Source: Lepidodermella squamata (Eukaryota; Animalia; Gastrotricha). From it: DNA of 64,000 nt. The stretch lies in contig JBLDXI010000019.1 in the NCBI GenBank assembly GCA_047495785.1, positions 3,100,001 to 3,164,000 on the forward strand. The letters run 5' to 3'. The notes beneath the pieces are model-generated. The model saw only the letters and a list, made by a program, of their open reading frames with translations, ran no database searches and was not told where the DNA came from. The position numbers were made by a program, and so were the translations under genes. Positions 1-64,000 of the stretch are shown here, piece by piece. Within the stretch, counting starts at the first letter, position 1. Every line of letters begins with the position of its first letter.

Positions 1-15
1 TTCGAAACAACTCAC

Positions 16-796
16 CTGTTAACTTGAATCTTGTGCCCCCTGTTTGAAAATTATTTTGCACCAAACCGTGAAAAATCCTTGAAACTTACGCCGTCCTCAC
101 GACTCCATAAATATCGCCTGTAATCGAAAAATGTAAAGATGGCGTTAGCCTAGGAAAATTCCTACCTGTATTAACCAAAGCTACATCCGGCCACCACAGC
201 TTTTTGAGTTAAGTTTCAGAACAATCATTCGAGTAAGGCATATTTTACCTCTTCAGCTGTGATATTTAAGGAAAATGTGTTCAGCCATTCCGATATATAG
301 AATTCCTAAGCATACCTGGTACCAGGAACTTCGGTACACAGCTCATGTTTGTATTGTTGTAGATCATGAAGTCGTCTCTCCAAGCTATGATCAAGTAACC
401 AGTCAGAATCATGGTTTCATCCTTCTCAACCTATTGAAACAAAAATGTGAAACATCGCAGATAGCTGACTTCATATTTTCATACAATGTTATTAACTCGC
501 TGAAGTACCAATGAAATGTCAACTTCGACTGGTTCCGTTGCATCCTTTCTCGGTCTTATTTGCTTTTTGTAATTGGCGAACAGATAGTTGTAAATTTCCT
601 TCTCGCTGACTGAAATGACGGATTTTCTTGAAATTACTTTGCAAAATAACTTAGCTATTTTACCAAGGCATTTTGCTAGCTCTTCGGAAGTGTCTCTTAC
701 TAGAAGATCCGAGGTGACATTACTTGAATTTTGAGCCATGATGCCGTGCACGGCCCCAAATAAAACAAGAATCAGCACGTTAAGTTTTGTTGTCAT
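16..796 (-). CDS. Cys-loop ligand-gated ion channel subunit (nAChR/5-HT3-like), 5' part; gene continues beyond the window start
   Basis: GT-AG exons 664-796, 485-609, 316-430, 249-256, 166-199, 90-117 and 16-39 splice in frame. Product: signal peptide ... YLFANYKKQIRPRKD..VEVDISLVLQRVNNIVEKDETMILTGYLIIAWRDDFM..VPAEELWWPDVALVNT. The RP, W-x-D and WxPD (loop A) motifs of pentameric channel ligand-binding domains are present. Confidence 0.9.
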
Positions 797-1397
797 GCTC
801 TAATGTTTCGATAATTCACATATGACTATAATGACTGGGGTTTTTCTGGAAGCCTCGATTTTATTTGATGTAATTCGATACCATTTACAGACGATTTTGA
901 GCTACGGATTTGTATGCGTAGAGAGTAGACGGGTCAATATTTACTCGTGTTAGCACGAGTTAGTTCAGCAAAATACAATAATTCGGTGTAAATATAGGCA
1001 AATATAGCGAATTCTTATATTCTTGGCTAGGAAAAATATAGGTTCAGCAGGTTCATAAAATTGGTGCCACCGTATACCGTATATTTGATTTTATTTCTCG
1101 ATGAAAACAATGCGATTAAAAGAAAACATCTTCATGATTTTACTTTTTGAGGGTGGGAAGGTGGAAAATCTTTGGATGTATGACTTTGAAGTACTTCGAA
1201 GCTTCCATAATTATATATCATTAGCTCTTATCGACGTGACGATATCGAATAGGGCCAATTTTCGCACCTGAAGATACGTTTTTTCAAATTCGATTCATTA
1301 CCAAATTTAGCCATGAATAGTTCTTTGGCAAAACGCTCGAATCACGTGATTTTTCAAGACGACAGACGAAAAAAGTTGTGCTTTTAATGACCATAAT

Positions 1398-1691
1398 ATC
1401 AAAGCTTTGAAGCAAGGGTGAATAGTTTTGTTCGTAGCCTCATCCAGTCCTATCGCAATCCACGGTTTATCGACAAGCTTCAGGTACTCAGCTCCGTAAC
1501 TGACTGATGCTCCATATATAGATAACACCCACAGTGATTCCTTCAACCATAACGCCAGCTTTGATCATTCCCAAAATACTGAACCTTTCCGTCTGGTACA
1601 TCACAGCATTCGGAGGCGAGGCGAGAGAGCGTTGTAGGAAACATGAAAAAGAGTGAGTTTACATTCCGATAATAAGCGAACACCAAAAAAC
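1398..1691 (-). pseudogene. Decayed duplicate of the SLC13 3' half
   Basis: Similar to 6325-6621 and 7413-7430 (VIYGASVSYGAEYL..DKPW.AIG.DEA.NKTI). It has a large internal deletion, frameshifts and has lost the original stop codon. Confidence 0.85.
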
Positions 1692-2078
1692 TGTGAGAAA
1701 AACATGAATTGTCAGGTGTTTTGGACGCATTAAAGTCGATTAATTTTCCCTGTGAAAACATTGGTTCACAAGCTAATCCAGGTTCCTACTTATGATTAGC
1801 CACTATTCAACCGATCGATGTGGATTTTACAGGAACACCTGACAAAAAGGCTTTCTTAGAAATAGAGCGATAAGGATTAACTAGGTCTACGCGCACAGTC
1901 GAGCAGTGAATCACCCCTTGACATCGCCAAGACGGCGGGACACCCACGCTAATATCCTTGATTCTCAACAAGGGTTCTCGATAAGGCTTCTCTTACCGAA
2001 AGAAATAACCTAATTTTGCTACCCGACCAGGTGCTTTCTCACATCCTAGCTGCATTGGCCGGCGGAAGGTAACCAGGC

Positions 2079-2085
2079 TATAAAA
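2079..2085 (+). promoter_or_regulatory. TATA box conserved upstream of the lectin-pseudoprotease copies (also 7820-7826 and 13055-13061)
   Basis: caggcTATAAAAacttc lies 44-45 nt before the ATG in all three copies that have a 5' end. GATAAG motifs occur upstream. Confidence 0.7.
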
Positions 2086-2122
2086 ACTTCGCAGCTCCAG
2101 TAAAATATCAACATTTCGAAAA

Positions 2123-3637
2123 ATGGCATTTCTACTTGCACTATTGTTAACGTTTATAACCCTCGTTGCAGGGCTCGACGATCCGTCAAATGCGGACCAA
2201 CCATGGCCGAGAGCTGATAACTTGCTTGCTTTCTTCCCAATGACTGGACAGTACAAATTGAAAGACGTCGGGCCATACAACGTTGAGGCTTGGAATTACG
2301 ACTCAATAACCGTCGGGTCCGGTCCATTCGGCGATCCAAATACCGCTCTTGGTACCAAAATACCATCAAGGCCCATCCTAGAGACTTCCCTTTCTAGATC
2401 AGGCTTAAGCCTGAATAAAACTTTCACGCTATCTTTTGCTTATCGTCGTCATACGGACAGCATAATGCCACGCCTCTTGGTTTCAATCAGTCCAACCCGG
2501 GGGCAGTATGATTCGATAAATATTCGCGCACAAGGAAAAAAGTTGGCAGTTCAACTAGGCTACAACCAAATCTTCTTTGACTCCGTACTCAACAGTGATG
2601 GAGCTTGGAGCTTTGTGACTATCACTCTGAATACACAGACAAAAGTGATTTCCGTTCTTGACCGATTTGGGAAAGGCGAAGTGACTACATATTATGAGAA
2701 ATATCGTTTCGGGGACATTAGTGAGCACAAGATTATCAGGGTAGGCAGCAGTCAATATGATGATTATGGTCTTGATCCGAATGATGGAATGGCTTGTGTT
2801 TCATTGTACAACGTCGAGCTGAACCCGCTAGAAGTAGCTCAACTCTCCCAGGCATGTCGAGCTGTGATCGGATCAGCGCCTTGCGGCTCACCGAGACTCC
2901 CCTTAACGCCCGTTCCGTCCTTCGTCAGAGGGAAGGCATTTGTTCCGTTACCAGGTCAATTCCCATGGCTAGCTTCGTTACGCAAGGACGGAACACATGT
3001 CTGTTCAGCAACCATTCTCGACCAAACTCGACTGCTGACAACAAAAGATTGCATCGACAAACAATCTCTTTCAGCCTACGACGTGGTAGTCGGTGCACAT
3101 GATCTGAAAGTCACAGAGAGCCACAGCAACACTCACAAAATTGCTCAAATAAAATCTGGGGATTCACTCACTGTCCTGCGAATTAATGGCGCCGTCGATC
3201 TGTCCAATCCATACGTCAACGACGCTTGTTGGTTCAGGACAGATCTTGACAAAGATCTGATAGAAGATGGAATATTTTTCGCTGGCTGGGGCAAAAACGG
3301 TCGCTATGGCCTGACAAGCCAAGGTGTGCCGCGGTACGTCACGGGCGATTTAATGTCAAGCAGCCAGTGTGGACTTCAATATGCGGACTTCAATTCCTCT
3401 AACGAAATTTGTTTTGACAATACTTCAACTGAGCCAGGAGTTCCATGCGATGGCGATCAAGGCAGTCCGTTATTGGCAGAAATCCTGTTGCAACGGGGTC
3501 TTAGCGAACGCCTAGGAGTTATAGGAGTCTTCTCCAAACGCGACGAAAGCTGCTCTAATGGCAAGCCTGGACGCTTTGTTAAGCTGAGTGCCGATCAAGT
3601 AGATTGGATAGCTAATGCCTTGGCTAATTTTATATGA
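2123..3637 (+). CDS. Secreted LamG/pentraxin-like lectin domain plus inactive trypsin-like serine protease homolog (copy 1)
   Basis: Intronless 504-aa ORF with a signal peptide. LamG_3-like motifs: LLAFFPM, FTLSF, WSFVTIT, SLYNVELNPLEVAQL. Trypsin fold: PCG linker, GQFPWLASL, HVCSATIL, AGWG. TTKDC replaces TAAHC and GDQGSP replaces GDSGGP. Confidence 0.88.
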   Translation: MAFLLALLLTFITLVAGLDDPSNADQPWPRADNLLAFFPMTGQYKLKDVGPYNVEAWNYDSITVGSGPFGDPNTALGTKIPSRPILETSLSRSGLSLNKTFTLSFAYRRHTDSIMPRLLVSISPTRGQYDSINIRAQGKKLAVQLGYNQIFFDSVLNSDGAWSFVTITLNTQTKVISVLDRFGKGEVTTYYEKYRFGDISEHKIIRVGSSQYDDYGLDPNDGMACVSLYNVELNPLEVAQLSQACRAVIGSAPCGSPRLPLTPVPSFVRGKAFVPLPGQFPWLASLRKDGTHVCSATILDQTRLLTTKDCIDKQSLSAYDVVVGAHDLKVTESHSNTHKIAQIKSGDSLTVLRINGAVDLSNPYVNDACWFRTDLDKDLIEDGIFFAGWGKNGRYGLTSQGVPRYVTGDLMSSSQCGLQYADFNSSNEICFDNTSTEPGVPCDGDQGSPLLAEILLQRGLSERLGVIGVFSKRDESCSNGKPGRFVKLSADQVDWIANALANFI

Positions 3638-3737
3638 ATGTTCTCCGAATAATAATTTGACTACTCTTTTGCCAATCGATGAGTTTTACGCCGGCGCTAT
3701 TCAGTGAAAGTTAATTTTTGACCATAATTTAGGCATA

Positions 3738-3862
3738 CCGTATTTCTCGAAAATATACCGCACTTCGAAAATATCCCCCCACTCCGATTAACCCCAACCC
3801 TTAAAAATTGTTTGTTCAATCAAACAAAAATATACCCCAGTGTATATTTTCGAAAAATACGG
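3738..3862. mobile_element. MITE, Tc1/mariner (pogo/Tc2-like ends)
   Basis: TA-CCGTATTTCTCGAAAATATAC ... GTATATTTTCGAAAAATACGG-TA: terminal inverted repeats with a TA target duplication. Confidence 0.8.
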
Positions 3863-6324
3863 TAATCTGTTATTCCCGATCAAGTGATGATCATGTTGAC
3901 TGCGTAGCTCTACTTTGGCTAAATTCATGTAAATTGTCTCCGAATGTAACGACGACTACTGTAATAAATATACCTGTTTGAGTTTCGCGGCTTTCACCGT
4001 TAAATATGATTAGATTTACGATTGTTTTGACTTAAAAAGTTGATCGGTTTTGTAACGCAACTCCTTGCGAGAAAATACTACTTTAAAGATACTATAAAGG
4101 GTAATAGGCGAAAGATCAGTGGTCAGTGGCGTAACCAGCCGTTCAATGAACTAGCAAAATGAAAACAAAAAACCCCTCTACGGCTTATTTTCTCTACAAA
4201 ATTGCTATATAGTTGTTGACCACACAAGAAGGCAAGCGGTTCCACGCAGCACTTACGCGCTAAAAAGCTAAATTTATAGGTCAGGTTATTTCTAACCGCT
4301 TCATCGCCCCAGAATGAGGAGGAAGGCGAGAGTTTCAGGAGATTTCGGGTTTATAAACGCACAACTTCGCGCACAACTTCGGACCACGGGGGCGACGCAA
4401 GAACAATAGGGCGCACCGAAGTATCCGAAGTGCGAAAACCATCCCGTATCACAATTTTCAGTATTCCGTTGTGGTTTCACACTGAACAGTGAAAAGTGCT
4501 CATTAGCATATTTCATCTTACGGAATACTGAAAATTGTTGATACGGGATGTTAGTCCACCTTATTGATGTAAGCCTGATTATTTGGGTTACAAAATAAAA
4601 GTCAACTCGTAGTTTTCGTAGTCTTATTTGTATTGTCTTGTCACTAAGTTCCAAACTTCAATACTGCCGACTTGTTTTCCCGGACAGGACGAAATTCCCT
4701 TTTCGCTGGGGCGAATGGCGAATTCAATTGCGCCTCCATACCACTCGTGCTATTCCCGATTTAGTGAATTTAATGCAATAGTTCAAACCTAATGAGATGA
4801 AGCTTCAGGGCCACTCAGACAGTGTCTAGGGTTGACAATTACGCCCTCTGAACTGCGCAGCCCAATATCGATCCATCTGCATTGGCCTGAATTCTTCCCA
4901 AAAATATTACAATCGCCGGGGTTACATTGGCATATTTTGAGCTGCTTTAGGCGGAGCGCGGAGCCATGCCACGACTTGCGCTCCTTGACTCGACCCTTGA
5001 CATTGACTAGTAATGTTGTTGCCGCGTGTGCTACTCTGCTTTGAAAACCGCACTCATCGGCATAATCATCACTGAATTAGCTATTTACGAGGCGACCATA
5101 CCGTGCGCTCAATTAGCTACCGCCCGCTGTGGGTGCAAACTGGTGCCCAAACCATTACTCATTAACCTGAGCAAACAAATTCCGCTCGCTCGCGAACGTT
5201 CCTCATCGAATTTGGCTAATTTATATCTGCGTTATGCCAATATGGAATCACTCCAATAACTGTAACGCAAATAAACTAAAGTCGTCTGAAATCGCTGTAA
5301 AACTCTCTAAGACTCCTTATAATGCAATATCGATTATGGAAACAATTTTCGTGCTGGGCTAAGACAACCAGATTTTGCAGCGATCGAATACAGTTTACTG
5401 GAAGAACAATTGGAATTACAATTGGAATGCGAGCGAAGCGAGAAATATTTGAAACCGCATCCATCCAAGTGAAGATTTTCGATAGAAAACGTCAATGAAA
5501 CCAAGTGATGTTAAGTACCGGATGGCAACCGTTGTAAATTTAATCATCGTCTAGGAAATTTCCGCCCCATCGTCGCTGTAATCACTGTTATTAATCGGCT
5601 CTCCTTCAGCATTTGAACCTTCATCATTATCATTGCGCTGAGATAAAGGTATAGAACCACTTGTTTTGGCGAAAAATTAGTCAACCGAGTCACTTTGTTT
5701 TAGCTAGCCGTATTAATTTACGTAATAGCCCGGGCTACTATTCGAGATGGGCTTCTAGGTCGATGTATCGTTGTTTGGGTGGGCTTCTATTCGAGATGGG
5801 CTACAATTCGCGAATGGGCTAGTATTTTTCGGTTAACTTGATACGATTATGCTTCTTTCGTTATGAAGAACGCGTCTACATCAAAATTAACAGCATTTTT
5901 CTAGATCGACCCCGTCGATTTAGTTCTGGGCCGCGGACGTCTGACAATGATATTAGAAGGACGCGCCGCTTATAATAGGGCAATACACTTCGCGCTCATG
6001 TTGCTGCCTTGCGTGCAGTAGAGCAATAGCTATAGGTTATAGGTGAAATAGTACAATAAGGTGCGTCAAGTATTAGCATGAGTTCGAATGTTGTCGAAGT
6101 CGCCGTCATTATCATCAGCTGTAATGTCGACGTTACGACATTAAATAAGGATAAGGCCCATTTTCACATCTTTGTGAACGCTTTGTGAAATTCATATCTG
6201 TTGATGCCTCATGCTCATTACGAAATGCCGCGCATGAATGGCTTTTTGGCACATCTGAATTACGACTTGTTCAAAATCTTTCCAGACGAAGTAGTTTTAC
6301 TCTTTTCGCGACATTATCAAAGCC

Positions 6325-9300
6325 TCAGAGTAAGCATTGGTAAATGGTTTTGTTTTTAGCTTCATCGAATCCTATCGCAAGCCACGGTTTATCGAAGAAG
6401 TGCAGGTACTCAGCTCCGTAACTGACTGATGCTCCGTAGATCACACCCACAGCGAGTACTTTAACGAAAATGCCAGCTTTGACCATTTCCAGAATACTGA
6501 ACTTTCCCGTCTGGAATATCACAGAATTCGGTGGCGAAGCGATCGGCAATAGAAACGCAAACGAGGTTGCGAGCGTCGAAGGAAAAGTGAATAGCAGTGG
6601 GTTTACTTTCCGATACGAAGCCTGTGTTGGAAGTTATTCTGAACAACATCTGGCGCCAAAAATCACTACCTTACCAATTTGATTAGGATTGGAACCATCA
6701 ACGCGGCACAAGCAGCATTTGAAAGCAGTTCTAATCACAAAAAGTTATTGGATGGACTATTCAATAATTTCATAACTCACCAGTAAGGATAAGCATGAAG
6801 ATTATCATGATAAGCAGAGCTAAATAGTCATCCAAAGGTTCGACAATATCCTGAATTAGCTTGGCAAGATAATCTGCTAGGCCAGTCTTTTCCGCCGCAT
6901 ATGCTGTAGCCTGGCCACCGCCCAAAAGCAGCAACAAACCGAACGGGAACATTTTCTCCGTGTCGGACCAGCTAACGACTGACTTTGGTAGAATAAAATT
7001 TCCGCTTTCCTCATCCCTGAAAGGAAGAGATACCGGGAAAGAGAACAAACTAAGAGCTACAAGCATTGCAGCGGTTGACTCTTTGACAAAACCTGTTAGA
7101 GCACGCTAAAAATAACATTTTTCGCTTAGTAAGGTTGTTAACCTGGCGCCATAAGCTCCCAGCCGATGATCGGAGACGTATCCAACTCTCGGGTGATGAA
7201 AAGCCCTATTAGGACGAGGCAATGTCCTAGAACAACGCCTTGCTTGAAATCGAAGGGCGGTAGGGCTTCGTAGATACTTCGAATGGTTGATTCAACTTGT
7301 TCGCTGTGACTGTCAAATGGGCTTTTTCGACAACCGAACGTATAAGCCGGGCCAAAGAAGTACAACAGCATCCATAGCCAGATGATAATGAGAAATACAA
7401 AGCTCATCGGTACAGCGAACACCATAAAGCTGTGGGAAAAACATGAGTTGTCAGGTGTTTTTGGACGCATGAAAGTAGGTTAGTTTTTTCCCTGTGAAAA
7501 CACTGGTTAATACGCTAATCCAGGGTTCTACTTAGGATTTAGCCACTTTCAAACCGATCGGTGTAAATTTACGGGAACACATGACGTACATGGCTTTGTC
7601 AGAAGTAGAGCGATAAGGATTAACTAGGTTTACACGCGCAGTCGAGCAGTGAGTCACTAGTCGACCTTCCCAAAAACGGCGGCACCCCTACGCTAATATC
7701 CGTGATTCTCAACTAGGGTTCCCGATTAGGCTGAACGAAATAAGCTTATTTTACTACCAGACCAGATGCTTTCTCACCTCTTACGCCCAGCTGCTTTGGT
7801 CCGCGGAAGGTGACCAGGCTATAAAAACTTCGCAGTTCCAATAAAATATTAACATTTCGAAAAATGGCATTCCTACTTGCACTATTGTTAACTTTTATAA
7901 CCCTCACTGCAGGGCTCGACGATCCGTCGAATGCGAACCAACCATGGCCGAGACCTGATAACTTGCTTGCTTTCTTCCCAATGACTGGAGAGCACATGTT
8001 GGAAGACGTCGGGCCATACAACATTGAGGCTGAGGATGACTTCCTCGACACAGTTACCGTCGAACCCGGCCCATTCGGTGATCCGAATACTGCTCTTGGT
8101 ACCTCCAGGAGTTCTCGTTCTCTCTTTACATTTTACTTCAGTGGGAAATTCAAGCTGAATACAACTTTCACGCTGTCTTTTGCCTATCGCCGTGATACCA
8201 GCACCTCCAAGCAGCGTGGATTTGTTTCCTTCAAACGACTCGACACGCCTCAGGCAATTGAAATTCTCGAGTATAGCGATGAGCAAATTGCTGTGAGGAT
8301 AGGCGACGAACGAATCATATTTGATTCTGTTATCAATTACAAAGGGGCTTGGAGCTTTGTGACTATCACTCTCAACACTAAGACAAGACAGATTTCAACT
8401 CTTGACCGATTTGGGAGAGGCGAAGTCAAAACTGTTAAACAATATCTCCATAACTTGGACAATGTCTTAGGAATGAAAGTAGGCGGCACCGATGTGTATG
8501 GTATTCACCGGAAGGATGGAATGGCCTGTGTTTCGATGTACAACATCGAGCTGAACCCCCACGAAGTAGCGCAACTTTCCCAGGCTTGCCGAGCTGTGAT
8601 TGGATCAGCACCATGTGGCACACCCAGACTCCCCCTAACGCCAGTTCCGACCTTTGTCAGTGGGAACGCGGTTGTCCCGAAACCAGGCCAATTCCCATGG
8701 CTGGCTTCGTTGCGTAAAAATGGCGTTCACGTCTGCTCGGCAATCATTCTCGACCAGACTCGACTGCTAACCACGAATGATTGCATAGACATACAGTCTC
8801 TTTCAAACTACGACGTAGTTGTCGGTGAACACGATCTGCTAGTCACGGAGAGCCGCAGCAAGATTCATACAATCTCTAAAATAAAAAGTGGGCCCTCATT
8901 CACTATCCTGCTAGTTAAAGGCGCCATCGATCTGTCTCTTCGACGTAATGGACGCGAACTTCAAACTCAATAAGACTCTCACACTATCATTTGCTTATCG
9001 ACGTCATACCGGCAGCTCCAAGCAGCGCGGCCTGTTTTCCTTCATACGCTCCGACACGGCCCAGCAAATTGAAATTTTAACTTTTGGGGATAAAGACATA
9101 GTTGTGAGGATAGGCGACGAAAATGTCTATTTCGACTCCGTTATCAATTTTAATGGAGCTTGGAGCTTTGTGACAATTACTCTGAACACTGAGACAAGAA
9201 AGATTTCAACTCTCGACAGATTCGGGAAGGGCGATGTGAGAACTGTCAATCAATTTTTCACGGACTTGAGCGATATTCGTGGAATCAGAGCAGGCGCCAG

Positions 9301-11437
9301 CAGAATTAACGGCCTTCAGTCAAATGATAGAATGGCATGTGTTTTCTTGTACGACGTCGAGCTAAACCCTGTCGAAGTTGCTCAACTCTCTCAAGCCTGC
9401 CGCGCTGTGGTTGGATCAACACCTTGTGGCTCTCCGAAACTTCCCCTAACACCAGTTCCTACCTACGTCAGAGGGAACGCAGTCGTCCCGAAACCAGGTC
9501 AGTTCCCATGGCTTGCTTCGTTGCGTAAGAATGGCAAACATGTCTGTTCTGCAACCATTCTCGACCAAACTCGGCTGCTGACCACAAAAGATTGTGCTGA
9601 CGAAAGATATGTTTCAGCATACGACGTAGTCGTCGGTGAACATGATTTGCTCGTCACGGAGAGCCATAGCAAAATTCATAAAATTGCTAAAATCAAAACT
9701 GGGGCGCAACTCGCTGTCCTGCTTATAAAAGACGTAATCGATCTGTCGAATCCATATGTCAACGACGCTTGTTGGTTGATGACAAATATTGATAAAGCGA
9801 TGCCCTCAGAATTTGGGGTACACTTCGCTGGCTGGGGCAAAAACGGTCGATATGGCCTGACAAGCCAGGGTCTATCGCGATACGTCTCGGGCGGTTTGAT
9901 GTCTTACAACGAGTGTAGACTTAAAGACCCCGGTCTAGACATCTACACCGAGGTTTGCTTTTCAAATAGTGGCACAGAGCAGGGAGTGCCGTGTGATGGC
10001 GATCAAGGCAGTCCGTTAGTGACTAAATTAATTTTAAAACAAGGTGTCAGCGAACGACTTGGAGTTACTGCGATCTTTTCCAAACCCGATAAACGCTGTT
10101 CGTCAACCGAGCTTGGACGTTTTGTCAATCTAAATGCCAAACAAGTTGATTGGATAGCTGATGCTTTGAAGAAGTTCATGTAAATGGTATATATGACTAC
10201 AAAGTGTTACATTTCATTAGGAGCTCAATAAGGGAAAATGCTACTTTAATAATATATCGAAAATAGCTGAAAGACTGCTTTAATTCAGTTTATCTTAAAA
10301 CTATGTTTCAAATTAAGTAATAAAATCAGGTTTCGGAAGTACTCTTAGTTTCATTTACGTACTCTGTCTTCGACTCATGAGGATTGCGCCGAAGATATTG
10401 AAGCGGCAAAGCCTAAAAACTCATGCCTCATGCCTTCTTTTCGCCCGAATGTGTTGAAATAAAATTTATCTCGCTCACATGTTACTGTAATATGTGGTAC
10501 TAACCTTAAAAAGTTCAAAGTGCTCGGACATCCACGGGCTGTGAATTCTTTGTCGATTTGCTCTTTGAAAATGAGATTTGGCGCGCAGCCAATGACTGTC
10601 CCAGACCCTCCGAGAACCGCACTGTATGCCACTGATAGAAGCAGCATGAATTCGAACTGTCTCAATAGTTCATTCCGCTTTTTGGGTTCAGGTTGTTGAT
10701 CATCTTTCTCCTGATCCGAGCCAGCAATTGAAGCTAGAGTGTTCACTGACGGCAGAGTTCGGTTTGGCAACCGAGTGTTCGATGCTTCAATGGCTTGCTC
10801 CAACTGCTCAGCTACAGCTGAGACGATTGGTACAAATAGAATGGTGGTCATTGAGTTTGAACACCACAAAGATAGAAACCAGGCTGAGAACATGAATCCT
10901 GCGAGGAGCCAGCGTGGTTTCGCCCCGACTGTGAGGAGTACTCCCAGGGCAAATCTTCGGTGAAGACCAACTTTTTCAAAAGCACTAACGACGAGAACAC
11001 TGCCTACAAACGTCATGTTGGACTCGGCCATGTACTCCGGAGCAAGATTGGATGCTTTGACCAGTGACATCAGTGGGAAGAGAACCATGGGTAGGATAGC
11101 TGTAACCTAAAAGATTGAATGCCTCCAAGAATTGTTCTAGAAATTATTGTGTTACTTACAGCTAAAGGCAAACATTCCGTTGTCCATAGTACTATCATAT
11201 AACCCAATACAAAAGCACATTTCATCGCTTTCTGAAATGTTTGTAAAATATGGATTGTTTACTACTGAACAGTCGAAATTTGCATACACTTAGAGCTGGA
11301 TCGTACTCGAAGCAGAAACATAGAGGAAGGAGAAGTAACGGTGTTACAGTTACTATCAGCAGCCTTCGCCAAGACCATAAAAACTCGAAGTAAGTCTTGC
11401 AATCGGCTTGCTCGCTGCTTCGCTTTGAAGACGTCAT
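6325..11437 (-). CDS. SLC13/DASS family Na+/di-tricarboxylate or sulfate cotransporter (Indy-like)
   Basis: Exons 11288-11437, 11160-11231, 10505-11106, 7143-7429, 6781-7092, 6675-6730 and 6325-6621 splice in frame. Motifs: TECLPLAVTAILP, LHRRFAL, LSLWCSN, AYSAVLGGSGT.IG.APNL, LLLLGGG, TELLSN, FLLPIASPPN. Confidence 0.93.
7864..8973 (+). CDS. Lectin-pseudoprotease copy 2a, truncated in the middle of the protease domain; nested antisense in the SLC13 intron
   Basis: Paralog of 2123-3637 up to GAIDLS (~8936), after which it runs out of frame into another copy. Confidence 0.75.
   Translation: MAFLLALLLTFITLTAGLDDPSNANQPWPRPDNLLAFFPMTGEHMLEDVGPYNIEAEDDFLDTVTVEPGPFGDPNTALGTSRSSRSLFTFYFSGKFKLNTTFTLSFAYRRDTSTSKQRGFVSFKRLDTPQAIEILEYSDEQIAVRIGDERIIFDSVINYKGAWSFVTITLNTKTRQISTLDRFGRGEVKTVKQYLHNLDNVLGMKVGGTDVYGIHRKDGMACVSMYNIELNPHEVAQLSQACRAVIGSAPCGTPRLPLTPVPTFVSGNAVVPKPGQFPWLASLRKNGVHVCSAIILDQTRLLTTNDCIDIQSLSNYDVVVGEHDLLVTESRSKIHTISKIKSGPSFTILLVKGAIDLSLRRNGRELQTQ
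8937..10183 (+). pseudogene. Lectin-pseudoprotease copy 2b lacking promoter, signal peptide and first ~70 codons; nested in the SLC13 intron
   Basis: Open frame (LFDV)MDANFKLNKTLTLSF... to a normal C-terminus. It is joined to copy 2a in a different frame. Expression status is uncertain. Confidence 0.65.
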
Positions 11438-13099
11438 TTGCGTGTGGTGCGAAATGTCTAAAATGGTTGCTGAACTGAATCAGAAGGCGAATAGGCGAGC
11501 ATGGTACGTTTGAGATAAGATAATTGTTTGCTATCTCGCTATCTCGACTGTGTCTAATCAACTTTTTAGTGTGTTCACGTTCATACTTCCTACCGCTGGT
11601 GAATGTCGTCCTTGTTGCCCTATTAGAAAGGCAATTAAGTTAGAAATCTGAACGCTAAATAATTTTGTCTCGTATCAGTAGATTTTCCTGAATAAGAATG
11701 GAAGAAAAATTAATTGATGCCTCAAATCGGAATTTGTCTCGAAAGCAGCATTGATCCATCTTATCGAGAATCTTGAATCTTAAATATAGCCTGAAATGTG
11801 GTGCCCCGCATTTTTACAATTTCTTATCAACCATGAGCCATGAGAAATGTTCTCATACGGATTTCACCAATACATATTAGGTCGAGTTTGGGGTAAATTT
11901 CCCACTGGTAAATTTAATAGACGTACCTAGTTGTGCCAGGAATAAACTTTTTCAAGTTTGCGATCATTTTCAAGCTCGCAAATGACGTTTTCAGCTCAAG
12001 TTCATTAAGAGTGGATTTTTCCTCGAAATGATGTCTCTCCGCCGTCGTACCATTGAAGCTTTTAAGATTGAAGCGTGACCTCAGAAATCGCCGTTTCACA
12101 CCAAGCTTGGAAGCACACAAAATCTTGCAAGATTCGCAATTTGAGCCGTAACTCAAAATCGTCGCACACTCCAAAGCCAAGACACAAAATTATAACACAT
12201 ATGTGTCATCACCGCCAATTATATTAGAAATTTCAGTTTCAATCAATTAAGCGTTACCCATATCATTTTTGATATTAGAAAATTACCAATAAAACAGTTC
12301 AAATGGTCCATATTATAGTATTAGTCCCAAGTAATAAATAATGCTGGTCTCTTGTTCATTAAACTGCAGCAAATTGAGGAAATCGAGGATTCAGCAAGAC
12401 GTCCCGGTCCTCTCTGTTCACACTATTTCGCTCAACAGATGGCAAAATTGCAGCAGGGTTTAGTCGCGAAGCCCGAGCAAACTCTGTCGCTATACTATCT
12501 TGGAAAATCTCTTAGAAGTAACTCTGTAACTCTCTTGGAAGAGGTTCGCCGTAATCTCCAAGAATCGAATTCGCGCTCGACAAAATTTCTGCCGAAATAC
12601 CCACGGCTACTGCGCTTGGTGTTAAATTCGAAAAGAAAACAGAAATGCAAAGCTGCAGTTAACACGATGAAGAGCGACATTACAAAATATTAAAAATTAC
12701 CATTAACATCAAATTACCAGGTTGCGAAGTCTGTAAGAGTGTCTTGAGTGTCTAGAGTGTCTATAGGCTAGAATGTCTCTGAGAAACAAGGTCACCTTTA
12801 GCTACGCCCTACGCCCATGGTGCCGACGGCGTTGGTTTTATATCTTAGCCAGGAGTATGACATTTACCCTAAAATAGCGCCGTCTAAACACCGCCCTGAC
12901 TTCGGCAGCCCTACACTACTATTCGTGCGATTCTCAACTACAGTTTCCGATAAGGCTCCCCACCCTGCACGTAATAACCTAATTGCAGTACTTGACCAGG
13001 TGTTTTCTTACCTCCCACGTCCAGCTGCAAAAATCCGAGGAAAGATAAACAGGCTATAAAAACTTCAGCAGTTCCAACGGAATTATAGCATAATCAAAA

Positions 13100-14584
13100 A
13101 TGGCTTTCCTTCTTACCTTTTTTATAACGTTTTTACCTCTCACTGCGTCAAATTCGATCCAACCATGGCCAAAGCCTGATAACCTGGTCGTTTTTTTCCC
13201 AATGACTGGTCAGCAAATGATGAAAGACCTCGGGCCTAAAAATGTTAAGGCTTCGCATTACAACTCATATACCGTCGAGCCCGGTCCATTCGGCGATCCC
13301 AATACCGCTCTTGGTTCCAACAATCCAAATACCCCCATCTTCAATGCTTATGACCCGAGCTTCAAAATGAGTAAAACTTTCACGCTATCTTTTGCTTATC
13401 GCCGTGATACGGGCAGCTCAAAGCAGCGCGGCTTGTTTTCCATCACACGGTCCTCGACGACTCAGACGATTGATATTTCCACTTATTTGGATAAACAAGT
13501 GGCTGCTGCGATAGGCTTCGACAATTACTACTTCGACTCTGTAGTCAACATCGAAGGAGCTTGGAGCTTCGTGACTATCACTCTGAATACACAGACCAAA
13601 AAAATATCCGTTTTTGACCGATTCGGGAAGGGCGAGGTGAAAACAACTAAAGATATTGTCGGGGACCTGAGTAATGTCCAAGGTATCAGAGTCGGCGCCA
13701 GCAGTACCGATGGTCTTCAGGCGAAGGATGGAATGGCTTGCGTTTACTTGTACAACATCGAGCTAAACCCGTTCGAAGTCGCTCAACTCTCCCAGGCCTG
13801 TCGAGCTGTGATTGGATCAGCGCCTTGTGGCTCACCGAGACTCCCCCTAACGCCGCTCCCGACCTTTGTCAGTGGGAACGCGGTTGTCCCGAAACCAGGT
13901 CAATTTCCATGGTTGGCTTCTTTGCGTAAAAATGGCGTTCACGTCTGCTCGGCAGTCATTCTCGACCAAACTCGACTGCTGACCACAAAGGATTGCATGG
14001 ACAGAAAATCACCTCGTTCAGCCTTCGACGTAGTTGTCGGCGAACACGATCTTCAAGTCACGGAGAGCCACAGCAAGATTCACACAATCTCTAAAATAAA
14101 AAGTGGGCCTTCATTCACTGTCCTGCTAGTTAAAGGCGCCATAGATCTGTCCAATCAATACGTCAACGACGCTTGTTGGTTCAGGACAGATCTTGATAAA
14201 GACCCGACAGTAGATGGGTTATACTTCGCCGGCTGGGGCAAAAACGGTCGATATGGACAGACAAGCCAAGGTCTACCGCGATACGTCACGGGGACGTCGA
14301 TGTCTAGCAGCCAGTGTAAACTTGAAGTCCCGGATGTCGACATCTCCAGCGAGATTTGCTTTTCAAATAGCGGCACGGAGCAAGGAGTGCCGTGTGATGG
14401 CGATCAAGGCAGTCCGTTATTGGCGCAAATACCGCTGGAGCGAGGTGTCAGCGAACGCCTTGGAGTCACTGGAATTTTCTCCAAACGTGATGCGAGCTGT
14501 TCGGCTGGCAAGCCTGGTCGCTTTGTTAAGCTGACTGCAGATCAAGTTGATTGGATTGCTGATGCCCTGTCTAAGTTCGTGTAA
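13100..14584 (+). CDS. Lectin-pseudoprotease copy 3 (full length)
   Basis: Intronless 494-aa paralog with a signal peptide, the same TTKDC/GDQGSP substitutions and the conserved TATA box. Confidence 0.88.
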   Translation: MAFLLTFFITFLPLTASNSIQPWPKPDNLVVFFPMTGQQMMKDLGPKNVKASHYNSYTVEPGPFGDPNTALGSNNPNTPIFNAYDPSFKMSKTFTLSFAYRRDTGSSKQRGLFSITRSSTTQTIDISTYLDKQVAAAIGFDNYYFDSVVNIEGAWSFVTITLNTQTKKISVFDRFGKGEVKTTKDIVGDLSNVQGIRVGASSTDGLQAKDGMACVYLYNIELNPFEVAQLSQACRAVIGSAPCGSPRLPLTPLPTFVSGNAVVPKPGQFPWLASLRKNGVHVCSAVILDQTRLLTTKDCMDRKSPRSAFDVVVGEHDLQVTESHSKIHTISKIKSGPSFTVLLVKGAIDLSNQYVNDACWFRTDLDKDPTVDGLYFAGWGKNGRYGQTSQGLPRYVTGTSMSSSQCKLEVPDVDISSEICFSNSGTEQGVPCDGDQGSPLLAQIPLERGVSERLGVTGIFSKRDASCSAGKPGRFVKLTADQVDWIADALSKFV

Positions 14585-14651
14585 ATTGCATAATCCGAAT
14601 TTAAAAAACTTATTCCTCGGTGTAGTAGAAATGGATGAGTGCCATCCACTA

Positions 14652-15038
14652 CATGAGACGTACTATAGGACGCCGTGGCTTGCAGAAAGTCAGAAAAAGC
14701 GTGATATTTTTAATGAGGTCCAAAGTCCAACTCGACCAATGAATCATCTCATTACACTTTTTGCAATCATCTCAAGCCTCTTTTTTGCTTAAGATCAACG
14801 AGATCAACACATCTTTACACAGCGTCACGCCGATCTTTTGCTGTAAAGGAATTCTCATCAGTTTTTAATTATTTACATTTAAAAAATTAAAATTTTATAA
14901 ATTAAAATTTCTTTAATTTCGAAATTACTGGACTAAAATTTAATTCGTATGCACATTCCGATATGCACAGTCCGCGGCCTTCAAGAGGCCCATGTAACGG
15001 GAGCTTCGAAGCCGCGGCGTCCTATAGTACGTCTCATG
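14652..15038. mobile_element. Non-autonomous DNA transposon with an 8-bp target duplication (P-element- or hAT-like)
   Basis: 30-bp TIR CATGAGACGTACTATAGGACGCCG(T/C)GGCTT. ATCCACTA is duplicated at 14644-14651 and 15039-15046. Confidence 0.9.
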
Positions 15039-16814
15039 ATCCACTATAGATTTAAACGGGACTTTCCACCATTATTTTGACTTGAGTTTTTATGACATGT
15101 GAGAAAAACCGTAACGAAATAGCTGAGCTTCACTGTATGCTTCAATTGAAGAAATAAAATCAGGTGTTCGGCATTATCACTGTGATCTTTGCTTCATTCT
15201 TGACGGATTCGTAATCTACGTTCTACGTTTCTCTTCGTTCTGAAATAATTTGAAAACCCGGTTTCAAAATTCCTCATTGATCAAAAGAGCTAATGTCCAC
15301 TCGTCGTTTTATGAAGGTCATTTTTTCGACCGGCTAAGTCATCGACAGCATGTATAGCGAAGTCCATCAGTTGAGCAGCAAGAAATCAAATCTCACAGCC
15401 TTCATACATTTTATTTTTAGTTTTTTGCTGAAATCATTTTTCTTTCATATTAAGCATTTCCGAACAAACACGAACAGACTTGCATCAAGAACAGCGCCGA
15501 ACAAGTCAGTACACTTTGATTTAAACCTCCAGAAATTATTCCAGCCTTGAAATTGGCATCTCTATTGCTCGAGATAGGTAACAAACGTTCCTGAAAAGCG
15601 AATATATTCGAACACGAACACTTGGACTAGTGCGCAACTTTTTTAACCTCAGCACTGATTGCGCACCAGAAAGGAATGAGGAGAGAAACAAATTTCGGCT
15701 CTTCTAAAATTGAAGCTTTCAATGTAATATAATGGCGTAAAAATAAAGAGGTACAGGAAAACCGGAAAAGCAGTTGCGCTATCGATATCGAAATTGTTGA
15801 TGGCGGTGTGGCGGGGAGCAAAAAGCGCGGGAAATAAACAAAATTCAACTTTTTTGTGCGGATATTGACTATTTAGGTGCAAGCTATTAGACTATTTTGC
15901 TATGCGCCTAGTCGAAATAATATTATTATTACTATTATTTTAATCGCAATTTTCACGATTATGACCATCGAGCTATGAGTGGAGTGAATTTTTTTCGAGT
16001 CGCACCGTGCGATATTATTATTGCATTTCATCATCAGCGCAAAAATCAGCAGCTCTTTGGCTTGATCGAGAGAAAAAACGGTGAATAATTATTATGAAAC
16101 GGCGAAAAAATTTAATCAACTCGGCCGCGGGTGCAACTTTTCAAGCCTCGTTTCGAATTTCCGCTCTGCTGTGGGGTTTAGTTCATCTTCATTTTTAGAG
16201 CTTCATACCATCTTATTATTGAAGATTACAAGTGAAAGAGAGAGAGCGAGAAATGATAATCCACGCAACCTTTTAATCAAATGTAAGATGCACCTAGCCT
16301 ACCACCCATTTTACTAGGATAAGATCTTTTGAAGTTAAGTTTCTAACGCTGAGAATTTTCGGATTCATTTTATTTCCACAATTATCTGGCATTTTAGGAA
16401 TTTTAGAATTTTATCCAGATTTTTCTCTATTATTTCTGTACATTTTCTGAGGCTCTGCCAATTGCATACCTAAGTTAGGATTCAAGCGCTGTTCAAGGCT
16501 TGATAACTGAAATAAATTTCCCTAAAATATGGTTTTTCGAGTATGTCGTCGGTGGAGTCTCAATAGCTTTCTTAGTACCATTCCGACTTCCAACCGAAAA
16601 TCTCATTTTTACTGGTACTCAGTTTACTAATCATACACCATAGTCCGCAGGACCAATATCGATTTCTACTATCGATTCTAGAAATCACTGATTTTCCGAT
16701 ATTAGCGATTCAGGAAGCAAGCAAAGCAATTTGTTATGCATATCTTAGGGGCAGTACCATACACATAAAATTCCAGGAAAATGCTGATCGTAAAAATTGA
16801 AAAATTAACGAAGT

Positions 16815-17215
16815 GTTCTTTCATATGACGATTGACAAAAAACCTTTCATTTAATTTTTTTTTACAAAATTTATGTTTTGGCAAAACGATGATAATTGAG
16901 GTTAGGGGATAGGATTATATGTGTCAGGTTGGAGTTAGGATTGGGGTTATGTATTGGTTAGGGTTCAGGGTTAGGTTTAGCTTAGGCCCAGCCTGGGCTT
17001 GGTAACTTTTTCATTGAAAAACTTCGACCCAGTATGAGCCTAGTTTAGCCCCAGACCCCAGTTTAGGCCTAGGCCGGCACATCTGGGAGGTTTTAGGTCG
17101 ATTTTCGAGTTTTTCGAAGTTCGATTTTAATGCCCAATAACCATTTTCAAGGTGTATGAAGGTTATTTACGTGTGACAAAATCACTTTTCATTGCAAAGA
17201 TTTGTGACCAAAAAT
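16815..17215. repeat. Dispersed repeat with an internal degenerate (GGTTAG)n tract; related to 31187-31515
   Basis: ttaggtcgattttcgagtttttcgaagttcgatttta matches the reverse complement at ~31372-31410. Shares tgacaaaatcac/ctttcat motifs. Confidence 0.55.
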
Positions 17216-20200
17216 TGAAATTAAATTATGCTAATTTTTCAATATTTTTCTCACTGCCGACTTCCTGTGCGATCCACATATTTTTTCAGCGTCGAACTGT
17301 TTTCACCTTAACACGTTTTTCTCATTGCCGGTGTTAAGGGCAGGCAATAACGGTGCCAAGTGGTTTTACAGCAATCCTTAAAACCCAAACGCAATCACTG
17401 GAGCGATTTGCGACGTATTGTCTAATTGAATCCACCGGCAATTGTTTACAGGCGTCGATATAGTATTATCCCATCATCGCGAAGAAACAATAAACAACGG
17501 CGCGCTTGCTAAAAAATTAGCGTAATAAATAAAAATCGACGCGGTGAGAACAAAACAAAACTAGAGGAGAGGCGGATTCACCGACCAAAATCAACCCGCC
17601 TAGTTCTTTCGTTGTTTTTATTATTGTTTTTCCAATAACAACACTCGCGAGCCAATTTACAGTAATAATATTATTCCACCAGCGAATTTATTGTTTATTT
17701 TCATAGAATCCACTAATACGCGCCTAATCTAATTCAAGTTTTGTCGTTGTGAAAAAATTAGTTGGAAAATTCCGAAAAAATAATGTAACCACCACCAACG
17801 GGTCGTATTTACATCCGCTGCGAATAATTTTTCCACTACATACCATTTTTTCGTGCATTACACCCGTGGTGGTGTTTTTTCATCACATCATATTATAGTA
17901 TTTTACGAGTATATGTAATTGAGCAGTAGAGCCGCCGGGTGGTATTGTGTGTCGCGCATTATTTGCTGCTGCGACTGCAGGCGATGTTCTACGACGGCGA
18001 TGATGAAAAATGGTAAAGTGCACTTGGCGACACACAAGTGGCAGAAAACTGACCCCTATCATCGGCCCACTTCCGCGCCATTTATCGCCGTCTCATCATG
18101 AATAACCTGTGCTTGAATTTTTTCACCGGTACATCTTTGCCGCATTGTCTGTATTGTTATAATTTTTCTCCGTTCGCATTTCATCTAATTTTGATCAAGT
18201 GTAGTGATTATTGTAGTTATTATTAGCCTGAAAAGATGCGAGAGCGGCTTTTCGGCCCTGTAATTTGGCGTGGCCTACTAGTGTGTATACTAGTGTGCCA
18301 TGATGACTCGTTTTAGGGCACGCGATTTTGAAAACGCAAATTATTACTGATGATGTGCGTTTGCGGCTTATTACGCGGCCTTAATGCGATAAATGAGCAC
18401 GGCTGGCTGCTACTTTTCGTCGAGGATTTCCGCCGACGTCGATTTTTCTCCTCATGTTTTTACGTGTGTAACAAAAAACTTGACCGGTAACAGCTTGTCC
18501 TCATACCTGGTCGACAACAACAACAACAACAAATAAAAATAATAATTATTATTACTATTTAAAACACGAGCGAGATTTCGTTTATTAAGGTGGATTTTTT
18601 ATATTCACCATCGATTTTTTATTAGGATTTTTTTAGCTCATTTAGGCAAATTGGCCTGCCGAGTATGCTAAAAATACACATGAGGCCGTTTTTTTGCGGC
18701 TCATTTTTCATTTTTTATTGCTGAGCCATGAGGTTTTTACGGGCCGAAACCATAAGACGGTTTATTGCCGGCATTAAGCCGGAATAAAAATTGTTCGCAT
18801 TTTCTATACCCGATCGCATCTCAATGGAGTCGCTTTTTATTAACTCGCCATATGACATGTTTTTTTTATGCTGATGACTTGTGGCCGCTGAACATTTACC
18901 ACCAGTAGTATTGATAGCCGTCATCACGCCTCTGATATGAATGACTGGTTTCGCGTGGCTATTCACTGATTAATTGACTGCATTTAACTGCCATCAGATA
19001 GTATAATAATTTATGTGCCAAGTGCTTGATTCTCGTCGTAAAACTCCTCGTAAAATTAATTAACTCGCAGCGAATTTTATCGCGATTTTTTGCAGATATC
19101 TGATCACTGCGTCAGAAAGTTGAGTTTATGCGATTTTTCTACCATTTTTTTGGAATTTTTACTGAATTATTTATCACTCAATAGCCGGTCTGATATTTTT
19201 TGTCGCGTATTTGGAACGTAATTAGTGTCACCCGCGCAAATAGTACGCCCGGCGAATTTACTCTCTGATATAAAATTCACCTTTATACCAGCCGTGTTTT
19301 TTCGATATTTTCTCCGTCTTCGTTGTCATCTCTCACTCGATCGCGCACGCGCAATCGCAGTACAAAACTTTGCTTTTTGCACCGTCGCGTATTTATCGAC
19401 ACAATAAATTGCGAACAATAATAGGTGGGTAGCTATATATAATAAATAATAACAACAATCAGTTGTTAAATACCGCTACTTGTTGTTTATTGCCAGGTCA
19501 CTTTTTTGTGCGTCTCAAAATCCGGTTCGAGCTAAATTAACTATGAAAATTTTCTTTTTATTTGACCAGGTTAAACATTTATGTTGTTAATCGAATCATG
19601 CAAGTTTAATCGCAGCGTCTTATATTATTTCTTTTTCATTATGTATCATCATCGCCAGCGCAGCTTTTGTTACGGCAATGCCGAGATTGGCAAACAAAAC
19701 GTGCCAGGACGCGAGTGACAACCCGCGGCTGCCTGCTGCTGGATTAATTGTCATAGATCTTCCACTACTCCCTAAACCTGTGCCTATTTTTACCCACTTC
19801 AGTTTGACACAAATGCAAACGCCCTTGCTTAAATAATAATAACGAGAAAATAATAAGCGCGCGCGTTGTGGGCTGAGTGGTGAAAAAGCCGCGGACCTGC
19901 GCACATTTCGTAATTAGTAGCTCGTTTATGAGCCATTTCTACCTCGTCGGCAATTTTTTCCTTGTTTAGAATCAACGTCACGTTTTATTTACTCTCTTGA
20001 CCTGACCTTTTTCAGCGCTCGTGCTTGGATAGTTGTCTCATACCAGGCCAGTTGCATCCGTTGAAAGATCATACAAAATCAGTCGGAAGCAGCCTGGATT
20101 TTCTTGAATATTAAAAGGCTTTAAATTCTGCAGAAATTCAAATAATTCCTAATTTTTCGCGTATTTAGGGAAATTTCGAGTTTTCTTGTTGCTCTGTCAG

Positions 20201-21141
20201 ATTTTTGAAAATTGCGTTTTTTCGATATGTTAAGGAGGAATTTTCAAATTTCGCAATGTCTTGCGTTTCTTTTGCAACGCACGTTGCGAGTTGCGTTTTT
20301 GAAAAGCCGCGGACCTCGAAATTGGTAATTAGCGTTTTGTGTGTGCGCGGCGCGTGTGCCATTTTATCTCGTCGGCAATTTTTTGGTTCTCTCAACGCCG
20401 TTTTCATTACACAAATTACTCTCTTGACCTGACCTGACTTGCGTATCGCGCGATATTATTGCTTCTTAGACGCGTGTGTTCGCGGTATAATGAATAAATG
20501 TGTTAAGCTTGTCACAACAAATACCTCGCTGTATCTGATGTTGAATGTTTTGTTGTTATTTGTTGATTATTATTTTATTCATTAGTACCCACTTAACTAC
20601 GAGAGCAAGTTTTCTCATTATTTCACTGCCGCAACAGCAGCAGGTGCAAGTATAGGAAGTATGGGGGTTTAGCAGAAATAAATTTCGATGGCTTAAAACC
20701 AGTCACTGCCAAGTTTTTTTCTGAAAAAATGCACTCAGCTAACACGCGTTTAGATTTGTAGTAGTTAGCAATACAACTGGCTTGGCACGTGCGTTTGCTT
20801 AGCCATTTTTTGCGCGTTGTTCTCATTCGTTTTTTCCACTCCAACCATGGAAAGGCTTTGCCACCTATATTATTTTTATTATTATTATCAGATATCATAG
20901 CCGCTCTTTGCCATCGAGATGCCGCGCAGTTGACAATGCACTTGCTTCTTCTTGTCGCATTTTTTTCGTCCTTATGTTTGACAATTAGTAATAATAGTAT
21001 TGATGCGACACGTGTTTTTTCGATGTTAACACGTCTGTTCCTTTGTATCGACATGTTGTAGATTTGTTAACGGCTTTTAATGATGAAAAATCGGGTTCGA
21101 ACTACGATATCGTCTAAAATCAATTGGAAATTATTCGGAAA

Positions 21142-24100
21142 ATGAGAATTAAACTCAACTTCGTCCTACTCTTCCTCCTCGTCAATGTTGGCTCAATTGT
21201 CTGGTAAGTTCACAGGATATTTCATGTAATCGTTTAATTTAGATTTTATTCAACATTAATTGCAAACATTTGAGGTCTGCCTCGTTTTTTATCCCAAAAT
21301 TCAATCATTTTTGGCGGTTTTGGAGAAATAATCGGAATCTTAAAAATTTTAGAATTATTCGTTATTGGCGTTCAGGCCGTTTTAGCGATTTTCCGATAAA
21401 TTCATTGGTATTGCCACAAATTTCCCAGACCCTAAAATTGCGGCAAATGTCGCTTCGAATTTTCCAAATTTGTTCGAACATTCGATTTTTAGAAATTATA
21501 TTCTTTTTCGGCCAACTTTTTTTCAAATTTCGGATAAACTTACAATATTTTTTATTCTTAGGGCTCTGAAATTGTCATCAAATCCTGACGAATGCTACCT
21601 GAACGAATTGAAGGAGTACGAAGCGGAGCAATGCACGCCGATGTGTCTGAACATATCGATTCCAATACTGCAACGATCGGCCAACAAATTCAAGGCGTGG
21701 ATGCTGCGCCTCGGTGGCACCACGGTGAAAGAACGCGGCTCCGACGAGTGTCCGATGCAGTGCAAACACGTGAAAAACTACGCTCAGGTGTGCTGCGACG
21801 GCTACGACCGGCCTAAAGACGTCGCTGATGGGCCTTGTCTAGGTAAAACATGGCTTCAAGTTTTTTAGCTCTACATCTTTTAGTAGGATAAATCGGGGTT
21901 CGGGGTTAGCATGGGGAAATTTGCAATTTTAAAATTTACGTTTTTTCGCACAATTTGGGCAGATCTGCCGAGGAAGAACTGCTAAAAATTTGAAAAATTG
22001 TTAATTGCAAAAAATTTGAGATTTTTCGCTATTTGATGAATTTTGATCTTCGATATTATCCTCAAAAACTGTTTTTTTCATTTTTCTTTTTTTTCTTACA
22101 TTTTAAGACAAAAGTCTTTATTTTCAGAAATTAACTTTCCTGAGATCCGTTCTCTCTTCGCCATTTGAAATTCTCAATTTTTTCAAAATCTAAAATAGAT
22201 ATGATTTTAAAATTCGAAATAACTCGATTTTCGATTTCTGATCATACTGCCGCCGCCGTTCAAAAATTCGAAAAACTGAGCAATTTTCAACACAATTGTT
22301 GCTTCCTTGAAAATTGCGATTTCGCAATAAAAAACACAACCCAGTAGGTAATCAATGACGCTCTGCACACTGGTTACCGCTTAACCGGCGAAAAATATAT
22401 TTTTTAATTCATTTCTAAAATCGCAGATTCCGAAAATCACATTTTTAACTAAAAATTCTGCAATATACATTTTTTAAGTAATTTAGGACCAGTTTTCGAC
22501 CGGTTTGACTTGAAATAAAAATTTGGAAAATTCACCAAAATTTGCGGCTCAAAAAGTTGATAGACCTGTTTTCAGCGTTCTAGAATGATTTTTAAGAATG
22601 GTGACCATTGTCTCGAATGAAAAAAAAACAATTTTTAATTATTTGTGAACGACGACGCCCGTATGATGCGTGGAGGTGTAATAGTGTAGAATTTTCAAAC
22701 GAAATTTTTTTAAAATGTTGAAATTTCTCATTTCCTCTAGACGTTAACGAATGCGAATTGGAGCGATTGAACGCGCCGTACGGGAATTTGACATACCCCC
22801 TCTGCAACTACGATCTCAACTACATGTGCGTGAACGTGCCGAAAACGTACCGATGCGACTGCAAGCCCGGCTACGTGCGCAACGCCCTCGCCGAGGTCGG
22901 CTGCGTCGACATGGACGAGTGCCTGGACCGCGCTTGCGGCGACGCGCAGTGCGAAAACACGGTCGGGTCTTACCGCTGCTTCTGCCCCGACGGGTATAAA
23001 CTCGATCATCGAGTGGTCGACGCCGAGCGCAATGTGACGCGGCTCGATTGCGTCGATATCGACGAGTGCAACGATGCGGATCGGCCGCCGGCCTGCACCG
23101 ATGCGAACACGGTGTGCGTGAACGCGCTCGGGTCTTACACGTGCCAATGCGCGCCGGGCTACACGCTGGCTTCTGATGGCAACTATTGCAAGGGTTAACT
23201 GATTTTTACATTTCTTTCGAAATTTATTACTGGGGAATTTCATAAAAAAATTCGAAATTTCCATAATTTTTTACTTAAATTTTGAGATGGCCAGCTGAGT
23301 TGAACCCACATTTTCTGGTTATTGAATTTCCTCAAGAAAAATTTATTAATTTCACGAATTTTTAGATCGCAGTCAAAATTCAACTCTCAAATTTCATGTT
23401 GAATTTTTCGAGACTTGGTCTGTCCTTCTAGTGGGTACTCCAGCTTAATAATACGTCAGGATAATTCATATTTTTTCGACTAACTGAGGCCCAAGTTTTG
23501 AAGAACGATTCATAGGTATTTTTGTAACGGAATTACTCGAAAAAGCCACTCTTAAAATGAAAGCTGGGTTACGTTTAATTACATTTTGAATTTCGATTTC
23601 GATTAATTGGCAAAATTCCTCTAACAATTTAAAACAAGGCGGAAAATAATTTTACTTTCACGCGGTTAATCAATTTCTTCGATCTCGTGGCCATCTTCAT
23701 TTCAGTGACGAATGTCTGATCATGTGACGAATAATATGTGGGCGGACCCAGGGCTGAGCCGATTTTTTGCCCGAGCCTCGGGGAACTATGAATACGAATT
23801 TTTTTCAATTAAGCCCGACCTCGGCATCAAAACTATAGTAAGTCGAACCCGTTAATTAAGTTGGCTCCTTTTGTCGTCAGTGTTTTTGGGCAAAAAATCG
23901 GGGCGCCCGTCAACATGTACGCCACGGGGTCTGAATAATAATTTTTCGACAGCAAAAATCATAACAGTCATTTGAAAATCAGGGATAAATGCGCGTTGAG
24001 AGTGATATTTGTCGATTAGCCTACTTGAAATAATAATGTGAGCTTCTGACATATAACGCCGAAGTCGGAAACCATTGTTATTTAGTGTGGGACTGTCAGA

Positions 24101-27100
24101 TTTGAAAGTCGTGCATTTATCAATAATATTCTTTTAAAATAGCTCAGCTTTATTCAGATTTTCGGAAAATCGTCCAAATATTTACATTCGATTGAATCTT
24201 CTTCAGAATTTCCCTACAGCTTTGCGGAATCATTCCGGTGCTTTTATTGCCTTAATTTATATAGGATAGATTATAGAAAATATCATATGTACTATGTACC
24301 TATTAATGATGACGTTCCTGTTTTTTTTTAATTTTAAAAATAGACATTGATGAGTGCGCTCGCGATGCGCCGTGCACGAACGCGTTCTGCGAGAACACGG
24401 CCGGTTCGTACCAGTGCAACTGCAAGCCGGGCTATGCTAAAAACATGACACTGTCGCCTCATGACAACAACACGTGCCACGGTATGTTATAGTCACTTGA
24501 TTATGCAATTGTGCCCATCTAATATTACCTGTCTTTGATTCATAAAACAATTTTCTACCATTAAACTACAGAATTACTGAAATTTATAAACAATTAATTC
24601 GAAAACTTGGGTAATTATTTCGAATTCACAACATTCAGTTAATCGGTAGTTTGCGCGAATCGTTTTTTTTTACAGATTTTGATGTTTATGCTACAGATGA
24701 ATCCGACCCTGCTCAAGTCTAAGTGAGAATTCAATGTAGTTTAAACCGATTCGTTAACGTGGAAGCGCTTTAATAATTGTGAGGAAAATTTCGAAAATTC
24801 GAAGAAAATGGTGCTCATAGCTCTCAAAATCACGTTTCGGTACACCATTTCGCCGATCTCAATGTGCGCCTCTAACTCACTGCCTGCGAGTCAGCGTGCA
24901 ATATTTCAGCTTTTCGATATTAATGAGAATGCTGATATCACTGCTGAGCTGATTTCGTCCCTGTTTTTTGGCCGAACGCCAGCCGTAAAACGACGGCGGT
25001 TTGAAGTGACGCTATAATGAGGCCGAGGTTGAAGAGTAATGGCCACTCGTTTCGTAACTATTGAGCAATAAAAATCCGACAACCAAAAATGTGAGTAAAA
25101 CCTTCCGACTTGATTTTTCATATTTTCAAAAAATTACAGTTTAAAAGTGACTACTGGGATCGCCATAAATCTTTCACTAATAAAGTTCTGCCGGTTCAGT
25201 GGCCAAAATAGAGTGCCCCTATGGTGAAATCGAACTCGGGAAAATCGAGAAAAATCGATATTTTCATGTCGGGTGATATAAGTCACATTTTTGTTTGTCG
25301 GATGGAAAATGTCACACCCATTAAAAGTATAGGTTTATTAATCAATCTAATCAGTAATTACTGCTATCTAGGAAATTTTCAGTCGTAATTTTTGGATACC
25401 AGATTATCAGAATTTTTCTCAATTGATTTCTTTCATCTGAATAAGATTAGTCAGTAGTACTTCATGCAAGGCACGAATTTGATCCTACAAATGTTGTATT
25501 GCTTGTGAGCTCCAAATTTCGAATTTTCGCAATGAAAGAGCTACTAAAATGATTGAGCCCTTGGCCGACTGATAAATAAAATCGCAGTGACAGTTGCTTC
25601 CCCTATTGGTGCCAATTTGAGAAACTACTTCGCAGAGATCGGTTAGCTCTGAGCCCAAAATTGCTGTAGAAAGGGCGACGTTGGACTCGCAGTTATCAGT
25701 TGCTTGACAAAATGGACGAAACACAGTCAATTGGAAAGATTGACAGAATCTTCAGGGCAAACATGAGATCCTCTAATTTTTCGGAAATCTTCTCGGAATC
25801 GATTTCGTGTTTTTGAAAAATTGTAGTTCTGAGCGGAAAATTCGAGTAATTTCATGCAAGGTCTGTCACGCGTTCGTTTTTCACTTCTTTCCTATCCTCA
25901 AAAGCAACACCAGCTGCGTTGAATTTCGGCGATTCCTCGACAAATTGGTCGTTTGTTGCTTTATTCAATGGCAGTTAACGATTTCGTGGGTTTCATGGTT
26001 TGGTTGTATCGGCGACGCTCGCATTGCCTGAAATGAGCTCGGACGCCTTGAGCTTCGGCCAGCAAAGGCCTCAGTTCGATGATGATTGTTGAGGAAAGCA
26101 TTCGCGGCGACCCAGATAAAAGCCGATAGGCCTAAATCCCAAATCGCATTTTACGATCAAATTCGTAGATAAGGCCTAACACGACCCTAGATGAATTTAG
26201 GATTTGAAATTGAAATCAAGGCCTAGGTTTAGATATCTTCAGGTTTAGACATCGTAAGCTTCAATTTACTACAAACTAGTGAGACGGCGACGCTCTTGAG
26301 CGAGTTGATCAACCAGGGCCTTCTTAGCGGGCTTCGGATCATCGTCTTTTTTTCATTCGAAAGACGTGAGCTGTAAGGAAACAAGAAAAAACGACTTCGT
26401 GTCCTTGAATCAGTTGCTGGAAAAATTTAATAGAAATGGAATAAAAATCACTTACCTTACCGAGATGGGAATCGGTCAAAATCTTTGACCCAGGCCCGGG
26501 GTCGGAGAGCTTTGGCCCGAAAAAGAGCCGACCGACGTATTAGGGAAATTTGAATTTAATGTTTCCACATAAATATTCGAGTTGGAATTTGGAAATATTT
26601 GAATTTCATCACTGCGAGATACTCTTTTAATTATTGTTTCTTGTGTTTTTCTTCGTAGACATTGACGAGTGTTTGACCAGCAATTTTGAATGCGCTGCCA
26701 ATTTGACGTGCTTCAACGCGATCGGGTCCTACGCATGTGTGCCCGTCTGCCCGATCGGCTTTCAACGACATGAGAGATACGGCTGCATCGGTAAGCATCA
26801 ATTCGTTTCCTTCCTTGTTTTTATATAAAATCTTGAAAAATTCGAATTAAAAAAATCGGGAAAATATTCAACAATTATTTTTTCATTTGAAATGTTTTTG
26901 AAGAGAACATTTTTGCTATCATTGTTGAATTGATAAATTCTTTACCCTCTCGCAATTGGATTATTTTATAATTTTTCTGATATTTTTGACCCATCGAGTT
27001 TTTATTAGCACCTAATTGAAACCAATCCTTAATTAATTTTTTGTATAATATACCTAAATGTTTTGTTTAACATCGCTATTTTTTGTGTTTCCGTTTTTAG

Positions 27101-30100
27101 ACATCAACGAGTGCTCGATGGCCGGCCTGAACAATTGCTCACATTACTGCCACAACGAGCGCGGCAATTACTCGTGCTCGTGCCCGATGATGTACTCGTT
27201 GGGACCCGATCAAGTCACTTGTTTATGTAAGCCAGCTTCATACGTTTCAACATTTTCTGCCGTGAAAGTAAAAAGAAAACCGGCTAGAAGAGTTTTATCC
27301 CCTGCATTTCTATATTCTGAATGCAAGTTGCTCATTCAAAAGTTGGTCTAGTGGCGAATATTTTTAGACACTAGCACTACCGAATTTCAACACTCGGCCC
27401 AAATTATGCACAAATTTTGACAAAATTTGCTGAATTTTACTACAATTTTTCTATGTATGATGATTCATCAAAAAATTCCGATTTTTTGAAAACGCTGCTG
27501 AACCCTTATTGATTGGTCTGTTTTTAAATCAGCGGATTCAAAGAAAATCAGGAGAATAATAAAACAGAGGCTACTACTAGATTCAGCTAAACCTTGAAAA
27601 ATTGCGAAACAAATTTCTTTGCGAATTTTGAAGTTCGGAAAATTTGAAGAGCTGACTTCACTTTGAAAAGTCGACGAAATTTTTTAAATCTATGCTGTTA
27701 ATTATGGAATTCTTATTCAGTTTATACCGTTTTTTATACTGATTTTTTACCCGTTTGTTCCCTGTCTATAATCAAGATGTTACCCGGAAAAGTGAGCCCC
27801 GTTTTTAATTTACCTTCAAATTTTAACGCTTCACCTATAATTTTTCTTTACATGTTACATCGTGGGTGCTTATATTATTTCCCGCTTATATTTATATAAT
27901 TTTTAAGCTGACTTTATTCCTCATTTCCGCAATTTTCTCCGGCTTTGCTTTTTTAATTCAAAATTTCACACATGTTAATTGATCTCGGAAAATTTGGATA
28001 AATATTTGTAAAAACAATTTAGAATTTTTTTAATTTTTTCTTTAATTTGTTTGCACAGATGGCTACCTGGGCGATGAAGTGATAATTCTGCTCATCATCG
28101 CGCTGTCCATCGCCAGTTTCATCGCCATCATCTGCGTGTGCATGTGCGCGAGCCGGCTGTTCCAGGCGCGGAGTCACCGCCGCCACGGCTACCGCTACGC
28201 CGCCTCCGCCTCGCCCAACGCCTCGTCGACGGCCTCGTCATCAGGCGGCGCATCCGCCATATCATACACCCAGCCACACAACAGCAAAAAAATCATTGTC
28301 AAAAATCACGCATCGATGAAAAAACCGTCGAATTTACTACTGACGAGGTGTAACGTTAATTGCACGAGTGATAAAGGCTTCACGATTTCACCGCGGTCCA
28401 CGCCGATGGATAACTCGCAGGGCTCGACGCAGTACTCGTTGAATTCGAGCGACAACGACTACGCGCCTGAGTACCCGAGCCAGATTGCGCACAATTTACC
28501 GCAGATTTTGATAAAAAATGATCATTTGAGTCACGATAATAACAACTGCGACTGCCGAGCGTATGCCCATGGCGGGGCGACGCTACGGCGCGGTAATCAG
28601 CACCACCACCACAACCAACAACCCATCACCTCAATTCACTACAACACGTTGTATCAAAAACCGGCGATTAGCAACAGTGGGACGTTGAAATCGAATCGGG
28701 TTCAAATCCCAGTTTTACCACCAGCGTTGGTCGTGTCGAATTACGACAATGAGGAGGAGGGCGATAATGATAATAATGACGACCCAACTGCGTATTTAAG
28801 TAATCGGCTGAGCCAGAGCAGTAGTGTCCACGATCGGTTTATTTCTGGCTCGTCGCTCGGCCGGTTCAGTAATAGCAATAGTCAGGTGCCGGCGAGCAGT
28901 AGAATCGGCGGGCCGCAGCAGCAGCCGTTGGTGCATCATCAGCATTTTCCGACGACGAATTTTGTCATTCCATCGACGCCGGATAACTTGTCACGAAGGT
29001 TTGTCGAGAGGAAATTGAAGAAGAATAATTTAATCATTCGGCAAATTGACTTCACAATTTGAACTTGTAGCCCCACAGTTTTGCTAGTTTTTACCCTTTT
29101 ATCTGTTTTCCACTCAATAATTACGAGAGAAATATTTTATTAGAGTAGTTTGGATATTTCAATTTCGCGAAATTTCAAAACTTATTTAGTGGCCTTTAAT
29201 TCTAGGAATTCAAAGAATTTTCTGGTTTTTTTCTTGCGAAAATTTGATATTATTTAATGAACTAAAAATATTAAAATTATTAAATTATTGTGAATTCATA
29301 GATATATATTTTCATTAAATTGACCTACGAGTTGAAGTGCGGGAAATTAAAATTCGGAAATTAATCGGGAAATATCGAAAAATGTATTTTTCACCCTGAA
29401 CCCGTGAATTTAGGGTTCCAACTCTAACTTGGGAATAGATTCCCAAAGCTTTGCTTATTCAAAGTCCACTCCTCACTGGAGTGTCAATTTTTTTATAATT
29501 CCTAACCGATAAATACGCTTGCGGTTTGCGAATTTTACTTTACTTTTACTTTACAGTCTGCAGAACCGATATCGATTTCAGCTATCGGTTTTAGAAATCA
29601 GTGATTATTTCGATATCTAACCACCTGGAAGCCAACATTAATGATCTTTCTTCATGACCTGGGCGTCTTCGTATGTAGCTTAAAATACAAAATCTCAGGT
29701 TCCGGGATGGCACTGGTGTCGATGAAGAATCGGCGAAATCGCGAATAATGGGAAAATGGGAATAGTGCTGGAACCTGATTTTGAGCCGTGAAAATATATA
29801 GACCCATATTTTAGGGGAACCAATATACCAATGGCGGATCCTAATATCAAAACTTGAATCTGTATCAAGATAAATTTTTGAAGAATTTTTAAAATCCTGC
29901 TCTGAGCTTACTAATCATGAAATTCCCGATAATTTGAATTAATAGACGAATCTCAAATTATTAGCTATTCGGTTCCGATGAAAATTAAAAGTAAGATTCT
30001 GTTCTTTGGTGAATTTCTCTCCGTTATTTGCTCAACTTGGGAAAATATTTCAAGATTTTCAATGAATCTTTATTGGTTTTTTTTTATTTTTTTATTTTCA

Positions 30101-30201
30101 TTTGTAGGCCCGTTTTGTTGCCCCGCTACGCGTGTACGGACGACGAGAGTCCAATCGTGGCGCTGCTAGACGACGACGAGCCGAACACTGGGCTCCTGTG
30201 A
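21142..30201 (+). CDS. Type I membrane protein: signal peptide, EMI-like domain, six Ca-binding EGF repeats, TM, long Ser/Asn/His-rich tail
   Basis: Exons ~21142-21203, 21562-21842, 22741-23192, 24344-24481, 26659-26790, 27101-27226, 28059-28998 and 30108-30201. D(I/V/M)(D/N)EC...C.N..GSY.C.C repeats, QVCCDGY, and TM IILLIIALSIASFIAIICVCMC. Confidence 0.88.
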
Positions 30202-31186
30202 CAAGTTGGCATCCATCTTCTATTCAGTATTTCCCCAAATTATTCCGAGATGATGATGATGATGAAAAATTCCTTGTTCTACTCAACAATAAATCTTACC
30301 GCATATACTTATCGTAATTATTATTGTAAATTTCACCGTTTTTTCGCACTTTTTTCGACTCGTGTTTTGTTGATCAAGCAGCGATAAAAAATATTGACAA
30401 GAGATGTGTTTGATGGCGATAATTGACCGAAATTACCTGTGTGAACAAAATAATTTTTCTGTTTCAATTTTGCGCCATGCGCTTTTTATACGGATATATG
30501 TAGATTGATAACGACAACGGCGATAAAAAATGACCCGCTTCTTCTTCTTCTTCTTCTCAGTTACATCCGGCTGCGCTTGATAAATAATAATTAATAATAA
30601 TAATAAATGAATTATTATAATAATTTAATTGTTAGCTATATCGAAATTCCGACCCCGTTGTACTACTTATATGAAAAGTCTTAGTTGAAATTATTGACAG
30701 TTTTGTTTCATTTTGTTGGGTATGATTTTGCGTTCCGTTATTTAGAACGAGTCGAAAAAATTCAGTCGTGAATAATTATTCAATTTTTTTGTTGCTAATT
30801 ATTTTCTAGAAAGTATGCATATAATAAGACTGAGGTATGATGATCGATGATTATTATTGTTTTTACACTATGAATAGTATTAATTTCGACTGAGATCGCG
30901 GCAGCGTGTGAGAGGTCATGCGCGTCTTATTGTGGCAAAAGTATAATTATCATTCTTAAAAAATAGATTGAAATTAGTTATTTCGAACACGATTGCGAAT
31001 TGTGATGAGAGTTTGACATCAATAAAAATGACAAAACATGAACAAGATCGTCTTCTCTGTTGTCGTTCGTGAAGTTCCTTCAAGAAAATATCCCGGAAAC
31101 CGGTGGTTTCGATAATGGATTTCGATAGTTTGGCCGGAAAAGTAACATTGTCGCCGATTTTATATCACATTTTTTCAGGATGCAAA

Positions 31187-31515
31187 CTTTCATACATATT
31201 TATATATGACAAAATCGCCTTTCATACATATTTTTTCATTTAATTCGAGCTGGAAGCGTAATAAAAATGATAGCGGACTAGTTTTCAGTTTTTAAAAACA
31301 ACACACGGGGTTCCGAAAACCTAGCCAATTTTTTTCCGCTTGAAATAGTTATTGGCGAAGTGCAAGGGCCCTAAAATCGAACTTTGAGAAAACTTGAAAA
31401 TCGACCTAAGCCTAACCGTAACCGTAACTCTTATTCGCGGTTTTCGTGAAAAGCACTATTTTATGAAAAAATATGTATGAAAGGTGATTTTGTCATACAT
31501 AAACTTGTATGAAAG
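31187..31515. mobile_element. Inverted-repeat element (~53-bp arms) with an internal CCTAAC-like tract
   Basis: ctttcatacata..tatgacaaaatcgcctttcatacatattttttcat matches its reverse complement at 31463-31515. Confidence 0.65.
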
Positions 31516-31760
31516 GTAACAATTATTATGTAAAAAATAACTCTTCGTTTATTTTTGCTTTCTTCCAATGTTAAGTCACTGGGTTATAAGCTAAAGCAGA
31601 CATTTCTCAGAATTCGAAAAAGTAGTCTCTAGTTTAGATCGATAGGATTTACCGGCTGATTGATTTTCGATTTTTTGGGCGTAATCTCGGAATTTTGGGA
31701 TTGGAATTTTGGGAAGTTCTTCAAATATAACTAAATTTTGGCGATTCAATTAGCCAGCGT

Positions 31761-32055
31761 GGGGAACACTAGCCTAGTGGATAGGGAAGCTAGCCTATGT
31801 GCATGAGGCCGTGGGTTCAACGCCCGCTGAGGTCGCCCGACGGTGGTTTAGCAATCCACTGGTGAGTAAAAAGATCGAGTTCAAATCGAAAAAATTGCTC
31901 GAGGCTCTCTGGGGCTAGAAATACGGGATGTATGCTCTAGAAGAGGGCGTAGGGTTCTTGTGTCGTGGCCCAGGATAGCGTCGTGGGGTCGCGGTCCTCC
32001 CTCAACACTGGCGTCGTCATAGACAATAATGTTACAGATCGGACACTCACACACT
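31761..32055 (+). mobile_element. tRNA-derived SINE-like element
   Basis: A box TAGCCTAGTGG and B box GGTTCAACGCC with an intact T-stem but no acceptor stem, followed by a GC-rich body and a CA-rich tail. Confidence 0.65.
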
Positions 32056-32531
32056 TCGCAGACTTCGCATTGAAATTTAATTATGAACTTTGTACCGTGG
32101 ATCGGCCATTATAAATTTGGCCGAAAAAAAGCATATCTTATAAATTCTTGGAAAACATATCAAAAAATCAGGCATTTTTTGACGGTCATAATGGACCAAA
32201 CCCTGTCGCGCGAATCGGCTTCGTTATCGGGAAAATCAATATCGAAAAATCGATTATTTGCACCATGCAAAACTGTGTTGCGTAATTATGACTCATTACT
32301 CACTCGAAGAAAAAACAAGCTGTGAGCAATTTTAATGTAAATGCTTATCAACAGCACACTTGAAATTCAACCCCTTTAGCACGAGCCACGGGCTCAGAGG
32401 GCATTTTTCAAATATTATCGGTTAAAAGTTAAAGTTTTCGGTTCAAAATCTTTCTTTAGAAATGCCCCTTGATAACTCTATTCCCCTGTTACTGCTATTT
32501 TTAATTTTCCTTCGATTTCTTTCTATTTTAG

Positions 32532-33451
32532 GAAGGAGCATGCGGCTCGTTAAAGTTTGATACCCATGGATGATTGCCGTTAGTTTGAATCCTCCTTAAT
32601 TTAAAAACCAGTGAAATTTCATATTTTTGGCTATAAGTTTTCGACATTTTTTCTAGGCTTTAAAACCCGAGAAATTCGCCTAATAATTCCAGCCTACAAT
32701 AATGAATGTAGCATTTTAAATTAATACCTTACATAATTTTTAAATACGAATATTTATTTTATAGTCGGAAATAGTTTTATGTTTTATACAATATTCAAGA
32801 ATTATTTCAAAATTAATAAAAATTACGGAACAATTTTAAAATAAATTTATAGTGAATTTTATAAAAAAATGAGCAGATCGAATTGAGAAATTATTACGAA
32901 ATTCATTAGAACCCAAATCATATTATATCGAAATAATTTGTGCACCCTGTCAACAATTGCCATTTTAACATTGAATTTTGTTTCATGATTTTTCTTTTCT
33001 ATTTTAAGGTTGCAGAGCCCCAGACTTCAATGACTGGGATTAAGTTGAAGCCCAAGATGAATCGCTTCAGGAAGGCATGCAAGTCTTGTAATGTCGCGTA
33101 ATTAAAGGCTTCAGCTTTCGAACCCACGATGGCAGGATATGGTAAGAAGAAGGAATTTCGGAGAAAGTTCTGCTAATTTCTTTTCATCTTAGTCTGACTC
33201 GCCCATCATGGGTGACCTATCGTTTCGTTAATTAAAACTCGGCGATCAATCATCGGCGAAAATCTGGACCACCTTATAGCGCCAATTCGAATGCGCCAAT
33301 TCGATATGAAACAGCCGACGAAAAGACGGAAAGCAGCTCAAAATCAGAACATGTAGCCTCTTTGAAAATATTTACAATAATTGCTGTGGGATTTAATTTC
33401 ATTCCATTTTTTCTAACTCGCTTTTAATGCTCGAAAATGTGTAATAATAAA
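32532..33451 (+). other. Candidate spliced transcript with only short ORFs (lncRNA or micropeptide)
   Basis: Exon-like islands 32532-32578, 33009-33141 and 33193-~33451 have good acceptors and donors in AT-rich DNA, with AATAAA at ~33446. Confidence 0.4.
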
Positions 33452-33801
33452 CAAGTAAAAATGGTGCCAACTGTGTGTGTGTGTGTTTTAAGAGGAAAGA
33501 AACATGTGGCCACGCGAAAAAAATGAAATAAGGACTCAACAACTAAATTTTAATGCACATTTTTGTTTTTCAATTTAAAAATCAAAGGCATCGAATCGCG
33601 CGATGAGCCTTTTATCTTTGGAATCCTTGAAAGACGGAGATTCTTCCCTTGAAAATTTCAAAAATTTCGGAGATATGCTTCTTTTTCCACCTTTTAAATC
33701 ATGCATTCAAATTAGTGTGCAAATTTATGGTTTAACGACAACAGGCAAGTGCGTGAGCGGAGGAATCAAGAAAGTCGTCAATTCCATTTTTCACATGTCT
33801 A

Positions 33802-34998
33802 CCGTAACGGGTCCTAACTTTGGACAAAACACCTTTTTTAATTTTAAAAAATTCGGTTTTCGTCTAAAAAAATGGAAAAAAATATCCAAACCTCCGCCCA
33901 AGGAAGCTGCGTGGACAGGTGAAGTTTGGAAAATTTAGAAGCTCACCTTGATTTTAAAAAAATTGGTAAAGAAACCTCTAAATTTGGACACTCGTTCCCA
34001 AATTTGGACACCTCATTTGCATATGCTAATTCGACCTTACACACATTTTATTTCTTGTTGCGCAATTTTTCTCGTGTTTTTAAAGGCGACTTTTGTAGCC
34101 GCGCGCTTGAGACTAAAATAATGCTACCGATAGGATTCACTCATCGTCAGATTTAATGCAGATGTACGCAATACCAATTATACACCAGGATCTTAATACC
34201 GTTAATGAACCATGAATCTTCTCGAAACTATGATAAACCAGGTGAAAATGTCTCTGAAGCACCGAGTCTCATTTAGAAAGTAGACGGAGGGATATCAGTT
34301 TGAGGTTAAACCATGGGTTGAGGTTTGAATGAGTCGTGAAGTTTCTTTATCGCTGAACTATTGACATTTTTTACCGAAAGTGAACTGTCATTTGTCCCAT
34401 GGTACGTGCTGTTCACCTGTTTAATTAAAGCTGGCGCCGTCGGATTTGTATTCGGATACATTATTATTCCCTATGCTCTCTAGCCAAAACCATGAAAGCA
34501 TAGCCTAGGCCGGGAGTCATTAAGCTAATTCCAAGGTTCTATCAATGCGATGCCATTCTTTTCAAAAACTGACAAAAAGCATACATTTCGTTTGCATATG
34601 CATAGAGATAAAAATATCATTAAAAGTGTCCAAATTTAGAGGCTAAATTCAAAGTCACCTGTATCAAAATTGGCTTGTCCTTCTGCCGAGATTTTTTTAC
34701 AGAATTTAGTTTAGGTAAATCCCCATTTGCAAAAAAAATTTCAGCCCCAACCGTTCACAGGTGAGCATTTGGCAAGGGGGGTCCCAAAACACCTTTCTGA
34801 GTGATCAAGCTTCGGCGATTTTTCGCAAATCGATAGTACATGAAAGTATTGGCAAATTTGGTACCGTTGGGAAGCCCACGAAGGGAGCTATTTTTCAGTG
34901 AAATTTCTAAACTTTTATCAGTTATGCACAAATTGATATTTGGGGCTAAAGCTCAAAGTGTCCAAATTTGGGGTGTCCAAATTTAGGGCGCGTTACGG
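33802..34998. mobile_element. Non-autonomous Tc1/mariner (pogo/Tc2-like) DNA transposon
   Basis: TA-CCGTAACGGGTCCTAACTTTGGACA ... TGTCCAAATTTAGGGCGCGTTACGG-TA, with subterminal AAATTTGGACAC repeats in both orientations. Confidence 0.8.
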
Positions 34999-35956
34999 TA
35001 TGTTTCTATACCCACAATCAAATTTATTACGAATGCGTCACTGTTTCGGCCTGGTCGAGTCTGAAGTCGACCTGTCGCATTCTGAACCAACAATTACTCT
35101 TGGCTTTTTGCGGTTACTAGCATTCCACTACAGGGTTTGGACTTGTTTCGGTTTGAAATTTGAAACTTTTGTTTTCATTCACCAAACGCATATAATTCCG
35201 TCGTCTTGAAAAAGAAACACAATCTGGCCAATTAGTCTGCTGGATGACGGCAATAGCCAACGCAAAATGCCTATTCCTAAACTGACTCAATTATTAGCCG
35301 CGGTAACCTGATCACCGGACGGCTGCTAAGATTGTTACTGGCGGGGAACTATCTCGCAGTTGAAAAATTCAAAAATTTCACGCAAGGTAATTATTCGCCC
35401 TCGATATTGCATGCGTGATTGCAGTGAAGGATCAGCGCTGCAGTTAAATGACGTGGGATGGCAAGGACGAGCTGGAGCAATTGGCAATTAACTAAAAAAA
35501 GCGTAAAACCCAGCCTCCATGCGAACGTTACGCTCCTCGGGTTCGCAGGCGTAATGTGACGAGGGCAATAACATGCTTCAAGAAGGCTTCAAGACCTCCG
35601 CATTCCTTGTTTACGAAAAGCTATCGCGCTAATTCTGAGGCCAGGCGTATTCTGTTACTCTCCTGGCTTGAAGCCTTTAAAAGCCAGAGCATCCCACCTT
35701 GCTAAGTTATTTCAAACATGATCCATCCGATATTCTGCTTTGAAACTATGATGCTTTGGGCTTTGCGATGATTTGCTTTCATGACTTCTCCGTGTGGAAA
35801 ACTTCAGACATAGCTAGTGTTATCTTTAAGATGCGATCATTTGAGTGTGTGAGGCTTGAAAAACTGAACAGACTTTTCAGATTGTTCACGCCTCGCAAAC
35901 CAAAAGATGGCGTTGAATTCTAGATCTGAATTTTAGTGAAGTATAGGGTATAGTCA

Positions 35957-36258
35957 CATTGTGCTTGAGGTTGTAAGTTGAAAAAAATCCGCACGCTGAT
36001 TGGTCAGTTGCCCCGTATCCATGACTCCGCCTTGCTACTTGATCGTGCGATCCATAAAATGTTTGTAAAAAATACTTATTTTATGAATGGTTTTACGCAT
36101 TTGTTGGAAACGCGTGCTAAGATACGGCCTTCATAAAAATAATAAAAGCGAATAATTATATGGATCGCACGATAAAGTAGCAAGGCGGAGTCATGGATAT
36201 GGGGCAACTGACCAATCAGCGTGCGGATTTTTTTCAACTTACAACCTCAAGCACAATG
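35957..36258. mobile_element. Foldback MITE with ~100-bp inverted arms
   Basis: CATTGTGCTTGAGGTTGTAAGTTG...GATCCATA and its near-perfect reverse complement, flanked by CA on both sides. Confidence 0.85.
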
Positions 36259-36873
36259 CAGCCTTCCCCGGCAATGATTTGACTCCTTATCAACTGACAG
36301 TTTTGTCCTAATTGAGTCCCAAAAAGCGCGTTCGGGCTTACACTTTTATTTTTCCTAAAAATTACCGATGCGAGAGAATTCGCGCCAGCTTTTATCTTTT
36401 CAAAATACTGCGCCCCCAAGTCGCTCATCTAGTTCAACTGATACCAGATTAGTGACTTCGGGACTGTATCTATCAAATTTCTCCAACTTTCATAAGGATC
36501 CTACGTGCCCTCAATAGGTTGAGGCCAAATCGGGCTTTCAAGGTTGAGTTCATATGGCACTCCCTGAAACTACGTTGTAATGCCATTCCGTGTTGCGCGT
36601 CAAAGCGTATTATCATCAACTTGGTGCTCATCTGTCGAAAACGATCAATTAGATTAGACAGTACAGAAACTTGATCGCCAGATCACGCATTTTCATATAT
36701 ATAATCAGCAAAAAATACTGTGCTAATTAGCGTTATCTTCTCAGCGTGAGAACGAGTCATACCCTAACATTTTCGCTATAAACATGAAGTTCTTTTCTCT
36801 TCTAAAAATAATGAACGACGATGATAGACCTGTTTCATGGTTAGTACCTTCAGCATCACTAGGATTGTTCAAA

Positions 36874-37892
36874 ATGAAGCATTTTCTGCAACGGATTTTG
36901 GTTGCCGTCATGCTGCTCGTGCCTTCCATCTTCGCTTCAGAAACAGATCGGTTCGACTGTGCCCATTCGAATGACCCTCTTTGCGATCAAAACAACCCAA
37001 ATCCTGCGTCCATACTTGCAGAAAAGACGGCGCTAGTGAAGCAAGTTATCGAGGAGCAGATGATGAGAGAGTTCATTAAAGGCGGCTGTCCCAAGTCCTT
37101 CACTCCTGAGATGTGCAATCAACCTGCTACATTCTTCATCTGGCTGCGAGAACTGCGCGAACAGGAGCTTTACAATGAAATCAAACGAAGTGAGTTATCG
37201 TAGAAATTGCATAGTTGGTAAGAATTAGGATCTCCTTCTCACATGCCAGAAGCAAAGGAAAGGTTCCTCAGAATATGGTCTTTGGGTGGCTAGTGGCTGC
37301 AAGTTATTTGGTCCCTTAGAAAACATCTAGAACGAAAGAAAAGTCGTTGAATTAGATCAGAATAATCTCCCTTTATCTCTCCCTCTTTCTCACTCAACCC
37401 CCGCATTAAATTTGTTCACACTTTTTTACAGATGCAAAGCTGTCGATGGCTAAAGCCCTCACTCAATACTACGTCATGCAGCAGATGAAGCTGTCCGGAG
37501 TTCCAACATCATCCGAAAACAAATCCAGCGAGAATGAAGTTGATAACCCTAATTTCGAAACTGCTCCACAGTCTCGTCGCGCTATTGGCGTGATGAGAGT
37601 CTCAGATAACGTGCCTCATATCAAGAAATCGACTGCACCGCTCACAACTCATGCGCCAACAACGCAACTTCCGATACCTGAGTTCAAATACATGAATAAG
37701 CTCGTTAATAAGCTTCTAGCGGCTCGGTATCACGATCCAGTCTCACCGACCACGACAACGCCCGCGCTCAACTACCTCCCTATCTACCTGCCACCTATTT
37801 CGGGCGCTCTGCTGGCCGCTAAAGATCGGCTCAAGATCGGCCATCACCGTCAGCGTTATTTAGGAAGTTCTGATGCTCGTAAAAACCATTGA
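36874..37892 (+). CDS. Orphan secreted protein (258 aa), possible prepropeptide
   Basis: Exons 36874-37189 and 37432-37892 splice in frame (EIKR-N-AKLSM). Signal peptide MKHFLQRILVAVMLLVPSIFA, four N-terminal Cys, and KR/RR/KK sites. Confidence 0.7.
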
Positions 37893-38997
37893 AGATGAAC
37901 GATGAACAATGAATCCTGCTTTCGATATTTATCTGATATAGTCCTTACTTTTGAAGTTTACACTTTTCATTTTTTCTTCGTTGTGACTTTTATTTGTTTT
38001 TGCAGCATTTACTATATTTATTATATTTTGTTTTCATGAGCTTCAACCAATTTATCTCAATGCATTCTCTGATAATTTTTAATAAAGTTTTACGATTGGA
38101 AGTTGGGATTATGACGTCTTATTACGTGCACGCATTTTAAGCAAGGTAATTATGGTCGATGAGTAAGCGAGTCGATAGGTAAGAGTGGTCCAATCACAGA
38201 CCACAGACAAGATCTGCACATGCCACATGGCGCGAATGTTCAGCTATGCTATTTTCGGGTGAAACTGCATCGGACAGCTACGTTGATCATTCCAGATTTT
38301 CCGCGCTGTTCGCTGGCGGTACCTACAGGCCAAGCCGTATAATTCTGTCAGATGTCTGATTTCAAAATATAGTTTGAACTTCAAAATCGTTCAAAATGTA
38401 GAGTTTCGAGTAAAAGTAGGGCTGACACCTCATAATTGATAATAGTGGAGCGTTGTCGCGACATCAAAGCGCGGTGATAGAAGGCGCGCTTGCTTGCAAC
38501 TTGCAAAGCTTGGTACATACAGCTTGGTAATAGAATACAGCGGGCGGCAAAAGCGGCGCAACTATTTTTTGATTTGGTATTGGGCAACTCAACTTGTAAG
38601 AAGTTCAAAGTTCAACTGATTTTTTCTTTTAAATTAAACCTAACGAGTGAAAATTCAATCTTTTATCCGCGATTTAACCCAAGAAATGAACAATTTCGGA
38701 GGAAATTCGGAAAATCCCGATGGTAAGTGGTTCGGTAGTTTTCGGTATTTTACCCGGTTGGACCAAATTTCTCGTACTTCTTAACTCCCCTCCGGACTTT
38801 CTTGAGTTTAACCGATGACATACTTTATTACTATCCTCCTGATTTTTTGCATTTTTCTTAACATTTTCTGACCATGAGAAGAGCTCTGAACCCTTTTCCG
38901 CGAATTTTCTTTGTTTGCGTTACTGATGCGACTCGCTGTATGTCATGCATTTTATGACTTTATTTTTATTTATTTTCTTTTCTGGTACCTGTTGGCT

Positions 38998-40582
38998 TTA
39001 TTTTATCAAAATTGAGTTATGCCGTTGTTTTTGAAGTATCGCTGAATTGTGTTCATCTTGATCAATAATTGTTCCTCTCAGAATTGCATTTCGCGACTTT
39101 TTAAGTAGTGCCCTATGCATGTGCCAGGTGTTTCTAGGCGTTGAAAGTAATGCAACCGTCCAAGGCTGCACTTGATCGAATCTTTTAACCCTCCACGGGT
39201 GACTTCCTACACTGAAATTGCAGAAATGCCGATCAGCGATGTTTGCATGGGCTCGAGCGAAGCCGGTAATGATGAAATCATCCAGCTGTAGACCTAATTT
39301 GCCGACGTTCAAGTTCGGAACCGTCAGCCATAATTCGGCCATCGTATCATTGCCCATGACGTAGATTGCTCCATTATAAAAATCTGGCGCTCTAGAAAAT
39401 ATATCCAAAATCAAAATTCAACGATCAGAATTTTGTATTCTGAAACAAACCTCTCGTAGGGGTAATTCTGAGGTGAAATGTACCATTTCGACCATTGATC
39501 ACGATTCGGTTCACCGTACATCCTGTTCCCCGCTAAAAACATTGGCTCCTGCTCATAAGGCCGCAATAGCTCGAGCAATCGATCAAGAAACACAAACGTA
39601 TCGTCATCCATTGAAACGACAAATCTTGCGTGGGAGCAATGAAGCATGGCCCATCGGAACGCTGCCATTGTCTTGAACATCAACTTATCATAAGCATCCA
39701 CAAAATCGTCGATGATAACCATATCATTATAGAAAATCGATTCCGAAATGAATGTCTTGTACTTATCGGGCAAATCATAGCCAAATTTATCTCGACTAGC
39801 GTCAAAATAGCCTTCTGTAAGTCTATCCGCGTAGAATTTCCTCAGATCGTCTTGTGTTTCGGAATGATAGTCGCAGAATAAAGTAGAATTATCGCAAGGT
39901 CTAATTTTCCGCAGTAAATGTTGATAGCCTTCCCTATCACCGCCTATTTTGCCCTCTTTGGTCTGTCCAACAACGAAAACGTGGCGAATCATATCGGAAT
40001 TCGCAGCGTATAAGGGATGCTTCAACCAGGTACTTCGAATCGCGTTTCTTCTCACAAAGTTGTATGGGGCTGATTTGATGAGTAATAGGATTTTCACGCT
40101 GGTATCAGGCGCGTATTTTCCTGATTTATGGCGGCAGGTCAGAGACCGAGGAGTTAGGAAGGAAGGATTTGGATCGGCGACTTGAGTGAAACAGTTTTCG
40201 CATGCAACAGCCTCAGCTAGTTTTTGCTCTGACATTTTGTCAGTCGTCAGGCGTATTGAGTAGTAGCGTTCGTCTGAGTAAGGTTTTCCCGTTCTTCATT
40301 TTGCTTATAAATTTAAAAATTAGTAAATTTTTCAAAGGTTTACCTGTCTTCAATCATTGCAAGAGTCCTACAATCCTGAAAACCGCCGCGAAACATGTTT
40401 GGATTGATGTCATTTTCTCCCCTAAGAACCAAGCTGGGTAACAAGAATACGTTAAACTCAAGCCATAAAACAATAAGAGGCAGTGTGTAGAAAAGAAAAG
40501 AGCCCAATAAAATTGCTTTGCGCGTTCTTGGCCCAGGTAAGAGGCCTCGTGATGAGCGAATGTATATCATGTACGGCTGCAT
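38998..40582 (-). CDS. GT31 beta-1,3-galactosyl/GlcNAc-transferase-like, paralog A
   Basis: Three exons (~40344-40582, ~39452-40293, 38998-~39392). Type II TM, LLIKSAP.NF.RRNAIRSTW, DF.DAY..L.FKT, MDDDTFV, SKWYIS, PDFYNGAIYVM. Confidence 0.9.
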
Positions 40583-42095
40583 AACTGCGAATCATTCCTT
40601 ATGCGATCAACACTTTACAGTTAATGTGAAACCCAGGATTGGCTTAGAGTTCTCCGAATTTTCGCATATTTTAACCGCACTAATCCTATAAGAATGTCAT
40701 TCACAATTGAAAAGCGTATATTCATCTCTCAGCATTCAGCAGGCGGGTGTTATTGAACGGTAGGTGTTTTACACAAGGCGTGTTCTAGGGACCTATCAGA
40801 TTTACTTCAAGTAAAACCCCGAAAACAATGTTTATAAAAATGGAAGAAAAAATAGTTCATTGCACTGAATAGCAATACTCATTAATTCTCAAATTGAAGA
40901 ACATCATGCTATATCCCATATCAATTTGCGGATCCCAAAATGCGAAAAGCCTGCCGCTCTCTGTGGTCTAGCCATATACCTAGAGATGATCGACGTCTGA
41001 AAATAAACTATCGCAATGGCTAACACTCGCCACTCGCTTGTTAAGCAGCAAACGACGCTGCATGGACCGGCCCTCTACTTACAGGCCCGGCCGGTCCTCT
41101 GCTTGAGTGAGGAACAAGCGACTAGTTGTTTAGCTGTTATTTTATCAGATTCATAGCCCGAAACCTAGTATTCCATTTCGTGATGATAGAGCAGGGACCT
41201 AACAGGTGTTTTGAGAGTTCCTCTCAGTTCGGATTTCGAGATCGCAAATCCCGCCTACGCCTTCGGATGCCCGAGCCGAATGATCTGCTATGAGAGCATT
41301 CAGCGCCAACCATAAGAAGTCCGTGCAGCTCAGGTTGAGGGTAACCAATGACGACTCGGATGATTAAATCAAACATTGGCGACTACCGCCAAATTCACAG
41401 ATGGCAAATGCCAATCGGGTACGATTTTTTGAACATACTCAACGGACGTCGAAATGCAAAGTGGGTTAGTGGGCAAGGACAGAAAGTGTTGATCGCCAGC
41501 CTCATCCTTTCCGGTTCTCAGTCATTCTGTGATCCTCCGATTGCAGAAATGATGAGTTGGGCATTTTGAAAACAGGCTTAATTCATCGCTGTAGCCACAT
41601 GGAATTTGCCATGTTGTTTTATAAGTGAACGTCTTACCTAGCGAACTGGAAACAGTCAAAGTAGCCCACGTTGCTCATATTCACAGTAAATTTGATTTAA
41701 GAATGCTCTTTGGAAAGAAGAGGTGGCTTGAAAACGAAAACACTCACAAAATATTTCGCCATAACCAAGAAATTTCCACCAGAGTTACTGTTATAACGTC
41801 TGCGTGTCAATCTTTAAATTAAATTACATTAGCGAGATTTGTGAAAATTGTGATTCATGATTTTTATGTGATTGACAGGAAGATTGTCAGGGAAAAATAG
41901 AATAATTTTGAAAAATGTCAATATCGACGTGTACTTCAATCAATTTTCAAATACGCCAAAATGAAAACTCAGCATAGTAATTAGGTATAACGCGAAAATG
42001 CGGGGAATTATTTCTGAATGTCTGATTATGAAAGCGTGACAAAGCAGTTTACAAAACCCAACCGTTTCCCCCATTGAATATCACTTTTATGTTTT

Positions 42096-42491
42096 ATGGC
42101 TGACAAAACCCATCGCCGATGTGACTTGTTGAAGTCAGTCTTGACGTTCATGCTAAGTATCATTGCTTCAGTTTGCCTCTTCTACTTGATTCTCGCATCT
42201 GTGACTTCATTATTTCAACTTTATTCGAATACCGATAGCAGCCGAAGTAAGCCAGCTAATTATTTCGGTAAGACTGTAGCACATGCAGGTTTTGATGATT
42301 AAACTGTTCGAATATGTTCAGGGGACACTATTCCCACGAGAAATGATTTCCACATGTTTTTACTCACGGCGGCTAAGAGTCGCGAATTCAAGCAGTGGAT
42401 ATCAGTTCGCCGGACTCAACTTTACTGGCATCCAATGACTCGATCATTCCGACGAAAAAGGGGAATCAGCACTATCAGCACACATGGCTAA
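42096..42491 (+). CDS. CxC-TM small protein family, copy 1 (113 aa)
   Basis: Exons 42096-42267 and 42322-42491. N-terminus and exon 2 align with the five neighbouring copies. Confidence 0.75.
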
Positions 42492-42749
42492 TTAAAATTA
42501 TTATTGAATGATGTAATATTGGCGACCTTTGGCATATAAGTCATGATTTAATACATTTTTCATTTTAATATTTCGAACGGGGATCCACACTTGATCAAAG
42601 ACATTTTCTTTGATCCAAAAACCGACTGCGTTTTGAAGTTTGCCCGAAGTTATGAAGTTGCGAAATAAAGTTGGACAGCAGGCTCAAACCAATTCATAGT
42701 TTCATCGCCAGGTGACTGTTTACCTAATTACGTTTATGGGTAATCTCCC

Positions 42750-43155
42750 ACATTCATACTCATACTCATACTTTTTATTCATGCAAGTTGCATTTCGGAA
42801 TTTAGAATTTTGTACCAGACATCATCGCAAGGCTTATGAGTCAACTATTCCCATGGTTGATGGTCGAACCATAGTTCCCAGGCTTTGCGTGCTGATTAGC
42901 CATACCTTGATTGTCGGTGAATGGCGTCCTACACCGGGAGGGAGGAAACCGCGGTCTCGTGTGGATTTGCTTGGCGATGTTACCAGCAGGTACGCACTTG
43001 AGGATTGTGCCCTAGGCTCGTAGTCGGCTTGATTAACGGTCCCAGAAACGCCGCATTCAATGAGTGGAAGAATGATTGGTGATGCGGTTCTGGGAATTGA
43101 ACCAGTGCCTCTTCGCCGCCAGTGAGGTTCTTGGACCGCTCGACCACTGCTCCCC
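42750..43155 (-). mobile_element. tRNA-derived SINE-like element
   Basis: Minus strand GGGGAGCAG-TGGTCGAGCGG (A box) ... GGTTCAATTCC (B box); 3' end AATAAAAA(GTATGA)3. Confidence 0.7.
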
Positions 43156-44294
43156 ACTCGCACAGCTCATAATAGGCTCTAAGACTTAGAGCCATGCTAA
43201 TGATACTGCTTTAGATGGCGACGCTTTTAATTGATCAAGGCCGCTAATTGAACATGGTGACAAGGATTGCTATTCTATGAAGAAGGGCCATGCGCATGAC
43301 AGATAAATTTATGAATGTTTGACAACGTCTGCTATTAGATTGTTGGCTAATAACAGAAAATAGCGCAGATTTTTTCGGGTAAACTTGATGCGAATCCACT
43401 AGACAATAACTATCACACATTAAAACCTCGAATTAGCAGTAGTTCGACAGAAGTCGGACGAGAGAGCAGCTTGCAAACCTGACGAGACCAATGAAGCTAA
43501 AAATGCAGTCGACAAAATCTGCACCTCATCGGTTGTGTTATAATTGGCAAGTAGAGCACGGTTGATCTCTCCCTTCCCTTTCAGCGATAATCGCAAGCAT
43601 ATTGTGAATTGTGAACAATGTAGAATGTTGGGCCCTCCGATCCTCTTCTCGAGTAACCTCCGAGTCCGATCGAACCAGCCGCATTTATTCCGTGCAGTAA
43701 CTTCGGTTATTCATCGCCGGAATTTGATTCGCAACAAAGAGTACGTGCAATTAGTTGGAGACATCATTTAAAAAGTGTCTCTTGTGTTTCTAATGCCAAT
43801 TTAGAAGCCATTCGAGCAGTCGGATAGGTTTGATTCAACTGAATGCTTCATTTAGAGTCTGTCATGCCTGCTGCTACTGTGTGCCTTGTCATGTCATTCT
43901 GATCTTCACCTTGTAATAATATAGTGGCCAATTTTTGAACATCGTTTGCTAGTTTTGCAGTTTTCCACCTTATGATGTAAATAATAAGGACATTTCTAAC
44001 TTGATCATAACCATTTGTCAACAAGCTATTCTCTGGTCGAAAGAACAGGTGGGATATACGATAAACCTGTAAACAAGTTGGACATTATCGACATCTACTT
44101 TAATCTATGTGTAGCATTATTCGTATAATTTACAACGTACTTAGATCAGGAACGTCCCCACGAGCGATACACAACTAAACCGGACTTATTATCTAATTGT
44201 CTGACTCGAGTGAGAATAAAGGCAATTGACAATGTGGCAGAGCTGCTTATAAAACCCATATCGTACCTGGTTTCATATCGGATTTACCAAATTT

Positions 44295-44720
44295 ATGGCT
44301 GATAACGCCCATTGCCGATGCGACTTATTGAAGTCGATCATCAAGTCTATGGTACTGATCATTGTCTCAGTTTGCCTCCTATACCTACTTCTTGCATCCC
44401 TGACGTCATTACTTCAACTATGTGCACAACCCGACAGTTCCTCATCCAGTCAAACCAGCTATTCTCGTAAGAAAGTGCTTTATGAAAATGTTGTTTCCAA
44501 AATTTCTCGAATAGATGAAGTCGACACTCTTCCGATGCTGCGCGATTCTCAACGAATATTACCCCTTCTGACACGAACGGCCAAGGTGCACGAAAGACAG
44601 CAATGGATAATGGATCGTCTGGCTAAACCTGTCAACCAAATGCCTCCCGACTTGACTCACCTATTCGACCTTAGAAGATCAGCATCGATCAGATACCACA
44701 GTTATTTTTCGAAGGAGTAA
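44295..44720 (+). CDS. CxC-TM small protein family, copy 2 (125 aa spliced; 141 aa if the intron is retained)
   Basis: 48-nt stop-free intron 44467-44514 at the same phase-1 position as in copy 1. TATAAAA at ~44248. Confidence 0.8.
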   Translation: MADNAHCRCDLLKSIIKSMVLIIVSVCLLYLLLASLTSLLQLCAQPDSSSSSQTSYSRKKVLYENVVSKISRIDEVDTLPMLRDSQRILPLLTRTAKVHERQQWIMDRLAKPVNQMPPDLTHLFDLRRSASIRYHSYFSKE

Positions 44721-45921
44721 CCTTCTGTAATTAGCGGATAAAAACCCCTATACAGTATCCAGGCTATGCAGTTATCCCTGGGCCTGCAAGCTAGCCTTGA
44801 GGTTGGAATGTGTTTATATGTACCTATGACCTATGATGTATGGTTGCTATAAAGTATAAACACAGAATTCCGCTCACATAGCCCAATCAATGAACTATGT
44901 TACTCTTGAGATTGATATGATGCCAGTTGTTTTTAAGTGTTGAATGAATGATCAGTGATGATCGATCCAGTCTGTCGAACGCCGAGGACTGAGGTGGACT
45001 ACGGACTAAGGCCCGTTTTAATAACAGCACTCCAAGTGGTTCACTGGAAAACGAAATCCTTATGAGCATAAAAAGCGGAGAGTAGTACAGCCTGCATTCT
45101 GCATTCTAGTAACAAAGTCCGCTTCAGCGACGTAGCTGTCTTGCTGTGTACCCCGATCGTTTATGCCCGTTACAAACTGGCCTTGATTGAAGACCTTGGG
45201 TGAAAAGTGATGCTCGACTCGATAAACTGATGCTTACTATTATGGGAACATATTTATGCAAGGGCGCTTTTTAAACATAGAACTATCTACTATCTACAGT
45301 CAGACCTCGCCATTGTAAATTTCATGAGATTCTATCTAGGATCCTGAAGCTGCCAGGGAGTGTATTTTCCAAAATATCGGCAATTGATATCGGCCTGGCC
45401 GAGCTGGAGGAGAAAGAGGGGAGAGGATGATGAGGCTGATACCAACCATTCCACCTGTCAATAAAGCTTTGTATATCTTTTTGAAAATGTAAATCTCTCA
45501 TTGCTGCATTCAGTTTGACCTGTTTTACGCCATTCAAGGGCTTGTTATTTGAATAATTTTATGACACAAATCCTGTCTTATCGTTCGGCGCTGCGGTGCT
45601 GTTCTCCGGCAAAGCTGAATGTGACCAACTTTTTACTCCCGCGATGATTACCTGGCGTTACGTTTAGCAGTTTCCCAACTCATAGGTAAAAATCAGTGCG
45701 TTATTAACCTAAATGATAAAACTATGATTGTAAGTTCGGAATAAAAGAGCGTTTTTCAAAATTGAGTACAGTATTGACATGTGCTTGAAGCAATATGAAG
45801 ACAAGCTAATAAGACAACTCAACGACCCCATATGATCAATTAGGATCACAATTTAACCCGTGGTATAATAAGCCTGATTAAAGACAGCATGGACGTCGTG
45901 AGACAGTAGGGTTCAATATCA

Positions 45922-46312
45922 ATGTCGTTATTTATCGGAGATCACATATGCAACACTCTTTGTGGGTGCGATTTCGTAAAGTTGATCGTAAAATTGATGG
46001 CACTTCTCATTGTTTCAGTGTGCCTTCTGCATTTGCTCATGGTAACATTGGCGTCGTTGCTGCAACTTTATACAGCAGCTGAATCCGACAGTGACTTAGG
46101 TGGCTCAACCGAATATCATCGTGAGAATGACTTATTGCTAATAAAAATGCATTGAAAAAATTGCTTTAATAGGTCAAGGCGAAATATTTCCGACCCTGTA
46201 CGATTTCCAAACATTTTCAAATCTTGTACGGGCAGCTATGATGCACCAAAAACGACGGTGGATAAGAGATCGCCAAGCTAAAACTAGCTGCAATGCATAT
46301 TTCCTGGCTTAA
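45922..46312 (+). CDS. CxC-TM small protein family, copy 3 (112 aa)
   Basis: Exons 45922-46120 and 46173-46312. The homologous ATG reads ATC; an in-frame ATG lies 4 codons upstream. Confidence 0.7.
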
Positions 46313-47113
46313 TGCATCTTTTCAAGCAAGCGCAGTCTTGCTTGAACTTGGTCGGCCATAATAACATAACATATTAGTAATAATAGCTTTTCTAATTTCG
46401 AGCATTTGGCTGTGCGTCTTTAATTAGGCAATCGGCAATCCCTAAGGCAAGCTGAGGATAGAGAGAAAATGTACATTATAACGCACATGTGCCATTGTAA
46501 CACCTGCTGAGTTTGTTTTCTCGCCTCATAGTGCATTGCCTTTTCACTGGTGAATCGTGAATTTTATAGCCCGAGCCTTCCTTCGATGAAAATATTCGAA
46601 ACAGCTAAATAATCGGCTAATAATATTTCTGCGTCATTTGATGAATAAATAGGCCGGAATAAAACATGATGATATCCTTTCTCGATCTGTTCGACCGTTT
46701 TTTATCCCATGTTGTAGATATGTTTTCTCTGTCTAAACGGTTTCTAAAATTCGAAGCATTTCTTTTCCATTCTAAAGCACATGTTCCTGTCTCTAACGTC
46801 ATAGCTGTGTTATGTCTGAGTGACACAATTTAGGCTTAAATTTCGTTGTCATATTTTCATTTTTATGGTAAATGTAAAAAGCAGGAGCTTGCCAGCTGTC
46901 AATCGCATCAATTTTAAGGTGAATTTTTGAAAAAGAGGTGAATAGTGACGTGACCAGTGACATGAGGAAATTGTGAAGATAGCAACGAACAACATCGAGT
47001 CGTCCCTAGATCATGAACCCAGGCAATTATTTCATGTCGCCTTATTTACATGACAGTGTGACGCGAAAATGTATATAAAAGGGCCTGATTTTCCATCGGA
47101 TATTATCTTATTT

Positions 47114-47474
47114 ATGGCTGATAAAGCTACTTGCGGATGCGACTTGGTGAAGTCTGTCGTTAAGTCGATGGCTCTTCTCATTGTTTCAGTTTGCCTACTG
47201 TATTTGATCCTGGCGTTAATAGCGTCATTGCTTCAACTGTTTTTAGCCGCAAAACCAGAAACTGCCTAGGCTCGACCGAATATTTTCGTAAGGATGCGTC
47301 ATAATTAAAATATGCCTTGGTCAAATTGCTTCAATAGGTATAGGCGAAACACATCCGACGTTGCTCGATTTCCAAACATATTCCGATCTAGCGCGGGCAG
47401 CTAAGAATCAACGCTTAAAACGGTGGATACAGGGTCATCGCGTGAACTTGGCTACTATTCCAAGCTCTCCCTAA
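47114..47474 (+). pseudogene. CxC-TM small protein family, copy 4, frameshifted (51-aa TM-only product or pseudogene)
   Basis: TAG at 47267-47269 just before the conserved donor (47288). Exon 2 (47338-47474) is still open and homologous. Confidence 0.7.
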
Positions 47475-49237
47475 TAAATATGCTTACTGCGCATGGGGAA
47501 TGAACATGTAGCCGATGAATCTTCGAATTCAAGGCATTTTGTTCACTTTATGCTGCTTAATCGAATCTTGTTACGGAATGCTTCTTATAAAGGCAAATAA
47601 ATATAACCGAAATCGGACCTCTAGACCATGGTTGGTCCTGAGCAGTGCGCTAAATATGATCTTCGTACAAAAGGGCACTTCCAGGCCTTAGTTTAATGAA
47701 AAAAGCCACCCCCTTCCTGTGATTTTTCCGGCTATCCAATTTGGTCTTTCGAACTGGGGGTACGATAGCCCTTCCCCCGGTACTTCGCACACAGGTCCTG
47801 AGTTTAATGTTTATTCTCCGACGATTTTTCGCCTCCAGATGTCGAGTTGGCGAGTATGGAGAAGAATTTTACAATTGTTGTATAATCTGGCCATGCGGTC
47901 TTGCGATAACAACGTCGTGTACAATGAATCGATTTTCAGTCATTCCAGATAATACCCTACAACAGTACCGAAAACGACCAGAATACGTAGTACAGGGGGA
48001 ATGGAGGGTACTGACATGAAAACTCGAAACACGAAACATCCACGAGCGGGACGCTATACGCCACAGCGTTTCTATAGCGATGCGGCGTGGAATTGAAGCT
48101 GTTTTCTGTTTTTGCGTCTTATTCAACTAGTCAACCATTTTATTGAATTCAAGTCCTTATTTAAGCGATGTAAGCCTGTTTCTAGATGATGTTTAACGAA
48201 AGAACCAAGCAGTTAGGGCAGCTGAAAACAATTAGGTCTAATTCTTTTTGGCATCGGCAAAATCTTAGCAAAATGAGGTTTCATTCTATTATTATCCTAT
48301 GGCCTAGCTAATTGATGAACCGCGAAATCAATGATATACGCCAATTGATTGATAGACTGCAGTGAGACGACAGGAGGCAGGGTGGCAATTTTCGATACAG
48401 AAACGCCAAACGCAATACTTCTCAACTCCTTGGTTCGATAAAAAGACACCTCAATCGAAGGACAAAAAGTACTCTCGATTTTTTAAATTATCTCCGCTTA
48501 GTAAACTACAATGAAAGCCCTACTTCAAAATCAGATGCTAGTTGTGAAAAACTTCGGTAATAAGGGTATTCGAGAATTCGAAGCAGAGGGGCCGTCTTGC
48601 GATCAAAGCCGAAGAAGCGTTGAATTTTCAATTTTCCCATTCGCTCTCATCATGGATCGATGTTTAATTATGCTTTTTCTACCGTGTTCTTGCAGCAAAG
48701 CTATCATCCATTTCATTGGCAATCTATGAGTCAGGGAAATTTGTATGGGATCAAGTAGATTATTGCCTCGGAAAATCATGGCTAGAAATCGATTCATTAA
48801 ACCGGTTGGAATTTACCTTGAGTTCAGGTTTCAAATTCACCAAACAATTTTACTGAGCTTGTTCGTTTTAATTAGATGGGCTAGCATAAGTGTAACTAAT
48901 TTAATAGCGCGCGAACTGATTCACATGGATTGAGTTCATGGCACATTTGACGGAACATTGAATTTTAGGCGATAGTTAATTACGTTATCCTCATTCTGTT
49001 CTGCAATTTCTGACCTAATTCATCAACAAATGGAAAAATGAACATTTCTATCATCTGGAATGTCGTTTGATATATGAACTGCACAATAATTCTGTCAATT
49101 TTATCTCATCACAGCCCCGATCCGAGAGCTAAGTAATTAAAAAGACTGGCTAATTGGTCTGTGACATGAGTGTAGATTCAAAGAGCTCATTTTTGCATGA
49201 ATAAAATCAAATAGCAAATTTTACATTCCTATCATAA

Positions 49238-49753
49238 ATGCTGGTCAATTTTCACTCAACTGCTTTTGTAATAGCCGCACTGCTGCATGTTTGCCAGGCC
49301 GTCGAAGCTGTTGATAACCGAAAACTTCTACGATTTTCAATGGGAATGGCCCCAAGCAACAAACATCTCACCTGGTCAGCCACAGCCAACAAAATCGAAC
49401 TAATGACACAGAAACATTTTCGGGAACTGACAAAACCCGATTTAAGTGAGTTATAGACGATATTACATAACTTTCATTTCTAAATTATAACGTTTAGGGA
49501 ATCCTATCAAAAATTAGGGAATCAGCCCTCTAATAAAATTCGAAGTCAAATGTTAACAATTTCTAATTTTTCAGGGTTGCTGGCGCTGAAAATGATTGAA
49601 ACCAATGACATTGGCGGGTTACAGGAGCTTATGGCCTTCTCACGTGAGGAAAAGCGGAAGCGTAAAGCTGCCGAGTGTTTCGAACGTTTTGGCGGCCAAG
49701 AAGCCCGCAGTGTCCCATTGATTACAGTGCTCTGTGCTTCGTCAACTAATTGA
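49238..49753 (+). CDS. Orphan secreted prepropeptide (128 aa) with a C-terminal two-Cys peptide after KRKRK
   Basis: Exons 49238-49445 and 49575-49753 splice in frame (KPDL-R-LLALK). Signal peptide present; ends EEKRKRK-AAECFERFGGQEARSVPLITVLCASSTN. Confidence 0.72.
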
Positions 49754-50833
49754 AGATTTCCATGACATTGATATATCGAATATCAAAAACCGGTCGAAAA
49801 CCTCTCGTTTACTCTCCTAACTCCGGAATTCGGAGCCCTGAACTTTCAAATTGCCTTTACCGTTTGCATTGTTCAGTTAAACACGACGGTCAAATCTTAG
49901 TTACATAGTTATCCCACGAGAAAAATAGTGTAAATCTCTGGCAGACATTCGAGTTAGAATGCTTTCCTTCCTTGAATTCGCACCCAATTTGTTGTATACA
50001 TCAACTTCATGCGATTAAATTCGAATCATTTTCCTGCCGATCTTATTATTTTGTTTAAAGGTAATTGCTGTCTTGCTGTGTCACGGCTGTTCAATTGCAT
50101 GTTTTCACGAATTCCGTCTGTACGTTGATTTCTTGGACATGGTCCACGTCCGCATTATTTCAACCTCAAACTGTGAATAAGGACATGTTAAACTAATTGG
50201 AATGAACAAGACGAAAAGTTATTCTTGAAAAATATGATAACAATGACGCATACTTGATTCAAACTGGACATCTGCTGAAACGGGACAGCTCGAAGTTCCC
50301 GGATTAAGAAAGGCGACAGACATGTACAAGGGATACGGGATATGATGTCCAATGTAAATCACCCGATTCACAGGGAGATCACGTATGTTCAATCGACTTC
50401 TCCCAATTTGAATTTGCCAATTTGCGGATAGCTCTCACTTTAACTCAGACTTGATTAAAGCTGTCATGAGTCATGAAAGAGATGGAATTTAACGGTGTTT
50501 TAGCTTACCTGCAGCAATTTATCCTTACGTCCATGACGCTCAAACCTGTTGCTTCGCCAATTAAGTATGTTAATGAAATTTCGTCTGTCAAACTTCACGT
50601 CGTCACTTTCGAGTCGAAATTTTAAATAGTCAAATGTAAATAATGACATTGATTGACATCAAATTAATTACGAGGTCAGAAAAGGAGACATTTTGCAATA
50701 TCGTTGAATCAAGTTGAGAAACGTATGACTCAGCGTCTCTAATTCATCAAGGATATTAGTTTGTAATTGTTGTAATTGTGCCACATCATACATTACTGCT
50801 TTTAAAGTCTAACTCTTAACTAGTTTCTCAGTA

Positions 50834-51175
50834 ATGGCTGAAAACGCTTTGTGTGGATGCGACTTGATCAAGGCCATTGTGAAATCGATTTCACTTCTTA
50901 TCGCTTCAGTTTGCCTACTGTACTTAGTCCTGGCTGCTGTTGCATCATTATTAGAAACGCTTACAACAGATGAATCCGAAAGAAATCCGGCCTTGCAAGC
51001 CAGATATTTCCACATTCACGAAACAATGCATGATTTTGAAACTGCCTCCCATCTGGTACGGGAAGCCGAGAATCACCAACTGAGACGAAGGATACGCAAT
51101 CACTGGGCTGAACCTGAACTCGGCTTCAAACCAATTGTTCCTGATTTCATTAGTCTGTTAAAACGAGGAAAATGA
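50834..51175 (+). CDS. CxC-TM small protein family, copy 5 (113 aa, no coding intron)
   Basis: A single ORF covers both the exon-1 and exon-2 homology regions of the other copies. Confidence 0.8.
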   Translation: MAENALCGCDLIKAIVKSISLLIASVCLLYLVLAAVASLLETLTTDESERNPALQARYFHIHETMHDFETASHLVREAENHQLRRRIRNHWAEPELGFKPIVPDFISLLKRGK

Positions 51176-52610
51176 AGCTGAATTCAAAGGTATTCTTTCG
51201 TTGGCGTCGAATCGGCCATTCTAACTTCATCAGCTACGAACTATGGCTTAATTTGAGTAAAACCTCCGTTGGCTCTGTTGACAGATTGTTTAATAAATTG
51301 CTTTACAACTGACAAAGATATATTTTCAACTCATAAGCGACATGATTCATCCGTTCAAAAATAGTGTTCTTTTCAAACTATCCATAATCTTGGTGAATGG
51401 TAAAATTAATCGACCTTTACCGCCAGTTAGGAGCTTGAACCATCCCGGACCTATGAATAAGGAATATGTGTTAACGCACTCATTTTTGTATATTCTCAAC
51501 TTAATTCAAGTTTCTGTTCCATCAATCTGGAATCTGGACTTCCCGACGACGTCTGTCACGAAATGCGAGGCACGTATATTTTGACGCAACTAAGTTAATT
51601 ATACCTCATTACTAAACGGATGACAGCTGGGAGTGCCACTCAAATACAGTAATTTTTTTGTTCCCAACAATCTCTTTAGAGGTTCTAAAATTCCAAACAA
51701 GCAGAAAAAGTCTGCTGCGAGTCCGAGCTCCATGAAACAAAGAGTGTGACGAATTAATTGATTGAATTATTTGCCGTGTTCAAGGAGACGTCGAGGGGAT
51801 CGCCGTTTCGAAATGCTTCAATAAACGAGCTGTCAATAACCGAATGATGTAACAATTCTTAAGGAACTGTCAGCCTCCAATTGACACATTTCTTCATAAT
51901 TCCCATCTATTCTCATCAGGTTTCAAATTATTTTTTAATCATTCTCGAATGCGCGATCTGGCTTTTCGCTCGTAATTAATGAGTATTTCGAAAATAAATA
52001 GATGAAAGCTTAAGTCGGATAAAAACGAGCGGATAGACGGAATCAGCTATTTTTCGCTCTCATTGTGCTATGTTTAGTGATAATTACTATTATTTGCTCT
52101 CATAGCCGAGCGGTACTCAAACTTTTTAGCCAGAGGACCGAAGTTATGATCCGCGATTACACGGCCGCGGGTAACAAGCCGAATAATAGCGTCTAACAAG
52201 CGTATAATCGCTGCCCTTCCTATCGCGAGCCTCCTCAACAGCCAATAATTAGGAAAACTCGCTGAAGAATTTCGCAAAGGACCCAGAAAGCTTGAGTAAT
52301 GCTCTATGTAAAGGTAAACGCTCCTACTTCTGCATAATTTCTGACGACACTTCATTCTTGGATGCACTCTATCATGGCCATCGATGCCAACCAAATGAGC
52401 ATTTAACTAGAAGCCAAAAAATTAACTTGAAAATGAGTGCTCATTTGTCGAACAATTCCTCATCGTTGCGCACAAGTCAAAAATTTAAAATTATGCAAGT
52501 TAGGATACCACCCTCCCCCCTCTTCACGGGGTCCATCTTTCGTGAGAAGCGCAAGCGAGCCAAGCCGAGAAAATTTTAGTTAGAATAGCTGAATTTACTG
52601 GATCAGAGTA

Positions 52611-52756
52611 GGCTTATAATTCTCACTACCTTTGATAACCTGCTTTTTTGAGGACATTGAGGATGAAATTGAGCGAAATTTGAATATAGCGCTCAATCTC
52701 ATCAATCGTTTGCCCTCAAAAAAGCTGGTTATCAAAGGTAGTGAGAATTATAAGCC
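52611..52756. mobile_element. Palindromic MITE
   Basis: GGCTTATAATTCTCACTACCTTTGATAACC.GCTTTTTTGAGG and its reverse complement, with TA on both flanks. Confidence 0.8.
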
Positions 52757-53086
52757 TAATCTCATGCTAAGTTCATGCTAACCGAAAAATTGAAAAACTT
52801 CTAGGGCACTGAACCTACCCGTTGGGGAGACGCTGGTTAGGCGCACGTGCTCATAACTGAGGACAACGTTAAAGCTACAAGTATTGCCTCATCAGGTCGC
52901 AATAGGAAACAGTTGAATGAAATTGATACGACGTAAGGATGTTTACGTGACAACTCACAAAGTCCCTTGATTGTTAACGAGACACTAATTTATACATGGG
53001 TTGTGATTTCAGTTTGCTTATTCATTTGAGCTTGTGACGCTAAAGTTTACAGTAACCATCTGATTTCTCATCAATTAATCACGTTC

Positions 53087-53495
53087 ATGGCTGGCAATAA
53101 TCGTTGTCGATGCGACTTGGCAAAGTCCGTCGTCAAATCGTTGGGACTTCTCATCGTTTCAGTCTGCCTTCTGTACGTGATGTTGGCATTCGTGGCGTCT
53201 TTGATTCAACTATATACAGCAGCGAGTACCAATAATGATACAACAAGCGCAGCAACATATTCTCTTAAAGACGCGTTAAGTAAGGAGACGAACAATTTGC
53301 TAACAGCATCTATTGAATATTAGTGTAGGCGAAACGGTCCCGATTTTGCATGGCCCTCGATCGTTTTCCAACCTGGTTAAGGGAGTTGGCAGGCATCAAT
53401 TAAATCAATGGATACGAGATCGCCCGGATAAATTTCGCTTCAATTCAATGTTTCCTGACTTCAGCAATCTATCTAAACAAGAAACGTTGACATGA
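53087..53495 (+). CDS. CxC-TM small protein family, copy 6 (~119 aa)
   Basis: ORFs 53087-53323 and 53313-53495 are joined in frame by a predicted intron at 53280-53328. Confidence 0.7.
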
Positions 53496-55026
53496 ATCCA
53501 ATGAATCAATGTTGGTTGTGATATCTGCTCAGTCATTATCTCTGTTGATTATTATATTGCATCATACCGCGAACTATTAAATATATATATGTATATATGA
53601 TGTGCATGTATATTCGATTATAAGATGTTAGGTTTCTTGGCAAAAACGATAACATCGCTTATAGCATATATCATGAATTACTCCGGTGAAGGCTTCGGGA
53701 CGGATGGACGTGCATGTGTTTAGTTTTCTCGACTTGGAGCCAACAGCTGAACCTGAGCCTTGGTTAACACGTTTGAGCCAAAGCTGAAAAGGTGTGTGCG
53801 ATATAAAAGGCCCGTCTCATTCTGGTAGACCAGAGAGCGACACGGAAAACGATTAATGTCACGTGTAGACCTGGCTTGCGTTACGACGTCGCTGCCAGAC
53901 TTCGGTGGTGAGAAAAACACATGTAAGATTGCAATCTCTCAAGACATTAGCAGCGACACAGCTAATTTGGAACTCTTTGTCCGAAGCAAATCACTAGTTT
54001 CTTGTTCAAAATGCTTAACAAAATAGTATTTTCTCAGATTAGGAAAGCGAAAAATTCAGTCGAACATTTACCGTCTGGCGGGAATTCACGATGTATACAT
54101 TTTTGGAGCTAGAGGGCAATTGCACACAAAAATACCCGATTACCCGTCAGGATTTTCGTGGCACCGCAGAGGACGGGAAATCGGGGTTCCACTTTATTTA
54201 ATAACAATTCAAAGGACGATTTTGGTTACCGGTGAACATCTGAATTCTAAGGTGTTTGCAAGCTTTATATTATTATTTCCAACATCAGCTTTCGTTTTCG
54301 TCATTTCGCAATTTCTTATGCCAAACATGTTTCCTCGAGTATGCTCTAATTCAGAGCCCTTGCGGAGAATAATTTCATGACTGTTTCTAAAATTAGCTAC
54401 TAAGTGGAGACGGATTGAGACCATATTATCTTTAACGCCGTTGAAAATTGAAAAATTCGGGTTCAGCGTAGGAAACACAAAAAGGACAGCTTGATTAAAG
54501 CTGTACTGAAACGCGATGTACCGCAAAAAATGACAACATTAGTAGAAGGTTACGTCAGTAAAAATGTCTGATTTTAGCTTCGCATCGTCAGTTAAGAGGG
54601 AATAAGTGATTGATTGCTATGTGAGGATGTAACTTGTCCTCGTCTCATCTGTCGATCTTCGGAACTTGCAGAGACCCAAGTACGAAAACCTTATTTGTCA
54701 GGCTTAGTAAGTGGCGGGAAATGAACCCATTATGGGCCGAAGGGGTTTCAAATTGGGCCAATCAGTTATGACATTTCTCGGCGGCCATAAATGAATACGA
54801 AGAAATCGGGACTAACGTGGAGAAACACCAAACTAGTTGCTTTATGGTTGTTTTGAGCGGTTCATATTTCAAGGTTGACCTACCACACGTCTGTCCTTTA
54901 AGCTGCATACAGTTGTGCTGACTACTGACGACAGTTTGTTTTCCAATATCAAGTTTTCAATCAATACAATAAGGTGTAGCAAAAGTCTCTGACCTGCAGT
55001 CTAAAATCTCATAATTTATCGTAAGG

Positions 55027-56555
55027 CTAGTGTATTGCAAAAACGTTATCAAGTGGATCCAAGTCGTTTGGTCCTGAAGTAAGAATAGCTTGATTAACAT
55101 GTTTTGTATTGACAGCGTTCGACAGGAATGCAACGACCCAGGGTGCAATCTGATGCAAGCGATATCTACGCCAACGATGCGAACCGACTGAAAGCTGGCA
55201 AAGGTGCGTGTCCTTAATACCAGCCAGAGCTCGAGCGAATCCAGTTAGGATGAAATCATCGAGTTGAGTCCCCAAGGCGGTGACTTTAATGTTTGGCATT
55301 GTCTTGATAAGAGCGTCAACTGAATCACGACCCATGACGTAGATTGCTCCGTTGTAAAAATCCGGAGTTCTGTAACAAATTAATTCGTATTAATACTGAG
55401 TGAAAAATGCCATTCGTACTTCGTGAAAAAATATGCTATGTAGTAAGAAAATAAAAAAATATCATGGGGTTCGACATCACGAGGTCTCTAAAGATTCGAA
55501 AGATCGGAGAAGGTAGGAAAATAGATTGGTTGTAAATCAGGTATTTACTTGTTTGGGGCAAAAACTTCTGGTGAAATGTACCACTTGGAGCCAACATCGC
55601 GATTCGGTTCGCCATACATGCGATTCCCTCCCAGAAACATCTTCTCGTTCTTGTATCGCTCCAACAAAGCTAATAACCGATCAGGAAATACGAAAGTATC
55701 ATCGTCCAGTGAAACCACGAATCTCGCCTTGGAACAAAATTTCCGCGTCCATTGTAAAGCTGACATGCTTTTGTGAGTCAGATTAGCGTAGCAATCAATA
55801 AAATTGTCGCCGATTATCACATCGTTATAGGTCATCGCTTCGCCTATTTGAAGTTCGAAAGTCTCGATAGGATCGCGAATGACCTTAGTTTCAACGTCCG
55901 AAATGGACTTCCAAAATCGATCAAATTTTCGGCGGTAATTATCGATTTTCTTCTCGAGATCGGCATCTTGCCCGCAGAAAATTTCCTGACATTTTTCTTT
56001 GATCTCATTTGTGAACGCCATCGATTTTTCGTCGAAATGAACCTCTCGACTTAGGCCTGAGAAGAATCCGTACCGGAACCGATGCGGCTGACTGGCGATT
56101 TTACGGTTGACTAGCCACGAATTTCGGAGAGCTTGGCGGCGCTGAAAGTTACCAGGCGCTGATTTTATCATGAAAAACACGTCGAAATCTTCGTTTTCGT
56201 CACAAGTATTCGGCCATTCGAATAAGTACTCTGGCGGTTTGACTTCGAAGCAGTTATTGCAACTTGCCGCTAGAGCGATTTGTTTCTCAGATCCAGAGAA
56301 GCCTTCGCGCATTTTTCGGTAAATTTCGTCCTGATAATCGATGTTGTAATGGCGTTTCATAATGTCGATTGTTCCGCAGTCGATGAAACCACCCTGGAAC
56401 ATGAGGTCGTTGTAGTCAGATTGCGGCTCGATCATGTTAGGCTCGATCTCACTTTGGCCAACCATGGAAGTAAGGTAGAGTAGCGATATTGGTGCGGCAA
56501 TCAATGAAACAAAGTAATGGAAAATAAATTTCGAGAATATTCGCCGCCTCATCTC
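55027..56555 (-). CDS. GT31 beta-1,3-glycosyltransferase-like, paralog B
   Basis: Exons ~55549-56555 and 55027-55369. MIKSAPGNFQRRQALRNSW, LDDDTFV, PDFYNGAIYVM, QLDDFILTG. Confidence 0.9.
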
Positions 56556-57214
56556 AGCATCTTCTATCAATTGTGAAAAAACCACGCTTTAAATTCCAAT
56601 AAAAACGATAATTTTGGTTTAATGAAACTTGACGCTGAATGCTGAAGGCTGAACTCATTATTTTGGGGAAAATAAAGCAATAAATCTAGGTTTTTCAAGT
56701 TTAAGTACTATGTTCTACTAGATTTCGACGTAGAAATGTGCGACGTTGATAATTTTAAATGGCTAGCATAGAATCTGTGCTATGATGTGAAACGCTCACA
56801 ATATGGATTGGCTCGGCCATTTGAATTCTCGCCGCTTTTGCGCGGTAGAGTTGAGAGTGAGCCGCTAAAGGAAAAATTATCCTCATGGCATTTCATCGCC
56901 TCTATCGAAGGCTGCTTCTAAATTGACATTAACCAGGGCAATTAAAAACATTCAAAATTGCGACAAGACAGCAGCGTCAATAGGGCAAGCTTTATTTTTG
57001 GCTGTAAATGAAGAAATGTTAAAACGGTTAACCAGGGTTTAGCAATTTACACCATAAATGCAGAGTTTGTGGCTCCAGAAAAGGATTTTTTCGAGTTTAT
57101 TTTTATTCAATCTTCTCGGCGTTACTGAAGTTACTGAAAAATTATTTTATTTCCGAAGTTTCAAGATACTAATTCACAAATAATTCTCTAGCAAAACACA
57201 TTAACAGCTATAAC

Positions 57215-59346
57215 TCAATAAAACGTAAATCCGAACAACGTGTTTCGATTCCGATTTCGAAGATAAGTCCGCTGAACATGGTACGTATTCCTCGGATTCG
57301 ACAAAAAAGCAACCGTATGCGGCTCGATTTGATACGCCCGCTTCGTCGCCCACGGCTGGCAACCAATCGAAAAATTACACAAATGAGTATCCTTAACTCC
57401 ACCTAACGCCCTAGCAAACCCCGTGAAGATAAAATCATCCAATTGAGTCCCTAATAACGTTATATCAATATTTGATAACGACTTCAAAATCACGGGGACA
57501 GTGTCGTTGCCCATGACGTAGATAGCTCCGTTCATAAAATCCGGCACGTGGTCGTAGGGGTATCTCGTCCTGGGTATGTACCACTTCGAAAACGGGTTCC
57601 GATCAGGCTCGCCATACATTCGATTCCCTCCCAGGAATAACGGGGTGTTTTCGTAGTCTTTAACTAGTCTAAGCAGCCGATCGACAAAAACAAAGGTGTC
57701 ATCGTCCATGAGTGCGACGAAGCGTGACGATGAGCAGTAGCGCGTGACCCACTGCAGGGCGGACGTTGATTTGTAGGTCAAATTGCCGTACGCATCTTGG
57801 AAGTTGTTGACGATGAGTAGGTCGTCGAATGACAACGCCTCGGCCATCAGCATTTCGTAGGTGAACGGCTGGTTTGTGTCCTGGTCGTGGGTGGATCGCT
57901 CGAATAACGCCCGCCGAAGTTCGAACACTTCGTGCGCGTCCATAGGGTTCCTGCAATGCTAAAATGGCAGATTTAATATTCGGAGTTAATAAAAAACTAA
58001 ATAATGAATCTATGACCAATGCCTTATATGGATTGAAAACTATAAAAGCTCATTTTATAACCAGATTCAGCCTAACAAAAATTTGTAGAATCTTTCGCTT
58101 TTCGGAGGCTTTGATCATAGGCGAGAAACAGCGAAATAGTCTAAAATGACATGCCCCATTAAAATAGCCGGAAAATTCTTAGAAAAGTTAAAGTTTCAAA
58201 TTTCGAAAAAATAGAAATCAGGAATGTGGGATTAAAAATTTGATAAATACCAGAAATATCACACTTGTTACCATTTTTTCGTATTTTTCCGGTAAATTTT
58301 ATGAAATCTAAAACCTAAAAATTTAGCAGGATTTTCTTCATGGGACAGGCTGAAGGTTCGAGTCCCAAAAATATTCATCCTTAACTTTGAAAATGTGAAG
58401 GGAGTTGCCGGAAACTTCGATTTATCGATTTTTACGATTGGGTGTTGGAATAATTCTGGTCTACATCAATCAATCAATGTTACAAAATGTTCATGATTTT
58501 TCTCTGAATTTAAAATTATCTGTATCTCATGGCAATTTTGGCAAGACATTGGTGTGCATGATTTTTGGTTTAAACACTCATAGCCGAAATTTGGTTTTGC
58601 ATAGGTAGTTCATTATATTTTTGAATTTTATGAATTTTTTGTAACTTTGCAAACAATTATAATTTTCAATAAAAATCACTCACATGTGTCGTGCATTTGT
58701 TCAGAAGCCGGTGATAATGCGCCTTTTTCTCCTTCGCCAAGTCAGTTTTCATCTCGCCCAACACGAATAAATACCTAACCTGCGTAACCAAGGACGCTAT
58801 CCACCTGCTTGCCAGCCACACCTGTCGAATAGCCTGGCGCCGTTCATAATTACCCGGCGCACTTTTGATAAGCAGCAACAGGGTGACTCCACGGCCGGCA
58901 CCCGGCTCACACGTGTCCGCCCTCGGGTCGAGAAAGGTCGGCTCGAAGCCAATTTTATTACACCGGTAACACTTGACTGGCTCGACTAGGTCACGCTCAT
59001 TGATTTCGGCTGTCACGCGCCTGGTTTCGTAATAAATTTGATCGCTATAAGTAACGCTGTGTTTGTTCTCGATAATTCGAATCGTTTTACAATCGACGAA
59101 ACCGCCGCGGAAAACTGGTCCGATGATTTCGTCCTGCATAGGGATGATATTTGGCAGGAGGAGTTTTTCGATGAAAAACCACCCGAGTGTAACTGTCGCT
59201 GAGGTGAATAAGGTTAAGCCGAGGACACTCGCTATAGCAAGTTTACGACTTCTACGCCGGTTCAAGTGCATTGTTTGAGCGTAATAGGAATGTTGGTTAT
59301 TATGAGAAAATGAATAACCGTAATGCGGCAATTGAGGATGAATCAT
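57215..59346 (-). CDS. GT31 beta-1,3-glycosyltransferase-like, paralog C
   Basis: Exons 58684-59346 (start may be 59271) and 57215-57958 join as KCTTH-HCRNPMD. The same GT31 motifs are present. Confidence 0.9.
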
Positions 59347-59562
59347 GACCGCGCAGGATTGGTGCTTAAATAGTTCGGAAAGCTGAACACATAGTATTTC
59401 TGGGTATACTATTCATAAGAGTTATGGCTATTTTGAAAGAGAAATATGGAAGAGAGAAAAATTCAAAAGATTGACACTTATTTGCGGAAAAGGCTTTTAA
59501 ACTTTAACTATATTTTAGCCAAAAATGCATAGCCGGAACTTCAACTTATATAATATTAATTA

Positions 59563-59659
59563 CCGTAGTTACCGAAATACAAGCCTATGCGGCAACGCTT
59601 TGTCGGCACTTTGATGTTCTTTGTAGTGCTTCTACAGGCTTCTATTTCGGTAACTACGG
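59563..59659. mobile_element. Small MITE with pogo/Tc2-like ends
   Basis: TA-CCGTAGTTACCGAAATACAAGCC ... GGCTTCTATTTCGGTAACTACGG-TA. Confidence 0.8.
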
Positions 59660-61099
59660 TAATTTTTAGCTCGATTCCGGCGGTTTTTATACCAAAATAA
59701 AATCCATACAATTCTTCCTCAAATGACTATGGGTTTTCTCGAGCTTAAAAAATGGAAGAAAAAGTTGAAGTGCGCGCAAAAATTTTAATTTTAATTTTTT
59801 CACGCGATCCAGGGTGCGCACAGTCTTTGCGATTATTTGTGTGATTTTTGATTGTCCAGGTCATTTTCTAGCCTATGCATATTTGAACTCTCTTCCGATA
59901 ATTGATCACACAGCAGCTTAGTGATGTCGGACAGTGATTGATTAGAGAAGACCCAGACGTGCGCACCTGGATGGTACATTTTACCTTTTCTCGGCTGAAA
60001 CATGAGAGCTGAATGATGAGTAATTGAGAAAAAATGCACAATTATTGAAAAAAGCAACTGCTTTACATCGGCGTGGGAAATTTGATATACAATCACATCT
60101 GCACTGGCTTGCAAATGAAAAAATGGGTCACAGTCGTCCCAAATGACTTCAAGTTCAAAGTCATACAATTATTGAAAAAATTAAATTTTTTATTTATTAC
60201 GATTAATTATTTAAAAATCTGATCAATTCATCAGAGAAACTCGAGATCTGTTCAGCTTTCATTACATTTACGTTCAATTCAACAGACTGAAGGAGTAATG
60301 AAAGTTATCCAATAGAAAAAAAATCGATGAATATCAACTATCCTAATTAATCGTGGCTGGAATTGAGATATCATGTGATGCGGCGATTTGAACATGACTT
60401 TTTGCCGAAATGCTGTCGCTCAGACAGCTTCTCGCCACTCGATGTATATCCTTTTACATGCAGGTAATACAAATAACGCACGTCTCATCGCGCTTCCGTT
60501 TCTTTATACTAATCTGAATTATATTTCGCAGCGAAAATTGAAGCGGTTAAATTTAGCGCGAGTTCGATTTCGCGGCGGATTAAATAACGCGCTGCGTGAC
60601 GCGCTATCACTCTCGCTAATAATTAACCGCGGAGACTCGTCTTTAATTCGCCTGATCTGCGTTTCTCATCGCACGCGGGCAGGTGTGTTTTCAGCTGAAT
60701 TTTTCCATATTAGCCTTCTCCCATCATCGGTGCCAAAATTGTACATATCATTCGACTTTTTCAGGATACAGAGTTAGAAGAAATACCCTATCATCTAGTG
60801 CCATGCGATAATAGCATCCATCTTAAATTTCTAATTCCATCTTTAAAATTTCTTAATTTTTCAATATTGCTTTTAATGGTTGTTTGTTTAAAATAAGGTT
60901 AAATAGAATTATTCAGGTACATTTTTCAATAATTAAAAAAAAATATTCAATAATAGCTATAATTTAGGGACATTTTCTTCAAATAATATTAATAATTAAT
61001 TTTTGTAGAATTATTTCAACAATTTAAAAAAATTTGGCAATTTTCTAGATTTTTTGTAAACATAATTTACTGGTTGATTGACCGTTTTTTCGCCGCAAA

Positions 61100-63953
61100 A
61101 TGTCGATGCGGCGTGTTAAACTGCAAAACACAGTCGTTAATCGAAATAGGTCACGTGCGCTGACAAGCCCTAAATTATTGCCATCAACATCGGCGGGTCA
61201 GCACAAGCCGGCCACGTTTTTATTGCCATCAGGTCAAAAGATGCGTAGCAGCAACACGCGACACTCCTCTCTGTGCAATAATTTTAGAGGCAATAATTCA
61301 GCACTTCGAAATAGCAACTGCTCATCATCGCCGGCCTCTGATATTTTCACGTCGACTTTTTTACCGATTTTATCGAATAACTCGAAAAATGAACATTACT
61401 ATCAGCTCAGCTCAAATTCAACGCAAATTATTGCGCCGGCTTTCAAAGCGTCGCTTAACGCGACTTATGACCTGGTTTCGGGGACAGGATTTCTCGATAA
61501 TAATTCTAACAGTACTGATGGCGATGAAACTGGCTTTTACGTCTGGGAGCACGCTTGGGTCATCCCTCTGCTGAGTTTGTTCGCGCTGCTGACCACAGTC
61601 GGCAATGGTTTGGTTGTGATTTCAATACTGAGTGAAAAGGCGCTTCGAACTTCGACGAATTTGTGCCTCGTTTCGCTTGCTGCTGCTGATATGCTTGTTG
61701 GAGCTGTTGTTATGCCGCTAGCAACTTCACAAGAAGTAATTTTCTATATTTTATTCTGAATTTCCAACCTAATGATGATGACTAATTAATTACTTGGCTT
61801 AAAAGCTTGCATCTGCGATTTCAGAGAATTTCTTATTTATTCACATTTATAAGATTAACTTTGAATATTTGAAATTGATTTTCTGAATATTTTTTTCTTT
61901 TTTTCAGTGGTTTCAAGACGAGTGGGTTATTGGAACGTTTTCCTGCAATGTCTATCAAGCGTGTGATGTAATGGCTAGCACATGTTCGATACTCAATCTA
62001 TGCTTAATAAGTCATAATAGGTAAGTCAGATTTTATAACTTTAGTTTCATTAAACGTTTTGTGTTGAACTTCGCGAGCTGAATTGGCCACTGCAACCTAT
62101 ACCAATTTGCAGCTGGGCATGATGCGACTTTTGAGTTACAGAATATTTTCGCTGTTTCATGGGTTGAGAATCAGAGGTTACCTTTTGATCCAATATAGGT
62201 GATAATAAGGAATTATAGGGGATGAAATATGGCGCCTCGATTACATTTTTGTCTGAATTTTAGCGCTTCAGACAAATTGTCTGCCGGGATAACTTATCGC
62301 CATGCTAAATCGATTTATTGATTACCTTCAGCAATCAGCTTTCATCAACAATCATTGATCTGATTTCCCATTTTTAGGTACATGGCTATAGCCAAGCCGT
62401 TGATATACAACACAAGTCATCGGCGCCAAATGTACGTAGCAATGGGCATTGGCGGAACTTGGCTCGTCAGTATTTTAGTCTCTGCACCTCTACTCCTCGG
62501 CATGAACGAAGTTGCAAGCGGCAGCCGGCGAGAGAGGATTTGCGCAATCAACAATGGAACTTACGCCATCTACCTATCAGTTATCACGTTCTTCATACCG
62601 AGCATCGCGATCGCGGTGCAGCATGTTGTAATTTTGCGAGCCCTCAACGAACGGGCGAGTAGGATCCGGTTAAGGGTCTACACCCCTCGGCAGTCGCTTA
62701 TGGTTGGAGGTGCGACGACGGCAGCAGAACATAACCAGGTATTCCTAACGTGAAATTCGTGGAAAAATTAAGATTAGGCTCTAAGCTCGAAATTATAAAG
62801 CTTCAACGCCTGAGCAACGGTTGCCAGGAATATGCATTTTAGCTAATTCTGTTATCACTAAAAGTTGAAGAAAATGGGAATTTATGGCGTGAGAACTTTT
62901 GAGAACTTTGGAAATCAGTGATTGATAACGCTTAGGTATTCCTAGCAACAGCTTCTAAGGAAGGGGCGTCGATAAACTCTCAGAAGATTATACTCCCTGA
63001 GTCCTGAGTCTTGATATCATTGGTTTGATTGGCATACTCACGGTTTGTTCTATAGGCAATCGCCAAAGCCGACTCTCTCCCAACTGATTCGGTTGATAAC
63101 GTGTTCGCAAATCGGCCGGCGAGGCCCCGCCGCTGCCTCGTTAACAATTTCGTGATGAACCACGAAAGCCTTGACGAATTGAGCAACGAAGCTACGACAC
63201 CCATGGCTTCAGGCGATCATTTGAAACCTATTTCCCAACAAAACTCAAAAGCCGGCCTAGCGGGGAAGAAAGACATTTCGATGGATCAACTAACAGTTAG
63301 TTCAACCAACAGCAACAAACGGGCGAATAACAAGGATGCATTGAGTTTGTCCAAATCGTTGAGTTCAGATGACTTATCTTGTGGGAATGTTTCGTCGACT
63401 CATTCGCAAGCTCAGTCTCCTACGGCCGCGGTTCCTTTAGTTCCTGCTCAACCTAAAGTAAAGGCGAAGCTTTTCGTCAAGCAAAATCAAAGTGACCGAA
63501 CGACAACAAGAGTGACCGAAGTAATGCGACGGCATACCACTTTAGGTAATGAAGATTCAGATATCGCCCTTATTTTATGACTAACGTTTTGTTAAAATGA
63601 TCATAGGTCGGGGTCAGTCGATGTTGGAAACCGATGAATCCTCCGTGACAACATCGAGTCGTAACACTGTTACTACAACCATAGTAATGCATATGCCTCG
63701 GCCTGCGTCATTCGTAGCCAGCCAATCCACAGCCAAACGGCAACATATGAGCGAGAGTGCCGTTATTCCGCCTTTGCGAGCATCGCTTCGAGAACGATTA
63801 CAAAACCGTTTTTCCACCCAGTCCTCGCCAGCTAAATATCGAACTAGTGACATCCCTTCAGTCCCGCTTGAGGTCAACATCATAAACCCGAATATTTTCA
63901 ATAATTGTAATGGGCTGCAAAATGGTTCTTATAATTGTGGAAATACAGCTGGA
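61100..63953 (+). CDS. Class A aminergic GPCR, dopamine D2-like; TM1-TM5 and a long ICL3, continues beyond the window end
   Basis: Exons 61100-61735, 61908-62020, 62378-~62738, ~63057-63545 and ~63608-63953. GNGLVV, TNLCLVSLAAADMLVGAVVMP, TM3 CDVMASTCSILNLCLIS-HNRY, TM4 W, TM5 FFIP. Confidence 0.9.
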
Positions 63954-64000
63954 GGTTTGCTAACATAAATTATGGTTTATTTCTCTTATTGGAATTGCTT

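Follow-up and report, generated by a model that had tools for sequence, protein, structure and literature searches.

Gene Copies at the Locus

Four related open reading frames (ORFs), c1 to c4, were found in the window, the whole 64,000-nucleotide stretch of Lepidodermella squamata DNA that was analysed (Table 1). They lie where the original prediction had placed four copies of one family. The Pfam family Trypsin (PF00089) matched all four (E-values of 2e-21 for c1, 8e-19 for c4, 5e-16 for c3 and 2e-7 for c2). The prediction of four family copies stands as to the related ORFs, but c2 and c3 are fragments, leaving c1 and c4 as the intact genes. An independent DNA run contained 89% of the sampled words of c1.

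The truncated c2 encodes a signal peptide, a full N-terminal domain (N-domain) and a pseudoprotease cut off after ~115 residues, followed by 11 out-of-frame codons and a stop. Its homologous part ends after codon 358, and in self-BLAST its DNA homology to c1 stops at 8936. c3 starts ~95 codons late, without promoter or signal peptide, and is otherwise open to its natural stop; its homology to c4 begins at 8951 (codon-equivalent 96) in self-BLAST. The two fragments are joined out of frame through 14 unrelated bases. The join resembles the scar of a deletion reaching from the 3' part of one gene across the spacer into the 5' part of its neighbour. The intronless genes of the locus probably form a small tandem family whose copies have been gained and lost.

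Table 1. Coordinates of the genes, domains and promoter elements in the window.
Feature	Position	Strand	Description
TATA box of c1	2076-2087	+	GGCTATAAAAAC, identical 12-mer
c1	2123-3637	+	Intact, intronless, 504 aa; ORF, Pfam Trypsin, alignment
c1 N-domain	2198-2875	+	Preceded by signal peptide
c1 linker and pseudoprotease	2876-3634	+	
TATA box of c2	7817-7828	+	GGCTATAAAAAC, same 12-mer
c2	7864-8973	+	Truncated ORF, 369 aa
c2/c3 junction filler	8937-8950	+	14 unrelated bases; self-BLAST and sequence read
c3	8948-10183 (ORF); 8951-10183 (homologous part)	+	411 aa; ORF, alignment, self-BLAST
TATA box of c4	13052-13063	+	GGCTATAAAAAC, same 12-mer
c4	13100-14584	+	Intact, intronless, 494 aa, transcribed
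c4 N-domain	13160-13819	+	
c4 linker and pseudoprotease	13820-14581	+	

Promoters and Transcription

An identical TATA box 12-mer, GGCTATAAAAAC, precedes c1, c2 and c4 by 36-48 nt from the ATG, as had been predicted. GATA sites and strong tissue-specific expression had also been proposed. WGATAR occurred 0, 0 and 1 times per 300 nt in the upstream regions, against a window average of 0.75; these counts were judged to be at or below background, and no enrichment was found. Nothing beyond the conserved TATA box and a c4 transcript at ordinary depth pointed to strong tissue-specific expression. One contig of the public run X2 spans 13188-14434 of c4 without gaps at a depth of ~52, compared to 0-2 in the spacer. 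X2 was classed as RNA-like from its spliced joints and not from its record. c3 had zero depth in X2. Transcript evidence was found for c4 only, and none was found for c1.

Protease-Like Domain

The protease-like domains belong to the S1/chymotrypsin fold by both sequence and structure. S1 sequence matches in the PDB began at an E-value of 1e-10. Foldseek gave an E-value of 1e-15 with target TM-scores of 0.73-0.83, and VIA gave Z-scores of 24-27 over 210-240 residues against solved S1 proteases. Enteropeptidase, plasmin and the HGF beta chain were among the top fold matches of both searches.

The residues required for catalysis are replaced, and the losses that had been predicted were all seen in the alignments. 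In the HMMER alignment to plasmin LTTKDC falls on LTAAHC, placing Asp at His57; the change is common to all four copies, with c2 reading TTNDC. In the same alignment GDQGSP falls on GDSGGP, placing Gln at Ser195 in the three copies that reach the site. The DIAL motif is degraded to S-F-T-V, S-L-T-V or Q-L-A-V, and with it Asp102 is lost to Ser or Gln. The zymogen activation sites (PTF-VSGN, PSF-VRGK and PTY-VRGN) align to PGR-VVGG of plasmin with no basic residue at P1. Asp194 is retained. The triad His57-Asp102-Ser195 is replaced and therefore the window proteins are classed as S1 homologues and not as peptidases. With all triad residues and the activation site replaced, the domain is predicted to be dead. 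Unexpected activities persist in some serine-protease homologues.

The complete domains of c1, c3 and c4 each carry ten cysteines at matching positions, and five disulfides are therefore considered to be kept; retention of the cysteines had been predicted. The S1 disulfides 42-58, 168-182, 191-220 and propeptide-122 correspond to the putative pairs 283/299, 406/420, 432/467 and 243/359 of c4.

N-Terminal Domain

Each intact protein carries, behind the signal peptide, an N-domain of 220 residues with a ConA-like (Laminin_G_3/pentraxin-like) fold. This agrees with the predicted LamG-like domain; the assignment comes from relatives and structure, as Laminin_G_3 (PF13385) scored 13.5-19.1 bits on the window copies, below the Pfam cutoff of 27.6. 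Relatives linked to the window copies by profile search (E-values of 5e-19 to 1e-8) scored 29-48 bits, and Laminin_G_3 matched 19 of the 27 family N-domains. The family profile matched a LamG_3 S-layer domain (E-value of 1e-5) and neuronal pentraxin-1 (E-value of 1.6e-4). At the structural level the domain is a two-sheet jelly-roll with VIA Z-scores of 12-15 against carbohydrate-binding modules, pentraxins and neurexin LNS domains. The best match was the carbohydrate-binding domain of arabinanase AbnA (Z-score of 15.2, rmsd of 3.0, 181 residues aligned), and pentraxins reached Z-scores of 12-13.5. This search used a shallow first model with a pLDDT of 57-77 in this domain.

The N-domain contains just two cysteines, corresponding to one disulfide that closes the beta-sandwich. 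Pfam Pentaxin (PF00354) matched neither the window copies nor the family N-domains. The pentraxin signature H-x-C-x-S/T-W-x-S/T is absent, and the aligned block, GAWSFVTI, has no His or Cys.

Conserved scaffold blocks are interleaved with divergent blocks in the alignment, an alternation that had been described from the sequence. Most of the variation falls in roughly half of the domain; at the level of secondary structure it covers three whole neighbouring strands plus loops.

Whole-Protein Model and Selection

The AlphaFold model of c4, built on 36 relatives, was confident (pLDDT of 85.3, pTM of 0.86). A very conserved helix and linker lie between the N-domain and the pseudoprotease. This inter-domain region, and not the former substrate cleft, is the best-conserved part of the protein. 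A basic residue in the linker is kept in all 11 sequences read, as CG(S/T)P(R/K)L or a motif very similar to it, and could be a processing site.

In the intact copies, purifying selection acts on both domains. Omega was 0.21-0.30 in the protease-like part (0.23 for the c1-c4 pair); the N-domain scaffold gave 0.11-0.20 and the helix and linker between the domains about 0.10-0.14. Synonymous divergence in the helix and linker nevertheless reaches 0.4-0.5, and their conservation is therefore not due to recent gene conversion.

These values bear on whether the family is decaying without a present function, every copy being on its way to a pseudogene. Decay would fit the damage to c2 and c3, the silence of c3 in X2, the 6 synonymous and 7 non-synonymous changes among the differences listed between c3 and run X1, and the missing transcript evidence for c1. 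Against this, c1 and c4 have kept frames of ~500 codons open at a dS of 0.5-0.6 between them with the low omega of their protease-like part, the promoter blocks are conserved, and the transcribed c4 has 12 synonymous and 3 non-synonymous changes among its listed recent differences. Decay of the whole family is regarded as highly improbable.

Omega in the variable blocks was 0.56-1.06. The bootstrap intervals reach or include 1 and none lies above it, even though the blocks were chosen post hoc for their variability. The diversifying selection of the original prediction was thus not borne out. Relaxed constraint suits these values equally well, and the roughly neutral rate may mean that the variable blocks do not matter.

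Relatives and Domain Architecture

A profile search run exhaustively over 1.84 billion representative proteins returned 21 relatives. The 20 that were looked up are all unnamed, unannotated proteins on metagenome contigs; animal-type genes were present on four of the contigs inspected. The whole triad, His57 and Ser195 included, is missing in all seven relatives read that have the N-domain followed by the protease domain, extending the predicted loss of catalysis beyond the window. In P0007, P0002, P0003, P0013, P0014 and P0015 position 57 is Ser, Thr or Arg and position 195 is Glu or Gln. No activation motif (basic P1 followed by I/V-V-G-G) occurred in the relatives read.

Other layouts were also present. 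P0014 has two CUB domains before the N-domain and pseudoprotease, and P0018 has an active-looking S1 protease and two CCP domains before the N-domain. These combinations with CUB, with CCP and in one case with an active-looking protease suggest that the N-domain is a mobile targeting module. In L003, from another organism, an ORF encoding the N-domain and pseudoprotease (2-1537) lies ~770 nt upstream, on the same strand, of a separate ORF (2303-4090) encoding a transmembrane tyrosine kinase, the outer part of which is possibly CUB-like by eye. The two-domain design had been put forward as an unrecognised architecture, and no name for it was found in the domain libraries or literature searched. 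The combination of a lectin fold with a dead protease is real, rare and, in these sources, undescribed.

The original prediction proposed a diversifying pattern-recognition or decoy protein. If the proteins were soluble pattern-recognition lectins under diversifying selection, the sandwich would bind microbial glycans, the variable face would track pathogens and the dead protease would recruit or block a protease cascade. Tandem duplication with copy loss, the gathering of variation in one part of the N-domain and the carbohydrate-binding modules and pentraxins among its best fold matches are consistent with this, and the CUB, CCP and active-looking S1 domains of the relatives are the vocabulary of a complement-type cascade. 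The variable-block omega values, the missing pentraxin signature and Pfam match and the lack of GATA enrichment argue against it. No residues for binding sugar or calcium could be picked out in the N-domain, and PF13385 defines no ligand residues. This explanation is considered unlikely.

Comparison With Known Systems

Clip-domain serine protease homologues (PPAF-II, masquerade) and the scabies-mite SMIPP-S likewise are secreted, multi-copy S1 folds with the triad replaced and the disulfides kept. The window proteins differ from these homologues in carrying a ConA-like sandwich N-terminally and in the complete, family-wide loss of triad and activation site. Pfam gave no CLIP match in the window copies, and the N-domain has two cysteines compared to the six of a clip domain. 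The role most commonly known for secreted dead S1 domains is that of a cofactor or regulator of active proteases, as in arthropod clip-domain homologues, protein Z and the scabies-mite inactive proteases. Here a protease, inhibitor or substrate would dock on the dead domain, and the sandwich would localise the complex. The fold matches to scabies-mite inactive proteases, protein Z and a zymogen prophenoloxidase-activating factor (Z-scores of 22-23) and the candidate processing site in the linker speak for such a role. The missing clip domain and the peak of conservation between the domains speak against it, and the window holds no partner protease, only the four copies being found. A cofactor role is rated as quite improbable.

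The dead S1 domain of HGF and MSP and the LamG domains of Gas6 are the receptor-binding parts of soluble receptor tyrosine kinase ligands. The window pseudoprotease has plasminogen and HGF beta among its best matches, by sequence as well as by fold. Compared to HGF/MSP and Gas6/protein S, the window proteins unite both kinds of domain without PAN, kringle, Gla or EGF domains; Pfam gave no PAN or Kringle match in the window copies. They lack the canonical activation cleavage on which HGF depends.

Pentraxins and LamG/LNS proteins (PTX3, neuronal pentraxins, SAP, neurexin) share the sandwich fold (profile E-values of 1.6e-4 to 0.02, Z-scores of 11-13.5). The window N-domain differs in its extra N-terminal extension with a PWP motif, its C-terminal helix pinned by a family-specific disulfide and its fusion to a protease-like domain. 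MASP, C1r and C1s combine CUB and CCP domains with S1, and P0014 and P0018 combine CUB or CCP with the N-domain. Haptoglobin, a binding protein made of CCP and a dead S1 domain, matched the window pseudoprotease with a Z-score of 24. The window proteins have no CUB or CCP and a different domain order from these systems, and the homology seen lies in the shared modules.

Proposed Function and Significance

The preferred reading, with a probability of roughly 0.6, is that the intact genes encode secreted, non-enzymatic two-domain binding proteins of a small tandem family that gains and loses copies. Such proteins would work by binding rather than cutting. The beta-sandwich would offer a changeable surface, its three adjacent strands and loops varying freely between copies, and the pseudoprotease would be rigidly packed on it as a scaffold or second binding surface. 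In view of the kinase gene beside a relative in L003, the soluble forms would most likely be either soluble recognition proteins or the free form of a receptor ectodomain, serving as ligand trap, co-receptor or ligand. A tentative extension, which is itself rather unlikely, is that the lectin-fold and pseudoprotease unit is a lineage-specific extracellular signalling module, used free or as the sensor of a receptor tyrosine kinase, with soluble copies as ligands, ligand traps or co-receptors, and independent of HGF-MET and Gas6-TAM.

Dead proteases recur as binding proteins in immunity and growth-factor signalling. To our knowledge, the known examples of such reuse stem from vertebrates and arthropods. 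The window family adds a confidently folded, transcribed and selectively maintained protein, predicted to be a dead protease, with a partner domain undescribed for such proteins. Its host belongs to a poorly studied animal lineage, and its detectable relatives number merely 21 in the database searched. If soluble forms do pair with receptor kinases bearing the module, a pseudoprotease-based receptor-ligand system would have arisen independently here, and the family would offer a compact model of ectodomain shuffling between secreted and receptor forms. If there is no such pairing, the family would be a modest addition to the pseudoenzyme catalogue.

A further parallel is PAPP-A/pappalysin, a secreted regulator of growth-factor signalling in which a LamG-like sandwich likewise lies N-terminal to a protease (fold Z-score of 12). 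The protease of PAPP-A is an active metzincin, whereas that of the window proteins is a predicted dead S1 domain. A tick pappalysin-like protein carries Laminin_G_3 (PMC4430169).

Gene copies and locus organization

The locus encodes a secreted, disulfide-rich two-domain protein without catalytic equipment; two copies have been kept by selection and at least one is transcribed. Four related intronless ORFs, c1 to c4, lie on the plus strand between 2123 and 14584. A six-frame profile scan found no fifth copy in the 64-kb window. Identity among the four proteins was 55-66% in the N-terminal domain (N-domain) and 66-88% in the C-terminal, protease-like domain.

Features of the window, in window coordinates
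Feature	Position	Strand	Description
Ligand-gated channel exon	479-796		
Repeat	1410-1624		215 nt, repeats 6332-6542 at 82% identity
Transporter exon relic	1675-1722		16 residues, upstream of c1; relic of exon 7414-7470
c1	2123-3637	+	ORF, 504 aa, intact
SLC13/INDY-like transporter gene	6770-11560	-	Na-coupled carboxylate/sulfate transporter
Transporter exon	6770-7066	-	Na_sulph_symp profile positions 305-372
Transporter exon	~10515-11104	-	Na_sulph_symp profile positions 69-207
c2	7864-8973	+	ORF, 369 aa; DNA match to c1 ends at 8936 (codon 358)
c3	8948-10183	+	ORF, 411 aa; DNA match to c4 begins at 8951 (codon-equivalent 96)
c4	13100-14584	+	ORF, 494 aa, intact
MITE-like element	14652-15038		~400 bp, directly behind c4
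Terminal inverted repeats of MITE-like element	14652-14681, 15009-15038		30 bp, 29/30 matching
Calcium-binding EGF exon	22758-23198		
GT31 galactosyltransferase-like ORFs	39411-40235, 55545-56585, 57215-57943, 58666-59346	-	Both of the two tested match Pfam Galactosyl_T
Start of rhodopsin-type GPCR	61100-61759		

In the DNA self-comparison the 14 bases separating the c2 and c3 regions of homology resembled neither copy; c2 and c3 are in different frames. The simplest reading of the sequence is a single deletion that spanned the spacer between two neighboring genes, together with the 3' part of the first and the 5' part of the second. Two genes are thus intact and c2/c3 form a broken pair. Among the breaks and loose ends listed for the independent DNA run X1, which covered the entire 6-kb stretch evenly, none falls at the junction. 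A single spliced or frameshifted c2-c3 gene was ruled out, as the frames differ, half of each domain would be duplicated and the RNA-like run X2 had no reads there. Pieces of the transporter gene travelled along in the duplication that produced the copies.

C-terminal pseudoprotease domain

Each of the four copies gave a Pfam Trypsin match, with E between 2e-21 and 2e-7. The closest solved structures by sequence were plasmin(ogen), heparin-binding protein, prostasin and the HGF beta chain (from E 1e-10). The protease-like part of c4 matched solved S1 domains with Z of 24-27 (Foldseek E 1e-15). Its fold makes the domain an S1 homologue, yet the catalytic triad and the basic activation site are both missing. 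Alignment to plasmin bore out the substitutions in the original prediction. For His57 to Asp, LTTKDC stands opposite LTAAHC; for Ser195 to Gln, GDQGSP stands opposite GDSGGP; and at the activation site, described as lacking a basic P1, PTF-VSGN stands opposite PGR-VVGG. The DIAL motif is degraded as claimed, reading S-F-T-V, S-L-T-V or Q-L-A-V, so Asp102 is also lost. Gly193 and Asp194 are kept. The cysteines are kept too, as had been noted, with ten at equivalent positions in all three complete domains, compatible with bridges 42-58, 168-182, 191-220 and propeptide-to-122 plus one N-domain pair. From these residues the C-terminal domain is predicted to be a dead S1 protease.

The family would work like known non-catalytic serine-protease homologues (SPHs) and, more distantly, like the HGF beta chain or haptoglobin. 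It belongs to none of the pentraxins, clip-SPHs or plasminogen-related growth factors. A role as protease cofactor or regulator would be in keeping with the SPH likeness, and was judged very unlikely.

A basic residue in the linker (c4 residue 247, window ~13838-13840) was kept in 11/11 copies and relatives read, within the motif CG(S/T)P(R/K)L or near variants. It sits 9-10 residues upstream of the canonical activation position. Processing may occur here instead, in which case the two chains could be held together by the linker cysteine.

N-terminal domain and structural model

Pfam Laminin_G_3 scored 13-19 bits on c1 to c4, below its threshold of 27.6. Relatives recovered by profile search exceeded the threshold (29-48 bits), and 19/27 family N-domains matched the model. 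A profile of the 27 domains, searched against solved structures, matched a LamG_3 S-layer domain (E 1e-5) and neuronal pentraxin-1 (E 1.6e-4), and also neuronal pentraxin-2 and PTX3. In an AlphaFold model built from four sequences the protease part had a pLDDT of 40.6; this low-confidence half dropped out and the fold search therefore covered the N-domain alone. The best match was the carbohydrate-binding domain of arabinanase AbnA (Z 15.2), with other lectin-like jelly rolls at Z 14-15, pentraxins at 12-13.5 and neurexin LNS domains at 11-12; Foldseek concurred. Matches to clostridial neurotoxin binding domains were rejected as kinship and read as the common lectin-like jelly roll. The relatives' scores, the 27-domain profile and the fold matches together uphold the proposed LamG-like N-domain as a ConA-like sandwich, which belongs to the ConA-like/Laminin_G_3 group by fold and through its relatives. 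The pentraxin signature is absent from the N-domain. "Lectin" is here a fold label taken from the models, with putative activity.

For c4, AlphaFold with 36 family sequences returned a model with mean pLDDT 85.3 and pTM 0.86, values which over 494 residues indicate fixed packing of the two domains. No cluster in the ESM Atlas matched both domains. Its shape search returned only ordinary multi-domain S1 proteases, aligned across the protease part, and its feature search gave no usable match.

Relatives and domain architectures

An exhaustive HMMER search of 1.84 billion representative proteins with the N-domain profile gave 21 matches at E <= 1e-3 (best 5e-19). All 20 relatives looked up came from ENA metagenome or Logan assemblies and none (0/20) had a relevant name. 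Animal-type genes were present on four of the contigs inspected: a nuclear receptor zinc finger, Na/Ca exchangers with Calx-beta, a tetraspanin, an ANF-receptor domain, NIDO and a tyrosine kinase. The G+C content of 6/6 fetched contigs was like that of the window (38-41%). Back-translated family motifs were used to scan JGI metagenomes twice; of the 85 and 163 stretches matched, none encoded a relative. Word-indexed protein searches with c1, the family alignment and the N-domain alignment found no new member, a result of little weight since the family and the index have too few exact words in common.

The layout of the window, N-domain plus pseudoprotease, was found in P0007 and in a tandem pair on contig L001. 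P0002, within a four-member tandem cluster on contig L004, has two N-domains before the pseudoprotease. The secreted P0014 is CUBx2-N-domain-pseudoprotease, P0011 is CCPx2-N-domain and P0004 carries an array; such arrays reach four N-domains. Single N-domains of ~290 aa also occur. In all relatives read with the N-domain-then-protease layout, position 57 is Ser, Thr or Arg, position 195 is Glu or Gln and the activation motif is missing, which makes the loss of catalysis old and family-wide. P0018 (contig L005, 10001-12310) has a signal peptide, an active-looking S1 protease, two CCP modules and an N-domain at its C-terminus. Its protease motifs are LTAAHC, DIAL, GDSGGP and an R-IQGG activation site. 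The domain set is like that of complement proteases but the order differs.

On metagenome contig L003, which derives from another organism, an ORF for N-domain plus pseudoprotease (2-1537) lies ~770 nt upstream, on the same strand, of an ORF for a transmembrane helix and tyrosine kinase (2303-4090) with an outer part that, judged by eye, resembles CUB. The P0014 gene (5509-7752) is next after the kinase ORF. Receptor-type and secreted forms may be neighbors in L003 too, as adjacent ORFs.

Full-text literature searches yielded no description of a LamG-like domain paired with a dead S1 domain, and no named protein with this pair was found; the mentions of Laminin_G_3 in the papers checked concern other contexts. 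The pairing of a ConA-like sandwich with a dead S1 domain is apparently undescribed, on the known SPH theme.

Selection and divergence

Selection was estimated by the Nei-Gojobori method from four sequences only. dS between copies was 0.3-0.9. The protease-like part had an omega of 0.21-0.30, the N-domain one of 0.31-0.66. In sliding windows the inter-domain helix and linker were most constrained (pN/pS 0.10-0.14). The invariant scaffold blocks had a pN/pS of 0.1-0.3. Recent gene conversion was rejected as the source of their conservation, which is attributed to selection, since pS in these blocks stays at 0.4-0.5.

Four variable blocks (c1 residues 41-62, 79-98, 111-151 and 186-221) had a pN/pS of 0.8-1.3. 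Pooled, and despite having been picked for variability, they gave an omega of 0.56-1.06; every bootstrap interval touched or spanned 1 and none lay above it. The description of the family as diversifying is not supported. At the level of secondary structure the variation spans three entire adjacent strands (c4 124-145) plus loops. Alternate hydrophobic positions in c4 124-145 are swapped conservatively, a pattern that would fit an exposed sheet and would fit drift equally. An immune lectin under diversifying selection would draw on the lectin-like fold and the variable blocks; given those intervals it is considered unlikely.

Recent differences were 12 synonymous to 3 non-synonymous in c4 and 6 to 7 in c3, which hints at relaxed constraint on c3 without reaching significance. 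A decaying family would account for c3 and the broken pair; with c1 and c4 intact and under selection, it is highly improbable. Between c2 and c4, dS was 0.285 in the first protease-like part (8608-8936 vs 13820-14151) and 0.686 in the N-domain. This mosaic points to recombination or gene conversion among the copies, and conversion probably affected the protease part of c2 and c4.

Expression and promoter

Run X2 is labelled as another organism and its RNA nature is inferred from its spliced joints. These omit 53 nt (11105-11157) and 56 nt (11232-11287) with CT..AC ends, and correspond to GT..AG introns of the transporter on the minus strand. Over transporter exons X2 depth was 30-60, in the spacer 0-2 and over c3 zero. 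A single gap-free X2 contig covered c4 from 13188 to 14434 at a depth of ~52 and 97% identity, indicating that c4 yields an unspliced transcript of ordinary abundance. Neither a c3 transcript nor c1 was found in this single RNA-like run. The predicted TATA box was recovered as an identical 12-base element before c1, c2 and c4, 36-48 nt upstream of the ATG and embedded in ~200 nt of conserved upstream sequence. The GATA sites were not enriched, with 0, 0 and 1 upstream WGATAR per 300 nt vs a background of 0.75.

Proposed function

The protein would act by binding. A rigid two-domain unit with a very conserved interface and a freely varying part of the sandwich points to an extracellular recognition or signaling module. 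So does the reuse of the N-domain beside CUB, CCP and an active-looking protease, and of the whole unit beside a receptor kinase. The favored reading, with a probability of roughly 0.6 for the class as a whole, is a binding protein of a generic kind, which may be a soluble form corresponding to a receptor ectodomain. Its specific version, a partner of receptor kinases, is doubtful.

Other features in the window

The c2/c3 pair would lie antisense within a ~3-kb intron of the transporter gene. This intron is unusually long, introns in this genome being ~55 nt. X1 depth jumps to ~2485 at the MITE-like element, marking it as high-copy. One X2 contig departs from the window sequence at 14627 and picks up again with that of 15030-15052, and the element is therefore absent from this site in the X2 organism.

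Follow-up and report, generated by a model that had tools for sequence, protein, structure and literature searches.

A tandem family of small, putative type II membrane proteins beside B3GALT5-like genes in the gastrotrich Lepidodermella squamata

Described systems with a comparable layout

LAT, PAG and NTAL are small, single-pass, palmitoylated transmembrane adaptors whose helix adjoins juxtamembrane cysteines, and the vertebrate GT31 enzyme T-synthase has a helper protein, Cosmc. As described in PMC12992958 and its references 8 and 40, pro-surfactant protein C (proSP-C) is a type II precursor with a short cytosolic N-terminal part and palmitoylated juxtamembrane cysteines that lie N-terminal to the helix. 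Juxtamembrane basic residues set the type II topology, according to the same sources, and the helix acts as an anchor; beyond it come a linker without structure and a C-terminal part in the lumen (PMC12992958). Drosophila GABPI is described as the pilot of beta4GalNAcTB (PMC2615082).

The family analyzed here is encoded in a stretch of 64,000 nucleotides of the Lepidodermella squamata genome (hereafter, the window). Its architecture consists of a short tail and a hydrophobic helix, followed by a linker rich in Ser/Thr and a C-terminal part that is helical and contains W-I-x-D-R, in products of about 115 residues (112-125 aa across open copies) with one predicted membrane helix. The likeness to proSP-C is one of layout: a short N-terminal part, Cys before the helix (palmitoylation being putative here), basic residues, a linker and a C-terminal part. 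Unlike proSP-C, the family lacks a BRICHOS domain (Pfam search of the second and fifth copies, c2 and c5), has a C-terminal part that is helical and only 65-85 residues long, occurs in an invertebrate, and resembles no solved chain in sequence by profile search. Membership among the BRICHOS-type precursors (proSP-C, Bri2) was rejected: their luminal domain of ~100 residues with a Cys pair is absent, the C-terminal part holds 0-1 Cys, and the c5 model is all-helical.

The cytoplasmic tail-transmembrane-stem (CTS) region of type II Golgi glycosyltransferases also joins a tail that is short and basic to one signal-anchor helix and a stem rich in Ser/Thr. However, no catalytic domain follows the stem in the family, no homology to the CTS exons of the neighboring GT31 genes (paralogs A, B and C) was found, and the copies conserve the helix to a much higher degree than a generic anchor would call for. 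GABPI and Cosmc are alike in concept only, each being a membrane protein in its own right on which a single glycosyltransferase depends for its targeting or activity. The former is a multi-pass DHHC-related protein and the latter a GT31-like type II protein of ~318 residues, whereas the family products have 113-125 residues and resemble neither. With LAT, PAG and NTAL the family shares small single-pass proteins and a juxtamembrane Cys; in those adaptors, however, the CxxC comes after the helix because their N-terminus is extracellular, and they have a long cytosolic tail with several Tyr motifs where the family has a short part after the helix. Assignment to the LAT/PAG-type adaptors was rejected, given that the family Cys precede the helix and one invariant Tyr follows it. 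The conserved mono- or dibasic sites that flank a conserved mature peptide in cleaved secretory precursors are lacking in the family, where RRKR (c1), RR (c2) and KR (c5) occupy non-equivalent positions.

The array and its gene models

A family HMM run against the six-frame translation of the window matched six plus-strand copies starting at 42096, 44295, 45922, 47114, 50834 and 53087 (c1 to c6), confirming the six same-strand genes reported by an earlier, sequence-only reading. Exon 1 is matched with E-values of 1e-25 to 1e-47 and exon 2 with 2e-13 to 9e-18, and no other locus in the window is matched (next best E = 0.23). The HMM and the alignment also agree with that reading on a shared N-terminal motif and a second, downstream motif. 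The C-x-C that it placed in the tail holds for the family consensus (MA-x4-C-x-C-D-L-x-K-S) but not for c1, whose tail has a single Cys (R-R-C). Pairwise protein identity between copies is 30-50% overall, reaching 59% for tail plus helix and falling to 35% for the C-terminal helix motif and to 15-24% for the linker and extreme tail. The helix alone (23-27 residues, core I-[AV]-S-V-C-L-L-Y-L) is strongly conserved, with 62% identity and an invariant S-V-C-L. Spacer and flanking DNA gave no alignment between copies in pairwise comparison and repeat search, the latter recovering as repeats only the exon-1 blocks and exon 2 of the 45922/47114 pair.

The same reading had recognized no domain; Pfam, protein, PDB and structure searches bore it out. 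Specifically, c2 and c5 have no Pfam match at E <= 0.1, a word-indexed search of 5.8 billion clustered proteins found no relative, and a profile search of 1.84 billion representatives returned 0 matches at E <= 0.001. A PDB profile search matched no solved chain, and neither the Foldseek and Atlas searches nor a metagenome DNA search found a relative.

Four copies are intact (c1, c2, c5, c6) and two are decaying (c3, c4). Copy c1 (exons 42096-42267 and 42322-42491, 113 aa) has a 54-nt phase-1 GT-AG intron at 42268-42321 and carries RRKR near its C-terminus. In c2 (exons 44295-44466 and 44515-44720) a 48-nt GT-AG intron, GTAAG...AATAG, occupies the family position (44467-44514); because it is in frame and free of stops, the ORF also reads through it, the product being 125 aa if spliced and 141 aa with the intron retained. 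The last copy, c6 (exons 53087-53279 and 53329-53495, 119 aa), has a 49-nt phase-1 intron at 53280-53328. Copy c3 (exons 45922-46120 and 46173-46312, 52-nt intron 46121-46172) is open, with 112 aa, but degenerate: MA is lost at the start, an upstream ATG being used instead, and otherwise conserved positions are substituted (CDF, KL, LH). Copy c4 (exons 47114-47287 and 47338-47477, 50-nt intron 47288-47337) is broken, its exon-1 frame ending after 51 codons at a TAG (47267-47269), past which a frameshift places the homologous codons (LGSTEYF) in another frame. Both c3 and c4 have a common premature TAA, 11 codons ahead of the ancestral stop, that removes the P-D-F tail. With two of six copies damaged, the family may therefore be decaying.

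The intronless c5 (50834-51175, 113 aa) keeps the C-terminal V-P-D-F-x-x-L-L-K-R tail and has lost the family intron precisely, as would be expected from recombination with spliced cDNA. The intron of about 50 nt that the sequence-only reading gave to most copies is real, but its count is five of six, c2 included, with c5 alone lacking it; these five are GT-AG introns in phase 1, 48-54 nt long and all at the same position, and every one keeps its splice sites. The host is a small-intron invertebrate. No spliced joint was found in the public runs with the locus, which are DNA runs or contigs of unknown kind, and neither the exact c2 read-through product nor the c5 product has a record in public assemblies. 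Upstream of the genes, no 9-mer is common to all six copies beyond shuffle expectation, so that a TATA-like block visible in the upstream alignment is not statistically established.

Predicted topology and selection

About 17 residues (13-24 across copies) precede the helix, with 2-4 Lys/Arg on its N side, a neutral or acidic stretch on its C side, and the tail Cys 8-10 residues ahead of it. The hydrophobic span is uninterrupted for 23-27 residues (mean Kyte-Doolittle 2.6-3.0) and exceeds the length usual in a cleaved signal peptide, whose h-region measures about 7-15 residues and which has a small-residue site at -3/-1. Judged by these features, the layout is that of a type II signal-anchor protein, in which the N-terminal ~17 residues are likely cytosolic and the C-terminal 65-85 luminal or extracellular. 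The C-terminal part has 0-1 Cys and a net charge that ranges from -1 to +9 among copies. An AlphaFold2 model of c5 (mean pLDDT 80) has helices at residues 9-50, 52-92 and 105-111, the first being one long helix with pLDDT 96-98. The layout put forward previously is retained: the basic tail is short and bears Cys, the hydrophobic helix is long, and the stem, rich in Ser/Thr, leads to a short C-terminal part of helical character. The claim of selection on the array is supported at least for the N-terminal tail and helix, as detailed below.

In the tail and helix, differences between copies at codon positions 1/2/3 are 0.31/0.16/0.48, a threefold lower variability at the second position than at the third; the pN/pS of this region is 0.40 (bootstrap 0.29-0.53). 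The ratio rises to 0.61 (0.51-0.74) in the C-terminal helix motif and to 0.84, near neutral, in the linker, and the C-terminal part shows weak codon periodicity (0.43/0.47/0.53). Synonymous sites are saturated between copies (pS 0.56-0.62), and despite this saturation five of the six retain open frames of 112-125 codons. A second c1 haplotype, present in the source DNA run, stays in frame, with indels of 2 and 1 nt that together restore it, and differs by 11 nonsynonymous and 2 synonymous changes, all from 42249 on, which fits little or no constraint on the C-terminal half. The tail and helix thus carry a clear coding signature, while the C-terminal part evolves fast.

On balance, and with modest conviction, we take the array to be a real, taxonomically restricted orphan family of type II, one-helix small membrane proteins that grew by tandem duplication. 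Since they are conserved, the tail and helix would be its functional core: a cytosolic tail, M-A-x4-C-x-C-D-L-x-K-S-[VI]-[VI]-K-S, and a helix, I-[AV]-S-V-C-L-L-Y-L ... A-S-L-L-Q-L. By sequence rules, the juxtamembrane Cys are probably S-acylated, and the tail and helix may engage a partner at or within the membrane, in which case the proteins would serve as small subunits with an accessory or sorting role. Divergence between copies and alleles is fast in the Ser/Thr-rich stalk and in the putative helical ectodomain (P-x-L-x-D-F ... W-I-x-D-R, then P-D-F-x-x-L).

Competing explanations and the flanking GT31 genes

Three GT31 genes, all B3GALT5-like and all on the minus strand, flank the array, and score 69-88 bits against Galactosyl_T (PF01762) in a Pfam search. 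Paralog A (38998..40543) has its own N-terminal anchor exon (~40343-40543) and stands in divergent orientation to c1, at a distance of 1.55 kb. Paralog B (55066..56585) has its own membrane anchor within its ORF and points with its 3' end towards the end of the array; paralog C (57215..59346) likewise has an anchor within its ORF, and the closest solved structure to its catalytic part is human B3GALT5 (8zwp_A, E = 9.5e-21). We rejected the small genes as members of the GT31/Galactosyl_T family, c2 and c5 having no Pfam match to it at E <= 0.1, and as missing GT31 anchor exons, the GT31 genes lying on the minus strand with their own anchors, where the family HMM has no match.

A serious but unlikely alternative is that the genes encode membrane-tethered or secreted peptide precursors, in which the conserved N-terminal 45 residues would be an unusually long signal or pro-region, and signal peptidase, a sheddase or a dibasic convertase would free the fast-evolving C-terminal helix to act extracellularly. 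Toxin and antimicrobial-peptide families pair a conserved pre-region with a hypervariable mature part, and this array likewise joins a conserved N-terminus to a fast-evolving C-terminus, with c1 allelic differences that are almost all nonsynonymous; small residues follow the helix in c3, c4 and c6 (T-A-A, L-A-A), and dibasic sites occur in c1 (RRKR), c2 (RR) and c5 (KR-G-K). These sites, however, are at non-equivalent positions, neither aligned nor conserved, and c6 has none. Moreover, the long hydrophobic span with its ~17-residue n-region is a closer fit to a signal anchor than to a cleaved signal, the conservation of the helix goes beyond mere hydrophobicity, and the C-terminal part has no Cys framework. 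Its variable charge and the unconserved dibasic sites weaken the earlier suggestion of short basic amphipathic peptides. It is improbable, to a clearly greater degree, that the array is non-functional, consisting either of decaying pseudogenes or of a repeated segment of DNA in which ORFs were kept by chance or by recent duplication. The broken c4, the degenerate c3, the lack of a spliced joint in the runs with the locus and the nearly neutral C-terminal half between c1 alleles point that way, but the copies are old by their saturated synonymous sites and yet five frames are open, the second codon position is constrained in the N-terminal part, the upper bootstrap bound of its pN/pS is 0.53, and splice sites are retained in all five intron-bearing copies.

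The bracketing of the array by GT31 paralogs A and B/C, noted by the sequence-only reading, is correct, but the functional link that it drew from this is unsupported beyond adjacency. We consider it improbable, if marginally less so than a non-functional array, that the small proteins are palmitoylated type II partners that pilot, retain or regulate these beta-1,3-galactosyltransferases in the Golgi. Their position between the enzymes, the divergent arrangement of c1 and paralog A, a tail-helix-stem layout like that of a Golgi-enzyme targeting region, and the precedent of glycosyltransferase-specific membrane helpers (GABPI, PMC2615082; and Cosmc) would be in keeping with it. Because the strands are opposite, the enzymes have their own anchors and the family HMM detects no relation between those anchors and the small proteins, adjacency is what connects the two, and the GT31 genes are most likely neighbors only. 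Since the GT31 genes also form a tandem family at this locus, a region prone to duplication may simply house both expanding families. The more specific proposal, that a new class of S-acylated type II microproteins is dedicated to piloting or regulating the neighboring and equally divergent enzymes in the Golgi, with a fast-evolving luminal helix that would tune the enzyme or substrate engaged, is a shade less probable again; were the Golgi-pilot reading true, the array would provide a lineage-specific route to surface-glycan diversity. Least probable by far are alternative variable first exons with their own promoters, spliced to constant downstream exons as in the protocadherin or UGT1A clusters: the units are in tandem on one strand, each with its own upstream region, but an in-frame stop closes every unit after its own second exon, no conserved donor precedes that stop, and the next genes downstream are the minus-strand GT31 genes, with no constant exons on the plus strand.

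With two copies decaying and a link to glycosylation that is only positional, the value of the orphan family is limited for now. Annotation routinely overlooks such small proteins, which often prove to be regulators of larger membrane machines. If expressed, the array would constitute a sequence family without a detectable relative among ~1.8 billion representative proteins, and the best-conserved part of that family is the membrane helix together with its short Cys-bearing tail.

The c1–c6 array and its gene models

The window is eukaryotic DNA with a G+C content of about 40% and short introns. All six plus-strand open reading frames of the array, c1 to c6, are present where a sequence-only reading had placed them, and the 11.4-kb array is real and was correctly described. 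In a six-frame translation of the 64-kb window, both a motif scan and an HMM of the six proteins match these loci only, the HMM with E-values of 1e-25 to 1e-47 for exon 1 and 2e-13 to 9e-18 for exon 2; the next best HMM match (E = 0.23) lies antisense to c5. Repeat detection in the array recovers only the exon-1 blocks, plus exon 2 for the c3/c4 pair. As the same reading had said of the spacers, the DNA between and flanking the copies is unalignable, matching no better than shuffled sequence.

Five of the six paralogues keep a common exon–intron structure: c1 (42096–42267 and 42322–42491, intron 54 nt, 113 aa), c2 (44295–44466 and 44515–44720, intron 48 nt, 125 aa spliced or 141 aa by read-through), c3 (45922–46120 and 46173–46312, intron 52 nt, 112 aa), c4 (47114–47287 and 47338–47477, intron 50 nt, product broken), and c6 (53087–53279 and 53329–53495, intron 49 nt, 119 aa). 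All five introns are GT-AG and phase 1, begin with GTAAG or GTGAG, and fall at one alignment position, directly 3' of an invariant Tyr. Earlier taken to be intronless, c2 in fact has its 48-nt GT-AG intron at the family position; because that intron is stop-free and its length divisible by three, the reading frame also runs through it. The remaining gene, c5 (50834–51175, 113 aa), lacks the family intron by a precise loss, which we infer reflects recombination with spliced cDNA. Such recombination would be indirect evidence for germ-line transcription and splicing of the family.

Four genes are intact (c1, c2, c5, and c6), one is doubtful (c3), and one is broken (c4). The c4 frame meets a TAG at 47267–47269 after 51 codons, and the homologous codons beyond it (L-G-S-T-E-Y-F) lie in a different frame. 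In c3 the M-A start is gone, the opening ATG stands at the position of the 5' leader in other copies, and conserved positions carry substitutions. With C-terminal codons numbered from the Trp of W-I-x-D-R, both c3 and c4 have TAA at codon 18, and c3 stops again at codon 29, the very position of the c6 stop. Together, the common TAA and this second stop indicate that the c3/c4 ancestor lost its last 11 codons, which carry a P-D-F-x-x-L tail kept in c1, c2, c5, and c6.

When aligned, the 200 nt upstream of each gene share a block of partial conservation that in four to five copies includes a TATA-like element about 40–50 nt before the ATG. No 9-mer occurs in all six of these regions in excess of the shuffle expectation, so we claim no regulatory motif for the six copies. 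The locus is present as DNA in two sequencing runs of the same species, X2 (the source DNA, heterozygous) and X1 (low coverage, with inverted chimeric joints); a third, X3, is unrelated. No spliced joints occur in contigs from X1, X2, and X3, none of which is an RNA run. The queries of the run searches were 5.6 and 2.9 kb, lengths that hide small RNAs, and no RNA run was among the matches.

Two repeats lie between the genes. The stretch at 42748–43121, between c1 and c2, is a high-copy dispersed repeat. In the source DNA run its k-mer depth is about 2,700–4,700, where unique sequence has about 90, and there are loose ends and many variant contigs; a short transposable element, SINE-like or other, is the probable identity. 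At 52602–52765, between c5 and c6, a near-perfect inverted repeat with 55-nt arms, 93% complementary, around a 54-nt loop is a MITE-like or hairpin locus.

Protein anatomy and selection

The proteins open with a tail of the form M-A-[DEG]-x3-C-x-C-D-L-x-K-S-[VI]-[VI]-K-S (c1 has R-R-C in place of C-x-C), followed by a single uninterrupted hydrophobic span of 23–27 residues whose core, I-[AV]-S-V-C-L-L-Y-L, and later A-S-L-L-Q-L vary little or not at all among copies. Beyond this helix come a linker of about 15–22 residues, roughly 20–60% Ser/Thr, and, after the intron, a helical part with [GS]-[ED]-T-x-P-x-L-x-D-F ... L-x-[RK]-A-A ... W-I-x-D-R; intact copies end with a P-D-F-x-x-L-x-K motif. 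The post-helix part has 0–1 Cys and almost no N-glycosylation sites. An AlphaFold2 model of c5, with the paralogues as alignment, has helices at 9–50, 52–92, and 105–111, with a mean pLDDT of 80 and values of 96–98 across the membrane span. The Lys/Arg-rich flank of a membrane helix generally faces the cytosol (the positive-inside rule). There are 2–4 Lys/Arg on the N side of the span, and the 15 residues C-terminal to it are neutral or acidic, which favors an N-in, C-out, type II orientation. So oriented, the tail cysteines, 8–10 residues N-terminal to the span, would lie in the cytosol next to the membrane, where S-acylation usually occurs, and they may well be S-acylated.

Overall pairwise protein identity among copies is 30–50%, and it is unevenly distributed. 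The tail and helix have a mean amino acid identity of 59%, codon-position differences of 0.31/0.16/0.48, and a pooled pN/pS of 0.40 (bootstrap 95% 0.29–0.53), and purifying selection clearly acts on the N-terminal half as coding sequence. The linker (24% identity, 0.52/0.44/0.53) is near neutral, with a pooled pN/pS of 0.84 (0.66–1.14), and the C-terminal helix motif (35% identity) is weakly constrained at 0.61 (0.51–0.74). The extreme tail has a mean identity of 15%, and codon-position differences over the entire region beyond the linker are 0.43/0.47/0.53. Synonymous sites are near saturation (pS 0.56–0.62), so that corrected ratios are lower but imprecise. The proposal that the protein motifs are under selection is borne out for the tail and helix and more weakly for the C-terminal motif. 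Conservation extends over the whole membrane helix, with no conserved helical face (conservation moment p = 0.7).

The source DNA run shows patchy heterozygosity. Its haplotypes are identical over 42000–42248, the promoter and c1 tail and helix, and from 42249 on the second c1 haplotype has 13 coding differences, 11 nonsynonymous and two synonymous, with indels of 2 and 1 nt that jointly restore the frame. This 11:2 ratio is that expected under neutrality or diversifying selection; purifying selection on the c1 ectodomain is not evident from it. Across 42000–47600, difference-free stretches of 1–1.4 kb at 43732–45149 (c2) and 45367–46389 (c3) alternate with blocks of about 5–6% divergence and indels (42249–42556, 46516–46622, and 47050–47131), perhaps the product of gene conversion or of old haplotypes within the array.

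Relatives, GT31 neighbors, and possible function

The first reading had recognized no domain, and database searches bear this out. Pfam returned nothing for c2 and c5 but one sub-threshold membrane-helix match, and a word-indexed search with c2 found no match among 5.8 billion clustered proteins. An exhaustive search with the family profile matched none of 1.84 billion representative proteins at E ≤ 0.001, and no PDB entry at E ≤ 1. Foldseek likewise had 0 matches in the PDB; the top score in a language-model Atlas was 0.83, below the usable level, and a shape search there gave generic helices only (TM ≤ 0.52). The exact products of c2 (read-through form), c5, and the neighboring protease are not on record. 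The protein collections apparently did not include the proteins of this genome, and these negatives do not bear on the family's spread within it or in close relatives. In metagenome DNA, a scan with c4 exon-1 peptide patterns returned 599 matches, 0 of them confirmed. A degenerate DNA pattern built on I-[AV]-S-V-C-L-L-Y-L selected one contig (L002), rejected as a relative because it has that core only, without the C-x-C-D-L tail or second motif; we take it as chance, as a few chance matches are expected of a pattern of about 36 bits. By sequence the family is new, of a generic architectural kind.

Three minus-strand genes with Pfam Galactosyl_T domains bracket the array: GT31 A (38998–40543) on one side, and GT31 B (55066–56585) and C (57215–59346) on the other. 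The bracketing described earlier is real; the functional link drawn from it is a matter of adjacency, on the opposite strand. Each GT31 gene has its own N-terminal membrane anchor, and the family HMM finds no match on the anchor exons, so the small genes are neither GT31 exons nor derived from GT31 anchors. On anatomical grounds we reject both the model in which they are GT31 exons and the alternative-first-exon model. It is possible that the small proteins are partners of the GT31 enzymes, a reading that has adjacency and nothing else behind it; c1 and GT31 A, divergent and 1.55 kb apart, give the sole positional hint of shared regulation. Cosmc is a precedent for a glycosyltransferase-specific helper. 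Another is GABPI (PMC2615082). Both are proteins unrelated to the small family. The suggested resemblance to the targeting region of Golgi type II glycosyltransferases holds in outline and not in sequence.

In the best-supported interpretation, the proteins form a lineage-restricted family, small and of type II membrane orientation. Their function would reside in two conserved elements, the cytosolic tail and the membrane helix; the ectodomain evolves fast. The proteins are probably S-acylated accessory or sorting subunits that would meet a partner within the bilayer, partner binding being suggested by sequence features. The chief alternative is a peptide precursor, membrane-tethered or secreted, whose pre-region is conserved. 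Closest in layout among known proteins is pro-surfactant protein C, with its cytosolic N-terminus, palmitoylated juxtamembrane Cys, type II anchor helix, linker, and luminal part (PMC12992958). Its defining BRICHOS domain is absent from the small family, which limits the likeness to a possible working of the N-terminal half and does not extend to membership.

Other genes of the window

Between anchor and catalytic domain, the GT31 paralogues have in common an unusual conserved region, F-[RQ]-G-G-F-[VI]-D-C ... C-x-x-C-F. The nearest solved structure to the catalytic part of GT31 C is human B3GALT5, and a word-indexed protein search with GT31 B found no relative at E ≤ 1e-10, which marks these as very divergent B3GALT-like enzymes. 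A tRNA and Rfam search of the 64-kb window gave no match. At 2123–14584 lie four single-exon paralogues of a secreted LamG-like and trypsin-domain protein. A single relative came up (31% identity, 746 aa, Laminin_G_3 + Trypsin), within a comparable tandem cluster of trypsin genes on an ENA metagenome contig (L001); that contig carries no member of the c1–c6 family. Amid the protease paralogues, an exon at 10375–11088 on the minus strand was named by eye as part of an SLC13-like transporter (sodium-coupled, for di/tricarboxylates or sulfate). A 327-aa open reading frame at 28079–29062, with no Pfam match, encodes an N-terminal membrane helix and then a long low-complexity Ser/Asn/His-rich tail. 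On the plus strand, 61100–63968 holds exons of an aminergic-type GPCR whose N-terminus and third loop are long and rich in Ser and Asn.
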